In this document: positions 1 to 64,000 of the stretch, piece after piece | How positions within the stretch are numbered: position 1 is the first letter of the stretch | Layout of the letters: each line of letters begins with the position of its first letter | Source of the DNA: Saprospiraceae bacterium | Lineage (GTDB): Bacteria; Bacteroidota; Bacteroidia; Chitinophagales; Saprospiraceae | Assembly (NCBI GenBank): GCA_016711125.1 | Contig: JADJTQ010000010.1 | Location: 20,298-84,297 of the forward strand | Length of the DNA stretch: 64,000 bases | Direction: 5' to 3' | Translations under genes and position numbers: made by a program | Notes under the pieces: model-generated | What the model saw: the letters and a program-made list of their open reading frames with translations, nothing else | The model's database searches: none | What the model was told of the DNA's origin: nothing

Positions 1-965
1 CAGAGTTTTTGTCATCAGGGCATCCACCAATCCTAAAATCCATTGATCTTAATAATCCTAATTCTGACAATTTCAAAGTCTCTTGGCATTGGGCCTCCAG
101 CTTCCGGCACCGGGCATCCAACATCCAGCTTCCGACTCCCGGCATTAATCCTCTCGCAGAGTTTGCAGAGATCGCAGAGTTTTTGTCATCAGGGCATCCA
201 CCAATCCTAAAATCCATTGATCTTAATAATCCTAATTCTGACAATTTCAAAGTCTCTTGGCTTTGGGCCTCCAGCTTCCGGCACCGGGCATCCAACATCC
301 AGCTTCCGACTCCCGACATTAATCCTCTCGCAGAGTTGGCAGAGATCGCAAAGTTTTTGTCATCAGGGCATCCACCAATCCTAAAATCCATTGATCTTAA
401 TAATTAATAATCCTAATTCTGACAATTTCAAAGTCTCTTGGCATTGAGCCCCCAGCTTCCGGCACCGGGCATCCAACATCCAGCTTCCGACCCCCGATAT
501 TAATCCTCTCGCAGAGTTGGCAGAGATCGCAAAGTTTTTGTCATCAGGGCATCCACCAATCCTAAAATCCATTGATCTTAATAATTAATAATCCTAATTC
601 TGACAATTTCAAAGTCTCTTGGCATTGAGCCTCCAGCTTCCGGCACCGGGCATCCAACATCCAGCTTCCGACCCCCGATATTAATCCTCTCGCAGAGATC
701 GCAGAGTTTTTTTTTCGTCAAGTATCCCAACTAGTCCTAAAATCCATTGGTTCCCAATAATCCTAATTCTGACAATCACAACGTCTCTGGCATTGGGCTT
801 TCAACTTCCGGCACCGGGCATCCAACATCCAGCTTCCGACTCCCGGCATTAATCCTCTCGCAGAGTTTGCAGAGATCGCAGAGTTTTTGTCATCAGGGCA
901 TCCACCAATCCTAAAATCCATTGATCTTAATAATCCTAATTCTGACAGTTACAACGTCCTTGGCA
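1..965. repeat. Tandem satellite, ~175-bp unit, about 5.5 copies. Unit starts at 1, 175, 349, 530, 702 and 879. Truncated by the window start.
   Basis: Direct reading: cagagtttttgtcatcagggcatccaccaatcc... recurs at spacings of 174/174/181/172/177 bp. Copy 5 is diverged. ORFs 9..407 and 381..572 simply read through the repeats. Confidence 0.92.
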
Positions 966-1121
966 TCTGACTTCCGACTTCCAACCTTATTTTCAAACGG
1001 AGGAATAGATCCGCCGCTACACTTCTACTCGAGATCTCTCCCGAAGATGTTGGGATCGCTGTCAGGACCTTGCTCTCTTCCGACTCCGGTCTTCCGTCTT
1101 CGGGCTTCCGGCTCATTTTCC
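966..1121. repeat. Degenerate 7-bp-periodic tract (cttccga/cttcggg type) containing the conserved 21-mer aatagatccgccgctacactt at 1004-1024.
   Basis: Heptad phasing is visible: cttccga ctccggt cttccgt cttcggg cttccgg. The 21-mer is identical to 11087-11107. Confidence 0.75.
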
Positions 1122-2687
1122 TTACCCCACGACCCTTCCCTTCAAAACCGGTCTGCGCTCGCTTTTGTCTTGCTTGCCCACACTGTTGATCATCGTCAGT
1201 TCAAGATCACGGTCACTAAATTTAAAGGTCAGCTGATCACCATGGATACCTTCCAGCATTTTGATATTTAATTGGAGAGTATCTTGTTCTACCCAGGTTG
1301 CGGTGGCTCCAATTTTTGAAGGATGATCGGTCCGGAAAAATACCGGAAATGGATATTTGATGGTTGCTGGATTGGTAAGCCATCTTTCAATCCCTGATGT
1401 AATTTTCTGATCTCCCTCCGATGTTTTAAACACAAAATCAAGTGACTGATTACCCGCAAGTATTTGGATGGAAGACACGTCAAATTGATTTTTATCCAGA
1501 TGAATTGTTTTACTCATTATGGTGCTGTTTGCAAAACTTGCATTTCCTTTTGGGATAGCAAGACTCAGCGTTTTTTGCAATTGCTGGAGATCCTTAAATA
1601 ACCCTGTTTTTTCGGGCAGTCTGCTGGCAGAGATCCCAGGCACCAAGTGATCAAAAATAATTTGCATGGATTTGCCCATGTCCCAACTCTCACTGGTGGC
1701 GGCAATCACGATATCCTGTTCAGGCATTACAATGCAGTATTGGCCGTAAGCGCCATCACCCCGGTAGACCCCGGGCATCTTACACTGCCAGAACTGATAG
1801 CCATAGCCGTTTGACCATTCGGTACTGCCCGGATTGCTAGGAGTATGCCAGGCAGTGGCTTCCGTGACCCATTGTTTGGGGACGACCTGTTTGCCCTGCC
1901 ATCGACCCATTTGCAGATAAGTGTGGCCAAAACGAGCAATTGCCTCAGTGTTGACCCTGAGACCAAAACCACCCGCATTGATTCCTTCCGGAGATTTCAC
2001 CCAGTCATATTGGCCAATACCCAAGGGCTCAAATAGCCGGGTTTTTAAATATGCTTCCAAGGTCTGACCCGATTGCTTTTGTACGATAGCACTCAACATA
2101 AATGTGGCTCCGGTATCATATAGGAATTTTGTGCCCGGAGCATGGACCACCGGTGTTTCCAAAAAGGAATGAATCCAGGGCTCGTGGGGCTTACTCAGTA
2201 CCCGTGAAAAACTATCTACATCATGCCCGGTATTCATGGTAAGCAAATGCTTTACCGTCATCTTTTGCAGATTAGGATCCTGATATTGTCCTGCAAGCTC
2301 CGGAAAAAAGGACAGCACTTTGGCATCTATATCAAGCAGACCTTCATCCATAGCAAATCCAACAGCTGTGCTGGTAAAACTTTTGGAAAGCGAATAGAGT
2401 GTGTGCACATACTCTGGCTTAAAAGGATCCCACCAACCTTCGGCGATTACCTGACCATGCCTCATAATCATCAAACTATGCCATTCATAATCACAAGAAT
2501 TGGCCGAGTTTAGCAGATTAATGATTGCCTGCGAATCGACGCCTTGCGACTCTGGGCTGACCCTCATCAATGACTGGCCTATCCCTGATGTTGACTTACA
2601 CGCATGTAATAAAGGTCCTAACCCAATCATTAGACCAGCACCTGCTAGCTGATTGAGGAAATGTCGTCGATTCATTAGATTCATCAT
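1122..2687 (-). CDS. Serine hydrolase, beta-lactamase / class C-related family, with a twin-arginine-like signal.
   Basis: S-x-x-K motif (SLSKSFT). N-terminus MMNLMNRRHFLNQLAGAGLMIG. The ORF-track start at 2756 is a TTG lying in the repeat tract, so the first ATG at 2687 was chosen. Confidence 0.85.
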   Translation of the reverse strand: MMNLMNRRHFLNQLAGAGLMIGLGPLLHACKSTSGIGQSLMRVSPESQGVDSQAIINLLNSANSCDYEWHSLMIMRHGQVIAEGWWDPFKPEYVHTLYSLSKSFTSTAVGFAMDEGLLDIDAKVLSFFPELAGQYQDPNLQKMTVKHLLTMNTGHDVDSFSRVLSKPHEPWIHSFLETPVVHAPGTKFLYDTGATFMLSAIVQKQSGQTLEAYLKTRLFEPLGIGQYDWVKSPEGINAGGFGLRVNTEAIARFGHTYLQMGRWQGKQVVPKQWVTEATAWHTPSNPGSTEWSNGYGYQFWQCKMPGVYRGDGAYGQYCIVMPEQDIVIAATSESWDMGKSMQIIFDHLVPGISASRLPEKTGLFKDLQQLQKTLSLAIPKGNASFANSTIMSKTIHLDKNQFDVSSIQILAGNQSLDFVFKTSEGDQKITSGIERWLTNPATIKYPFPVFFRTDHPSKIGATATWVEQDTLQLNIKMLEGIHGDQLTFKFSDRDLELTMINSVGKQDKSERRPVLKGRVVG

Positions 2688-2760
2688 TTTTAGTAATACG
2701 GCAAAAGACAGGACTTGTACCAGCGAATTATCTTGATTTAATTGAAACAGCTCCAAGCAT

Positions 2761-2870
2761 TTCTTCAGTCATCAGTCATCAGTTCTTCAGTCTTCAGTTC
2801 TTCAGTTCTCAATTCTCAGTTCTCAGTTCTCAGTTCTTCAGGCTTCGGTCTTCAGTCATCAGTCATCGGC
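2761..2870. repeat. 7-bp-periodic intergenic tract (tcagtca / tcagttc, ~15 units).
   Basis: Read directly. It lies between the enolase-family stop (2882) and the hydrolase start (2687). It generates phantom ORF 2742..3005. Confidence 0.9.
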
Positions 2871-2881
2871 TTTCCCATCCG

Positions 2882-4045
2882 CTACTCAAAAAACGGCATA
2901 CCCGGTGTCGCATACTTTTTCATGGCCTCAAAATTAATATCGACACCGATACCTGGTGTTTCGGAGACCGTGATAAAGCCATTTTCGATTTTGAGTTTAT
3001 CGTAGATCACGATTTCATCAAACATCGGATCGGTGTGATAATAAATCTGCCATTCCAGAATCATGAAATTGGGCACCGTAGCACATACATGACAAGATGC
3101 CATCGCTCCTAAAAAGGTGGCGACCATGTGAGGAGCAAATGGCACATAGTAGAGATTAGCTAAATTGGCAATGCGCTGCGCTTCTCCTAATCCTCCGGCT
3201 TTCTGCAAATCCGGCATGATAATATCAACCGCTCCCTTTTCCAGCATCTCCCGGAAACCATAAGCGAGATAGACATTTTCCCCGGCACAAATCGGTGTGC
3301 TGGTAGAGGCAGTAATTTTCTGATAAGCATCGATATTTTCAGCCGGTATCGGTTCTTCCAGCCACATTAGATTAAGCGGTTCAATCATTTTGGCCACACG
3401 CTCCCCCGTTGTCGTATCATACCTACCATGCATGTCGGCGCAGATATCAATATAAGGACCAACCGCCTCCCGAGCAGCCGCCAGTTGATTGTACATCCGT
3501 TCCAATTCTCCAGGGCTAGCCGTCCAATTATATAAATCATACTTTGCCGGATCCGAGCGCTGATCCAAGTCAAACTTGATGGCGGTAAATCCCATGTCTT
3601 TGGCGGTTGATGCGTTTTCCGCAAAATCTTTTGGCGATGGCAGATTATTCTGATAAAGCGCCGTATCGCAATAAACCCTGATTTTATCCCGGAACTTACC
3701 ACCCAACAATTGATAAACCGGTAGCCCCAATGATTTGCCGGCCAAATCCCAAAGAGCCGATTCAACTGCCGACATAGTAGCTACATACATACCTGACTGG
3801 CCACCACTAAAAACCCCGGCACGACGGATATCTTCAAAAAGTCGGTGTACCGCCAAAGGGCTCTTATCTTTCAGCATCCGGGCAAATCGCTTGACCAGGT
3901 GATAACCCCCTATTGTAGCATCGACACCCTCGCCACATCCGTAAATATCCTGATTGGTCTCGATTTTTACAAAAAGTCCATTGCCACCCCGGATAAATCC
4001 GCATTTAAGATCCGTGATTTTGAGATCGGATGGGCTAGATGTCAT
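2882..4045 (-). CDS. Enolase-superfamily enzyme (mandelate racemase / muconate lactonizing family, sugar-acid dehydratase-like).
   Basis: Full-length 387-aa ORF with typical MR/MLE N-terminal capping and barrel-domain sequence (KITDLK..., GxGEG, DxH...E...E pattern). Confidence 0.85.
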   Translation of the reverse strand: MTSSPSDLKITDLKCGFIRGGNGLFVKIETNQDIYGCGEGVDATIGGYHLVKRFARMLKDKSPLAVHRLFEDIRRAGVFSGGQSGMYVATMSAVESALWDLAGKSLGLPVYQLLGGKFRDKIRVYCDTALYQNNLPSPKDFAENASTAKDMGFTAIKFDLDQRSDPAKYDLYNWTASPGELERMYNQLAAAREAVGPYIDICADMHGRYDTTTGERVAKMIEPLNLMWLEEPIPAENIDAYQKITASTSTPICAGENVYLAYGFREMLEKGAVDIIMPDLQKAGGLGEAQRIANLANLYYVPFAPHMVATFLGAMASCHVCATVPNFMILEWQIYYHTDPMFDEIVIYDKLKIENGFITVSETPGIGVDINFEAMKKYATPGMPFFE

Positions 4046-4166
4046 GGGAGTTTTTGGAGAGCTTCCTGATATTGGCTACCAAATCCAGCGGCCAAAGGAA
4101 ATGCTCCCATCATGGCACTTTTCTTTAAAAAAGATCGTCGGGCATTTTTTTGCATATCAATTGTTT

Positions 4167-5147
4167 TTACCAGGTTCTTGATTCAAGTAATTTTTTTATT
4201 TGCTCTTTCGATACGGGCAATTCATCGATGTGGTCATTTAACCATTGAGAAAAATCTTTTTCAATTTCTGCTGACCAGCGATTATCTATTTCTGCTGCAC
4301 TATATTTTTTTTCTCGAATCCGGGAATGTCCAAACATATCCCGAAGTCGCACCACTTCTGATGTAGTCACCACTTTTTCCGCCAGTTGGGGTGGTATAAA
4401 AATAACACCACCATCTCTACCCAATACTACGTCGCCTGGCATGACCATCACTTTCCCAATCCTGGTTGGTGTGTTCAATCCCACCAAAGTTGTATTAAGA
4501 CGGTTCTCGGGATTATTTAAGTGATGGGATGGATGATAACTTCTCACGAAGGAGGTAAATCCTTCGATATCCCGAAGACCATTGATATCACGAATAGCTC
4601 CATTGTATACAATCCCATTTCCTGAGTTAGTGAAAATCGCATTACCGACATTATCACCAATCGTAGGGCCGTCTACGTGAGCTTCAAAATTATCGCCCAC
4701 ATACACATCTCCGGGCACCAGCATGGCAACCGGCCAGGCATTCTGCGATTTTATTCGACCATCCTGATCATGACCCTTGTCATCAATGGCTCGCTGTACA
4801 TCTGGTCTCCCCGGCATAAAAGTAGCCGTGAGAGCTCTGCCAACGAGGATATTCTCCGGGTGAATCACAAGCCAGTTTTCTTCATACTGGTAGTGATAAC
4901 CCTCATTGCGCAAGACAGCCCAGGCTTCCTCGTGAGTGACCAACTTCATGCGTTCAATGATTTCGTCAGAAACTTTAGGCCTACCATCTTCAAATCGTTC
5001 ACCTTTCCACTCCCGGGTGAGATGAAGGAGATATTCTTTTGAAATCTGTTGGCCAAAGGTACTTGCACCCATCGCTATACAAATACCCATAATAAAAATT
5101 CTATTGCAAAGCATCTGTGTTACATTTTCAGGTAAAGAATTGGTCAT
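4167..5147 (-). CDS. RraA-family / HMG-aldolase-like protein with an N-terminal signal peptide and extension.
   Basis: RraA-like core (PGDVYVGD...GDNVGNAI...NGAIRDINGL). Hydrophobic N-terminus NRIFIMGICIAMGASTFGQ. Confidence 0.7.
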   Translation of the reverse strand: MTNSLPENVTQMLCNRIFIMGICIAMGASTFGQQISKEYLLHLTREWKGERFEDGRPKVSDEIIERMKLVTHEEAWAVLRNEGYHYQYEENWLVIHPENILVGRALTATFMPGRPDVQRAIDDKGHDQDGRIKSQNAWPVAMLVPGDVYVGDNFEAHVDGPTIGDNVGNAIFTNSGNGIVYNGAIRDINGLRDIEGFTSFVRSYHPSHHLNNPENRLNTTLVGLNTPTRIGKVMVMPGDVVLGRDGGVIFIPPQLAEKVVTTSEVVRLRDMFGHSRIREKKYSAAEIDNRWSAEIEKDFSQWLNDHIDELPVSKEQIKKLLESRTW

Positions 5148-5327
5148 TAATCTATTGACAGGCTTAAGTTAATCATTCTCTCGAATCTACCACAAAACAC
5201 TGCTCATTGATTTTGGGTGCACTATGAATAGTATTCAAGCCGGTCATCAATATGATCATTAGAACATGTCGAATCAAATCCTGAGGACTTTAAGAGAAGT
5301 CAATCTTAAGAAATCTATTAATGCAGT

Positions 5328-5948
5328 TTAAAAGTTGGAATGGTGGTCACGAGGTACATTCGTACTGTAGTAATCATCAATGTCGTATGTTCCTGAAAAA
5401 GCCACAATCCCTTTTATCAAATCTTTGGGTAATTTCCTTGTATCAAGATATCTCACTTCCATAGCAACCAAAGTAGCCAGATGGGCACCTGATGAAAAGC
5501 CCCCAACCACAATTTTTGTACGACCAATTCCATAGGCATCAGAGTTGACGAACAACCATTGAATGGCATCAGCAATATCTTCAATATGAGCGGGATGCTG
5601 CACACCTTCTTTTCAGGTGGTATCTCTCCAAATCTTCGAGCTTAGTCTATGACCAACCGATGCCACTATGATACCCTGCTTTGCCAATTGTCTGGCCAAT
5701 TCCATCTCGACATCCTTATCACCATGAGACCAGGCTCCTCCTCCTATCCAAACCAATAATGGGCTATCCTTTAACCCTTTATTGCCAACAAGATTTAAGG
5801 TTTAACAACTATCGCTCTTCAGCTGACCATATGGCAAATCATTGATTTCCCATAGTTCTACCTCCTGACCCTGAGCACCGGAACTTACGAGTAAAATAAG
5901 GAGGCTCGCCACCAGCTTGATCATATTTAACCATGGAAAACTATTCAT
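5328..5948 (-). pseudogene. Alpha/beta-hydrolase (esterase/lipase type) pseudogene with two in-frame nonsense codons.
   Basis: One frame from ATG 5948 reads MNSFPWLN...DSC*TLNL...WIGGGAWSHGD...RDTT*KEGVQHPAHIEDI...GGFSSGAHL. The stops are TAA (5802-5804) and TGA (5613-5615). Out-of-frame remnants of the C-terminal part continue to about 5190. Confidence 0.75.
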
Positions 5949-6052
5949 GATAATATGTCTTTTCTCAAATTGTGTTTTGAAATAGTCTTAGACAAGTGGT
6001 TCTCAAATATTTGCACAATACCCTCTAATTTTGTTCGAAACGAACGACTCCA

Positions 6053-6475
6053 CTATCCATATTTATCGGTCATGTACTCATAGGCTGATTTGCTGAGCTC
6101 CTCCAAAATATCCCATTCTACATCTTCCAGTTTATTAATGTACAGGCATGATTTTCCGGTTTTAAATTTTCCCAGTTTCTCCATCAGATTATCATAGCGA
6201 TCAAATCCCGGCACAATGTACAATGTCAGGTTTTGTGCTCGGGGAGAAAAACCAACCTTCATAGAATCCCCTTCCCTCCCACTCTCATACCTATAATGAT
6301 AGTCGCCAAAACCCACAATATTGGTGCCCCACATTTTAGGCGCAGCACCACTTATCTTTTGCATCATTGAGACGATTTTTCTTGCATCTTTTTGCTTCTG
6401 CCCGTCCGTGATCGAACTTAAAAACTCTTCGACACTATTGCTGGTTTCAACCGTCTTGTTTTTTGCTTTATCCAT
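6053..6475 (-). CDS. DUF1801 (YdhG-like) domain protein.
   Basis: 140-aa ORF with the characteristic C-terminal GKSCLYINKLEDV motif region. Confidence 0.7.
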   Translation of the reverse strand: MDKAKNKTVETSNSVEEFLSSITDGQKQKDARKIVSMMQKISGAAPKMWGTNIVGFGDYHYRYESGREGDSMKVGFSPRAQNLTLYIVPGFDRYDNLMEKLGKFKTGKSCLYINKLEDVEWDILEELSKSAYEYMTDKYG

Positions 6476-6552
6476 TGGTTCTGCATTTCCTCCTAATGAT
6501 CCATGTGTTGATTAATAACCAAAAATAAAAATAACCACTTCTAAAACAAATT

Positions 6553-6602
6553 CTCAAATAACTACTGCTTTCACTGACTCAAATAACTGCTGCTTTCACT
6601 GA
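6553..6602. repeat. 25-bp tandem duplication (ctcaaataactRctgctttcactga x2).
   Basis: Read directly in the gap between 6475 and 6620. Confidence 0.85.
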
Positions 6603-6619
6603 TTCTGAATTATACTCAA

Positions 6620-7442
6620 CTACCAATCCTTTTTCTTGAGAATAAAGTAACTCAGCCCCAAATTTACTGCGAGCCATCCCAACACAATCACTGTCTCCCG
6701 GATACCAACATATTCCTGAAATTCCCTTAGAAAATATTTAGGAAAGGGTACCGGAATCAAATTATAGAGACTGCGAACCGGTAATAAACTGACAGAACTT
6801 CGAATTGTATCATAAACATGAGGAAAATTCTCTAAGAAAATGCCCAAAAAAGGCTCGAACATAATGGTGTATAAAAACAAACCAACAATCACTAAACCTG
6901 CCTTCGGAATTAACAAAGTTATCCAAAAACAGAATGAAAGATAAGTCAGCAAAACCAGAAAATAAGCCAATACGAAATCAAGCGATTGTAAAACATAGGG
7001 ATAGCCTTCTTCATTTGAGTAGAGACCACCCATCACCAGTCCCAAAATAAATAAAAAGATGGTTGCAAAAAACACTCAGCACTAAAATATGGATCAATTT
7101 TGATAACCAAAACTCCGATTTACTGAGGCCATCAATAATATTTTGTCGCAAGGTTCGATAACTGTCATCATTAGCTACCGAAATCACCACAATAAATCCC
7201 AATATTATCTTACAGAAGGAGCCTAAATAAGCGCTATTCTGCCAAACATCGGGAAAATCATAAAGTGGAATCAGGGTAGGATCCAGACCGTTAAAATCGG
7301 CTCCCTGCCTTTTTAAAAACTGCAGAAATAATAAACCACCACAACACACTAATGCCACTGCCAATAAATACATAGTCACCAACACCCAGTATGGCCGGTA
7401 ATTTTTCATTTTCCACCACTCTATTTGCCAAAGTCTAATCAT
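6620..7442 (-). CDS. ABC-2 type transporter permease. The frame is broken as sequenced.
   Basis: ORFs 7011..7442 and 6620..7075 join as ...LVLSVFFATIFLF... if the A6 run at 7067-7072 gains one base. Multi-pass hydrophobic protein that overlaps the ATPase stop. Confidence 0.75.
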
Positions 7443-8325
7443 GCTCTGCTAAAATTCGTAAAAACTGCTCCTCCAGATTTCCGCTTTTTTCACGTAAAAG
7501 TGTCAGAACAACGCCATGACTAATCAGATATTGATTGAGTTGCTCCGTCGTAATGTCTGACGCGCTCACTATGAGACGGTCGTCTTTTTGCTCGATTTTT
7601 TGAAAATTCCCAAAACCAGTGAGGACCCTGGTTAGTTGTGGCATATTCCGTGATGCCAGCTCTATGGTCGATTGATTGGTCAATGCATCTTTTACACTGC
7701 CCTGGTAGAGTTTCTGGCCCTTACCTAGTACCATAAAATGCGAACAAACACGTTGTACCTCGTCCAATAAATGGCTAGCCAAAATAATCGTCTTACCTAT
7801 TCCCGCTATTCTGCGAATGAGGTTTCTGATCTCAACGATTCCTTGCGGGTCCAATCCATTGGTCGGCTCATCCAGGATTAAGACACTGGGATCGGACAAT
7901 AGGGCAGATGCGATGGCAAGTCTTTGCTTCATGCCCAGTGAATATGTTTTGAAAGGGTCATTCTTACGATCCCATAAATCAACAAGCTTCAGTACCGGTT
8001 CGATTGCAGATCGGTCAACATCTTTTATCCTTCCTGCAATCGCTAAATTTTGGTATCCGGTCAGATAAGGATAAAAACATGGGGTTTCCAGGATTGCTCC
8101 AATTTTTTTACGGACATTTTTTTGCTCATTTTCGCCAAACCAGCTAAAAGTGCCTGAGGTCGGCTGCACGACCTGCAGTAAGAGAGCGAGGGTCGTCGTC
8201 TTGCCGCTTCCATTAGGACCTAAAAACCCAAACACCATGCCCTCTTCAATAGAAAGATCCAGTCCATCCAATGCATGGATTTTGCCATAAAATTTTGTGA
8301 GTTGTTTGGTGTCTAAAATTTGCAC
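7435..8325 (-). CDS. ABC transporter ATP-binding protein.
   Basis: Walker A GPNGSGKTT, signature LGMKQRL, Walker B LILDEPTNGLD. Confidence 0.92.
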   Translation of the reverse strand: MQILDTKQLTKFYGKIHALDGLDLSIEEGMVFGFLGPNGSGKTTTLALLLQVVQPTSGTFSWFGENEQKNVRKKIGAILETPCFYPYLTGYQNLAIAGRIKDVDRSAIEPVLKLVDLWDRKNDPFKTYSLGMKQRLAIASALLSDPSVLILDEPTNGLDPQGIVEIRNLIRRIAGIGKTIILASHLLDEVQRVCSHFMVLGKGQKLYQGSVKDALTNQSTIELASRNMPQLTRVLTGFGNFQKIEQKDDRLIVSASDITTEQLNQYLISHGVVLTLLREKSGNLEEQFLRILAEHD

Positions 8326-8337
8326 AATTACTTAGGT

Positions 8338-8940
8338 TTATTCTTCAATAATCACCTTGCTCAAGGTATCCTGATTGAGGCTATCCACAGAAATACTGTC
8401 TTTTGTTGCATCATCCTCCTCTCTTTGTATACCTACCAATGAAAATACATCCAAAAAATCTTCCCCGATACTGGTTGAATCAGCAGATAATGTTTGGATT
8501 AATTGATTGAGGCTCCATATATTAATCTGACCTACGATGTCAGCAAGGTAATATTCGTATTTCGTGGGCACCATGAGAATGGACTGGTTCGGGTCCTCTT
8601 TACCAAGAAAATAAATTCGCCGGCCGTTCAGATTAACGGTGGCATATTCCTCAAAATGCTCTTCAGCCTGGAGTCTTAATTTTAAATCCACCACATCATC
8701 CACTCCAAATTCATCTTTCATACGGTATACCACCAATTTCCTGACATTCCTGATTAATTGGTAATAGTCCGGATTGTCCTTCAAATTAACAGCACGCATA
8801 ATGCCGGGATAAAAGAAAAAGGTTCTGTCTACCCCATCCCCATCTTTCAACTCTGAAAGGACTTCGCTAGTAGTATAATGCTCAGATTGGCAAGCTATTA
8901 TGCTCAGGACGATTAGAATTGGAAAAATGATATTTTTCAA
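8338..8940 (-). CDS. Hypothetical lipoprotein.
   Basis: Lipobox LSIIAC. Co-directional and tightly spaced with the ABC genes. No recognised domain. Confidence 0.55.
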   Translation of the reverse strand: MKNIIFPILIVLSIIACQSEHYTTSEVLSELKDGDGVDRTFFFYPGIMRAVNLKDNPDYYQLIRNVRKLVVYRMKDEFGVDDVVDLKLRLQAEEHFEEYATVNLNGRRIYFLGKEDPNQSILMVPTKYEYYLADIVGQINIWSLNQLIQTLSADSTSIGEDFLDVFSLVGIQREEDDATKDSISVDSLNQDTLSKVIIEE

Positions 8941-9023
8941 AATATGCTGTTAGCATTTAGATTTCCAATATAGTATTTCTCAGACATCGGGTTGACAGAA
9001 ATCGACCGACATCAATGAATGGA

Positions 9024-9689
9024 CTACGTACGTTTCAACCAACCGGCAATGCTGATTCGTGAGCGACCAGCCGGATGCACCTCATGCTCCACTTCGTCAC
9101 TCTTAAAAAAGACGGACCTCCCTCCCAGCGGAAGAATTGAAATATCCCGGTCTTGAAGATAGAGTGACAATTTACCACCGTCCGTATCTAACCAGGCGTC
9201 ATTCAAATAAATAACCAATGAATACTTGCGACCCAGATCCGCTCGAAATTGATCCAAATGTCTTTTATAGAAACTACCTTCTTCATAAAAAGCATAGTGA
9301 AATTCGAAATCATTGATACCCGTATAACATGTTTGATTCAGATAATCTGCAAATGCAGACACTCTCTTGATGAATGACTTTTCAAAAATATCTTCACTGT
9401 TATTCTCAATCCAGGATATTTGATCACCCCGAACTTTGAGGTTCTTTTGAAAAGAGAATCGTTTACCAATACCGGCTGGATGCATCTGACCATCGCTCCA
9501 TCGTTTTTGAAGATTAATCCTTAGGTCAATCGCTAATTCTGGGTCCAAAAAGTCATCGACTACCCCAAACTGGTTTGTGACGAGCCCTTCGATGAGTTCC
9601 TCAAATTTCAACTCATCACCCCTATTCGTTGACACAGCCGGCATATTATCTCTTTTTGATCGTTCGATGGCATAGAAAAGAATGTGCAA
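9024..9689 (-). CDS. 2OG-Fe(II) oxygenase (prolyl 4-hydroxylase-like).
   Basis: YKRHLD...IYLNDAW...GG.L...FFKSDEVEHEV...RISIAGW pattern (HxD...H facial triad context). The start could instead be the ATG at 9644. Confidence 0.8.
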   Translation of the reverse strand: MHILFYAIERSKRDNMPAVSTNRGDELKFEELIEGLVTNQFGVVDDFLDPELAIDLRINLQKRWSDGQMHPAGIGKRFSFQKNLKVRGDQISWIENNSEDIFEKSFIKRVSAFADYLNQTCYTGINDFEFHYAFYEEGSFYKRHLDQFRADLGRKYSLVIYLNDAWLDTDGGKLSLYLQDRDISILPLGGRSVFFKSDEVEHEVHPAGRSRISIAGWLKRT

Positions 9690-9743
9690 TCTACGACCTA
9701 GAGTCCAACACTGGTGCTATATTTCGACAGAATCAGGTACTAC

Positions 9744-10982
9744 CTACTGAAGGGCCTCTTCCAATCGATGTTTCCAATTTGGAAAGGGATCTACAATTCC
9801 CCTATCGGCATGTCTATGTACTACAGAATTAAAGTAATAGGGCAAATCAACGAGATTCGATTGATAATAGTTTTTATATTTTTCTCTACCCTGATCTCTC
9901 ACGATTCCGACTATTTCTTCAACTTTTTTCAGCTGCTGCTCCAAGGAACCACTGTCGTTGTCAAACGTCCAGACATAGGTGGCATGCGAATTAATGAGCT
10001 CCCAAATAAAATGATTCTTTTGATCACCTGCTACCACAAATAAAAATCCAAAGTGGGGAGCCAAAGTAATCAGTATTCGCTGATTTGACAATTGTTTTCG
10101 ACCAGCGAGATATTCCAATTGTTTGCGATTGCGTACGACGCCCAGGTCGGTGAGACTCTGGATAATATCCAATGCATTCTGATGAAAAAGATTAGCATCC
10201 GGCTCATCATAATATTCGTTAAAGATTTCATCCGAATTGAATAGATGTTTATCAATCGCAATCACTTTGGGTGCCTTTCTCAATCCCAGAATTCTGGTAT
10301 TCCGGAGAGTGCCAACCATCTTTTCGTTGATGAGATCAATCTGCTTTGAAGTACAGATTAATTTGCGAATCCGATCTTCATTTATAGTAAGTTTAACCAA
10401 TACATCTAATGTTTTCTTTCCTAAAGCCTTTGAAAAATAACCCTTGATAAATTCAAATTCAGGCAAGATGTGAGTGTTATCGATCCGTAATTCAACCGGT
10501 TCACCCAGGGCAGGTAAATCGGTCCAAAACTCAACTCCTCCCAGTACAAACTTTACTGAATTGAAGGAGACCTTTAGTTGATATTGATAATGTTGCACCT
10601 TTTGTCCAGGTATATACACCTCCTCGCTATCGATAATGTAGGGTAACAAGGCACTTTTCTTATAGGCTGATACAAACCCGGCAAAGTAATACCAGTTGAG
10701 TTTCTCAAATTCGATCGATCTCACACCTTGTTTTAGTTGTTGGGTATTAAATAAGTGTGTATCCATGGGAAAATAGTCAAGCACTCCAACTACCAAATGC
10801 TGCTGGTCTCGTTCATATGATTTAAGCTTAATCTTCCAGGAGTACTCTATTCCGGAATGAATCGTAAAATGCTCCGCTGGCAAGTTGGTATCAGTCCACT
10901 CCAAGACAAATCCTGGGGTGAGAGAGACACCCACCGATGACACGATAATGATGCGAGTCCGCTCTTGATTGTGGGTCATCAA
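9744..10982 (-). CDS. Hypothetical protein, 412 aa, no recognised domain.
   Basis: Long uninterrupted ORF with normal composition. I can recognise no motif. Confidence 0.6.
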   Translation of the reverse strand: MMTHNQERTRIIIVSSVGVSLTPGFVLEWTDTNLPAEHFTIHSGIEYSWKIKLKSYERDQQHLVVGVLDYFPMDTHLFNTQQLKQGVRSIEFEKLNWYYFAGFVSAYKKSALLPYIIDSEEVYIPGQKVQHYQYQLKVSFNSVKFVLGGVEFWTDLPALGEPVELRIDNTHILPEFEFIKGYFSKALGKKTLDVLVKLTINEDRIRKLICTSKQIDLINEKMVGTLRNTRILGLRKAPKVIAIDKHLFNSDEIFNEYYDEPDANLFHQNALDIIQSLTDLGVVRNRKQLEYLAGRKQLSNQRILITLAPHFGFLFVVAGDQKNHFIWELINSHATYVWTFDNDSGSLEQQLKKVEEIVGIVRDQGREKYKNYYQSNLVDLPYYFNSVVHRHADRGIVDPFPNWKHRLEEALQ

Positions 10983-11086
10983 ATGATATGTTTATACTCC
11001 AAATATAAGTGAATAACTCCTGTGAGGAGAGGCTGGTGGGACTTTCGACTTCTCCTGACGATCTCCTTTTCTTGGCGATCCGGCGA

Positions 11087-11287
11087 AATAGATCCGCCGC
11101 TACACTTTTGGGCATCCCGGCATCGGACATTCCGGCATCGGACATCGGACTTCGGACATTTCGGCTTCGGGCATCGGGCATCAGGCTGCGGACATCGGAC
11201 ATCGGACTTCGGACATCGTGCTTCGGACATCAGACATCGGGCATCGGACATTCCGGCATCCGGCATCGGGCTTCGGACATCGGACAA
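11087..11287. repeat. Conserved 21-mer followed by a 7-bp-periodic tract (catcgga / cttcgga, ~25 units).
   Basis: Read directly. The tract is stop-free in most frames and produces phantom ORFs 10891..11202, 10979..11308, 11009..11371 and 11022..11357. Confidence 0.9.
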
Positions 11288-11367
11288 CGTGCTTTGCCAT
11301 CCTTCCACAATTCCATCTTTCCATATCCCTACATTACTCTATTTTTACCGGATTTAATACTGATGTT

Positions 11368-12798
11368 ATGAACAGACCCAGTCCAGCAATGCCAACCTAC
11401 ACTCGTGAGGAGATCGACAATACTTTTATTATTCTAAAGGCCAACCAATTTGCGGTAGGATCAACGAATGCCCGTGAACGTATTGAAAAATTAAAAAAAT
11501 TTCACCGGATCTTTCTCCAATATCGTCAGGCCATTAAGGAGGCCATGTTTCTTGATTTTCGCAAGCATGCATTTGAAGTAGACCTCACAGAAATCTATAC
11601 AGTCACCAGCGAATTAAAACATACAAAAAGAAATTTACGGCGATGGATGGGCAAACACAGCACCCCAACTCCACTGGCACTTATCGGCTCCAGATCCTAT
11701 ATTCATTATGAAGCCAAGGGGGTGGTTTTGATCATTTCGCCCTGGAATTTTCCTGTGACCCTCACTTTTGGACCCTTGATAGCAGCTATTGCTGCTGGAA
11801 ACACCGTGATAGTAAAACCTTCTGAGCAAACACCAAATACGGCGCTTGTTATGCAACAAATTGTAGAAGAAGTATTTGAACCAGATGAGGTCGTCTTGTT
11901 GCAGGGCGGTATTGAGACTTCAAAAATTCTTTTGTCTTTACCTTTCAATCATATCTTTTTTACGGGGTCTTCGAGAGTAGGTAAAATTGTAATGGAATCA
12001 GCTGCAAAACATCTAACCAGCGTAACCCTCGAATTGGGAGGAAAGTCACCAACGATAGTTGACGAGACGGCAAATATTGACCAGGCAGCCCGGACCATCA
12101 CCTGGGTTAAGTGCATCAACAATGGTCAAATATGTATCGCACCGGATCATGTCTGGGTCTATGAAAAAGTCAAGGAAAAATTTATCATCTCGGTAAATCT
12201 ATATTTGAAAAAGTATTATAGCGAAGATGCTCACAAGGAACCATCCTACGCCCGGTTAGTCAATGAAAATCATTTCAAAAAGGTCAATGAGCTTTTTAAA
12301 AATGCGATCGAAAAAGGCGCTAAAGTAAGAGCAGGCGGCCAATCAAAAGGAGAAGAAAATTATATGGACCCTACTGTTCTGACCGACATTCCAGAAGGAA
12401 CCGATATTATGAAAGAAGAAATCTTTGGTCCGGTTTTACCGGTTCAATCATTTCAAAATATTTCCGAATTAATCACCCAACTCAATAAAAAAGAAAAACC
12501 TCTTGCTCTTTATATTTATAGCCGTAACCAAAAAAACATCCGTCAAATTATCGAAGGTACCCGGACCGGTGGCACTTGCATTAATAGCTGTGGTATTCAT
12601 TTCTTTAATAATAATCTGCCTTTTGGAGGTAGCAATTTTAGCGGCATAGGCAAAGGTCATGGTTGGTTTGGATTTGAGTCTTTTTCAAATGCCCGAGCGG
12701 TATATAACCAGTTCATGCCTAGTGCATTGGAAATACTTGTACCACCATATAATCGCTTCAAGCAAAGAATTATCGATTTGGCGATTAAATATTTGTAG
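11368..12798 (+). CDS. Aldehyde dehydrogenase (ALDH3-like family).
   Basis: ELGGKSP, NNGQICIAPDH (catalytic Cys context), EEIFGPVLP. The ORF-track start at 11218 lies in the repeat tract, so the first plausible ATG at 11368 (MNRPSPAMPTY) was chosen. Confidence 0.9.
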   Translation: MNRPSPAMPTYTREEIDNTFIILKANQFAVGSTNARERIEKLKKFHRIFLQYRQAIKEAMFLDFRKHAFEVDLTEIYTVTSELKHTKRNLRRWMGKHSTPTPLALIGSRSYIHYEAKGVVLIISPWNFPVTLTFGPLIAAIAAGNTVIVKPSEQTPNTALVMQQIVEEVFEPDEVVLLQGGIETSKILLSLPFNHIFFTGSSRVGKIVMESAAKHLTSVTLELGGKSPTIVDETANIDQAARTITWVKCINNGQICIAPDHVWVYEKVKEKFIISVNLYLKKYYSEDAHKEPSYARLVNENHFKKVNELFKNAIEKGAKVRAGGQSKGEENYMDPTVLTDIPEGTDIMKEEIFGPVLPVQSFQNISELITQLNKKEKPLALYIYSRNQKNIRQIIEGTRTGGTCINSCGIHFFNNNLPFGGSNFSGIGKGHGWFGFESFSNARAVYNQFMPSALEILVPPYNRFKQRIIDLAIKYL

Positions 12799-12883
12799 GG
12801 TTTCTCAGCGGTAGAAATTTTCCAGGTGAAGCTCGGGATTTAATTTTCCTGCTCTACATATTTCGGATAAAAGGCAGTTTTAT

Positions 12884-12922
12884 GCTCCATTCCATATTGC
12901 TCCATGCTCCATACTCCATGCT
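12884..12922. repeat. Short 7-bp-periodic tract (gctccat type).
   Basis: gctccat tccatat tgctccat gctccat actccat, between convergent genes. Confidence 0.6.
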
Positions 12923-12923
12923 A

Positions 12924-14357
12924 TTACGGCGTCGATGCTCCGATTTGTTTGGCCCAAATAACTAGTCCTCTGTCGTCATACAATTGAAGTCCAGCATTAT
13001 GATCATTGATGTCAAACAAAACAAAATGGTGCTTTTTAATGACGGTATCCATTTGCACTTGCTCATCATTCTCATCGGGTTCAAGATGACCTCCGCCACC
13101 ACCAGTCACCAAAAAATGTGTTTTTTGATTGCCATACATTTTTTTCAGGAATTCGAAATCATGGCAAAGTCCCGATACCACAAAATCAATTCGGGATTGC
13201 TCCGCAAACGTATCTACAAATGAGCGGATAAAATCATCACCCTGGTAGCCAGGCCGTCCCTGAGCATAGGGCGGTTGGTGCACCAATATAAAACGCCAGG
13301 TAGCTTGCTGCCAACTGGGAGAATTCATGATATTTAACGCCCATTGATATTGAACTGAATCTAAACCCATGGGAAAAGAACCATTCGGATCTAACGCCAT
13401 AAAAATAGCCGGACCAGCTGACCAGGTGGTATAGGTAGACTGTTTTTTATTAGTAAAATGTCTCAGATAATTCTGAGGAATCAGGTCATCATAGTATCCA
13501 TTGTAATCATGAGCTCCTGTTAAGGGAAAGATTTGTACCCGTTTTTCAATTAACGGTATGAGGCATGTCAAAAAGGAATACCACTGGGCGGTACTACTGC
13601 CATCCACCACAAGATCACCCAATCCTATACTAAAATCCAACCTGGGAATATTTAACATGAGATTACACAAAGATTGAAAAGTATCCCAACCGCCCTGGCT
13701 ATCTCCCCAACAAGTAAATCTGACAGATTGCTGTCCTTGGACTACAAATCCGTCAATGGGTAAAAAAACATCTGATCGATAGAGGTCTGATAAATAAATC
13801 TCCTCCAACTGTAGCAACACATTATTTTGCTCTGACCAAATCAAATCCAGGCTATCGCGATTTTTCCATTGGACCTTTTTCAGACCACCCTGTGTGCCAT
13901 TGTTCAGAACGCGGATTTTCAGCCAGCAACTGTCGTCATTTTCAGGTAATTGATAGTAATATCCATTAAAGGCAGGATAAGCTGTGTCATCATAAAAGAT
14001 CTGAGCTCCATCATCGGCCTCGACGAAGAGATAATGATCAGCAGAACTCTTCATTTTTGCTACATACCACATGGCCTGATCTGCCAACAATACCCTATGG
14101 GGCAAGATGACCTTTGGCCAATCATCTGACGGTGTAGGTGTCCTGTCAACTTCCAGCTGTTTCATGCGACAGGTGTCCCACTGCCACACCTCAGGCAATG
14201 AGACAGATGAAATTTTACCCTCAGACTGACATCCTCCCATTAAGCAGGGTATGGCCATCAGCATGGCAGTTAATCTTGCCAGGAGAGGTCTTAACGCCCA
14301 TATTTTGCAAACGATAACTCTCACTTTTTCTTTCATACTACGGACAATGCTCATCAT
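12924..14357 (-). CDS. Metallophosphoesterase (calcineurin-like) lipoprotein.
   Basis: GDLVVDG, TGAHDYNG and VTGGGGGH motifs. Lipobox LMGGC. Confidence 0.75.
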   Translation of the reverse strand: MMSIVRSMKEKVRVIVCKIWALRPLLARLTAMLMAIPCLMGGCQSEGKISSVSLPEVWQWDTCRMKQLEVDRTPTPSDDWPKVILPHRVLLADQAMWYVAKMKSSADHYLFVEADDGAQIFYDDTAYPAFNGYYYQLPENDDSCWLKIRVLNNGTQGGLKKVQWKNRDSLDLIWSEQNNVLLQLEEIYLSDLYRSDVFLPIDGFVVQGQQSVRFTCWGDSQGGWDTFQSLCNLMLNIPRLDFSIGLGDLVVDGSSTAQWYSFLTCLIPLIEKRVQIFPLTGAHDYNGYYDDLIPQNYLRHFTNKKQSTYTTWSAGPAIFMALDPNGSFPMGLDSVQYQWALNIMNSPSWQQATWRFILVHQPPYAQGRPGYQGDDFIRSFVDTFAEQSRIDFVVSGLCHDFEFLKKMYGNQKTHFLVTGGGGGHLEPDENDEQVQMDTVIKKHHFVLFDINDHNAGLQLYDDRGLVIWAKQIGASTP

Positions 14358-14653
14358 GAAGTACCATCGAGATACTCACTTAAACTTGATCAAGGTCATC
14401 TTGGCTGTCTGAAATTCGAATGTTCGCCGATCATTTTGTAATAATAGAGCCAAATAGTTTTGTTTCCTAATTTTTAGGAGTATTCGATCGGAGATCGAAA
14501 GGAGTTTCCCGTCCACGAACAGCAGGCACTATTAGGACGCCCAAAAATCAAATGCGTCATGGAGTTCAACAGATTAGTCAATCAGCTCCGCATCTGCCAG
14601 CACAGTACAATCAGTAAAATCCTGCGGGTCCATCCCGCCGACACTGACAGATC

Positions 14654-17088
14654 CTATTCTTCCAAAAGGCTCTTCCGCTGGCTCTTAGTCTGATTTAATC
14701 GAAATACAAGGGTTAGGTTAATTTGACGTGCTCTTCGGCCAGATTCAGCTTCTGTGTAAAAATTATTTCCTTCGGTAATCGTGCGACTAAAGCGCGTATT
14801 AAATACGTCGATTACATTGAAAGCCAGGGTTCCCTTTTCTTGCCATAAATCTTTAGTAAAAGAGAGATCAGCAAAAGCTCTTGACTTACTTCGTCCTTGC
14901 GGTAAGTCCTGAGGAGCTTCATAGTTCAGACGTAATTGCAGGTCCGATCCTGGCATAACGTTAAACCTGGACGTGAGTCTGGTAAACCAACTGTAAGTGT
15001 CTGCTTTAAAATCCTGATCCAAATTAGAACCATCGGTGATTGCCTTAAAAAAATTGATATTCCAGTCCGATTTCCACCATTTATACAAGAATATCGAAGC
15101 AATAAATTCCAAACCATAAGCATCTTCTACTGCCAGATTTTCCGGTTTCAATGTTGAAAAACCCTGATCATCTACTCTACGGATTTGAAGGATCCTATCG
15201 ATAGTGTGCCTGTAATACAACGAGGAACTAATAGAGCCTTTTTCAAAATAATGAATATATCCCAGGTCATAAGCATTGGCAAATTCAGGATCGAGATCGG
15301 GATTGCCCGAGAAGAAATTCCGCTGATCTGAGAAGGTCACATAAGGACTCAGGTCGCGGTACACCGGTCGTCTCACACGGCGACTATAACTCCATTGGAG
15401 TGCATGGGAAGAAGTTAAATTGTAGGTAAAATGAAAGCTGGGAAAAAGATTGGAATACTTTCTCGGATTTGATTCATTCGTCTCTTGCAAGATGGTTGTC
15501 ACATCGGTAATTTCTGCCCTTAAGCCCGCCTGATAGCTGATTTTTTTTGATTTATTTCCTAAAATTCCATAAAATCCATGGATGTTTTCTTCATAAATAA
15601 AAATATTATCCAAACCCGGGATAGGAATAAACGAACCGTTTTCATCCGCTTCAGATACCAGATAATCATTTTTCATATCCCGGATACTGCTGCGGACTCC
15701 CAACTCAAACTTGCCTTCCCTTCCAATAGGATGTACATAATCTAATTGAAAAATATATTGTTTTTCAAATTCATCATTAAAAGAACTCTGTAGCAGATTG
15801 CCTATCGCATTAGGGGATCCATCGGCAAAAACACTATTTTGGGTGAACAACTGATCGGAAATTTCATCATAGGTTAGATACCGTGCGTCAAATAATAATT
15901 CCTGACCTTTTTCTTGTAGTTTTTCTTATAGGTAACTGCCAATTCGGAATAAGGCTCATGTTCATCTTCATCCTGCATTCGTTCAGTGACAGAAAACAGG
16001 TTATGCCGGTCATTAATAAAGTCCTTGTACACCAAATTGCGAATACGGTTTACATCAGTGCGTCGGTATTGATATGAGGCCGTTAGAATATTTTGTTCAT
16101 CAAAAAAATAATCTGTTCCTATCCGAATAGTATTGGCCAGCGTTCTTGTGTCACTTTCAGATGTTTGATCCGAAATCAACGTGGTGTCGTCAGTGTGCAC
16201 TTCCTGGTTCAAATTTCCAGCATTAAAAGGCACCCGGTAAGCCAGACTATAATTCAGAAAAAAATTCAACCGGTTCTTCCGGTAATTGAGTATCGCACCA
16301 ACACCATAGTTCGGCCGATGGCCCCCAAGTAATTCAAAAGAACCATTTACTCCTTCCCTCCGCTCCTTTTTCAATACAATATTAATGATGCCGGCCATGC
16401 CCTCCGCTTCGTAACGAGCTGATGGGTTGGTAATTACTTCCACTTTCTCTATCTGATTGGATTGTAATTGCTGAAGACCTGCACTACCCTGAAAACTGAC
16501 CATTCCCGAAGGCTTACCATCGACTAAAATTCGCACATTGCTGCTACCTCGTAGCTTGACATTTCCCTCAACATCTACAGAAACGGATGGGATATTACCC
16601 AGAATATCTACAGCTGTTCCTCCCGCATTCGAAAGGTCTTTCCCAACATTAAAAACTTTTTTATCCAGTTCAATTTCAAGAGAACTACGCTCTGCCTGAA
16701 CAAGTACCTCGTCTAGATTTTGAGAAGAACTGCCGAGTAAAACATCTTCGATGACCAATTTTTTATGCTGGTCATCTGCCGTAACTAAGCCGGTCTTCAA
16801 AGGTTCATAACCAATGAATTCGATCAGCAAATAATATCGATCATAAGGCAGTGTGAGGGTATAAACACCTTTCTCATCGGTAATCGAACCGGTGATCAGA
16901 GTCGAATCTTCATGCCGATATGCGCTGACAGTGGCGTAGTCAAGTGCTGCACGCGAAGTACCATCAAGCACTTTGCCTGTAACCATACTAACCTGGTCTG
17001 GCTGTGCCTGTGATATCAACACTTGCATAAGAAGACCAAAAATCAAAAATAATCTACGCTGTCCCATCCTTGCTTTATTCATAATCAA
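14654..17088 (-). CDS. TonB-dependent receptor with a carboxypeptidase-regulatory-like N-domain. The frame is broken as sequenced.
   Basis: ORFs 15874..17088 and 14654..15850 join as ...YKKKGQELLFDARYLTYDEISDQLFTQ... if the T5 run at 15908-15912 gains one base. Plug and barrel motifs are present and the C-terminus is aromatic-rich. Confidence 0.85.
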
Positions 17089-17745
17089 GTGTACCCAATG
17101 ATAAACATATCCGTCAGCAGAACGAGTGGATCGATTTTGATCTTATAGCACCACGAACATAGGAAAGAAGCCGCGTTTAAACAAATGCATGTGATTAAGG
17201 TCATCCATTACTATGGTAAATAATTAAGTGGTTGATTAGTTAAGTAGTCAAGTGGTTGAATGAACTCTTGAAACCTCATGATCTTCATTGACAGTTTTCA
17301 CTAAACTACTAAACCAAAGTGTTAATAACTATGGGTCGATACCATGTTAAGTGGCATCCAATTTTTTCATAGATACGGTATCCCATTTAAATATTCACCA
17401 GGTACCCTTCCGATCGTTATATGACTTCCCACCTGTGGTAGCGACAGTAATGGAACCAAGGGCAACGATGGAAGAGTCGCGTAATTTTATTTCTAAAATG
17501 AAGACGTAACCGTGCTTCTGATGGAGGATGATTCGACCTGTAATAACCCTCATGCACCTTTCAAATAAGGAAACCGGACACGAATTCCTGGCATTAAATA
17601 TTTGAAGAAAATTTTACATTCGCATGACATTGTGGAATTTTGTATTTACATTTAACTGGTGCGAACGCGCTAAAATTTCCCGATAGAAACAACGACCAAA
17701 TATACTCCGACCTCTAGATGTATTCACTAATCTAACTACAAACAA

Positions 17746-20700
17746 ATGAAACTAAATGAGTCCCATGCTTTGCGGTTGTTCCCATTGCGGACCCCGATAA
17801 AGGCTTTTCTTTTGCAGTTTTTCATATGCTTTGCATTCATCAGCTAGTCGGCCAGACCGTAGTAACCGGTACGGTCAGCGACGAAGACGATGAGCCACTA
17901 GTAGGTGTCAATGTGCTTTTGAAAGGGACCACTAAAGGTACTGTGACCGATCTTGGAGGTCTTTATACCATTACTACTGAAGGGCCGGAGACCGTGTTGC
18001 AGTTTAGCTATATCGGCCATGAATCTCAAGAAGAAGTCGTCGGAACCCGAGGGCAGATCAATATCACATTATTGCCAGATGCTAAGACTTTGAGCGAAAT
18101 TACGGTAGTAGGATATGGCTCTCAACGACGCTCAGATCTCACTGGAGCCATCACATCCATACGTGCAGAAGAAATTTCTTCCTTTCCGATTGCAAGAGTT
18201 GATCAGGCATTGCAAGGAAAGTCAAGCGGCGTTTATGTTCTCAACACAGACGGCTCTCCTGGTGGAAATGCTTTGATTCGCATTAGAGGTAGTAATTCGA
18301 TTAACGGGGGAAATGAACCATTGGTGGTGATCGATGGATTGCAGGGTGGAAATCTAAACTCTCTAAATCCCAACGACATTCAATCCATAGAAATATTAAA
18401 GGATGCATCCGCCACCGCCATTTATGGTTCGAGAGGTGCAAACGGTGTCATCCTTGTAACGACGAAATTGGGCAGGGAAGGAAAGCCAGTGATCGATGCC
18501 GGATATAATGTCGGGTTTCAATCCTTGCTCCGAAAGCTTCCTGTCATGAATGCTGGAGAATATGCCAGACTATATAATTTGATCAGGTCAACTCAAACCG
18601 GAGATGGAAATGTACCGGTACCGGTTTTTACGGACCAGCAAATCGCTGGTTTTGATGCGAATGGTGGCACCGATTGGCAAGATGTAGTTTATGAGATCGG
18701 CGTCATCCAGAATGCACAACTCGGAATGAGTGGTGGATCAAAAAATCTTAAATATTTAATCTCCGGAAACTATCTGAATCATCAAGGCATTCTAATCAAT
18801 TCCGGGTACACGCGAGCCTCTCTGAGGGCCAATCTTACTGCTGAAATCTCAAAAGCGGTAGAATTTGGAATCAATTGGAATTTTACCAAAGAGAATGCAA
18901 CATCCCCTTCCTTTAAGCGGGAGGTGGCATTTGTGGAACAAGTCGTCAACATTGCTCCACGTTGGGCTCCAACAGAGCCCGTATACAACGAGGATGGGTC
19001 TTACTTCAGGCATCGCAGTTATGGCGCCAGTGACACCTGGAATCCCTTAGCTTCCGCCGTTGAACCGAAGCATGACAATCCCCTGAGTCGCAACAATGCG
19101 AGCATGTATTTAGACTTCAAGTTGTTAGATGGATTGAGTTTTCGGGTTGTGGGTGGAGCACTGTTGGAAGATGCCTTCCGGAGAGAATATCAAAATCAGA
19201 AGACACTTACTGGTTTACAAAATAATGGGCGAGGAATTGTGAGCGAGTCGATCTCTCAGCGCTATCAAAATTCTAATATTCTTACTTACGATAAAACTTG
19301 GAGCCAACACCACTTCACTTTTACCGGCCTGTTTGAACAAATTTGGGAGGAATATGAAGAAAATGGCACCAATGCAACAAATTTTCTCGTGGACGACCTT
19401 GGATACGACAATCTTGGTGGTGCCACATCGCTGAATGTTTGGTCAGTGCATAACAAACGTGCACTAAGCTCCTATATGGGGAGAATCAACTATGTATTGG
19501 CAGACAAATATCTTCTTACGGCAAGTTTTAGGGCAGATGCTTCATCCGTTTTTGGAGATGATCATAAGTGGGGATACTTCCCATCCGCTTCGGTGGCTTG
19601 GAGGCTTTCTGAAGAGTCCTTCATGCAAGAACTTGGTAGTTTTGACCTAAAGATTAGGGCAAGTTGGGGAAAGACCGGCAATCAAGGTATCAGTCCCTAC
19701 CAATCGCTGGCCAGGCTTTCATCCGGAGGAGATCTGCTATATCCATCTGATGGAGGAACTACAACAAACATTGGTTTTGGCATCGGAGGGCTGGCGAATC
19801 CCGACCTCAGATGGGAAACTACTACCCAAACGAATTTAGGTGTTGACCTTTCTTTTTACGGAGGAAGACTTACATCGACGATAGACATCTACAAGAAGGT
19901 TACAGACGATCTCCTGATGCCAAGAGAACTTCCCGGCTATGTGGGAGTTCCCAGTGTCCTGGACAACATCGGATCTGTGGAGAATAAAGGCTTAGAATTG
20001 ACAGTAGGTGGAGACCCAATTATTGGGGACTTTTCCTGGAATACTTCCGTTAATCTCACCATCAACAGAAATAAGGTCCTGGACCTGGGCGCAGATGATC
20101 GAATCGCTTTTAATACTACACGGGGTGGTTACAATCTACGCGATTTTATGGTGCTGCAGGTTGGGGAGTCATTTGGCACCATGACGGGTTATGTCTTTGA
20201 GGGCATTTGGGGCACATCAGAGGCGGAAGAAGCACGTAGTTATGGACAACTCCCCGGTATGGCAAAATATAAAGATATCGATGGGGATGGAGATGTGGAT
20301 CTTGATGATCGAACCATTATCGGTAATGGATACCCGGACTATTCACTGGGGTGGACCAACAGTTTCAATTACAAGGGCTGGGGCTTTTCATTTATGATTC
20401 TCAGCTTCCAGGGTGTAGACCTCTTCAATCAACTTCGAATCCGAAGAGAAGTGCAGTGGGAAGGCAACGATCCAAGAATGCTTAACTACTGGACTCCTGA
20501 AAATCAAAATACCGATATGCCCGGCTATCTGGATCAAAAATATGTGCAGGATCAACAGCTCAAAAACAAATATTTCCTGGATGGTAATGAATCTTCCCGA
20601 TATGTTGAAGATGCCTCCTTTATTCGGTTGAAGACTGTACAACTTTCGCACAATTTTAACCAGCCATGGCTAACCAAATCTGGCATCCGGCATCTCAGGG

Positions 20701-20858
20701 TCTTCGCGAGTGCCACAAACCCTTTCACTATCACAGACTACACGGGCTATGATCCAGAAGTAGCGGCATTCCCAGAAAATGATGCAAACGTAGGGGTGGA
20801 CTTTAGTGCATATCCTCCCTCCAAAACGTATACTGTAGGAGTTGAAGTCAGTTTTTGA
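17746..20858 (+). CDS. SusC/RagA-family TonB-linked outer membrane protein. The N-terminal signal is in another frame as sequenced.
   Basis: VVGYGSQRRSDLTGAI and the typical SusC N-domain. ATG 17746 gives MKLNESHALRLFPLRTPIKAFLLQFFICFAFI, then a 1-nt frame change somewhere in 17760-17846 joins QLVGQTVVTGTV. Confidence 0.88.
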
Positions 20859-20885
20859 TTAATTAGTCTTATCACATACTTACCA

Positions 20886-22327
20886 ATGAAAAAGATATCA
20901 ATAAAATATAGTGGAAGGATCCTGGCATTGCTGGTCTTGACACAATTTGGCTGCGTCGATCTTGAAGAAGTACCGCTGGATTTTCCCGGACCAGATAATT
21001 TTTATAACTCTCCCTCCCAGATTCAATCCGCTTTTGCCTCTTCCGGAAGCCGATTATATTCGGCCTGGAGCGTCTACTCATATGGCGCCTATAACGCCTT
21101 CAGGGGAACAGACCAATTGAGTGGAGGTGATCTTGTGTTGAGTGCATCCCACGCAAACGAGTTGTGGAGTGGTCATTACCGTGCCATTGCGGATATCACC
21201 CCGGTATTCTCAGCATTGGCAAATGACCGGTTAGGGTCTTCAGCAACTCAGGAAGAAAAGCATGTGCTGCTAGCTGAAGCCAAATTCTTGCGCGCTTTTA
21301 ATTATTTCTGCCTTGTTCGCATGTATGGCCCTTTACCCATCGTCACTGAAGAGACGGATGTGACCGCTGATGAAATAAAAAGAAATCCCATTTCTGAAGT
21401 GTATAATCTTGTGATTTCTGACCTGATGTTTGCAGTCCAGCATCTACCGGATCAATGGGTGACACGCCTGGTAGGCCTACCAAGGGCACGGCCAAGGGGT
21501 TTCTCGCCAAAGCATACCTGACAATGGCCACGGCTCCAACAAATGATGCATCGAACTATGCGAAGGCACGAGATTGGGCCGCTGATGTAATGGACGATGG
21601 AATATATTCCCTTGTCCCAAATATTGAAGAGGTATTCATGCTTCAAAATGAACACGGCCCAGAGGTAATGTGGAGTTTCGAAGCCACTGAAGACGACCCT
21701 TCCACTCCGCCTCAGATTTGGCTTCCAGGTCACATGGCGGATGGGTGGACCGATCATGGAGCCAACAGGATCTGGCATGAAGCCTATCCCGATCAACCGA
21801 GAAAGTCTTCGTATTTGCTATTGGAAGATTGGGACGGAGTTCCATACACGAATTGGCCCAACGGTGGAGGCTAAAATGTGCGAAAGTTCCTGTATGATAG
21901 CAGGGGAAATCTTGAAAGACTCCTGAGTACTCCAAATATTCCGATCCTCCGGTATGCCGATATTCTCCTAATGTATGCGGAAGCCTCTAACATGGCCAAT
22001 GGCGGCCCCACACCGGAGGCGGTGGATGCAGTAAATCAAGTCATTGATCGCGCCAACGGTCATGTAGACAATCCAAATTATCCGAAGTTGACCATGTCCA
22101 TGACGGCCCAAGAATTCGACGCAGCCGTTATAAATGAGCGAAATTATGAATTGTGTTTCGAATTTGATCGCTGGCACGACCTGGTTAGGAAACGAATTCT
22201 TTGTGATGTCGTAAATCCAGATGTAAAGGTAAATTGTGATGATAATGATTACTTATTCCCAATTCCACAAGCTGATTTGCGTCTTAATCCGTTGCTCGAT
22301 CAAAACCCCGGCTATCCAATTCCTTAG
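20886..22327 (+). CDS. SusD/RagB-family nutrient-binding lipoprotein. As sequenced it has one frameshift plus one in-frame TAA.
   Basis: KFLRAFNYFCLVRMYGPLPI, LRYADILLMYAEA, ERNYELCFEFDRWHDLVR. Frameshift at G3 21457-21459. In-frame TAA at 21872-21874, since ORFs 21455..21874 and 21878..22327 share a frame. Confidence 0.85.
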
Positions 22328-22362
22328 GATTGAGGTTTTAAATTGAACAAAATAAACCCTTT

Positions 22363-22394
22363 AATAGTCACTCCTTGAGTGACTATTTTTTTTT
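22363..22394 (+). terminator. Rho-independent terminator after susD-like gene.
   Basis: aatagtcact-ccttg-agtgactatt followed by a T9 run. Confidence 0.7.
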
Positions 22395-22426
22395 CATGGT
22401 CTAAAAAATCGACGTACTTTCAGAGG

Positions 22427-25400
22427 ATGTATTTTCGATGGTCTGGTTATAGCTTGGTATTGATCTGCGCACATCTGTGGTCATGTGGGACCGAGACCCA
22501 AAACGCTGACAACACACTATTCTCGTTGATACCACCATCAGAATCAGGAATCGACTTCTCGAACACGCTGCATCAAACAGACACCTTCAATATTCTATTC
22601 TTCGAATTCTTTTACAACGGTTCTGGACTTGCTGCCGGTGACATAAACAATGATGGTTTAGTCGATTTGTTTTTTGGGAGCAATATGGAATCGAGTAAAC
22701 TATTCTTAAATAAAAGGGATCTGAAATTTGAGGATATAACAAAGGAGACTGGAATCGACACCAAGGGCAAATGGGTGACTGGGGTAAACATGATAGATGT
22801 AAATGCAGATGGCTGGCTTGACATCTACCTTTGCGTCGGTGGCAATATTGCAGATGACTATCGCAATCTACTTTACATAAGCAATGGAGACTCCAGTAAT
22901 CTACAGTTTATAGAATCCGCTCATCAGGTCAACCTCGATGATAATGGATACTCCACTCAGGCCGCATTCCTGGATTATGATCTGGACGGGGATCTTGACA
23001 TTTATTTGGTAACCTCGGCAATGAATATCCCGAATAAAAATCGAATTCGAGAACGGAAAGGGGATGGATCAATGACGAATACAGATCGTCTTTACCGAAA
23101 TGATGGATTGGATCCCACTACCAAATTGCCGATCTACACAAATGTTTCATCTGCTGCAGGAATCACCTGGAGTGGTTTTGGGCTCGGAGTCTGTGTCAGC
23201 GACATCAATCGTGATGGATGGCCGGATATTTATGTGGCTAATGATTACATTTCTAAAGATTTACTTTATATCAACAAACAGGACGGTACATTCGAAGAGG
23301 CGGTTGATTCATTCTTTAGTCACCTGAGTTACAGTGCGATGGGAGCAGATATGGCCGATATCAATAATGATGGATTAATCGATCTCATTGCTGTGGATAT
23401 GCTTCCGCCCGATCAATTTAGGAAGCGGATTATGGCTGGAAGCGGACGCTCCTACAATCGCTACCAAATGGAAAAGGCAGCGGGGTATTCGGAACAATAT
23501 ATTCGCAATACATTGCAATTAAATAACGGCAATAATACCTTTAGTGAAATCGGGCAACTGGCAGGAATCCATCAAACGGATTGGAGTTGGTCACCGCTCC
23601 TTGCTGATTTTGACAACGACGGCCTTAAAGATCTTTTTATTGGAAATGGAATACCCCATGATATAACCAATATGGATTTTGTCTCTTACCAAGCTTCCAA
23701 ATTCAGGAACTCTAACACAGCATTTGCCGAACAATATCGAGACCTCATTCGAGAGCTGGATACGAAAGGAAATGTAAAGATCCCAAATTATCTTTTTAGG
23801 AATATAGATGGGATTCAGTTTGCTGATAGCTCAGCAGCATGGGGATTTACGGAACCATCTCAATCCAATAGTTCCGTTTATGCGGATCTGGACAATGATG
23901 GCGATCTGGATCTTGCGATAAACAACACCAATCAGGAGGCGTTTCTTTATGAAAACAATCTCAATACTCTGAAGAATAGTACTCATCACTTTTTGCAAAT
24001 AAAACTAGACGGCCCTGATGTGAATAGACAAGGTATTGGAGCAAGAATTAGAATCAAAGATTCGATTCGGGAGCAAACTATCGAACACTATCCAGTGAGA
24101 GGTTTCTTGTCTTCCATCAATTGTATGATACACTTCGGCCTTGGGGAAGAGAATACGATCGATCAGCTGGAAATTTGGTGGCCAGATGGAAGATGGCAAA
24201 AAATTAATCAACTTAGTGCCAATCAGATAATCAACATCTCATATGAGGACGCGCAGGAACGTGATGGCAGTGAGCACCTGATTGAACAAAAGAAAATGCT
24301 ATTCACGAATGTGACATCCATCCTTGGACTCCACTACGAACATGCAGAACGGAACTTTAACGATTTTAGCATTCAACCATTAATTCCACATCAATACTCG
24401 CGGGAAGGCCCTGGTATTGCCGTGGCAGACATCAACAATGATGGCCTTGATGACTTTTATGTTGGAGGCTCAACAAGTTACTCTGGACAAATCTTTCTAC
24501 AAAGTAAATATGGGAAATTCACTACTCAACAGCTTCCTGGAGACCACAATTATGAAGATATGGGTTCTCTTTTTTTTTGATGTGGATGGAGATGGAGATG
24601 AGGATCTGTATGTCGTGAGTGGGGGAACCGGATTACCACCAATGAATACCTTTTATGCAGACCGGCTGTACATCAATGAAAATGGACGGTTTCGGCAGCA
24701 TCTCGGAGCACTGCCTGATATCCGGATCTGCGGATCAAAAGTTGCGGCTTGCGATTTCGACCAGGATGGAGACCTGGATCTCTTCGTGGGTGCTCGTATC
24801 GATTTAGAAAGATATCCTCTTCCCGCCAAAAGTTATCTGCTTAGAAATGAAAGTGATGAGAAGGGAGTTCATTTCGTGAACATAACCGATGAAATGGATA
24901 ATTCACTGGAGGAGTTTGGCCTTATTTCTGATGCTCTTTGGTCTGACTTTGACCAGGATGGCTGGTTTGACCTCATCCTATGTGGTGAATGGATGCCTGT
25001 CACTATCTTTAAAAACGAGGAAGGAATTTTGAAGAACATCACACCTGAAACAGGATTAGAACCGTACTCGGGTTGGTGGAATAGTGTTGCTGGTGCTGAT
25101 TTTGATCAAGATGGTGACATGGATTATGTCGTCGGTAATCTTGGGCTAAATTCTCGCTTTAAAGCCTCGTTGGAGGAACCAATGCGAGTGATTGCAAAGG
25201 ACTTTGATGCCAATGGCAAGATCGATCCGATCATAACGTATTACCTGGATCATAAAGACTACCCCATATATGATCGGGATCAATTATTTCGGCAACTACC
25301 AAATCTTCGCAAAAACTTACCACTCTATCAGGATTACGCACGAGCTCAGATCCATGAGATTCTTAATGCGAGCGATCTCTCAAATGCATATGTCCGGGAA

Positions 25401-25994
25401 AGTGCCTATATGGCATCAGCCTATCTGAAAAATGATGGCAATGGACATTTTGAGTTCACTGCCCTTCCCATTGAAGCCCAATTGGCACCAATCTTCGGAA
25501 TCTTAGCAACGGACTATAACGAGGATGGATTACCCGACATCCTTTTGTCAGGCAATTCGTATGCATCTGATGCAGAAACAGGTCGGTACGATGCCTCTTT
25601 CGGCGTCCTCTTGTTGGGGCAGGGAGATGGCACCTTCCAGCCTCTAAGCTCGGTCGAAAGTGGATATTTTGTTAAAGGAGATTCGAAAGGCACAGCACTG
25701 TTGACACTTGCAGATGGGAATAGGTTGGTCCTTACTGCCATTAATAGCGGATCATTGCAGGCACATGAGTTTAATACAGAAGCAAAGAAAGAATTCAAGT
25801 TGAAATCGGATGATGCTTCCGCAACTTTAACTTTCGAAAATGGAAGATCCGAAAGACGTGAATTTACTTATGGAAACAGCTATCTGTCGCAATCGACCCG
25901 GAGGTTGCTCATTCCAGAAAAGGTCACAAGCATTACTATCACCTCATTCCGGGGAGCCGAAAGAAAAATCAGTCTTACAGAAAATCACAAATAG
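22427..25994 (+). CDS. FG-GAP/VCBS-repeat protein with an ASPIC/UnbV domain (CRTAC1-like) lipoprotein. The frame is broken as sequenced.
   Basis: Repeated DxDxDGxxD motifs. UnbV_ASPIC-like IGARIRIK...IHFGLG...LEIWWPDG. ORFs 22379..24580 and 24417..25994 join as EDMGSLFFDVDGDGDEDL across the T9 run at 24570-24578. The start is set at ATG 22427 (lipobox LWSCG), because 22379 lies inside the terminator. Confidence 0.85.
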
Positions 25995-26505
25995 AAATAG
26001 ACCCACGGGCTTCGCAGCGTATCCTGACGATACCTTATCTTCTACGCTGATTTGCCATAAGATAGATGCGAAGGGACAGCCATTCAATCCCATTATTGCG
26101 GAGGTTCATTTACAATCTGCTTGCATCGGCACTTGGTATGACCTTCGCATGCTTCGCTTCCTCGACATTAGTCACACTAGCTTTAGACTGAACGACAATT
26201 GGTCTAATGTGATCCTCTCATATAAATGGGTTTTCAAATTGAATACGTATGCTTTGCAAGGCGTACTTAATTAAATACAGTCAAGAGCGATAACTTCGTG
26301 GTTTTTTTTAAATAATTGATTTGTCAATTTCAGGCTGCTTATATAGATAGAATCAAACGCATTATGCCAGCAATAATTTACGGAGGCTAAAAAATTTGAC
26401 ACCTAAGACTGCTTCACTTCAAGATTTTGCGCAGAGTTGTTGTTGGCAACCTTGCCAGCATCGGCCCCGCGTCAAGGGAATGGAAGTCGTAAAACTGCCT
26501 TACAT

Positions 26506-28388
26506 TCAATTAACTCTTGGCCCAAAATCCCCTTTAGCATCCCTTTTGGTCAGATATCCCTCTAACCATTGAGCACACTCCCTAAAGTCGTGGAAGAAAA
26601 ATTCCTCTTCAACCAATTTACCATAAAGATTAAATCGCTCGAAAATATCCCTCGGTTGACCGTGTACATCGGTAAAGACAACTTTAATCTCCAATGCTTG
26701 CAAATCCATAACGGCATCTTCCATTGCATAAAGACCTGACTGGTCGACAAACGGTACTTTGTCCATACGAATGATTACGACTTCGATCTCCGGAAGGGCC
26801 TTGATCATCTCCTGAAAGCGCGATGCAAATCCAAAAACAGGGGTCCGTCTAAATGCTTGATATAAACCTTATTACCGATCCGACTAATGATATCACCTTC
26901 ATCTGTCCACGGTATCTCCCGGCTAAATTCAACCAGAGGAGCAGATTTGGTTCGATGATCAATGACATCAGCAATTGTTTTCATAAATAAAATGGAAGCA
27001 AGAATAAGACCAACCACAACCGCCTCGATCAGGCCCACAAAAACGGTCAGGAACAGAACCAATAGCATAACCAGAACCTCACTTTTGGGCCATTGGTTTA
27101 TATGTCTTAGTCCTTTATAATCCATAACGCCAATACCTACTGTCACTAAAATCCCCGCCAGCACAGCCGCTGGAATTTTTGAAGCCAGGGGTCCAAGAAC
27201 CATGAGGACGACCAGCAAGAGTAAACCTGCAAACATTCCTGATAGTTTGGTTTTACCTCCGGAGTTAATATTGACAACGGTTCTAATGGTGGCTCCAGCT
27301 CCGGGTATGCCTCCAAACAAAGCAGCAATCGAATTGCCAATGCCCTGGCCTACCAATTCCTTATCGGGATTGTGTTTTGTTTTAGTCATATTATCAGCGA
27401 CCACCGAGGTGAGCAGAGAATCGATTGCGCCAAGTGCAGCAAGGGAAGCTGCGGTAAAGATGTACGGACTAATCGTGGCGTAACTAAATTCCGTAAACAT
27501 ACTGAATTGAAGGGTTGGAAATCCAGAAGGTATGAGACCTATGGTGCGGTAGTCCGGAAAGAAGAACATCGCAATCAGAGTTACCACAATTAAGGCAACC
27601 AACGTACTGGGAACCGCTTTAGTGATTCTTTTAAATCCGTAAATAATGAAAATCGTAAGCAACCCAAGTAGGAGATTGATATAATTCATATTAGAAAATG
27701 CCCGGCCAACCACTCTCAGTGATCCAAGCACTCCTGAAGCATTATTGCTTGCCAGCGCTGATGCTTCTGTATTAATTTCATCTTGGCTAATATCCGCCGC
27801 CCGGCGTACAGTTTCCTTAAAATCTTCCAGCACCAAAATCTTCTCAGCTGCTTCGTCCTGAAGAATTCTGTCTAATAAGACTTCCTCGGCCTTGGGCATA
27901 AAGTCACGGACGTACTCCTGATCCTCTTTGGCATAATAACCAAGCATCGGCAGCAATTGGGTAATAATGATGATAACGCCGATGCCCGTCATAAATCCGG
28001 AGACCACCGGATATGGCATGTACCGGATGTACTGACCAACCTTCAGGAATCCCAACGCAATTTGAATGATACCAGCTAACAAGAATACCATTAAAATGGC
28101 CGGGATTGCTCTTTCCAGGTTGCCTTCGTTAGCAGCCACAATACCTGCAATAACAACCATACTGACCGCGGTCATCGGCGCCGTGGGCCCAGATATTTGA
28201 GTATTAGTGCCTCCAAACAAAGCCGCAAAGAAGGCGATAAAAATGGCTCCGTACAATCCAGCAGCTGCCCCAAGACCTGACTGTAAACCAAATGCAAGTG
28301 CCAGGGGTAATGCTACAATACCAGCGGTGATGCCGCCAAAAAGATCTCCTCTGAAATGGTTAAAATTAAGACCTAAAACCTTTTTCAT
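26506..28388 (-). CDS. SulP-family anion transporter with a C-terminal STAS domain. The frame is broken as sequenced.
   Basis: Typical SulP N-terminus (FRGDLFGGITAGIVALPLALAF). ORFs 26805..28388 and 26506..26808 join as LDGPLFFGFASRFQEMIKALPE if the A5 run at 26833-26837 gains one base. Confidence 0.9.
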
Positions 28389-28532
28389 CTTATTATATGT
28401 TGGTTAGATCATCCATGCTAAAAATTAATAAGCCCACAGGATTCTATTCACATGCGTGAACGACAAGCCTTTTAGTTTCCTTATGAACTAATTTTCAACT
28501 GATATGACTGATCGAATAAAAATTTAAATAAT

Positions 28533-28871
28533 TCAAGAAATACTGAAAATCGAGGGCTCAGGAGGCGGGGTAGGAATCTCCACGTTGTGAATGGAAAACA
28601 TATTTTGCTTTGGAATTTCTTGATCTGATTCTTTGCTACTTAACAAAAAGTAAGAGAGTGATCTAAACTGATTTCTAATTTCCGGATCCTTGCCTGATTT
28701 TTTCCGGTCACCTTCTTTTTCACTTTCATCTGAAGAGCCCTGCAATTTGACCATCTCCTTGCTGCAAGCTTTTAATAAAGCGATGTGTGACAAACCATTG
28801 TTAATCACAAAGGAAAATAGTGTCACTAGCAGCAAGCACTGGATGGTGTTATGAACTTTCTGGCTTCGCAT
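28533..28871 (-). CDS. Hypothetical small protein with an N-terminal hydrophobic segment.
   Basis: ORF only; no motif. Confidence 0.35.
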   Translation of the reverse strand: MRSQKVHNTIQCLLLVTLFSFVINNGLSHIALLKACSKEMVKLQGSSDESEKEGDRKKSGKDPEIRNQFRSLSYFLLSSKESDQEIPKQNMFSIHNVEIPTPPPEPSIFSIS

Positions 28872-29344
28872 GAATTGGCTGAAATGTGGAACTATGAAGT
28901 CCCAAAGATAAGAATTTCAAGGAAGTTTTTCAAATAGCTTGCGATATACCTAAATCCAGGTCGGGTTTAGGAATCCGGTTGAGCTTAGGAGTCCCTAAGT
29001 TTTAGACCTCCCCCCAACCAAACCTAGTTACCATATCAGTAATCCATCCACTCGGCTTAGCAATCCCTAATTAATGTGATTGTCGAATCTTAGTATCCGA
29101 TTGATGGGATAATGTTTATCTTGGGTAAGTCTCGCAATTTTGCTGGTGCCTTAATCAACAGGTTTGAATTGATACAAAGAAGAAGTCATATCCTAAAGAG
29201 CTTGCGTTGTAACATGAAGTTGTTAATAATCATGAATACCAACGGGTAGCGCCAGCTCTATTCTTATAAAAGAATTGACTAAGAATATTTACCTTAAATA
29301 AACTTGATCCACTAGATTTATAATTTTAAAGTATTTGCCATAGC

Positions 29345-29986
29345 ATGAAAACACATCTTATTATTTTTATTTTAGTTCTAATAAGCTTTCCAATCACTGC
29401 TCAAACGAATCTCTACGAGAATCCCGATTTTGATCGCATCGCCCGCCGGCATAAAATAATAGGCATAATCCCTTTCAAAACCACTGTTACCCTTCGCCCA
29501 AAACAGATGAAGGACATCACGACAGAACAACTTGATCGAATGGAAAAATCAGAAGGTGAATCCATTCAACATGCGATGTATTCATGGTTTCTGAAAAGAG
29601 AAAAACGAGGTGAGCTGACCGTAAAAGTGCAAAACCCTACCACGACCAATGCCAAATTATTAAAAGCCGGGCTTACTGCCGACAATTTTGCAGAGCACAC
29701 CCCGGATGAAATCGCCAAAATAATGGAAGTCGATGCGGTCATCATGGGTACTTTTGAAACGGACAAACCTATGTCAGAAGGGGCATCTCTGGCTCTTGGA
29801 GCCTTATTTGGGTTCTGGGGTAATACCAATAAAGCTGTCATCAATCTATCGATACATAATGGCGCTGATGGTGAACTCCTCATCAATTATAATAAAGGCG
29901 TCTCCGGTTCACTTGGTAGTTCGACCGAAGATCTGATTAACACCCTTATGCGCAAGGCATCGAGACGTATCTCTTATTCAAAATAG
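29345..29986 (+). CDS. Hypothetical secreted protein.
   Basis: Signal peptide MKTHLIIFILVLISFPITAQ. No recognised domain. Confidence 0.55.
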   Translation: MKTHLIIFILVLISFPITAQTNLYENPDFDRIARRHKIIGIIPFKTTVTLRPKQMKDITTEQLDRMEKSEGESIQHAMYSWFLKREKRGELTVKVQNPTTTNAKLLKAGLTADNFAEHTPDEIAKIMEVDAVIMGTFETDKPMSEGASLALGALFGFWGNTNKAVINLSIHNGADGELLINYNKGVSGSLGSSTEDLINTLMRKASRRISYSK

Positions 29987-30069
29987 GTTGTGCTATTTTT
30001 TTATAGGCCTGATCGTTTTTAGTGTGTAGTAGTTCTTCAATTTTTAAATTTAAATCAAACAATGTAAGA

Positions 30070-30156
30070 CTGACCAAGCCGGGCTAGCCAGTCCTGTCGG
30101 GATTGGAAATCCCATCCTGTTTCAATCCGAAATCTGAAATCAGCAATCAGAAATCT
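30070..30156. repeat. Composite ~90-bp element: imperfect hairpin module plus an aatcNga heptad run. Copy 1.
   Basis: About 75% identical to 31259-31352. It lies directly 3' of a minus-strand gene. Confidence 0.75.
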
Positions 30157-30158
30157 CA

Positions 30159-31083
30159 TTAGGCTTGGGATCCTTTCTTTTTAATTATCTGTAAAATGTA
30201 CTTCCAGCCATTCATCACCGCTCCATACGAGTTGAATAATATCATCTTCGAAAAAATACGGTTTGTGGGTAAATTGATGTTACCTACGGGGCCCGGAAAT
30301 GGCGAATCGTCAGCATTGTCGTCCAACTGCCAACCACCAGTCAACCCAACACATTGATACGGGGCCTTGAACTTTTAGACTATCTGCAATGGATAATACA
30401 CCACCAATATTTAGTTCTTTGGTAAGCGTCAATGCGCCCTTGATCACCGTATTTCCATTTTTGTAGACTTCCAAGGCGTTGGATCGATTGTTGGCGGCTG
30501 TACCATTTCCGATTACGAAGAGGTAGTCGGTAGCGACGTAGGGAAGTGGATTATTGGAAGTTAGTGTATCATTAAATTGACCAAGAACAGTCTCCAAATA
30601 CGATCTTGTGATATTGTGCCTTCCAAAAACAGTGGATATCGACCCATGTGCTATATTATTTGTACCCCATGCAGTAGTATAACCGTTATCGGTAAAATTT
30701 GAATTTCCCCATATTTGAGAGTGCTCTCCCCCAGACCCGTCAAATATCCTATTTCCGCTCCCAAAGGCGATGGAACTATAACCAGCAATTCGATTATCGT
30801 CTCCAAAAGCAGCTGAGAATATCCCTCCAGCTATGTTATTATGTCCAAAGGCTGCAGAGTAATTTCCAATGCTATCTTTATCCCACTCTGTACTATTGAC
30901 ACCGCCCGCCCTAAAAGCAGCTTTATCGGGATACCACATCATGCGATTGCCTTTGCCCGAAGCTGGAGGATTTGCGGGCATCGGCAATGAAGCAGGTCCT
31001 TCAAACAGGACACTTTGACCGAATGATAAAGTTGTAAAGCAAAGACAAAATGCTATCGTCATAATTTTGAATTGATTTTCCAT
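30159..31083 (-). CDS. Secreted protein with YadA-head/Hep_Hag-like short repeats. There is a possible frame break near 30361-30364.
   Basis: Signal peptide. Repeats: AFGHNNIAGG.. AFGDDNRIAG.. AFGSGNRI.. WGNSNF.. WGTNNIAHG. ORF 30310..31083 may continue into ORF 30159..30344 (...GPVYQCVGLTGGWQLDDN). Confidence 0.55.
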
Positions 31084-31258
31084 TTTTGTACGGTTGTTTC
31101 TAGTTTTCGGAATTTACTTATTTATATGAATCCCTGTAATTTACGTCAATTTTGGAGGATGCAACGGGCACAAGGCCTGAAGAGGTGTCACCAATATCTC
31201 CCAGCTTTAAAGCTGTACAGAGGTGCGACAACTCCCTTAACGATTTTCCGTTTTAATC

Positions 31259-31352
31259 TAACCAAGCCGGGCTTGCCAATCCCTGCGGGCTTGGGAATTC
31301 CTTATCGGTCCTCGAATCCAAATCAACAATCAGAAATCAGAAATCAACAATC
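31259..31352. repeat. Composite ~90-bp element: hairpin module plus an aatcaRa heptad run. Copy 2.
   Basis: ccaagcc...ggcttgg stem, then aatccaa atcaaca atcagaa atcagaa atcaaca. It lies directly 3' of gene 31351..32153. Confidence 0.75.
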
Positions 31353-32153
31353 ACTTCGGCGCCACCGGCTCTCCATAAATAAAATCATCCATCACCGATA
31401 CATCAACACTACCTCCGTCATCAGGTCCGAGGGTGGCATTGCCGTAGGTGATCCGCACATGATGCACGATGGCTTCTTTAAATAAAACTCCTAAAAAAAC
31501 ATAGCCATCATTCATGGTTGCGGTTTTGTAAGAGCCCAATGATTTTTCATTAATATCAAAATATTCAAAGGCGGTATTTTCTACCTTGTCCACATCGATA
31601 TAGACGGCACCAAAACCTTCGACCACGGCCTTGTTGGTAGAGCCCGGGATATAGAAACGTAAATCCACAATATTACTGCCCGTTGGCGAAAAAACCTTCT
31701 CTCCACTAAATGGAGGAAATATCCGGGTATACTGTGGATTGATTTGTCCGAAAGACATTGGGGTGTTCGTTGGATTTGTCTTTGAAGCACTCACCTGAAT
31801 TTCACCACCTGGCGAGCTAAATACTGCGCCCCTTGCTCTTGTACCTGTATTTGTATTAAAAAAATCCAGCGGATAACCATTGGGCGAAGAAAATTGATCC
31901 GGCACACCATCCCAATTAATTTCCCTTCGACCATATGCTTGCGAGCCAGCTGTGCCTCCATTGTTAGTCCCCAACAGTGACCGGTACTCGTCAATACCGG
32001 ATTGGATATTGCCGGCAACAGAAATTATTTTTCTACCGGATCATCTACCGGGTCATTGGAAGAGTCCTCTTTGGAGCAACTAACTAAAATAGCAATTAGT
32101 GAAGCACAAATGATTGCCCAACTGCTGGTCTTTTTTATGAAATTCAGTTTCAT
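31351..32153 (-). CDS. Hypothetical lipoprotein. The frame is broken as sequenced.
   Basis: ATG 32153 gives MKLNFIKKTSSWAIICASLIAILVSCSKE...DPVEK. It joins IISVAGNIQSGIDEYRSLLGTNNGG (ORF 31351..31974) if the T5 run at 32028-32032 gains one base. Confidence 0.6.
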
Positions 32154-32734
32154 CTTAATTATTTTTAATATTTTAATAAATGGTGATCAATGAATTATTA
32201 TTCTGATTTTGGACTTAAGTAGATCGTCAATCTGAACATTGATTATTTCTCTGTCAAAATTATGAGTCATAATCCATCTCCACAATCACATGTAAGGGTG
32301 ATTTTTCATGCAGGATTGAGATAGGTATCTTACTGTCACGGAGTCGCTGCAAGCCATTTTAAATTTTCTTCAGTTGATGAATCACCCACCGAAGCCAAAA
32401 GAACCCAACCATTAAGAACTGAGATCTTCAAAAAACAGTACTTTACTGACTGTAATTTTGCTACCGGACAGCTATGGCTCTGGAAATAGGAAAATCGGTT
32501 TCTTCTGCTTGACGTTTTGTTTGTCAATTTTCGCACGTTAATGAACGCACTTTGATCGTCTGTGCAATTGTGCTTGTCGATGGAATGGAGCAAGTGCCGC
32601 AGCTACAGCACAGGATTGGACGGGAGTACGTATATTCCCACACCGCGAATCAGTTAATATGAAAAACTAAGATTTCCCTGCGATACAAATCGAATAACGA
32701 CACAAAACCTTTTATCTGAGAAAAATCAATTAAA

Positions 32735-34170
32735 ATGAACCTTAAAAAAAACATCATCCCTATTATCATCATCATGTGGCTTATACCTTACTTATCACAA
32801 GCAAACGATGATTTCTTTATAGAGGGGTACCCAGATAAACTTAGCTACCTGTCAGGGCAGATGGTCAATTTTCACATCTCCACTTCTGAAGAGCGATGCA
32901 GCATTCAGATCTATCGTCTTGGGCAGGAAGAAAAAATGGTGTGGTCTTCTGACAGCATCGTAGCTGGTCTTTATCCGGTGCCGGAAAATGCCTCTTCACA
33001 CGGGTGCAACTGGCCGGTCGCCATGAATATCCAGATTCCTCATGACTGGGAAACAGGCTATTACGAGGTCCGAATGAAAGTTACCGATAGAGGTGGGAAG
33101 TTCGTGCAACGCAATAAACGCACAGCTGAAAGTACTATGTTTTTTGTGGTTCGTAATGACTCACCAGGTGAGCAAACCAAAATCCTGTTGCAATTGGCTA
33201 CCAATACATACAATGCCTATAATAATTGGGGTGGCTCCAGCCTGTATGGCTTCCATGGCCGAGCCAGTCTGCAAGGTCATCGGGTCTCTTTTGAAAGACC
33301 TGGCAATACCCTTTTTTTCACCGCTGGGAGTATGATTTTGTAAAATGGGCAGAATCTCAAAATATTGAGATCGACTATGCAGTCAATTCCGATCTGGAAT
33401 TTCATCCGGAGATTCTCCAGCATTACAATCTGGTTTTAAGCGTTGGTCACGATGAATATTGGTCAGCACCGATGCGTGATCATCTGGAAGCATTTATCGG
33501 CAAAGGTGGCAATGTTGCTTTTTTTAGTGGCAATAGCGTCTGCTGGCAAGTGCGCTCAGAAGATGGTGGTCGTGCTTTGACTTCCTGGAAACAATGGTAC
33601 AATATGGACCCAGTTTTTAAAACAGGTGGGTATGATACCTTATCAACCTTGTGGAGTCATCATCTGGTAAATCGCCCGGAAAACCAACTCACCGGTGTCG
33701 GTTTCTTATTTGGCGGATACCATAAAAGTCATGGTCAGTTTATGGATGGATCCGGTGCCTATACCGTGCATCGACCAGACCATTGGATCTTCAAGGACAC
33801 TGAACTTTTAAGAGATCAGGAGTTCGGTGGCAAAAATACGATCGTAGGTTATGAGTGTGACGGTTGCGAGATGACGATGGTTAATGGCCTACCCGAGCCT
33901 ACTCATCGTGATGGCACTCCAGAGAATTTCATCATTCTGGCCACGGCTCCGGCGCGATGGCATCCGGACGACTCAGAATGGTACGATGAATGGGAAAAGG
34001 ATCGCATTGGTGCCGCAGTGATAGGCGTGTATACCAGGGGCGGGACTGTTGTGACCGTAGGCAGCACCGATTGGGCGCATGGATTGCGGGGCGATGATCC
34101 GGTTGTGGAAAAGATTACCCGCAATGTGATTGATAAATTATCCAGGGGTCGCGACCCTTGCAATAAGTAG
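32735..34170 (+). CDS. Secreted protein of the N,N-dimethylformamidase beta-subunit-like family. The frame is broken as sequenced.
   Basis: TNTYNAYNNWGGSSLY, GHDEYWSAPMRD and GGNVAFFSGNSVCWQVR motifs. ORFs 32735..33343 and 33472..34170 join via FFHRWEYDFVKWAESQNIEIDY if the T7 run at 33312-33318 gains one base. Confidence 0.6.
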
Positions 34171-34191
34171 GTCATGTTCCCTTGGATCGAA

Positions 34192-35601
34192 TTACATCCC
34201 CGCTTTTCTCAAGCCCTCAGTAGTTACGAAATACTTGGCAAGCATATTAGGCACCTCCCATTCGGGTAAGTTACCACCTGACAAATAGCCTAAATACTTA
34301 CGAGTCACCTGGGCAAAGTGTGCTTCGTGTCCATCTTTATATTGATCGGGAATTTGAATAATCCAACCTTTCGAGCTTTCAGTAAAGCTTAGCCCAGAAT
34401 ATTGCTTATTTAATTCAGCGACGGATTTTTCAAATGCCGGCAATAATGCAGCCTTATCCCCCAGAGGCTCGACATATAAAGTTGGTTTATATTGTTCTTC
34501 AGCTCCTTGCCTGATGATCAAATTGGCCAACGTACCTCTCATAATACTATAATGCGTGTCTCCGGCTCCCGCAGGCGCTTCAAAGTTCCAAATAACCGAT
34601 ACTTTGGCATAAGTATCCTTTACTTTGAAAATAATTTCTCCATTGGCATAGACCTCCAAAACGCTATCATTTTTGATATATTTTGCAAATAATCCGGATA
34701 ATTCGCCATTTGAGTCACTTTTAGAAATTGCGCCGGATTTAATTCCGTAGACCAACGTCTTGCCCTTTCCACCTGAATATCAGTCTTATAATCCAACGTT
34801 TGCTCCGGGTAACATTCCCAAAAAACCAAGTCAACCAGGTGAGTGGTTACGTCTACAATGCCTTCTCCTTGCTGAGTAACATCAAAAAACCAAGCCGGTC
34901 TCTTGATCGGATTGCCTGAAACCAATTTGGAATAATGGTGTACACTCTCTTTGGTAATCGCCGGATCGTCAGCACTGCCTTGCTGTAAACTGCCAAATAA
35001 ATCAGGAATCAGCGCAAATGCCTTTTGCAATCCTGAGGTGATCTCAAAACGCTCTGTCATGATGTCGTAGAGCAACACATTATTTCTTTTGGCAACTTCA
35101 AACGACTCGACCAGAAGTGGAAAGTCTGCAGCTTTAGTCACCATAGGTTTGTCTGCCAATACATTGATCGAAGCCGAAACCGCCCGATGGATATAATCGG
35201 TTTTCTTGGCATTGTTTCCCGAAACTACCATTACATTGCCCGGTTTCTGGGCCAACATTTTTAAAAAAATCCGCCCCTAAATAGACTTCTTCTTTCCACG
35301 AAGTTGGATTTTCACTCCGGCTGTTATGTGCATTGATTGCAGAAAGGTAATTTTCGACCTCCGGTCCCTGGGGAGCAAAAACATATACGGAATCTGACAT
35401 ATCGTCGTACATATCCTTTTGTACCAGGGCGGCATGAAAATGCCCGGGATCCACATTCATTAGGGTCACTGGCTTCTTTTTCATCATTTCAGGTTTTTCT
35501 GCTTGCTGATTGCCACATGACATGAGAGCAAGCGGTAGAGAGATTACAATAATCTTTCCAATTGATGTGTAGTCTTTAATATTTACAATTATTTCTCTCA
35601 T
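34192..35601 (-). CDS. Gfo/Idh/MocA-like oxidoreductase with the putative oxidoreductase C-terminal domain. It has two frame breaks as sequenced.
   Basis: DPGHFHAALVQK N-terminal motif and a lipoprotein-like signal. Three overlapping ORFs join at about 35258-35269 (T5A7) and about 34754. Confidence 0.6.
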
Positions 35602-38600
35602 GGTAATTCTATTGCTGCCTTAATAATTTCAAAAGTTAAGTTAGAAAATAATTCAGGATTCTGAGTTTCGATGGTGCGCATTTGACCTTGGTCATCATTT
35701 TGGTAGGCCTCCAGGTAATGGGTAATTGTGCTTCTCTGCCCCAATCCATTACTATGAGGGATTGCGATACTACGACCATTAGACTTCTCAAGCTTTATAT
35801 TAATTAAATCGGTCAGATTTCCTCCCAGATCGTTGCTGTTCTCAGAATCGAGCACGGATTGTTGATGACTTTTGACCAAATCCATTTTATGCAATTTTTG
35901 ATAAGCGTAAGCCAGGAGGAAGTCTGATATACGGTCATCCGGATCATATGGTTTACCTACTCCCAAATTTTCCGACCATTTCTGTGCATTCATTAGCAGA
36001 TCTATCGACTTTTTATATTCTCCCTTTTTAATAAAATCAATACCAGATGCCAGGTTAGCTTCTTCCCATAATTTTCTACCTAACGAAGCCCCTTCATAAG
36101 GTAAGATATGCATTCCTTCCAAAAGATCGACCGCCGCAAGATATAACCCATTACCGATTAAAGACCGGGCATAATGGACCTCAATGACATAATTACCGGG
36201 TAAACGCTCGTAGGCCTCTTCTGCTGCAATAGTCAACTTACTCTGCATTTGGTGACGCTCATAGTAATTGAGTAGCTCATCCCAAGCCCTCCAATTATTC
36301 TTATCGATCAATAAAGCATGTTCCAAATCCGCCAGACCATCCTCCTCCATTTTCTCCTTTAGATCTGCCCGAGCCAAATACAAGGGAGCAAAATGAATTT
36401 TCTCCGCAAACTGGTTAAGGATCTTTAATGCCTCCTTTTGGTGCCCAAGTGCCCAATGATTTAACGCCAGAAAATACCTAAGTTGCCAATTACTATTTTT
36501 TTCGATTGCCCACTCCAGTACCTTTAACGTTTCGGGCCGGTACGGAAAAACCAGGTTGGGTGATAGATCTGCAAGGCGGTCAAGGTATTGAGCAGGTTTT
36601 TCCGGATCTTTTACATACTTCAAATATGACCACCATAAATCAATTAGGAGTGTTGCGGAGCTAGTTCAAGTACGGCAAGAGCATCGTCATTTCTTCCTAA
36701 ATTAAAGTATAGTATGGCAAGCTCCAAATAGGTTTGATAGTTAAGTTCACTGCGATGACTATTTAAAACCGCCTGCTTATCACCTTCCAATTTGCTGATC
36801 AGAAACTGTTCCATTTTAGCAAAGTGGTTTAATGGATCCAGTGCCCGAATTGCTCCAATCTGACTAATCGCTGCCACGGTATTACCAGATGCCCGGGCAG
36901 CAATGGTCAACACAACACGAGCACCCATATGAAATCGATTAAAATCAAGCGAATTACGAGCATAACGCGAGGCATTCTCCCAATCCTGTTTTTGAAGTGA
37001 GATTTCTGCCATCGCACTGTACGCATCTGCCCGGAATTTAAGTGAACGTGCAGCCCATCCAAATGACTCCAGTGCATCGACCTTCATATTTAAAGCCATG
37101 TAACAATTGCCGGCAATAAAATTAGCATCAGGACTATAAATGTCAATCTTTAATGATTTTTTCACAGTGCCCAGGGCCTGGTCATATTGAGCACTTCGGA
37201 TTTGTAAATCGGCCAGTGCATTAAGAGCAGGAAGGTTGTCCTTGTCTAAATTCAAACATTTATTTAGTAAAGTTTCTGCTTCGGTATAATCCTGAATTCC
37301 ATCGCTTCAATGCCCCTCTGGTATAGGGCAAAGACTGATTCCTTATCCGATTCTTCATTCCTTTATTTTCCTGAAAATCGCGATCGAGTTTTAATCGGCT
37401 CTCATGTGATGAATATTGAAGTTGCATCTCATCGACTGCAATCGTATAACTTCCTGTGGCCGTCTGACCGTAATCATCTTGACATCCATGGGTTGCAGAT
37501 CTAATTCAACATTCAATTGGCCGCCCTCAAAAGTCATCATGAGATTTCCCTGAGATTTTTCCAAAGCATTAATACCAATTTCAAGGCTATCTCCCTTTTC
37601 AAAAACATGTAATATTCCTTTCTTAGACACATCCGAGAGCCCGCCAATCTTTTTCACGGGAAACCATATCTCCCGCCAAAGATCAGACCTTCCGGGTTCA
37701 AAATCTGCTTGAGTAATCGGCGTATTGACCCGCCCGGGAGAAAATTGATTTAATAACCGGCCTGCTTGAAATTCAATATATTGTCCATCAGTATCCGTCA
37801 ATAAATCTTCCCAGATGCCACCGGAGCGTGACAATGCCCACAACCATAATTTTTGCCCCGCATTTCATCATAGGGAGACCAATGACCAAATCCAAAATTC
37901 CGGTTGTGATAATATCCCCCAAAAAAATCATTGTATTCACCAACTACATGATAGGATTTGCTCGGACCGAAATTGTTCTCTTTATATCTATTTAGATTTC
38001 GTCCTGCTTCATCTACTGGCCAACTGTGTGCATCGCCGGGATGCCCTACATAGGTGGTACCCGGGCAGAAAAGCTCCAGATCTTCCGATGCGACTGCCGC
38101 ACCCGTCATCCAATTATAGTATGACTGAGTTTGGTGCGTCGGATTGTACCACAAGACTCTTGTTTCAAAATACGCCTTATCCGAAGCAAGATAAATCTCG
38201 ACCCGCCATTGAGTATGCGATGGGAGGTCTATAGTACCTACGGTGCAACTTACACTACCATCCTCATTAGTTTGGGTATTATAATCAACCGGGGTCGCTG
38301 TTGATGGGTGATGGCCGATAATACCGAAATTAAATTCAATACCCCCTGAAGTCCAGGGACCCCTCATTGAAATATTTCTGAACTTCATCACTTCATTTCG
38401 ATAAATAAATTCTTCACCGGTCGATTTTTCGATAGCACCCCATACTTTTCCTCCAACTTCCGGAAGTACATATACTTCGATATAATCATTCTCGAGTTTG
38501 ACTACTTTCCACTCTTTCATCACTGATTCATGTTGATAGCCTTCGTATTTGAAATAGGGATAAATCTTAGGATTTGAAACAAGAATTGGAACGGGATCAG

Positions 38601-38751
38601 GATCATCAAAAGTATATGTTTTAAAGGACTGATTAAACTCGCTGATCGAAGCCTGGCCCTGGCCATAAACTACCATAAGCTGAAATGCCGGCATTTGTGA
38701 AAGCGTAAGCACAAAGGCGATCAAGAGAAAATTTTTATCGAAGAACCTCAT
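35598..38751 (-). CDS. Large secreted protein with an N-terminal beta-rich domain (DUF5107-like) and C-terminal TPR repeats. It has five frame breaks as sequenced.
   Basis: ORFs 37798..38751, 37391..37843, 36644..37255 and 35598..36623 plus a short linker read continuously after 1-nt corrections near 37850-37854, 37390, 37327, 37291 and 36647. TPR-like helices run through the C-terminal half. Confidence 0.65.
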
Positions 38752-38817
38752 AATTTGTCATCCTTTAGTGTGAAGATAACTCAAGATAATGATCTCCTGG
38801 CAAATAGGAGATGTTCT

Positions 38818-40032
38818 ATGGCAGCAGCAATTTCTGACCATCAGCGTCCAAGCAATAGAATTAATTTAGATTTGCCGCCGAAAATACCGAGAATGAGAGC
38901 ATCCAGATGGGCCGTGAACAGTATATTTTTTACCAATGGCGTTCTCTATGCGACGTACGTATCCCGGATTCCGGATATTCAACAACATTTTGATCTTGAT
39001 TACCGTGGAGTAGGTTTTGTACTGCTCACAGGAGCGGTAGGGTCCCTAATAGCAATGCCTTTCACCGGAGGGCTTATTGGGAGGTGGGGCAGCAAATCGG
39101 TTACCCTCACAGCATCTTTCTCCTTTTGCCTGGCCGTTGCATTATTCATGTTGGCTCCATCTGTTGGCATTTTGGCTTTGATTTTTTTTCTCAAAGGCAT
39201 CGTTGCCGGGATTACCGATGTGGCAATGAACGCTCAGGCTGTTTTAGTAGAGCGGACCTACAAAAAACCAATTATGGCTGCTTTTCATGGGGTGTTTAGC
39301 CTAGGTATGTTTGCTGGAGCCGCGGTTGGCACCCTCTTCATTGCTCTAAAAACAGGTATCTTATGGCATATGGTTGTTATGGCCTCGACCGGGTTTTTAT
39401 TAGTTATTATTTTATCGCGGCATTTGATCCGGGAAGACCTGGCAATAGCCCTGGAAACGATTAAAAAATCGAAATTCTTTAACATACCAGATGCTACCTT
39501 GATAGGCATTGGCATTATATCCTTTTGCGGAATGCTGGCTGAAGGAGCTATGGCCGACTGGAGCACTAATTTTATGCGTGAAGTCATGAGTGCCTCACCA
39601 TCACTGGCCCCGGTAGGTCTCACTGCCTTCTCCCTGGCCATGTTGATCGGACGTTTTTTTGGTGACCGGGCGAGAATGTTTTTTGGAGATCAAAAATTAA
39701 TTAATTATTCCAGTCTGTTGGCTATTGCCGGATTAGCTGCAATAATTAGTGGTATCTGGACTGCTCTTACTATTTCCGGTTTCTTTCTTATTGGAATCGG
39801 CTTGTCGGTCATTGTGCCGATTGCATACAGCCAGGCAGGAAACAGTCCTGGCATAGATCCAGGTACTGGCATAAGTATGGTTACCACCATTGGATACTCC
39901 GGATTTATTGTTGGTCCGCCTGCGATCGGCTATCTCGCTGATTGGAAAGGTCTGCAAATGGCCTATGGATTTGTACTGATTCTGTTGATCATCATGTTTT
40001 TCCTAAACCGGCGAGTACCTACCAAAGTCTGA
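38818..40032 (+). CDS. MFS transporter.
   Basis: 12-TM-like hydrophobic profile. The ORF-track start at 38755 is a TTG abutting the divergent gene. The first ATG is at 38818, with an alternative at 38893 (MRASRWAVNS). Confidence 0.8.
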   Translation: MAAAISDHQRPSNRINLDLPPKIPRMRASRWAVNSIFFTNGVLYATYVSRIPDIQQHFDLDYRGVGFVLLTGAVGSLIAMPFTGGLIGRWGSKSVTLTASFSFCLAVALFMLAPSVGILALIFFLKGIVAGITDVAMNAQAVLVERTYKKPIMAAFHGVFSLGMFAGAAVGTLFIALKTGILWHMVVMASTGFLLVIILSRHLIREDLAIALETIKKSKFFNIPDATLIGIGIISFCGMLAEGAMADWSTNFMREVMSASPSLAPVGLTAFSLAMLIGRFFGDRARMFFGDQKLINYSSLLAIAGLAAIISGIWTALTISGFFLIGIGLSVIVPIAYSQAGNSPGIDPGTGISMVTTIGYSGFIVGPPAIGYLADWKGLQMAYGFVLILLIIMFFLNRRVPTKV

Positions 40033-40074
40033 TTTTTATGAATAAAAGCACCAAAACCGTGACCAAGCAACGTC

Positions 40075-40146
40075 GGAATTTGGAATTTGAAATTCCCCTA
40101 AAAGCACCAAGTACCAAATTACAAGCACCAAAGCCGAGACCAAAGA
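40075..40146. repeat. Palindrome ggaatttgaaattcc (40082-40096) followed by a 7-bp-periodic ccaaNNN tract.
   Basis: Read directly between convergent genes. Confidence 0.55.
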
Positions 40147-40160
40147 GTTTTGGAATTATA

Positions 40161-41174
40161 TCAGACCGTGATACTTTCCCGAATAAAAGTACCCCAGGTT
40201 AAATTCATTTTTCCAGCCTGGTGCGCATCAGCACGCTCAATGGCGGTCTGGGCGGCATGTTCAACTACCCATTCAAAATTGTCATCGCCAACAGAAGTTG
40301 CTTCTGCATCAGGTGCAGGATTACAAAAATCGATGGCATAGGGAATTCCGTTTTTTACCGCAAATTCAGCGGTATTAAAATCATAACCAAGAGCTTCATT
40401 GATTTTAAAAACAAATCCCTCCACCTTTTTTAATAAACCTTTGGGATATTCAGGGGTCTCTCTCAGGTACCTTAAGTGATGAGGGTTTCTTGGTTCATAG
40501 GGCATGATGTGCACATATTTTCTGCCAATACAATAGCAACGAAAATAAAAATCAAAATCGATGTTCTCCTGGAGCATCATCACCAGTCGGTCGGTCTCGT
40601 TGTACGCTTTAAATAATTCATCAAAATCATGCACTTTATAGACACTTTTCCATCCGCCACCAGAATGAGGTTTCATGTATAATGGAAAACCACCAAGATA
40701 TTCAACCATTTTTTCCCACTCAAGTGGAAATTTCAAATTGCGAAAAGAATTGCCACTGGTATCATGCGGCATTTCTTTGGAGGGTAATAAGACGGTCTTT
40801 GGGACCGGAACCCTGATTTTTTCAGCAAGGACGTTATTAAAGAACTTTTCGTCGGCACTCCACCAGAAAGGATTATTAATAACAGCAGTATCACACGCAG
40901 CGGCATTTTTCAAATAGGCTCTGTAAAACGGCACGTCTTGGGAGATACGATCTATAAGTACCGCATAGCCACTGCTTTGCGCTTGCATTACTTCTTCTAC
41001 ATGGGCAAGTTCTGCATGGATTCCTTTTATCTTTTTGGAGTTGATCCGGTCAACAAAAGCCTGAGGAAAGGTTTGCTCCTGTCCAAAGAGAATTCCAATT
41101 TTTTCATAATTTTTCCGATTTGGCACTGCAAAAGTAAGCTTTTTCGACGCAATGCTCGTATACCAAAAAAGCAT
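40161..41174 (-). CDS. ATP-grasp fold protein (RimK / glutathione-synthase-like ligase family).
   Basis: FPLYMKPHSGGGWKSVYKV and downstream ATP-grasp-like blocks. The family assignment is approximate. Confidence 0.65.
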   Translation of the reverse strand: MLFWYTSIASKKLTFAVPNRKNYEKIGILFGQEQTFPQAFVDRINSKKIKGIHAELAHVEEVMQAQSSGYAVLIDRISQDVPFYRAYLKNAAACDTAVINNPFWWSADEKFFNNVLAEKIRVPVPKTVLLPSKEMPHDTSGNSFRNLKFPLEWEKMVEYLGGFPLYMKPHSGGGWKSVYKVHDFDELFKAYNETDRLVMMLQENIDFDFYFRCYCIGRKYVHIMPYEPRNPHHLRYLRETPEYPKGLLKKVEGFVFKINEALGYDFNTAEFAVKNGIPYAIDFCNPAPDAEATSVGDDNFEWVVEHAAQTAIERADAHQAGKMNLTWGTFIRESITV

Positions 41175-41271
41175 AGCTCAGCAATCGATTGTTCGGAATT
41201 GAATACCCCCTATTTCATCAAGTTTGATCACATTGCTTCACCAAACAAGAACTTTTTTATACCTTCCATAG

Positions 41272-43181
41272 ATGACTAGTAAAGTAAATCCTCATTCGTT
41301 ATTTACCGAATTCGACATCTCCCTGTTTCAGGGAGGAAAACACTTTCGTCTCTATGAGAAATTTGGTGCCCACATGATGACACATAATGGTGAAGAAGGT
41401 GTTTACTTCGCCGTATTTGCACCTAACGCCGACCGGGTCGAGGTTGTCGGTAGTTTTAATGATTGGAAGGGACAAGGATATAGTCTTTTTGTTCGATGGG
41501 ATACATCTGGAATTTGGGAAGGTTTCATCCCCGGGGTCAAAATGGGCGACCTTTATAAGTATCAAATACACCCTAAGGTAGGCCATCAAATACTCACGAA
41601 GACCGATCCATACGGGTTTTATCAGGAGGAAGCTCCCAAGACGGCCAGCATTGTGTGGTCCCTGGAACACAAATGGAAAGATAAGCAATGGCTAAAAATC
41701 AGGCATCAACACACCAGTCTGGAAGCCCCATACAGCATATATGAAGTGCATAGTACATCATGGAAAATGCATCCTAATGGTGATCTGTATTCGTACGACG
41801 AACTCATCGAACACCTGGTACCCTATGTCAAAGACATGGGTTTTACTCATGTGGAATTTTTACCGATCATGGAGCATCCTTTTGGAGGCTCTTGGGGTTA
41901 TCAGGTCAACGGTTTTTTTGCTCCAACCAGTAGACAAGGTGAGCCGCAAGGATTTATGCGTCTGGTAGATGCGTTTCATGCCGAAGGTATCAGTGTTATC
42001 CTCGATTGGGTGCCCTCACACTTCCCTTCTGATGGTCACGGCCTGGCAACCTTCGATGGTACGTGCGTTTATGAACATCCCGACCCACAAAAAGGATATC
42101 ATCCAGATTGGAAAAGTCACATCTTTAACTATACGAGGGGTGAGGTACGCTCTTTTTTAATATCCAGTGCACTTTTTTGGCTTGAGCAGTTTCATATCGA
42201 CGGGCTGAGGGTAGATGCCGTGGCATCTGTCTTGTATCTGGACTATTCACGAAAAGAAGGTGAATGGAGCCCCAACCAATATGGAGGTAATTATTATCTA
42301 GAGGCCATAGACTTTATCAAGGATTTTAATATGGCTGTATATCAGAATTATCCCGACGTACAAACGATTGCTGAAGAATCGACCGCTTTTCCGATGGTCA
42401 CCCATCCAATTCACTTAGGTGGCTTGGGTTTTGGTATGAAATGGATGATGGGTTGGATGAATGATACACTTGAATATTTCAAGACCGATCCCTTCTTTCG
42501 CCGGTATGAGCAGGGTAAACTGACCTTCAATATGTTTTTTATGCTTATTCAGAGAATTATGTATTGCCACTTTCCCATGATGAGGTAGTACATGGTAAAG
42601 CACCTTTGATTTATAAAATGCCCGGTGACGAATGGCAGAAATTTGCTAATCTTCGGCTATTGTTCGGCTATATGTTTATGCATCCTGGAAATAAATTATT
42701 GTTTATGGGGGATGAATTTGGACAGACGAAAGAATGGAATTATCAGGAAGAACTGCAATGGCATCTTTTACAATATCCATTGCACCAATCTGTGCAAAAT
42801 TTAGTGCGGGATTTAAACCGGCTTTTTACGGGTGAAAAAGCCATCTATGAACAGCAATATCGTCCGCAGGGATTTGAATGGATTGACTTCTCAGATGTGG
42901 TACAATCGGTCATCGTGTTTTTAAGAAAGGGTAAAAAGGAAGAAGACCAAATCTTAGTGATCTGCAATTTCACTCCGGAGACCCGGGAAAAATACGAAAT
43001 CGGAGTTTCGCACAAAGGAGATTGGAAGGTGGTTTTAAACACGGATGATAAAAAATATGGAGGTAGCGGTTTTAACGATGTAAAATCCTGCAAGTCTGCT
43101 AAAAATCCAAGCCATGGAAAAGAACGGTCCATCGTAATTGACCTGCCTCCTCTAGCGATCATTGCTTTGAAGATTGACTAG
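41272..43181 (+). CDS. glgB: 1,4-alpha-glucan branching enzyme GlgB. The frame is broken as sequenced.
   Basis: GSWGYQVNGFFAPTSR, DGLRVDAVASVLYLDYSR, IAEESTAFP, LPLSHDEVVHGK. ORFs 41272..42588 and 42564..43181 join at the T6 run 42535-42540. Confidence 0.93.
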
Positions 43182-43182
43182 T

Positions 43183-43222
43183 TTTTCAGTTTTCAGTCTT
43201 TCAGTTCTCAGTCTTTCAGTCG
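43183..43222. repeat. 7-bp-periodic tract (ttcagtc/ttcagtt type).
   Basis: It follows the glgB stop directly and has the same flavour and orientation as 2761-2870. It generates phantom ORF 43174..43374. Confidence 0.8.
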
Positions 43223-43343
43223 GCGGTGAGCAGGCTAGAAATTATAGATTTAAATTTCTGAATGATTTCAACGAAAAGAAAATTACACATACTTTGCACC
43301 TTAGTGACCTACCTGCAGCAAAACATCTTTCGCCAATGTGGGA

Positions 43344-43371
43344 CAAAAAAAAGCCGGAAGATTCCCCGGCC
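43344..43371 (-). terminator. Rho-independent terminator after the CBM48 gene.
   Basis: The minus strand reads gccgg-ggaatctt-ccggc followed by T8-9. Confidence 0.6.
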
Positions 43372-43422
43372 TGATTTTCTTTTAGAACATTAAAACTATT
43401 GATTACGAAAACCAATAATTTC

Positions 43423-43731
43423 TTAAAGTTCTAGTACACAGTTTTGCTCGGTACCGACTCCTGAAGATATATATTTATCAGCGGCATCGTCGTTCACCCA
43501 CTGACTTCCATTAAGCATATAACGGAAGGCATAAGATTGTCCGGTTTCTAGATCCAATGTCGTAGTAAAAGCTCCGTTTTTGAGCTTGGTCATTTTTGCT
43601 TTCTTCGGGTTCCAATTGTTGAAATCACCTACTAGTGCGGCAGATTTGGCATCTTTTGCCTCTTCTGTTTGCAGTTTGAACGTTACTTTACAAACTGGTT
43701 TCGATTTTAAAAACTTCTTCGTAAGACTCAT
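43423..43731 (-). CDS. Stand-alone glycogen-binding (CBM48 / AMPK1_CBM-like) domain protein.
   Basis: VTFKL...ALVGDFNNWNP...MTKLKNGAFTTTLDL..G..Y.FRY..NG.W.ND pattern. Confidence 0.75.
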   Translation of the reverse strand: MSLTKKFLKSKPVCKVTFKLQTEEAKDAKSAALVGDFNNWNPKKAKMTKLKNGAFTTTLDLETGQSYAFRYMLNGSQWVNDDAADKYISSGVGTEQNCVLEL

Positions 43732-44282
43732 GATTTTTGATATTTTAAGTTACTGTCAAAAATTTTCGATTTGAAGCCGCAAAGGTACAAAATAATTTTT
43801 GGAAAAAGAATGATAAACTTACTCTTTGTTTTGTGACTCCTATCAGCCACAAATCTGTTCTAAAAATTTGATTATCAGTGATTTATATTTAACCATTCCA
43901 CGATTGCTAACCCCTTTTGAGCCGGATCAATTCCGCAAGAGCTGGGTCTTTAAGCTTTGTTCGTGGAGTTTTGCCAGCAAATAGTGGATAGATCTTTCGC
44001 ACTTTTCTGTTTTATTAAGGTAATATAATGCTGAATTTCTCGGCATTAAGTCCCTTAATCAGAATAAAGAATGACCAAGGAGATAACAAAGGCCACAAAG
44101 AAGAACAATCAATAAGTCACACCGATGACTTCATTATCTGGCATTGAAACCCATGGCAAAGCTTTGTAAAAATCCCATAGCAACCCAGTTGCGGTCAATT
44201 GCAGACTGGTCTTTTACAAGGAAAGTTCGGCTAACATTAATACTTAAAAAAGATTTACCTTAAGGATATTAAATCCGTCCAC

Positions 44283-45326
44283 ATGAATCACCGCCGAAAA
44301 TTTCTGAAAATCCTAACTCACTTTGGCATCAGTACTCCTTTTATCTCGAAGGCATTCACTCAATCATCATCCAAACGTCGAACTCCAGTTGCGGAACTCC
44401 CATTAATCATTTGTAGTCGGGGAGAACTATGGGGACAAAAAGTATTACAACCGGCCTGGCAAACACTACAGTCGACCGGTAGCATTCTGGATGCCGTTGA
44501 AACAGGGGCTAATGTCGTAGAACTTGATCCGGACGATACTTCAGTTGGTTATGGAGGCTTGCCCAATGAAGAGGGAATTGTGTCTCTGGATGCATCGATT
44601 ATGTATGGCCCGACCCACAATTGTGGTTCAGTAGCCGGGTTAGAAAAAATCAAAACACCGTGTTCGGTAGCTCGACTGGTGATGGAACGCACCGATCACA
44701 TGATGCTGGCAGGAGAAGGAGCGCTACGTTTTGCCAAGGCTCATGGCTTTAAGGAAGAAGACCTTTTGACCGAAAAAGCCCGACTAATTTGGCTGGAATG
44801 GAAGGAAAACCTCAGCGATAAGGATGACTGGTTTCCTCCTGCAGATGGTCAGTATTTACCGCGCAAACGGACAACCGGTACGATCAATGTTCTCGGTATT
44901 GACGCAGAGGGTAACGTAGCCGGCATTACAACTACCAGCGGACTGTTTGGCAAGATACCGGGACGAATTGGAGATTCTCCCATCATTGGTGCGGGACTAT
45001 TTGTTGACAACCGGGTCGGAGCTGCTGGAGCTACTGGCAGGGGTGAAGAAGTGATTCGTACCTGTGGAAGCTTTTATGTGGTTGAGAAAATGCTGCAAGG
45101 TATGACACCTCAGGAAGCCTGCGAAGCAGCTTGCCAAAGAATTGTCGAAATAAACGGAGGGCTGGACCAAGGTGATTATGATGACAAATTTGTGGCGGTT
45201 AATAATAAAGGTGAAGTCGGCTGTGCCTCGATCCGGGGTTACGAAGGCAGACATCCCTATGTAAGTGTCATTTCGAAGAATGGGTTTCAGGAAATTAAAG
45301 GTACTGCTCTGACATGGCAAGATTAG
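44283..45326 (+). CDS. Glycosylasparaginase (N4-(beta-N-acetylglucosaminyl)-L-asparaginase, Ntn-hydrolase asparaginase-2 family), with a TAT-like signal.
   Basis: MNHRRKFLKIL signal, autoprocessing context TGTINVLGID, GAAGATGRGEE. Confidence 0.85.
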   Translation: MNHRRKFLKILTHFGISTPFISKAFTQSSSKRRTPVAELPLIICSRGELWGQKVLQPAWQTLQSTGSILDAVETGANVVELDPDDTSVGYGGLPNEEGIVSLDASIMYGPTHNCGSVAGLEKIKTPCSVARLVMERTDHMMLAGEGALRFAKAHGFKEEDLLTEKARLIWLEWKENLSDKDDWFPPADGQYLPRKRTTGTINVLGIDAEGNVAGITTTSGLFGKIPGRIGDSPIIGAGLFVDNRVGAAGATGRGEEVIRTCGSFYVVEKMLQGMTPQEACEAACQRIVEINGGLDQGDYDDKFVAVNNKGEVGCASIRGYEGRHPYVSVISKNGFQEIKGTALTWQD

Positions 45327-45441
45327 TCGCAGAATTCCAGGCAGCTTGGAGGCATCGCCCGAAAGATCCACCTGGAATGTGCTGAGCAGACTCAGTTTAT
45401 TTGTCATCTACCTCCTATAGGCATTAGAATCTTGACTAAAG

Positions 45442-46193
45442 GTAGCCTGCTTGACCTGGGATCAAGTGCAATCCACTTATTGGATACTGTAATCAAATAT
45501 CCCACTTGATTTTCTTGATCAAGAATCATAGATCCGAAGAGAAAATAATTCGAACAAGCTAATTGAAATACAATCGACGGACCTACACAACAAATTGTAA
45601 GACAGAATGGCAAAAAAAAATAAGAACGACAAGAGCAGCGCCATAACAAAGACCTTCAAGGAAGGTCTCTAGGAGGGTGTTGAACTACGCAACTTGATGC
45701 TGAAGCCGTAAATCGTCGTTTCTGGTGCGGCGAGACGAAGGATGCTACTGGAAGTTGTAACAGACTGAGTCTCAACAAAGTCAGGAACGGCGAGAACGGA
45801 TTAATCATGTTATAGTATAAAGTTATATTTTGTAAAATCAGCGCGAGGTGAGTATTTCAACAGCCTCCTAGGGAACGGCCTTCGGCATTTTAGGCGAAAT
45901 AGTCGAAAAATCCGTTAAAAACAAAATGGTGTTTGAGCTGATCAGAGCGATCAAAGCAAGCAGAAAAACCAAGTAATCTTGGACAAAGCGGTAAGGTAGG
46001 AAGACCAAAGCGAGTTTCATTTTGTTTAGGATTTTACGGTTATTTCGTCGTTAAGAAATGCCGAAAGCCTTGACTTTTGGGTTCTGGCCCCTGTCCCGAT
46101 CGAAGCATCGGGAGGTCAAGCCAAAAGAACAAACAAATAATATCACATTTTTTTCCATAGTTTTCACATATTAGGGAAATATGTCATACATAC
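45442..46193. mobile_element. MITE-like non-autonomous element, copy A. It is degenerate, inverted relative to copy B, and carries a nested insertion.
   Basis: About 85-90% identical to the reverse complement of 56080-56621 once 45674-45867 is removed. The right end tgtcatacatac matches the copy B terminal repeat. The left end is eroded and no target duplication is detectable. Confidence 0.7.
45674..45867. mobile_element. Nested 194-bp MITE-like insertion inside copy A.
   Basis: Absent from copy B at the homologous site (ggtctagggaccgg). It has imperfect terminal inverted repeats: the reverse complement of the right end (gaggctgttgaa) matches the left end (agggtgttgaa) at 10 of 11 positions, with one extra terminal base on the right. 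It is flanked by the direct repeat ctagg (45669-45673 and 45868-45872). Confidence 0.65.
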
Positions 46194-46273
46194 CCGACGA
46201 TCGCCAGATAGCAACTCAATGAGATTATCACTATTTTTGCATAAATCAACTCTTTTAAACATAAAAGGTCTTA

Positions 46274-46738
46274 GTGCTTAATTACAAAAACTTTCAAATC
46301 AATTGGATCATATTAGTATCCATGCTGGCAGGCACCCTCTTTCTGGTTTTTCAACTGAAGAATCCTGACTCCAAACCAATCCCATCTCTCATTCTGATGC
46401 TGATCGAACTTTTGTTTGTCCTGATACCATTGATTTTCTACGGATTAAAAACAAGCATCGACGACGACGAAATCCGATTGCGATTTGGAATTGGGATCAT
46501 TCAAATAAAAATAAAACTCTCTGATATTCAATCCGTTGAAGTCGTCAGAAACCCATGGTACTATGGTATCGGAATCCGCATTATTCCCCATGGAATCCTA
46601 TATAACGCGTATGGATTAAACGCGGTCGAACTCAGATTTAAAAATAAACGAAAAATAATTCGAATCGGGAGCGCAGAGCCGCTCATTCTAAAACATGAAA
46701 TTGAAAAACGACTAATGCCGGTCAGTTCGGAAAGTTGA
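46274..46738 (+). CDS. Hypothetical small membrane protein (2 TM plus a beta-rich C-domain).
   Basis: ORF with two hydrophobic helices. No confident domain. Confidence 0.5.
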   Translation: MLNYKNFQINWIILVSMLAGTLFLVFQLKNPDSKPIPSLILMLIELLFVLIPLIFYGLKTSIDDDEIRLRFGIGIIQIKIKLSDIQSVEVVRNPWYYGIGIRIIPHGILYNAYGLNAVELRFKNKRKIIRIGSAEPLILKHEIEKRLMPVSSES

Positions 46739-46998
46739 GTGAGTGAAAATTACCTCTTGCGATCCTTACTTTCTTACTTTCCCTGGACTTCACATACTGC
46801 AGTTTTAAAAAAGGATACAACCCATCATAAACATATTTCAATATGAAAAGGACGGACGCAAATTTGCCAATAGAATCGAACTAACCGTCAATGATAAGAA
46901 TATAAAATTCCGATTGACCCCTCTGTTCGGAAAATGACTTAAAAAATGGGTGGGCTCAATACTACACCCAACCTCACTGAAACGCCCCAACTAATCAA

Positions 46999-47784
46999 TT
47001 ATCCCGAAATAAAATGACCGGCAATATAACCTCCCGCACTAATACCGAGTGCAATTAAGTCAGTACCACCCGGAAATCTAAGAAGATTGAAACCGGTGAT
47101 GAACGTACATGTTGTGCCTTCTGCCAACCGAATATTAAATTGGAATTTAACTGTAGCGTTGTAATTATTAACACTATTCCCGGTGGCAGATGATCCCGTT
47201 AAACTCATTGGGTCCTCGGCTAAATAAAAGGCAGGATCAGACAAAGCTGGTTGGATACTGGCAAACTCCAACGTTGCTCTTGATAGCAAATTGACCGAAA
47301 GGTCTGAAGTCACAAAATAGCGGATTACCCCTTCAAAATGATAAAGTCCGGTCCGGTTAATTGTTATCTTATTGCCCGTAGTGCCGGCCGTAATCACACT
47401 AAAATCAGAACCGCTGAGGATAACAGTGCTAAAATCAAGACTATCCTCCTGGGTCGTTCCCGAACTGAGGTTAAAACCGGCTCGCCCTTGTGACGCATTG
47501 GCGTTGACACTGTTATTTGCCATCGTGGCGTAAAATGTACCACCTCCACCAACCGACATCCATTGAGGAGCAGATTGCGATCCGGTGCTTACGAGTACCT
47601 GATCTGCAACACCTGGGTCTCCATCCAGTTGCAACGGTCCAACTAAGTTTGCCGGTCCATCAACTTCCAGTGTCGGTTGACTATCTGCAGTTAATCCCCA
47701 CATTAGAAATAAAAGACATAGCCATACTCTGGTGTCAAAGAAAAATTCTAAGCTTAGCTTAGCTTGAAAGAATCTCGATTTCAT
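46999..47784 (-). CDS. Hypothetical secreted protein.
   Basis: Signal-like N-terminus. No recognised domain. Confidence 0.5.
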   Translation of the reverse strand: MKSRFFQAKLSLEFFFDTRVWLCLLFLMWGLTADSQPTLEVDGPANLVGPLQLDGDPGVADQVLVSTGSQSAPQWMSVGGGGTFYATMANNSVNANASQGRAGFNLSSGTTQEDSLDFSTVILSGSDFSVITAGTTGNKITINRTGLYHFEGVIRYFVTSDLSVNLLSRATLEFASIQPALSDPAFYLAEDPMSLTGSSATGNSVNNYNATVKFQFNIRLAEGTTCTFITGFNLLRFPGGTDLIALGISAGGYIAGHFISG

Positions 47785-48164
47785 ATAATTATATTATGCC
47801 TCAAAGATAAACCCATGATAGTTCAAGGTCAATCACATAAACAGGTGATTTGATAGAGAATATAGAGTAGAGTATACCTTCAATTTAGTCTACCGACTGT
47901 CTTGCATTGCTACCTTATCAACTCTATGTTATTTTGACTTGTGACGAATCAAATGATCAAAGCCTCTATGAGAGCCCTTGGGGTGAATACCCGACAATGA
48001 ATAAAAATAATTATCCCTTCTCCCGAACTTTTTTAGAATAAGACTCGTTATACCACCAATTAACTCGTTAAAACTCGACCAGCCTTATAAGTTATACATC
48101 TACCTTCTTGGATTCTTAAATCAAGAAATTGCCTCATTTTATTGTATAACTTAAAATATCAATT

Positions 48165-49133
48165 ATGAAATTCGAAAATGAAAGGTATCAAGATGCCTCT
48201 GATTCGTCTACCTTTAAAACACTCGCCTGGGTATTTGGTGGACTATTTGCCCTGACTTTATTGACTACTATCTACTATGGATTTCGTAGTCACAACCTAA
48301 CTGCAGAAAAATCACACTTATCTACCAATCTGGATGATCTGGATCTCCAAAAAGGCCAACTGGAAACCGAATTGTCTTCATTAGACAGCAACTATCAGCT
48401 ACAGATCTCAGAAAATGGAACTTTGTCCACTACACTCGAAGAACGGGTTAAGGAAATCGATAATTTGAAAAGCAGAGTGTGGTCTGCCAAACAAAAAATC
48501 AACAAGAGCGAAGAAGAAAATAAGGTCATTAATGAAAAACTGGCACAGCTCGAAACATTAAAAGAAGACTTGGAAAGCGATATTGTTTCTCTCAATGAAA
48601 CCAATCAGGACTTGATTGCAACCAACGAAAAAATGTCCAATGATCTTCAAGTTTCAAAAGAAGAAACTTCCGCCCTGAGCTCACAGTTGGCAGAAATGAG
48701 CATTAGAAATGAAGCACTCATAAAAAGGCTTTATACACTGGCACCAGCTGGCTTTGTGGCCAACAATTTTACGGTGACAGCAGCAAGAAAAAATGACAAA
48801 CTAACTGCCAAAGCAAAGCAGGCGGAAAAAATCAATGTGTCATTTGACATTAATGATGTACCAAATGAGCTGCAAAATGACGAGGAGATCTATTTGGTCC
48901 TGACCAAATTTGATGGAGACCCGGTCAACGAATTAACTACCAATGAAGTAGAAGTAGCTTCTATTAATCCGGTTACAATCAATGTGGTAAACCGTACTAA
49001 AACCACCTTGAAAGATCGTCAAAATATTGAAATGTCTTTTGCTACCGATCGCGATCTTGATTCGGGTCTGTATAATCTACTGGTCTATGCTGATCATGGA
49101 TTTCTGGGTTCAACTACATTTCAATTGCAATAA
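48165..49133 (+). CDS. Membrane-anchored coiled-coil protein.
   Basis: One TM segment (LAWVFGGLFALTLLTTIYYGF) followed by about 150 aa of heptad-rich E/K/L/N sequence. Confidence 0.6.
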   Translation: MKFENERYQDASDSSTFKTLAWVFGGLFALTLLTTIYYGFRSHNLTAEKSHLSTNLDDLDLQKGQLETELSSLDSNYQLQISENGTLSTTLEERVKEIDNLKSRVWSAKQKINKSEEENKVINEKLAQLETLKEDLESDIVSLNETNQDLIATNEKMSNDLQVSKEETSALSSQLAEMSIRNEALIKRLYTLAPAGFVANNFTVTAARKNDKLTAKAKQAEKINVSFDINDVPNELQNDEEIYLVLTKFDGDPVNELTTNEVEVASINPVTINVVNRTKTTLKDRQNIEMSFATDRDLDSGLYNLLVYADHGFLGSTTFQLQ

Positions 49134-49203
49134 GCAAGATAAATCTACCACCTTTTGGTAATTCCAGAAGGTTCAGCATACATTATTAGGTTATTGCAAA
49201 AAG

Positions 49204-49243
49204 AAAGATTTTCTCCTGGTGTTATCATCGGGAGGAAATCTTT
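49204..49243. terminator. Hairpin between convergent genes (possible bidirectional terminator).
   Basis: aaagattttctcc-(14 nt)-ggaggaaatcttt, followed by cgttt. Confidence 0.5.
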
Positions 49244-49313
49244 CGTTTATAAAGAAGGTAACATTCCCTCAGTAAGACCAGGCGGAATTCAGCCTTAATA
49301 AACCCGGAATAAA

Positions 49314-51131
49314 TCATAAAGCACCTTGCTCCTTCAGTACTTTTCTGGCGGTTTCATTTTCCGGATTTAATTCAAGGGATTTTGCGTAATTTTTAATGGC
49401 AAGATCGGTATTCCCTGATTTTAAATAAGCCTCACCCAGACTGTCATATGTATTAGAACTCTTCGGATAAAGCGCAACGTTAATCTGGAACACATCAATA
49501 GCTTTATCCACCTCATTTTGCTCTAGCAACTGGTACCCAATCACGTTTATCTGTGATTCCTGGATGTCGGGATCAGAAGCATTTTCATTATACAACTGCT
49601 GAAATGCCTTTAGAGCCTGGTCATAATTTCCATCAGCAATCCACTCATAGGGAACTTTTTCGCTTTCATTCATGATCGGATATTGGTACTCTATTTTATC
49701 TCTCTGACCTTCATCCAGAAAGACCAGGTACCGCAATGAGTCTGCGGAATTTATTAAAAATGTCACTAATTTTTCCCGCTCCTTTCTGACATAAAGATTA
49801 TCATCAATCCTGAACAACTCCTCAGCCGGACTTCTTGGATATCTAATAAATAACCGATTATTATCGGTATAGATAGTGGCGATTTGGTTGGAAGAAAATC
49901 GGTAGCGTCCAAAATAAGGATCCAACTCTTTAAGATCTAACTCCATTTTAGTATAAAGTGGCGGCAAATAATTCTTCCAATTGTATGTCTGAGCCACTGA
50001 TCGGATTAATTCGGCAATAAAATCGGGATGATTGGAATTGGTTAAAATCACCACTCCATAACCCCTATCTTTATGAGCAGTCATCTCACTGGAAAAACCC
50101 TCATCCCATCCACCATGACCAAAATAGATTTCGCCACCTTTGCTATCGATAAAAATACCTAGTCCAATAAAATCATCTATAACCGGCGTCAACATTTGAT
50201 TGACCATCTGAGTGGACAAAACTGCATTTCTTTTAGCTGCTACACTGAGTTGAATATCTATTGCAAATTTTGCAAGATCTTCGGCTGTGGTCCACAGACC
50301 AGCGGCTGCCATTTCAGGATAGGTATGCCGCTTACCTTTTGTCATAGATCCGTCAGGTAAATATCCTGTCGCAGCCGACTCGATCTTATCGGAAGCCAAT
50401 GGCTGTTCGTAGGTACTGTGGTTCATCTGCAATGGATTAAGGATCCTTACCTTTAAAATTTCAGGAAAAGATGTTCCCGCCTGATCGATCATCATTTGTT
50501 GCATCACACAGTAGCCACCTCCGGAATATCGAAAACTTTCTCCAGGCAATTTATCAACCCGAATTGCAGGAGAGTTTGCGGGTTTGCTTCCATCAAGCAC
50601 CTGCACGAGATTAGGAACCTCTTCAAAAATGTTATATCCTAAGAAACCATCTACGCTAAGCCTACCGATATTACTAACCAGATGTTCAAGAGTCACTGCT
50701 TTCTTCTCAGTGAATTGATTATCCGGGATTTTCCAGGTACGCAAGTAGTTGTTGACCGGTTGATCCAAGGACAGCAAGCCGGATTGCAGCATAGTCAGTG
50801 CACCATAAGCGGCCACGGGTTTACTAATCGATCCGGCTTGAAATAAGGTAGTAGAAGTTACTGGCTGTTTGGTATCCTTATCCATCACTCCATAGGTTTT
50901 TGACCAGTGGATTTTCGAATCTTGAATGACCGCTATGCTCACACCCGGCACGCCGTAATGAGCCATTCGTTGCTCGATATTCCAGGAAGAATCATCTTCA
51001 AAATGTACGGTAGCACGGAGACCATTTTCAACCAGACTCATCAATGATGCCGAATCAGGTTCAGGAGCCTTTGGGGCTTGACGATTGCATGCAACGCTCA
51101 AAGACAATAGAAGAAATAGTAGGTATTTCAT
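49314..51131 (-). CDS. Serine hydrolase (beta-lactamase family) lipoprotein with C-terminal TPR repeats.
   Basis: Lipobox LSVAC, S-x-x-K (GSISKPV), and a C-terminal TPR-like region (YDSLGEAYLKSGNTDLAIKNYAKSLELNP). Confidence 0.85.
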   Translation of the reverse strand: MKYLLFLLLSLSVACNRQAPKAPEPDSASLMSLVENGLRATVHFEDDSSWNIEQRMAHYGVPGVSIAVIQDSKIHWSKTYGVMDKDTKQPVTSTTLFQAGSISKPVAAYGALTMLQSGLLSLDQPVNNYLRTWKIPDNQFTEKKAVTLEHLVSNIGRLSVDGFLGYNIFEEVPNLVQVLDGSKPANSPAIRVDKLPGESFRYSGGGYCVMQQMMIDQAGTSFPEILKVRILNPLQMNHSTYEQPLASDKIESAATGYLPDGSMTKGKRHTYPEMAAAGLWTTAEDLAKFAIDIQLSVAAKRNAVLSTQMVNQMLTPVIDDFIGLGIFIDSKGGEIYFGHGGWDEGFSSEMTAHKDRGYGVVILTNSNHPDFIAELIRSVAQTYNWKNYLPPLYTKMELDLKELDPYFGRYRFSSNQIATIYTDNNRLFIRYPRSPAEELFRIDDNLYVRKEREKLVTFLINSADSLRYLVFLDEGQRDKIEYQYPIMNESEKVPYEWIADGNYDQALKAFQQLYNENASDPDIQESQINVIGYQLLEQNEVDKAIDVFQINVALYPKSSNTYDSLGEAYLKSGNTDLAIKNYAKSLELNPENETARKVLKEQGAL

Positions 51132-51320
51132 TAATCAATAGTTGTTATTATATTGCCTCTAATCTTTCAGAAGCAAAAAAACCAAGCAAAGAACGTTCGA
51201 AGTTGAGAAAACGTCCGGACGATCGACTATTTTTTCGACTAAATCATCAAAATAAGCCCGCATGAAGAGCGGTTAGAACGAAATTGGGTATAGAGTCCCA
51301 ATTAGTCCCAATATAAAATC

Positions 51321-52094
51321 CTACTTCCTCTTCTGACCAATTATGGTAATGCCATCCTTGAATGTGGCTGGCATAACTCGATTGAGTGAGCGATACAGTC
51401 TCTGATGGAAATCATGGTATCCAAAATAATTACGCAGATTAATTTTCACCACATCGAGACCACTCGCCGTAAATATCTTACTCAGTTCTGCACCTGTATA
51501 CTCGCGGTAATGACCTCTGCGGTTGCCTTTGATTAGTTCATAAGGATTATAACCCAAAAGCATCCGGATTCTTTTGAACGTAGATACTGCGTTAGGGGTC
51601 TGGACAACAAGATATCCACCGGGTTTCAAAAATTGTAGAATAAAATCCAGAACCAATTCCGATTTAGTAAACAAATGCTCGACAACTTCACACATGATAA
51701 TAATATCATGCTGAATGATCAAACTCTGATACATTTCCGTAAAATTTAAGTCGACTTCAAAGTGATCCTCAGTCTCTCTTAAAAAATTGAAGCGGTGATT
51801 TTCACCCATCGAATTTACTCTGGACTTGAAAAGATTTCTCAATAAATAGGTTTGAAATGCAGGCCCAATATCGAGTATCTGTTGGGCTGGATGTCCCTCG
51901 TTATCGATCAAATCCCGTATTTCTTTCATTAGATACTGGTATCGGTCATGATGAAAATTCAAATATTTCAATTCATGAGGTTGAATGTCCGACTCAGTTA
52001 GATCTTTAAAAATCTGATCAAAAGATTTATTCATAATTCCAATTGGATTACAACCCGAATATCTAATTATTTCCCACTGGTTTGAATAAGACAC
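51321..52094 (-). CDS. Class I SAM-dependent methyltransferase.
   Basis: Motif I-like ILDIGPAF and post-I blocks, LKPGGYLVVQTPN. Confidence 0.75.
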   Translation of the reverse strand: MSYSNQWEIIRYSGCNPIGIMNKSFDQIFKDLTESDIQPHELKYLNFHHDRYQYLMKEIRDLIDNEGHPAQQILDIGPAFQTYLLRNLFKSRVNSMGENHRFNFLRETEDHFEVDLNFTEMYQSLIIQHDIIIMCEVVEHLFTKSELVLDFILQFLKPGGYLVVQTPNAVSTFKRIRMLLGYNPYELIKGNRRGHYREYTGAELSKIFTASGLDVVKINLRNYFGYHDFHQRLYRSLNRVMPATFKDGITIIGQKRK

Positions 52095-53192
52095 TACTTT
52101 ATTTTTCGTTTCAATCGAAGAAAGTAGGATTCATAGTATGCAAACGATAATCCGGCTATCAGAAAAGTAATCAAACTTACCAATAGATAAAAACCAATGG
52201 AGAAAGAAAAAACAAACGAATTAAGCAGTGGTATCTGTAGCATTAGATAACGAACACCAAGTGACACAAAAGGATGAAAAATGTAGATACCATATGATAT
52301 TCGACCCAGATAGTCGATTTGTTTCGGTTCAAAACTAAAAATGCTATCATCCCTGGTACCATTAACCAACACAATCAGAAACAAAGATGCCCCTAACAAA
52401 TTGTGGGGATCAAATCGAACCGGTAAAAAGACCAATACTATCAACAAACTCAGCGCGCTGATCACCTGTATCGATTTTTGAGCTAAAAAAATAAATAACC
52501 GATGGTCCCGGCTATGAAAAAACATAGCCCCTAAAGTCACCCCGGCAAAGATAAAATGAAACCTGAGGGTGAGGATGACCAACTTCGTAAGCCAGGACGG
52601 CAACTCGATCAAGCCATGATAAACCATTAGATATAAAACCAGATATAAAACCAGGGCAAAGAAAGATATCAAGAATCGTCTTTGAATCCACATCATCACA
52701 AAAATAAGCCAGGGAAAAAGCAAATAAAATTGCTCCTCTACACCGATACTCCATAAGCTATACATAGGGCCAATGTTATTCCAATTGACGATGACATAGT
52801 TAGGCAGGAAAACTATATAGTACCAAATGACCTCCCGTACATCAAAATCAAAAAAAACCTTTCCGGTAATTTCCGGATAAACAAAACCCATCGTAAAAAA
52901 ACCCAGGAATACTCCCAGGTAATAAAGTGGAAATATCCTAAGCACTCTTCTCCAATAGAATCTTCGGAGATCGAAGGATTGATGTTGTTTGATTTCATGA
53001 AATGCCAGATAGGTCAATAAGAAACCGGAAATAACAAAAAAGAAATCGACAGCAAAAGGGCCTTTAGTAAGGATCGGGTAAGTGCGAAATAGTGTGGCAT
53101 CCACCTGACGTAAACCATCATTGCAATGAAAAATCAAAACCAGCATGGCGGCAAAGAACCTCAAGGCATTGACACCCTTTTAAGTACTTCAT
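52094..53192 (-). CDS. Acyltransferase family 3 membrane protein. The N-terminus is frame-broken as sequenced.
   Basis: The GVNALRFFAAMLVLIFH motif is only recovered if ATG 53192 (MKYLK) is joined across the C3 run at 53176-53178. Ten or more TM segments. Confidence 0.8.
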
Positions 53193-53221
53193 TAACTCAA
53201 CAGTCTAGTATGTGAGGGTAC

Positions 53222-54502
53222 CTAGACAGGTCTCTTATAGCCACCGCGATAAGGCCGGGCCAGTTGAGCCGAGGCTGTTTTATTGCCAATAATCTGATGT
53301 TTTTTCAAATCCCAGTTGATTTCTGATTTAGTATTATAGGCGATTGTTGCTAATTGCACCATCGCAGTAGACCGAAAAGCATCTTCAATGGGGCAGCCAA
53401 TCAATTTCGGATCATTCGCCTTCACTGCACGGAGAAATTCACCCATATGCCGTGCGCCGATATCTGGGGTCGTAATATCAAATTCCTCCATTTCGGCATC
53501 TTTGGCATTTGACATAACAATCATCTTATTATCTGAACCAAAAACTGTGGCTTTATCACCATAGAAAAAAATGCCGTTATTAAATTTCTTATTGAGTTCA
53601 CCGGTACCCCAAAGCCGGTGCTGCCATTTTAGGGTATGCTTATCAAAATACATATGAGCATCCAATGTATCTGGAGTAGTAATTTTGCCTTTTAATTTGA
53701 AAAGACCACCATGCGACCGGAAAGTATGTGGCATGTCTAGATCGAGAATGACCCGGATGATGTCAATATGATGGATGCCCCAATCAACCATATGACCATT
53801 ACCATACTCTTTTTCCAATCGCCAGCTTTTATGCCCGATACTCGGCTGGTAATCTAATTTGGGAGCTGGTCCACACCAGGTTTCCCAATCAAGCGAAGCG
53901 GGAGGTGCCTGGATAGTAGTATCCTCTATCACCGGATTATAATGGATTTGTGCCTGGATTTGCTTGATATCGCCTGCTTTGCCGCTTGCTATAAAGTCTT
54001 TGACTCTTTTGAAGGCTTCACTTTGTCTCCTTTGAAATCCAATCTGTACAATATTCCCGGCCTTCTTAGCAGCACGAATCATAGCCAGTCCTTCTGCTAC
54101 ATCATAACTTAGAGGTTTTTCACAATAGATTGCCAGGCCTTTTTCGCAGGCCGCAATAAAGTGTAATGCATGCCAATGCGGCATCGTGCCAATAATTACA
54201 GCCTGAAGGTCTTTTTGTTCCAATAGCTCCTGATAGTCTTTAAAAGCCTTCGGCCTGCTACCCTGGATCTTTTCAAGTTTGTCAATACTTTCAGACAAAT
54301 GTTCAGAGTCGATATCGCAAACACCAATGACCTCCACCCCTCCAACCGTCAGGGCAGCTTCGGTATCCACCATACCATACCACCCTGCACCTATAAGCCC
54401 CACCTTCAATTTTGTCTCCGCAGAAATGTAAGGAATAGAAAATGGAGTAAAGGCTATCGCAGAGCCCATAGATGCTTTTTCGAGAAATGATCTTCTGTTC
54501 AT
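53222..54502 (-). CDS. Gfo/Idh/MocA-family oxidoreductase with a twin-arginine signal.
   Basis: MNRRSFLEKASMGSAIAF, Rossmann motif VGLIGAGWYG. Confidence 0.87.
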   Translation of the reverse strand: MNRRSFLEKASMGSAIAFTPFSIPYISAETKLKVGLIGAGWYGMVDTEAALTVGGVEVIGVCDIDSEHLSESIDKLEKIQGSRPKAFKDYQELLEQKDLQAVIIGTMPHWHALHFIAACEKGLAIYCEKPLSYDVAEGLAMIRAAKKAGNIVQIGFQRRQSEAFKRVKDFIASGKAGDIKQIQAQIHYNPVIEDTTIQAPPASLDWETWCGPAPKLDYQPSIGHKSWRLEKEYGNGHMVDWGIHHIDIIRVILDLDMPHTFRSHGGLFKLKGKITTPDTLDAHMYFDKHTLKWQHRLWGTGELNKKFNNGIFFYGDKATVFGSDNKMIVMSNAKDAEMEEFDITTPDIGARHMGEFLRAVKANDPKLIGCPIEDAFRSTAMVQLATIAYNTKSEINWDLKKHQIIGNKTASAQLARPYRGGYKRPV

Positions 54503-54731
54503 GATTTCGAATTAAAAATGATTACCTGAAATTAATTAAAAATCTGAATAAGGCAGTTTTACAGTCGATTTCCCATACCTGCACTGAACTACTGCCCGGT
54601 AATTTGCGACGCCAAAGGAATGGCCAAGAAAGCCAATACCATGGATAATGGATCACAATAGGAATTGTAAGATGGCATTTACGACATCGCCGGAATTGGT
54701 AACCTAAGACAACATCCGGGAAACGGACAGA

Positions 54732-56000
54732 TCAACCCCACCACTCCTCATCCTCACATAGATATTTATTCTTAATTAAAGCTTCATTAAGCTCAATTCC
54801 AAATCCTGGCCGGTCACTCAGCTGAATATAGCCGTCCTTCACGAGAGGTTTGTCGTAGCCCAAGACGTCCGGATCACCATTGATACCGTTGCCCGCCTGA
54901 TTGATTGGATTACTGATAAAGGCCTCATGACCAAGAAATTCACGGACCGAGGCAGCCAGGTTGGCCGAGGCAACAGTGGCGATTGGCCCGGCGACATTAT
55001 GAGTTGCAACAGGTATAAAATAGATCTCAGCCAGGTCGGCTATTTTTTTTGCTTCCAATAAACCTCCGGCCATGGATACATCTATTTCAATCATATTCAC
55101 ACCTTGATTGACAATAAAAGGTCTAAAATCGTCACGGCCATAAAGATTTTCACCACAAAGGATGGGCACCGGAGATTTTTCTATCAGTTTTACCCACTGC
55201 TCATTATAAGCAATCGGCAAGGGATCCTCCATCCACCAAGGCCGGATTGGCGCCACTGCCTGAGCTAGTCGCAGCGCACTGTCAAAATCAAACTCCCAAT
55301 GACAATGTACTGCAATATCAAATTCCCATCCCATGGCTTCACGCAGATTAGCGTAACCTCTGGCATTTCGATCCACTTCCACATTGGAAATACGCCGGTT
55401 ATCCAGCTCATTCCAACGCTGATCTCTCAAGATGTTAACTTTAGCCGCTGTCCAACCTGAACCATGCATCCTTCCAGCAAATTCCTTACAGGAGTCCATA
55501 TCCAGCATGTCTTTAGGCCCAGAAGAAACATAAGCCCTCACTTCGCTAACATGCGAACCACCTCCAAGAATCTTATGCACCGGTTGCCCGGTAATTTTCC
55601 CAATGATATCCCAAAGTGCAAACTCAACACCGGTAATGGCATGCATGGCCACCCCATGATTACCTCCATAATAAGAAGTTCGCGTCCCCATTTTGAAGAT
55701 CAACCTTTCCAGATCAAAAGGGTCCTGCCCTAAAAGGATCGGTTTGCAGACATTCAAGACTACATCTTTGGCTCCAAATCCATTCTCATCATGATGACAC
55801 TCGCCGATCCCTACTATACCAGCATCTGTTTCGATTTTAACGAGAGGGCTAACCCGAAAACCAATTTTAGTACGAATACACTTGACATCGGTAATCTTTA
55901 CCCTGGCCATTTCAGAAGCGGCCAGCGCTTCAAAATAAGGGAAACAAGAAGCCACCGGTAAAGCGAAAGCCATATTTCTAATAAAGTCTCGTCTATCCAT
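54732..56000 (-). CDS. Enolase-superfamily (mandelate racemase / muconate lactonizing) enzyme with a twin-arginine signal.
   Basis: MDRRDFIRNMAFALPVAS followed by a typical MR/MLE capping domain (VKITDVK...GIGECHH) and barrel-domain blocks. Confidence 0.85.
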   Translation of the reverse strand: MDRRDFIRNMAFALPVASCFPYFEALAASEMARVKITDVKCIRTKIGFRVSPLVKIETDAGIVGIGECHHDENGFGAKDVVLNVCKPILLGQDPFDLERLIFKMGTRTSYYGGNHGVAMHAITGVEFALWDIIGKITGQPVHKILGGGSHVSEVRAYVSSGPKDMLDMDSCKEFAGRMHGSGWTAAKVNILRDQRWNELDNRRISNVEVDRNARGYANLREAMGWEFDIAVHCHWEFDFDSALRLAQAVAPIRPWWMEDPLPIAYNEQWVKLIEKSPVPILCGENLYGRDDFRPFIVNQGVNMIEIDVSMAGGLLEAKKIADLAEIYFIPVATHNVAGPIATVASANLAASVREFLGHEAFISNPINQAGNGINGDPDVLGYDKPLVKDGYIQLSDRPGFGIELNEALIKNKYLCEDEEWWG

Positions 56001-56079
56001 TGCTATTAAGATTAAAAATGCTCAGCAGAGAGTATAATACGGAATAATTGGCATTTCCTTCCTATCACTAAGTAAAGCG

Positions 56080-56621
56080 TGTGTATGACATATTTCCCTA
56101 ATATGTGAAAATCATGAAAAAAAGTTGATCTTATTTGTTTGTTCTTTTGGCTTGCCCCTAAAAGAACCAAAAAGTCAAGGCTTTCGGCATTTCTTAACGG
56201 CGAAATAACCGGAAAATCCTAAACAAAATGAAACTCGCTTTGGTCTTCCTACCTTGCCGCTTTGTTCAAGATTACTTGGTTTTTCTGCTTGTTTTAATCG
56301 TTCCGATCAGCTCAAACACCATTTTGTTTTTAACGGATTTTTCGTCTATTTCGCCTAAAATGCCGAAGGCCGGTCCCTAGACCTTCCAGGAAGGTCTTCA
56401 CTATGTCGCTGCTCTCATCGTTCTTATTTCTTTATGCCTATGCTTGTCAGCTTTTGCCATTTTATCTCACAATTTGTTGTTTAAGGTCCGTCGATTGTAT
56501 CTCAACAGGCTTGTTCGAATTATTTCCCTTCGGATCTATGAACCTTGACTAAGTAAAATCAATCAGGGGATCGTCCAACGCTGCTCCAGTGCGTTGCTTG
56601 GGGGAGATTTGTCATGCACAC
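56080..56621. mobile_element. MITE-like non-autonomous element, copy B. It is intact, with terminal inverted repeats and a target-site duplication.
   Basis: Terminal repeats: (g)tgtgtatgacatatttccc versus the reverse complement of the right end, gtgtgcatgacaaatctccc. Direct repeat aagtaaagcg at 56070-56079 and 56622-56631. No ORF of 60 aa or more. Internal ~50-nt inverted arms at 56179-56230 and 56320-56371. Confidence 0.82.
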
Positions 56622-56812
56622 AAGTAAAGCGGCCTTTAAAAGAAAAAATTACCCGCCCTTAGTGCCTATGATCCTATATAACAAGCATAAACCTGCTGGC
56701 CTTGCCACGATGCTTGACCAGAGAAAATCACGTTAGCTTTTGATTTTTACGGCCCAGGGCAGGTGGTGGCTACTTATCCCTGGGCACTAAGCTTTCTTCG
56801 TACATTTACCCA

Positions 56813-58197
56813 ATGAATACCGCACACAATTCAACCATCGTTGCTTTGGCTACCCCGCCCGGAGTTGGAGCTTTGGGAGTCATTCGTCTTTCCGGACCTA
56901 AAAGTATAACGATTACGGATGATCTATTTATTGGTGCCAATCTGGAGAAAGCAAAAAGTCATACCATCCATTTTGGAAACGTGGTTGACAAGGATGGCAA
57001 AACTGTTGATGAAGTATTGGTTTTCTTATTTAAGGCACCCCATTCTTACACAGGAGAAGACGTAGTTGAGATTAGCTGTCATGGTTCGCAGTATATTCTG
57101 CAAAAAGTGATCGAACTATGTTTGGATAAAGGAGCCAACATGGCCCAACCCGGCGAATTTACGCTAAGGGCTTTTTTAAATGGCAAAATGGATTTGTCAC
57201 AAGCCGAAGCCGTCAGTGATCTGATCGTTTCGCAAAGTGCCGCCGCACATAAGATGGCCATTGATCAGATGCGGGGTGGTTATTCCAATAAAATACAGGA
57301 ATTAAGAAAACAATTGATTCATTTTGCCGGCATGCTCGAGTTGGAGCTGGATTTTGCTGAAGAGGATGTCGAATTTGCGGATCGCACCGAATTAATTAAA
57401 CTGGTAAAAAGTACACGAAAGACAGTCCATCAATTAATCGAATCTTTTAAACTGGGCAATGCCATTAAAACGGTGTCATAACAGTAATTGCCGGCAGTCC
57501 CAATGCTGGAAAATCAACTTTATTAAATCGATTATTAAAAGAAGAGCGAGCCATCGTCAGTGAAATTGCGGGTACTACCCGAGACACCGTTGAAGAAATA
57601 CTCAATATCAAAGGCATTAATTTTCGCCTGATTGATACGGCCGGCATCCGGGAGGCCCAGGATCAGATCGAAGAAATCGGAGTAAAAAAGACCATGGAAA
57701 AAATTGGCCAGGCCTCCCTCCTGCTCTATGTATTTGATGTGGCTCAAACCAGCGCCCACGAGGTCACCCAGGATTTGCAAAAACTGGAAAATAAAAACTT
57801 ACAATTGGTAGTCATTGCCAATAAAATGGATTTAAATCCCTATGCTAAAGCGGAAGAATATGTTTCACCGTATTTACGCCACGATCAATTTATCCCGGTG
57901 AGCGCCAAAAACGATATGAATGTTGAATATTTGAAAGATTATTTATACGATCTCCTTGCCGGTTCGAAATTAAATAGCGAATCGGTCATTGTCACCAATA
58001 CCCGCCATATCGATGCCTTGCAAAAAACGGATGCTGCATTAGAAAAAGTACTCACCGGCTTTGAGCAACAAATCACCAGCGATTTTATTGCCATGGATAT
58101 GCGCCAGGCCATTTATCACCTGGGTGAGATCACCGGAGAAATATCTACCGATGATTTGTTGGAGCATATTTTTAGGAATTTTTGTATTGGTAAATGA
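56813..58197 (+). CDS. mnmE: tRNA modification GTPase MnmE (TrmE). The frame is broken as sequenced.
   Basis: N-terminal TIVALATPPG, G-domain GSPNAGKSTLLN / DTAGIRE, C-terminal FCIGK. ORFs 56813..57481 and 57694..58197 plus an unlisted middle frame join as GNAIKNGVITVIAGSPNAGKS if the A4 run at 57467-57470 gains one base. Confidence 0.94.
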
Positions 58198-58600
58198 GCC
58201 AGCAAATCTTCGATTTGCGTAGGCGAACCACGGTGCTGACCGTAGCGTCAGTATTAGCCTGACCGCAGCGTCAGGATTGTTTTAAATTATGACTCAAACT
58301 ATTTTGGTAGTCAAATAATCTGGATAGTGTGACTCAATTTGGCCCCTTAGAATGGATAACTTAATTAATGAGCCAGCAAATCTTCGATTTGCGTGGGCGA
58401 ACCACGGTCCTGACCGCAGCGTCAGGATATCCTGACCAACGAACCTGGTCCTGACCGACGAAGGACTTGTGATGACTGGAGCCAAAGGCGAAACGTCAGC
58501 AGCGTTTAGGAGGAGCGTCAGGATTGCTATCTATTGTGATTCAAAACTACTTTGGATAATCAACTCTATCAAGTGCCTGGATAGTACGAGCGATAGCGAA
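58194..58600. repeat. Two tandem ~174-bp units (R1 58194-58367, R2 58368 to about 58600), rich in REP-like hairpins and starting at the mnmE stop codon.
   Basis: atgagccagcaaatcttcgatttgcg recurs at 58194 and 58368. Hairpins: gcaaatc-ttc-gatttgc and cctgac-cgcagc-gtcagg (several copies). Confidence 0.85.
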
Positions 58601-58651
58601 GTAATGTCGCATGAATCTCATGCGCATTGTTACCGATATACCATTCTTTTT

Positions 58652-58957
58652 CTATGCTATCTGTGATTCTCGTTTCTCCACTCTGAAGTTTACCGTTGCT
58701 TTCAGAGCATTAAATACTTTCATTATTGTGCCAATGGTTACGTTCGAGGTATTATTCTCCAATTTTGAGATTTGAGCCCTTTGTACGCCTACCAGTTTCC
58801 CGAGTTGTTCCTGGGTCAAATTTTGCTCTTTACGTAGAGTTTTGATTTGGTCTGAAAGAAGTTCAACTTTGAGCTCATATTCGTATTCATCCCGTTTTGG
58901 CGTTCCTACTTTTCCAAGTGTTTTGTCCTTCAGTTCTTCTAAACTTATTGTCTTCAT
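58652..58957 (-). CDS. HTH (XRE-family) antitoxin.
   Basis: MKTISLEELKDK...LTQEQLGKLVGVQRAQISKLENN. It lies immediately downstream of the RelE/ParE-type toxin gene. Confidence 0.85.
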   Translation of the reverse strand: MKTISLEELKDKTLGKVGTPKRDEYEYELKVELLSDQIKTLRKEQNLTQEQLGKLVGVQRAQISKLENNTSNVTIGTIMKVFNALKATVNFRVEKRESQIA

Positions 58958-59310
58958 TTGTTCTTGTTTTTAGTCTAAAATATCTCTTTTTGATCTGCTC
59001 TGCCCTCTTGATTTCTTTGAGTGGTGTTTTGTCGCTCTTTTTGTTAAATCCATGAGTTCCGATTACCAAGGTTTGGCGTTCCGCAGAATCCCAGAAGGCA
59101 AAAACTCGATAAAACTTTTGATGATCACTTTGCCTGAATTCATAGATGCCGTCTGAGCTTTTTAGTTTCTCGAACCAACTTCCCTTGTTTCCTGCTTGAG
59201 TTTTGTCAAAAGCCAAAAGGAATTTCTTCTGTATTTTCTCATCCTGCTCCAATATAGTCTTCTGCTTCTTTGAGCAATCGGACCTTTATGGGCTTCTTTA
59301 ATTTTGGCAT
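58887..59310 (-). pseudogene. RelE/ParE-superfamily (phage Gp49-like) toxin. As sequenced it is frame-broken at the N-terminus and runs 70 nt into the antitoxin.
   Basis: ATG 59310 gives MPKLKKPIKVRLLKEAEDY, then a 1-nt frame change near 59255 joins LEQDEKIQKKF...YEFR...FYRVFAFWD...THGFNKKSDKTPLKEIKRAEQIKKRYF. Adding one base in the T3 run at 58958-58960 would restore a canonical ATGA stop/start overlap. Confidence 0.7.
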
Positions 59311-59490
59311 GCCTAAAGATACGCATGTTTCCCTATATGGAACACGAAAAATTTTCAATTTGATTGTCAGCTCTTGATTTCGAAGAACTATTCTATTCTT
59401 TGGTTATCAGTAACGTCTAAGCATAGCCGACCGGCCATCCCTTTAGGTGAGCGGGCGACCTTTGCATTGTTACCTTTAGTCAGTCCTTCG

Positions 59491-59892
59491 CTATACCGTT
59501 TGTCTGACATTCTTTGGTTTTGCATTTTTGAGTTCGTACGGTTTACTAAAAGCTGTTGGCTTTAATTTGAACCTGTCCGACAATTTGTTGACCATTGTTT
59601 TACTGATATTTCTTCGATAGTTTAGAATATCAGTTATTAGTTGTCGCGAAACCTTGAGCTCTTTTGCCAATTGTGATTTGGTGACGCTGTTCTCTTGAAG
59701 TAAATAAGAAATTATCTCGACTGGATTCATTCCTTCTGGAGTTTCAATCGTTCTTTTTTCGTATTCATCAATTAAAATTTCGAGGAGTTCAATCTCTTCA
59801 AGGTTTGACTCATAATTATCGTACGTCAATTTCTCATGTAATTCGCAGTATTCATCGTACTGTTCGTCTGACTTTATTTTTGTGTATTTCAT
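59491..59892 (-). CDS. higA: HigA-family HTH antitoxin.
   Basis: N-terminal helical extension plus an HTH (VTKSQLAKELKVSRQLITDILNYRRNIS). 4-nt overlap with the upstream higB. Confidence 0.85.
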   Translation of the reverse strand: MKYTKIKSDEQYDEYCELHEKLTYDNYESNLEEIELLEILIDEYEKRTIETPEGMNPVEIISYLLQENSVTKSQLAKELKVSRQLITDILNYRRNISKTMVNKLSDRFKLKPTAFSKPYELKNAKPKNVRQTV

Positions 59893-60233
59893 TTTCCTTT
59901 TTTTTTGAACATTTCTACCGCGCAGACATCAATTAAGTCGTATTGTTTGTGAGTACCTACGAATTTAACATACAGTATTGTTTGGTTGGCCGCAAAATAA
60001 TAGCCTACAATCAATCTATATTTATTTTGTCCAATATTGAACACTATTCTGGAGGTTCCTTGTTTCGAACAAGTAACGAAATCAGAATTATTGAATGACT
60101 CGATTATGTCTTGAGGAGTTTTCCAATTAACGTCTTTTGCCACTTCGTAGAATCTCTCGAATGCCTTTAGCATCTTCTTGTCTGATTCACAATGCTTTAT
60201 GACATACTTCCATTTTATGATTCTAAGCTCCAC
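59889..60233 (-). CDS. higB: HigB-type mRNA interferase toxin (RelE-like, HigB_toxin family).
   Basis: W.TPQDI...RIVFNIGQNKYRLIV...VKFVGTHKQYDLIDV matches the HigB signature. Confidence 0.88.
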   Translation of the reverse strand: MELRIIKWKYVIKHCESDKKMLKAFERFYEVAKDVNWKTPQDIIESFNNSDFVTCSKQGTSRIVFNIGQNKYRLIVGYYFAANQTILYVKFVGTHKQYDLIDVCAVEMFKKKGK

Positions 60234-60299
60234 AATTCAAATATAGTGAATTATTTGATTGTACGCAATATGCTTACCTTGATAAGTCGGATTATCGGT

Positions 60300-60440
60300 A
60301 ACTTCTGGATAAGTCTAGTTGTATTTGGACCAATAAAACATTTAATTCAATAAGCCAGCAAATCTTCGATTTCGCGCATCGTCCTGACCGCAGCGTCAGG
60401 ATATCTTTACCGACAAAAGTAGCGTCGAGATTATTATACT
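60300..60440. repeat. Third copy (R3) of the mnmE-flank repeat: unit tail plus head with the REP hairpin.
   Basis: ctggataagtctagttgtatttggacc...ttaattcaataagccagcaaatcttcgatttcgcg...cctgaccgcagcgtcagg aligns to the R1 tail / R2 head junction. Confidence 0.75.
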
Positions 60441-60588
60441 CTTCCTTGTTTTATAATGGTAACAGCGCTGCAAGTTATGTCCAATTTTTAGATTTACAGG
60501 AGGACTTTTTCTGCACGACAAACTGATTCACGTAGATCACATCGTACTTGACACCAGTTCTTTCACAACAAGTACAAGTGATGTTGAA

Positions 60589-60852
60589 TTGGACTACTCA
60601 GCTTTTTTCAGTCCAAATCCTGCATCTGAGAATATATTGGTAAAAAAGGAGGCGCTCATTAGCTCTGAATATTTCAGAATTACTAATTCTAGTGGCAGTC
60701 AAATATACCACTTCCCAACAAGAGATAGATGGGGGTCTCAAGTTGAAAAAATTGATGTTGATATCTCACTTCTTCCAGTAGGCATGTATATCGGTCAGAT
60801 AATGTACACAGATGGAAAAAGTATAGCACAAAAACTGCTCATACATAGGTGA
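60589..60852 (+). pseudogene. Orphan T9SS C-terminal sorting domain (gene remnant).
   Basis: FSPNPASENILV...ISLLPVGMYIGQI...KLLIHR is a type A Por secretion tail. The frame is closed by a stop only about 40 codons upstream (60460-60462), so no passenger domain is present. Confidence 0.6.
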
Positions 60853-61074
60853 TTTTTCTGCCGGGAAAGATGGTGATTCACGCACTGCTAAAAATCTGCT
60901 TTCCGTCAAACCCAAGGCTTACTTTCACTGGCTTGACCTACCTTCCTGCCTCCCAAAAAAAAATAAAATCGCGCGATTCCTTTTTTCCTATCTTGAGACT
61001 GAGATCAGACCTGCCAAGTTCCTCTTTCACTGGATGTAACATTTATTGTCTTACTACTCTAAAGAAAGGTAAAG

Positions 61075-62091
61075 ATGATGAGAAACCTGATGACCTTAGC
61101 GGTACTTCTGCTACCGCTGCTGATTGGTGCTCAGAACCTTGAAGTACAAGGAAAAGCCAAGATAACCGAAATGGACAAAGTCAATACTGCTGATAGCGTC
61201 GTTGTGCGTCTGGCAGATGGTACGTTAGGAGTCCGCGATAAGTCTACTCTGACTCATGATATTAACGATCCCGTTAATGCCCAGGACGCAACGACCAAGG
61301 CATACGTAGATGCTCTTATTACACAACTGATGAACGATTTTGCTAACAGTAATGAAACATTTACTTCGCCTACAACCGGTACAGTGACAGATTCTGAAGG
61401 GAATGGTTACAATATTCTGAAAATTGGAGGGGAACAGGCCCCTGCAAGTAAGTCCCTGGATGGAGGTACATCGAATGTTGTGATTCCTACCGTGGGCCCT
61501 CAATGGTGGATGGTAGAGAACCTCCGAGCCACAAAATACAATGACGGCACGCCGATCCCACTAATTATAGATAGTATGCCGTGGGCTGCTCTTAGTACTC
61601 CCGGCCATTGCTGGTATAATAACGATTCTCTAACAAATGCAGGAACCTATGGTGCCTTGTACAACTATTATGCAGTGGCCGACACAAATAGTCGAAATGT
61701 ATGTCCTAGCGGCTGGCATGTATCAACTGACAGTGAGTGGAAAGGGCTTGAAAATTACCTTAAAGATAATGGATATGGATATGGAGGTAATGCCTCATTT
61801 ATTGCAAAATCATTGGCTTCTCAAATGGGCTGGAATTATAGCGTAACCGCAGGAACACCGGGCAACGACCAGGTCAATAACAATAGTAGCGGCTTTACAG
61901 GCTTCGCTGGGGGATGCCGCAACTCAGGCGGCTCGTATGCAGATATGAATAGGTTCGGGTATTGGTGGTGTCCAACTGAGCTCGATTTTGAAGCTAAATG
62001 GCATGTATTAGTATTTAGCTATGCCAGTTTAATTACGAATTACAGCGGTGATAAACCAAGAGGTTTTTCCATACGTTGCGTTAGAGATTAA
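61075..62091 (+). CDS. Secreted protein with a Fibrobacter succinogenes major paralogous (FISH) domain.
   Basis: Signal peptide. WMVENLRATKYNDGTPI, YGALYNYYA, CPSGWHVSTDSEW, GFAGGCRN, GYWW, FSIRCVRD. Confidence 0.8.
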   Translation: MMRNLMTLAVLLLPLLIGAQNLEVQGKAKITEMDKVNTADSVVVRLADGTLGVRDKSTLTHDINDPVNAQDATTKAYVDALITQLMNDFANSNETFTSPTTGTVTDSEGNGYNILKIGGEQAPASKSLDGGTSNVVIPTVGPQWWMVENLRATKYNDGTPIPLIIDSMPWAALSTPGHCWYNNDSLTNAGTYGALYNYYAVADTNSRNVCPSGWHVSTDSEWKGLENYLKDNGYGYGGNASFIAKSLASQMGWNYSVTAGTPGNDQVNNNSSGFTGFAGGCRNSGGSYADMNRFGYWWCPTELDFEAKWHVLVFSYASLITNYSGDKPRGFSIRCVRD

Positions 62092-62313
62092 ATTGTTTTT
62101 CTATGAAATAAAGGATAAGTATCAAAAAATAATTTTCCCGGCTCAGTACACCAAGCAACACAAGCCATGCGAAATAGAAACACGCTCCTTAATCAGATCG
62201 GCAACACACAAAATCTCCAAAGTACCTTTAGACTTGCTTTTTTATTTATAAAATCCCTTTTTTATTTCAACTCCTTTTTAGGTAAAGGATGGATAAAGTT
62301 TAAAGTATGGCTT

Positions 62314-64000
62314 TTGAGCCAAAACAAACAATCTAAAATAACTAAGCCCATTTATTCCTTTTGGCGAAGGATAATACTAGCTCTGTTTATTTCTTTCTCA
62401 GTTGCAAAACCCGCAACATATGCCCAGGTGAATGTTCAGGATTCCTTGGCTTTGGTGGCGTTTTACCATGCCACAAATGGACCGTATTGCACTGATAGTT
62501 GGAACTTGAACGAACCGGTTTATACTTGGCCTGGGGTAGCTGCTGACTCCGCTGGCAGAATCATTTCTTTATCAGGAGCAGATTGCACTGGTTTAATTCC
62601 GTCTGAAATTGGAAATTTGGTACATCTTCAAAGTTTAGATCTCTATGGCAACCTTACAGGTTCCATTCCCACTGAAATTGGAAATTTGGTAAATCTTCAA
62701 AGTTTATATCTCAATGGCAATCTTACAGGTTCAATTCCCACTGAGATTGGAAACTTGACAGATCTCCAAAATCTAAGTATTAATAATACGCAGTTGTCAG
62801 GGCCTATACCTAGTCAAATTGGTAACTTGACAAAGCTGCAATACCTCGGGCTTTTTGGTAATCGATTGTCTGGTTCTATCCCAACCCAAATTGGTAACTT
62901 AACAAAGCTGCAAAATCTCGACCTTGCTTACAATCAGTTGTCTGGTTCTATCCCAACCCAAGTTGGTAACTTAACAAAGTTGCAACATCTAAACCTAGGA
63001 GCAAATCAGTTATCAGGATTTATCCCCACCAGTATTGGTAACTTGACAGTTCTTGAATATCTGTATCTTGGATACTCGGGTTCTGACATTGGAAACCTAC
63101 TGTCAGGATCTATACCTTCTGCTATAGGTGACTTGACAAATCTTCTGTATTTGGACCTATCCAATAATCAGTTGGAATCTATCCCGGTGGAAATCGGTAA
63201 TTTAACGAAACTGGAATTTCTTTCTCTTGATCAGAATCAGGTATCCGGGCCTATCCCAACCAGTGTTGGGAATATGACAAATCTTCAGAGATTATTTCTG
63301 CGAAATAACCAACTTTCGGGCTCAATCCCTACTAGAATTGGGGACATGACAAATCTTTATGCACTAGATCTCTCATACAACCAATTGTCAGGATCATTAC
63401 CAGTGGAAATCGGTAACTTAAAGAAACTGGAATTTCTTTATTCTAATCATAATCAGTTATCCGGATCTATCCCGACCATTATTGGAAATATGACAAATCT
63501 TCGGGATTTATATCTCTCTGAGAACCAATTATCCGGATGTATCCCGACCAGTATTGGGAATATGACAAATGCTCAATTCATTAATCTGAGCTCGAACCAA
63601 TTATCTGGATTTCTACCTCCAACTATTGGTAACCTACCTAATATCATCTGTTTAGGTGCTTATCGTAATAATTTATCTGGTTGCTTTCCAACTGAATATT
63701 TAAACCTTTGCAATAGCGCGTGTGTTGCTTTTTTTGGCAATCCGAATCTGGAAGACTTTAACGATTTTTGTGCAGGAACTATCAGCTCCTGTGAGACATT
63801 CAACTTTCTAATTTCTCACCTCAGAAATATACCAGATAATGTCAAGTACAGCAGTGACAAAACGATAGATAGTATACATTCAGGAAATACCGGTTATTTT
63901 AGTGTTGCTGCGGATGGCTCGGAAGCCTCCTGGTTTGAAATCACAAAAGATGGACTTTCCAGTGTGAATGTCAGTGATATTAATCTCAAAATCGAAGAAA
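62314..64000 (+). CDS. Leucine-rich-repeat protein with plant-type 24-residue LRRs. Partial: it runs off the window end.
   Basis: Not in the ORF track because it has no stop in the window. The frame reads ...FWRRIILALFISFSVAKPATYAQVNVQDSLALVAFYHATNG..., then about 15 repeats of LxxLxLxxNQLSGSIPTxIGNLTx. The start is uncertain: either the in-frame TTG at 62314, or the ATG at 62307, which is 1 nt out of frame across a T4 run. Confidence 0.8.
   Translation, partial: MSQNKQSKITKPIYSFWRRIILALFISFSVAKPATYAQVNVQDSLALVAFYHATNGPYCTDSWNLNEPVYTWPGVAADSAGRIISLSGADCTGLIPSEIGNLVHLQSLDLYGNLTGSIPTEIGNLVNLQSLYLNGNLTGSIPTEIGNLTDLQNLSINNTQLSGPIPSQIGNLTKLQYLGLFGNRLSGSIPTQIGNLTKLQNLDLAYNQLSGSIPTQVGNLTKLQHLNLGANQLSGFIPTSIGNLTVLEYLYLGYSGSDIGNLLSGSIPSAIGDLTNLLYLDLSNNQLESIPVEIGNLTKLEFLSLDQNQVSGPIPTSVGNMTNLQRLFLRNNQLSGSIPTRIGDMTNLYALDLSYNQLSGSLPVEIGNLKKLEFLYSNHNQLSGSIPTIIGNMTNLRDLYLSENQLSGCIPTSIGNMTNAQFINLSSNQLSGFLPPTIGNLPNIICLGAYRNNLSGCFPTEYLNLCNSACVAFFGNPNLEDFNDFCAGTISSCETFNFLISHLRNIPDNVKYSSDKTIDSIHSGNTGYFSVAADGSEASWFEITKDGLSSVNVSDINLKIEE

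Follow-up and report, generated by a model that had tools for sequence, protein, structure and literature searches.

Intergenic heptanucleotide repeats have been published for several bacteria (PMC2670836, PMC4692102, PMC4679880), although a first-pass annotation of the locus considered here knew of no described element class that matched. In cyanobacteria, such repeats are referred to as STRR, for which a role in the stability of transcripts or in the coupling of translation has been hypothesized (PMC2670836). Long simple-sequence repeats (LSSRs) were defined by Mrazek 2007, as summarised in PMC4679880 and PMC4692102, as tandem units of 5–11 nt that extend beyond chance length. According to the same summaries, the most abundant LSSRs are heptanucleotides, most of which lie in non-coding DNA; polymerase slippage was suggested as the origin of LSSRs, and the unit of 7 nt was proposed to reflect the length of DNA that the polymerase holds. 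GGGAATC repeats in Xanthomonas and GGGGA[T/C]T (GGGGATT) repeats in Nostoc PCC 7120 were described by Rehm et al. 2015. They show strong adjacency to or overlap with stop codons, are rare between divergent ORFs and sometimes form inverted pairs, and sister species carry repeats of different length and sequence in the same gap; G-rich heptamer repeats of other bacteria form G-quadruplexes (PMC4692102). TAACTGA repeats are found in marine Beggiatoaceae, Cyanobacteria and five Bacteroidetes (MacGregor 2015), and it was hypothesized that Csp or S1 binds them (PMC4679880). Heptamer repeats have also been proposed to affect the expression of recF/recO in Nostoc (bioRxiv 10.1101/2022.06.06.494920).

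Heptamer arrays of the 64-kb window

The window, that is, the whole 64-kb stretch of Saprospiraceae DNA analysed, has about eight discrete arrays of imperfect 7-nt units, all of them intergenic (Table 1). Our own scan (28-nt scanning frame, self-match of at least 68%) returned 10 period-7 segments versus 0 in 30 third-order Markov shuffles of the window, and 0–1 segments for each other period in the range 2–13. Beyond 7, only the multiple 14, together with 15 (mixed 7- and 8-nt units), was enriched. The lag-7 autocorrelation of the non-coding DNA of the window has z = 4.1 and disappears when the listed tracts are masked; thus, the signal comes from discrete arrays and is not diffuse. Tandem Repeats Finder reported period-7 arrays at 2762–2864 (14.3 copies), 11121–11286 (23.3 copies), 12898–12922, 30124–30155, 31320–31353, 43183–43220 and 1077–1113, with copy numbers from 3.6 to 23.3. 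The existence of the tracts, as claimed in the first-pass annotation, and their enrichment over shuffled controls are thereby confirmed for the window. The description of the period as strict does not hold, since the arrays carry 6–12% indels and many 8-nt units (for example, TCAGTTCT and CATTCCGG), and one run (11297–11330) consists of 8-mers.

Table 1. Arrays of the window and the features that accompany them.
Feature	Position	Strand	Description
Tandem repeat, 181-bp unit	1–966		5.5 copies; continues past the left end of the window
Second head copy	968–1024	−	21-nt core (1004–1024) and two CTTCCRA units (968–983)
Five-unit array	1077–1113	−	GCCGGAA, GCCCGAA, GACGGAA, GACCGGA, GTCGGAA (− strand)
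Flagged array	2761–2870	−	About 15 units; both flanking genes lie on the − strand
Non-periodic head	11040–11107	−	Adjoins the array that starts at 11110; contains the 21-nt core AATAGATCCGCCGCTACACTT
Longest array	11110–11287		About 25 units CATCGGA/CTTCGGA/CATCGGG; multi-unit block duplicated at lag 57
8-mer run	11297–11330		About 4 units (TCCTTCCA, CAATTCCA, TCTTTCCA); adjoins 11110–11287
Short array	12884–12922	−	About 4–5 units GCTCCAT (− strand AGCATGG)
GC-rich flank of AATCAGA arrays, copy 1	30070–30113	−	About 44 nt; hairpins predicted
AATCAGA array	30122–30156	−	About 5 units (− strand TGATTNC)
GC-rich flank of AATCAGA arrays, copy 2	31258–31301	−	About 44 nt; 80% identity to copy 1
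AATCAGA/AATCAAC array	31310–31353	−	About 5 units; TGATTGT, TGATTTC, TGATTTC, TGATTGT (− strand)
Weak items	40075–40146		GGAATTT x2.9 (40075–40094) and about 4 loose AGCACCA/AGTACCA units (40100–40146)
Array	43180–43222		About 5–6 units TTTTCAG/TCTTTCAG/TTCTCAG

Every array falls outside real genes, in agreement with the non-coding nature claimed for the tracts. The phantom ORFs that they were said to seed are likewise found: five lie over tracts in the window (921..1271, 10891..11202, 10979..11308, 11009..11371 and 11022..11357), and in the relative L083 a called gene extends 77 aa too far, through a heptamer-type tract. A core kept at a fixed phase had also been reported; a TCNG core on the + strand can indeed be counted in 6/8 tracts, but this motif was chosen post hoc and the choice is not rigorously corrected for. 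On the + strand, C is at least as frequent as G in all arrays of the window, whose GC skew is likewise negative. At other loci, the skew of the array agrees with the local skew in only about 15/28 cases (counted by eye), and replication-strand polarity was dropped as a general rule for this reason. No match in the whole window was found with Rfam at the gathering threshold, and the tRNA search returned none in the window. The scan for terminator-like structures in positions 1–15000 was at chance level (15 found versus 12.7 expected), so intrinsic terminators adjoining the arrays were dropped as a candidate. The model behind the sigma-70 promoter scan is not applicable to Bacteroidota.

The flagged array, 2761–2870, lies between the MR/MLE gene, whose stop (2882) precedes it by 15 nt, and a beta-lactamase-family gene, whose likely ATG follows about 70 nt after the end of the array. 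On the − strand, its units follow in the order TGACTGA (twice), AGACCGA, AGCCTGA, (A)GAACTGA (eight times) and TGACTGA (twice); in terms of the + strand, two TCAGTCA units stand at both edges and TCAGTTC(T) variants in the middle. The five-unit array 1077–1113 follows the beta-lactamase-family gene, beginning 8 nt past its stop (1122). The array belongs to the segment 966–1121, which had been listed as one tract; two units (968–983) and these five are periodic, but the sequence between them is not, and the tract is not continuous. Each 181-bp unit of the neighbouring tandem repeat holds about eight heptamers of the CTTCCGG/CATCCAG type; therefore, this repeat amplifies the same heptamer material at a higher order.

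The longest array sits in a divergent gap, with the putative promoters of both genes downstream of it. It contains two copies, at a distance of 57 nt, of the block CATCGGA, CATCGGA, CTTCGGA, and its period-21 score in Tandem Repeats Finder exceeds that for period 7. The conserved flanks of the back-to-back putative promoters around it include TATATTTG. The Bacteroidetes −7 promoter consensus is TAnnTTTG, which TATATTTG presumably fits. Only the adjoining 8-mers are common to this array and the divergent gap of L083, where about 17 such 8-mers are found.

The array 12884–12922 occupies a convergent gap and reaches to within 2 nt of the stop (12924) of a metallophosphoesterase gene, and 43180–43222 begins at the TAG stop of a glgB-like ORF (43181), upstream of a bidirectional terminator-like hairpin near 43345–43380. 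One AATCAGA array (30122–30156) starts a few nt past the TAA TGA that ends a putative frameshifted extension of ORF 30310..31083; in the other, unit 1 opens on the − strand with the TGA that terminates gene 31351..31974. The next-best homologue of the gene between these two arrays has 39–50% identity. Between the weak items and the stop of gene 40161..41174(−) there are 15 nt; about four loose units can be recognised in 40100–40146, as listed in the first-pass annotation, but they are below the threshold of Tandem Repeats Finder, which reports the GGAATTT repeat beside them instead. Arrays thus occur after stops, in co-directional and convergent gaps and once between back-to-back promoters, and the view that they are not bound to one transcriptional context is upheld.

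Locus-specific sequence flavours had also been described. Units do vary by locus, but two pairs of arrays with the same flavour have common flanks. Both C[AT]TC[CG]G[AG] tracts are flanked by a motif with an identical 21-nt core (1004–1024 and 11087–11107), which on the − strand could form a small hairpin CGGCG/CGCCG; the second copy of this non-periodic "head" reads GTGTAGCGGCGGATCTATTCCTCCGTTTGAAA on the − strand, a predicted hairpin followed by UUU. The head motifs of the arrays are AATAGATCCGCCGCTACAC (core) and ACCAAGCCGGGCTWGCCA. The two AATCAGA arrays share the GC-rich flank of about 44 nt. Paralogous genes were rejected as the source of this flank: the adjacent proteins are unrelated, and tblastn found no common C-terminal coding sequence.

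Placement and turnover in related loci

Position bias was analysed in the window and 83 related loci, which are centred on one gene and are not independent. The counts were 14 tracts in 98 convergent gaps, 24 tracts in 452 co-directional gaps and 3 tracts in 133 divergent gaps, the latter being the least favoured context. In 13/27 non-trivial gaps, a stop codon lies at most 15 nt from the tract, versus 3.4 expected (p < 1e-5). Among short periods, 7 is the commonest in the related Bacteroidota loci (25 clusters in 1.28 Mb), and the units of arrays scattered over the 83 related loci are unrelated to each other. An array lies directly 3′ of the same orthologous gene in L001, L005, L044, L061, L067, L078 and the window. 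The 8-mer unit of the L061 array, TTGAGGAA, differs at one position from the last 8 nt of the gene, TTGAGTAA. Inverted array pairs were found in L005, L021, L067 and L078, and none in the window.

Comparison with relatives indicates fast turnover. In L081, whose MR/MLE gene has 98% aa and 88% nt identity, the tract after the MR/MLE stop is absent, and this stop is followed by cation-efflux remnants and MFS genes, both of which are missing from the window. Likewise, L082 (90% aa) has no tract at the MR/MLE stop; in L001 (90% aa), this site carries a TCAGNNN array whose orientation is opposite to that of the window. L081 retains the array that follows the beta-lactamase gene, in unit variants other than those of the window, and in the divergent gap L083 has 8-mers where the window has 7-mers; the head and the CATCGGA units resemble an insertion relative to L083. 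Positional conservation, which had been set as a mark against purely neutral slippage, is therefore found in part: 2/3 comparable tracts keep their site in relatives with 78–98% protein identity, their units being changed, but 2761–2870 is missing in the closest relative.

Origin of the arrays

We consider the tracts to be intergenic heptanucleotide simple-sequence repeats (long SSRs of an STRR-like kind), that is, self-renewing slippage arrays in unconstrained DNA, with a probability of roughly 0.7. Periodicity, enrichment, inner block duplications, restriction to non-coding DNA, abutment on stop codons and fast turnover are observed here; as to the mechanism, we infer slippage and the lack of a required function. 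A short seed, often the sequence at or just past a stop codon, would duplicate in tandem; replication slippage or unequal recombination, each involving one unit or several, would then let the array grow, shrink and homogenise. Arrays would survive outside coding sequence only, since 7 is not divisible by 3. Bacterial deletion bias would strip other non-functional spacer, and the self-renewing arrays that alone remain would be pressed between a stop and, at their other end, a promoter, 5′ UTR or terminator, these being the nearest constrained features. The unit sequence would drift freely, giving each array its own flavour, and arrays of the same flavour would be copies that share their flanks too. 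The occurrence of arrays in both transcribed and untranscribed contexts argues for an origin at the DNA level. The SSR reading is also supported by the fact that every property seen here, including the stop bias, divergent rarity, inverted pairs and turnover, matches the report on Xanthomonas and Nostoc (PMC4692102).

Some observations count against slippage alone. It does not explain the preference for 7 over 5, 6 or 8 nt, and the TCNG core shared on the same strand by 6/8 tracts, together with the composition of C at least equal to G throughout, speaks against it. The persistence of the site with changed units in 2/3 tracts could reflect selection for an array rather than for its sequence. 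Among 20 stop-abutting arrays inspected by eye (not by script), the stop triplet is in the sense strand in 13 and in the antisense strand in 6, with about 7 expected by chance; by a rough estimate, the sense excess is of only marginal significance. Possibly, the stop-abutting arrays of 7–8-nt units in Bacteroidota are a selected, sequence-independent device, either an unstructured landing pad for a single-strand-binding protein or a spacer that decides what becomes of the ribosome or RNA polymerase after termination. This idea, which we consider improbable, would explain the persistence of arrays at one gap of diverged relatives although their units are replaced, as well as the arrays after the same orthologous gene in unrelated lineages.

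It is unlikely that the arrays are cis-acting RNA elements, that is, unstructured UTR repeats, each unit of which is bound by a single-strand-binding protein (cold-shock-domain, S1-like, KH or RRM) that covers about 7 nt; such repeats would tune mRNA stability, termination/re-initiation or translation in a phylum without Shine–Dalgarno pairing. Most arrays are placed for transcription, past stops or in co-directional gaps, and folding prediction leaves them unstructured as RNA: no single-array hairpins are predicted, the predicted MFE of 2761–2870 is −3.4 kcal/mol over 110 nt, and the + strand RNA of 11110–11258 folds worse than 198/200 shuffles. The kept sites with sequence turned over and the similar published hypotheses (PMC4679880; PMC2670836; bioRxiv 10.1101/2022.06.06.494920) are in line with this. 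However, the units are unrelated among arrays, so one specific binder is unlikely, and the orientation to the upstream gene is inconsistent, since that of L001 is opposite to that of the window and the mean sense-strand purine fraction of the arrays is only 0.55. Moreover, the longest array is upstream of both divergent promoters and probably untranscribed, and the closest relative manages without 2761–2870. We regard as quite improbable the view that the arrays are parts of small composite elements, possibly mobile and similar to MITE or REP, that spread from one intergenic site to another and in which a hairpin head is followed by a heptamer tail and the flavour marks the family. Two families with two copies each are present in 64 kb (one with the 21-nt core, the other with the 44-nt flank), the head core also occurs in L081 amid GGAAG-type heptamers, and the head with its CATCGGA units is insertion-like relative to L083. 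Nevertheless, no terminal inverted repeats, target-site duplications or transposase were recognised, and each family has only two copies in the window and none in 80 related loci, where the core AATAGATCCGCCGCTACAC was not found. The metagenome scan for this core gave only three matches, all due to chance, in unrelated GC-rich or coding sequence, and 2761–2870, 12884–12922 and 43180–43222 have no head in common.

A role of the arrays as DNA-structural elements seems very improbable, whether through curved DNA, phased protein sites (three units make 21 bp, or two turns) or non-B DNA. One long array does lie in a divergent promoter region, some arrays of related loci are strongly asymmetric (purine fraction 0.16–0.29 or 0.83–0.88), and G-rich heptamers elsewhere form G-quadruplexes (PMC4692102). 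By helix geometry, rather than by a curvature calculation, the intrinsic curvature and phasing considered in the first-pass annotation are unlikely: 7-bp units stand 240 degrees apart on a 10.5-bp helix, the bends of the units would cancel over three of them, and the interspersed 8-nt units destroy the phase. The heptamer repeats that form G-quadruplexes have at least four consecutive units each with G3–4, and no array of the window has GGG in every repeat, so that G-quadruplexes cannot form here; divergent promoter gaps are, in addition, the context that tracts favour least. Hardly any credence can be given to the suggestion that the arrays are all-frame stop barriers, in which a unit with TGA, TAA or TAG would place stops in three frames within 21 nt and catch readthrough or frameshifted ribosomes. 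A sense TGA is found in every unit of 2761–2870, 30122–30156 and 31310–31353, the last of which takes its first triplet from the stop of the gene itself, and the stop triplets of stop-abutting arrays lean to the sense strand. However, 1077–1113, 12884–12922 and 43180–43222 have no sense stop triplet, one in-frame backup stop would be enough, 15–25 units being superfluous, and the lean comes from a count by eye of only marginal significance.

Comparison with known heptamer repeats

The flagged array resembles the TAACTGA repeats. Its sense strand reads (T/G/A)(G/A)ACTGA, 1–2 mismatches from TAACTGA, and its NNACTGA units (TGACTGA, GAACTGA, AGACTGA) stand upstream of the next start, in what is called the "forward" orientation; an ACTGA core is also found on the − strand of 43180–43222, and the Bacteroidetes arrays of that study are long and mixed with other heptamers (PMC4679880). 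In contrast, the Beggiatoaceae repeats have 2–6 copies and lie a few nt from start codons (PMC4679880), whereas 2761–2870 lies against the upstream stop, with about 70 nt between it and the start. The exact TAACTGA repeat is absent from the window; the five best matches to TAACTGATAACTGA, all in 2761–2870, have 2 mismatches per 14 nt (two units), versus 0.48 such matches expected in the whole window. By its sequence, 2761–2870 is a related variant of the TAACTGA repeats and not a member of them.

The likeness to STRR is one of architecture only: the units are intergenic 7-bp tandem repeats with several unit families per genome, whereas the host is a representative of Saprospiraceae and not a filamentous cyanobacterium, and the units differ. 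A cyanobacterial origin of the window, suggested at first by the heptamers, was rejected, since its proteins match best those of Saprospiraceae MAGs and Flavilitoribacter, and proteins with 100% identity carry the annotation Saprospiraceae bacterium (locus tags IPL46_). The STRR of filamentous cyanobacteria were reportedly described by Mazel et al. in 1990. STRR units are CCCCAGT, TTGGTCA and CAACAGT; the last of these and the window unit TCAGTCA are presumably alike at 6/7 positions after rotation. A literature search for STRR unit sequences gave unrelated papers only.

For annotation, it is important that the arrays yield phantom ORFs and false N-terminal extensions and mark spots prone to assembly errors and frameshifts in MAGs. 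As for the LSSRs or heptameric SSRs, the tandem length in the window is beyond chance, the heptamer excess is confined to non-coding DNA, the placement is stop-proximal and divergent-poor, and the same gap shows turnover in L081, L082 and L083. There is no difference in kind from the LSSRs of Mrazek 2007, and Saprospiraceae are not among the genomes named in the summaries given in PMC4679880 and PMC4692102. The kind itself is already known, and the present arrays extend the phenomenon to Saprospiraceae and, more loosely, to Bacteroidota.

Like the heptamers of Xanthomonas and Nostoc, the arrays consist of imperfect intergenic 7-nt tandem units in 2 to about 26 copies, are biased toward stop codons, are rare between divergent ORFs and have an altered sequence in the same gap of relatives. 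The finding of stop abutment, avoidance of divergent gaps and unit turnover at fixed sites in a third phylum favours a general mechanism over a lineage-specific regulator. The differences are that the host belongs to Bacteroidota (Saprospiraceae), that the units of the window are not G-rich, and that many unrelated units occur in one genome, whereas one unit dominates in Xanthomonas and Nostoc; with so many unit flavours together, the source genome is well suited to asking why the unit is 7 nt.

Arrays of seven-nucleotide units in the window

The 7-bp-periodic intergenic tracts described in the first-pass annotation were confirmed by Tandem Repeats Finder, a self-match scan and shuffling; however, they are not strictly periodic, since 8-nt units (TCAGTTCT, CATTCCGG) are interspersed. 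A 28-nt sliding window with at least 68% self-match revealed ten period-7 segments, zero or one segment for each of the other periods from 2 to 13, and three each for periods 14 and 15. The same scan found no period-7 segments across 30 third-order Markov shuffles. The lag-7 autocorrelation of non-coding DNA exceeds that of shuffles by 4.1 SD and drops below the mean when the listed tracts are masked; therefore, the signal resides in discrete arrays, which make up approximately 4% of the DNA outside the long-ORF map. The supposed single run at 966-1121 consists of two units and five units with about 90 nt of non-periodic sequence between them, and the proposed tract at 40100-40146 is weak. The tracts do seed phantom ORFs in the window, as had been suggested, and in the related locus L083 a called gene is 77 residues too long, its extension running through such an array.

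Repeats and associated ORFs in the window and inverted array pairs in related Bacteroidota loci
Feature	Position	Characteristics
Period-7 array	1077-1113	
Period-7 array	2762-2864	14.3 copies, 80% matches
Period-7 array	11121-11286	23.3 copies
Period-7 array	12898-12922	
Period-7 array	30124-30155	
Period-7 array	31320-31353	
Period-7 array	43183-43220	
181-bp tandem repeat	1-966	5.5 copies, 89% matches; continues past the left window end
25-bp tandem unit CTCAAATAACTACTGCTTTCACTGA	6553-6602	2 copies, 96% identity; flanked by ORFs 6053..6475(-) and 6620..7075(-)
ORF	30310..31083(-)	257 aa
Overlapping ORFs	41272..42588(+), 42564..43181(+)	end to end; second with alpha-amylase C-terminal domain
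Inverted repeat	45510-46193 / 56079-56557	~680 bp per arm, brackets ~10 kb; 218-nt core 95% complementary
~60-nt element AATGAGCCAGCAAATCTTCGATTTGCG...GTCCTGACCGCAGCGTCAGGAT	58193-58254, 58367-58443, 60349-60417 (also 46093-46129)	at least 3 copies in 2.3 kb
Coding repeats	62587-63642	69/72 bp, 216-bp higher-order repeat; right window end
Inverted array pair	L004 16439-16625	
Inverted array pair	L005 ~11165-11400	
Inverted array pair	L021 1331-1424	
Inverted array pair	L067 8175-8303, ~11200-11290	
Inverted array pair	L078 ~5090-5290	
Arrays were located with Tandem Repeats Finder in the window.

The array at 2761-2870 lies between two minus-strand genes of the MR/MLE and beta-lactamase families. 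It begins 15 nt past the TAG that terminates the MR/MLE gene and stops about 70 nt short of where the next gene likely starts (ATGATGAATCTAATGAATCGACGACATTTCCTC, a twin-arginine-type leader). In the sense reading, it comprises TGACTGA twice, AGACCGA, AGCCTGA, (A)GAACTGA with close variants eight times, and TGACTGA twice; identical edge units around a different homogenised variant are the pattern expected from in-place expansion. In the array at 11110-11287, the block CATCGGA CATCGGA CTTCGGA occurs twice, 57 nt apart, and period 21 outscores period 7.

Several other features of the window can be noted. The 181-bp repeat looks non-coding; each unit contains about eight CTTCCGG/CATCCAG-type heptamers and GCAGAGTTT 9-mers, and the 9-mer region matches positions 8821-8856 of the related locus L081. 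The large inverted repeat could represent a composite transposon, an invertible segment or duplicated regulatory regions. The ~60-nt element contains the hairpin CCTGAC-GCAGC-GTCAGG and has no Rfam match at the gathering threshold. The coding repeats are typical of a leucine-rich-repeat protein, and the overlapping ORFs look like one frameshift-split gene of the glucan-branching-enzyme type. ORF 30310..31083 is homologous to YadA-head/tail-fibre-like proteins of 360-450 aa; at 30160-30330 the reading continues for about 55 codons in another frame to TAA TGA (~30160), immediately before the AATCAGA array, and a frameshift close to the 3' end of the ORF is likely. The N-terminal signal region of the MR/MLE gene (3980-4156, minus strand) also appears frameshifted: homologues have about 424 aa and start with MQKNARRSFLKK (L081), the window ORF has 387 aa, with YAKKCPTIFFKEK...W* in the frame upstream. 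The cause is an error in assembling the MAG or else a pseudogene-like lesion.

Placement next to stop codons and variation among relatives

In gaps longer than 40 bp of the window and 83 related loci, 14 tracts were counted in 98 convergent, 24 in 452 co-directional and 3 in 133 divergent gaps; these counts come from crude ORF gene maps of loci centred on one gene, with several arrays in some gaps. In co-directional gaps, arrays lie a median of 21 nt from the upstream stop and 140 nt from the downstream start. When every array was placed at random within its own gap, 3.4 of 27 non-trivial gaps were expected to have an array no more than 15 nt from a stop, versus 13 observed (p < 1e-5). Seven of the eight arrays of the window abut a stop codon; at 31310-31353 the first unit opens with the TGA of the gene, and at 43180-43222 the first unit immediately follows TAG.

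Among 80 loci that surround the MR/MLE orthologue (1.28 Mb in total, most from Bacteroidota), no short tandem period is as common as 7 (25 clusters versus 11 for period 8), and the units are unrelated between places. Judging from these loci, heptamer arrays appear to be a phylum-wide habit, and the window has about four times as many arrays per Mb. In several lineages, an array directly follows the stop of the MR/MLE orthologue. In L061 it consists of TTGAGGAA x12 and then CTGCCAA/CTGAGGA x21, the former unit being one mismatch from the last 8 nt of the gene (TTGAGTAA); L044 also has an array there, and in L005, L067 and L078 the arrays form inverted pairs that would fold into long hairpins. 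Related Bacteroidota loci frequently carry an array of 7-8-nt units and, some tens of nucleotides away, its reverse complement, a pairing that could give long imperfect hairpins; the window has none of these pairs.

The heptamers might suggest a cyanobacterium, but the protein matches reject this. The MR/MLE-family protein (2882-4045, minus strand) shares 82-90% identity with proteins of Flavilitoribacter and of Saprospiraceae MAGs, and two window proteins match entries of a Saprospiraceae bacterium MAG (locus tag IPL46_) at 100% identity. No array follows the MR/MLE gene in L081 (98% aa, 88% nt identity) or L082 (90% aa); L001 (90% aa) has a TCAGNNN array directly past the stop, in the opposite orientation. 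Between the MR/MLE and beta-lactamase genes, L081 carries cation-efflux remnants and MFS genes absent from the window, which places the window array at a gene-loss junction. The array at 1077-1113 is kept in L081 with conserved flanks and changed units (GCCAGGA GTCGGAA GCCAGGA GTCGGAA GTCGGAA in L081; GCCGGAA GCCCGAA GACGGAA GACCGGA GTCGGAA in the window). The divergent gap at 11110-11330 is conserved on both sides in L083 (ALDH 84% aa, upstream gene 78% aa), where it holds about 17 units of the 8-mer NYTTCCAN; the window has only the last four or so, plus a non-periodic head and 25 heptamers. The Bacteroidetes -7 promoter consensus is TAnnTTTG, and TATATTTG in the conserved flanks fits it. 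Overall, the position of an array can persist while the sequence, length and number of its units, and even the presence of an array, change fast.

Origin of the arrays

We consider it probable (about 0.68) that the arrays are slippage-driven and self-renewing, seeded at or just after stop codons. Slippage is inferred from internal duplications, unit variety, fast turnover and the presence of arrays in transcribed as well as probably untranscribed contexts; it leaves the choice of 7 nt without explanation. After seeding at or directly past a stop, an array would grow and shrink in steps of one or several units and would be barred from coding sequence, 7 not being divisible by 3. Such arrays may be the only self-renewing "junk" persisting in a genome that deletes other spacer, and would end up squeezed between the stop codon on one side and whatever constrained element follows.

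It is improbable that the arrays instead serve at the RNA level as a landing pad for a single-strand-binding protein. The arrays are predicted to be unstructured as RNA: the MFE of 2761-2870 is -3.4 kcal/mol over 110 nt, and the plus-strand RNA of 11110-11258 folds more weakly than 198 of 200 shuffles. Less likely still, the arrays could form the tails of small composite elements dispersed among intergenic sites. The two C[AT]TC[CG]G[AG] arrays (1077-1113 and 11110-11287) each adjoin a head of about 60 nt, and both heads contain the identical 21-nt core AATAGATCCGCCGCTACACTT, which on the minus strand can fold into a short GC hairpin with a trailing UUU. The core also occurs in L081 among GGAAG-type heptamers, and a metagenome scan for it gave chance matches only. 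The two AATCAGA arrays (30122-30156 and 31310-31353) have a common 44-nt GC-rich flank, and their neighbouring proteins are unrelated to each other. Thus, contrary to the first-pass annotation, the sequence flavours are not purely locus-specific, and some arrays were copied along with their flanks.

It is similarly doubtful that persistent position with unit replacement, recurrence past the same gene across distant lineages, and the TCNG core with strand polarity reflect a selected, sequence-independent function. The TCNG core is common to six of the eight window arrays on the plus strand, and all window arrays scored have C at least equal to G on this strand, in agreement with the uniformly negative GC skew of the window; in other loci, array skew agreed with local skew in about 15 of 28 cases by our own count, that is, without tracking. 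A DNA-structural or phased-binding role is very improbable: 7-bp units lie 240 degrees apart on the helix, 8-mers disrupt the phase, and no context is used less than divergent promoter gaps. We give just as little credence to all-frame stop barriers, for which a count by eye (13/20 sense versus 6/20 antisense) is suggestive only.

Comparison with known heptanucleotide repeats

The earlier view that no described element class matches these tracts is not supported, as every measured property has already been reported for intergenic heptanucleotide repeats. According to later accounts of Mrazek et al. 2007 (PMC4679880, PMC4692102), heptanucleotides are the most abundant long simple-sequence repeats in most genomes rich in 5-11-nt repeats, and polymerase slippage tied to the DNA length held by the enzyme was proposed. 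Hundreds of GGGAATC or GGGGATT arrays were described in Xanthomonas and Nostoc, often as inverted pairs, with a marked preference for sites beside or across stop codons and few cases between divergent ORFs; sister species have them in the same gaps, where they vary extensively in length and sequence (Rehm et al. 2015, PMC4692102). TAACTGA arrays are found in Beggiatoaceae, Cyanobacteria and five Bacteroidetes, including long arrays mixed with other heptamers (MacGregor 2015, PMC4679880), and the cyanobacterial short tandemly repeated repetitive sequences are mostly 7 bp repeats of unknown function (PMC2670836). The inverted pairs of the related Bacteroidota loci have the same arrangement as the Xanthomonas repeats. 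The array at 2761-2870 is closely related to the TAACTGA repeats, but differs from them in exact sequence and in its proximity to a start codon. The tracts of the window are intergenic heptanucleotide simple-sequence repeats of a known kind; what is new is the host lineage and not the element class.
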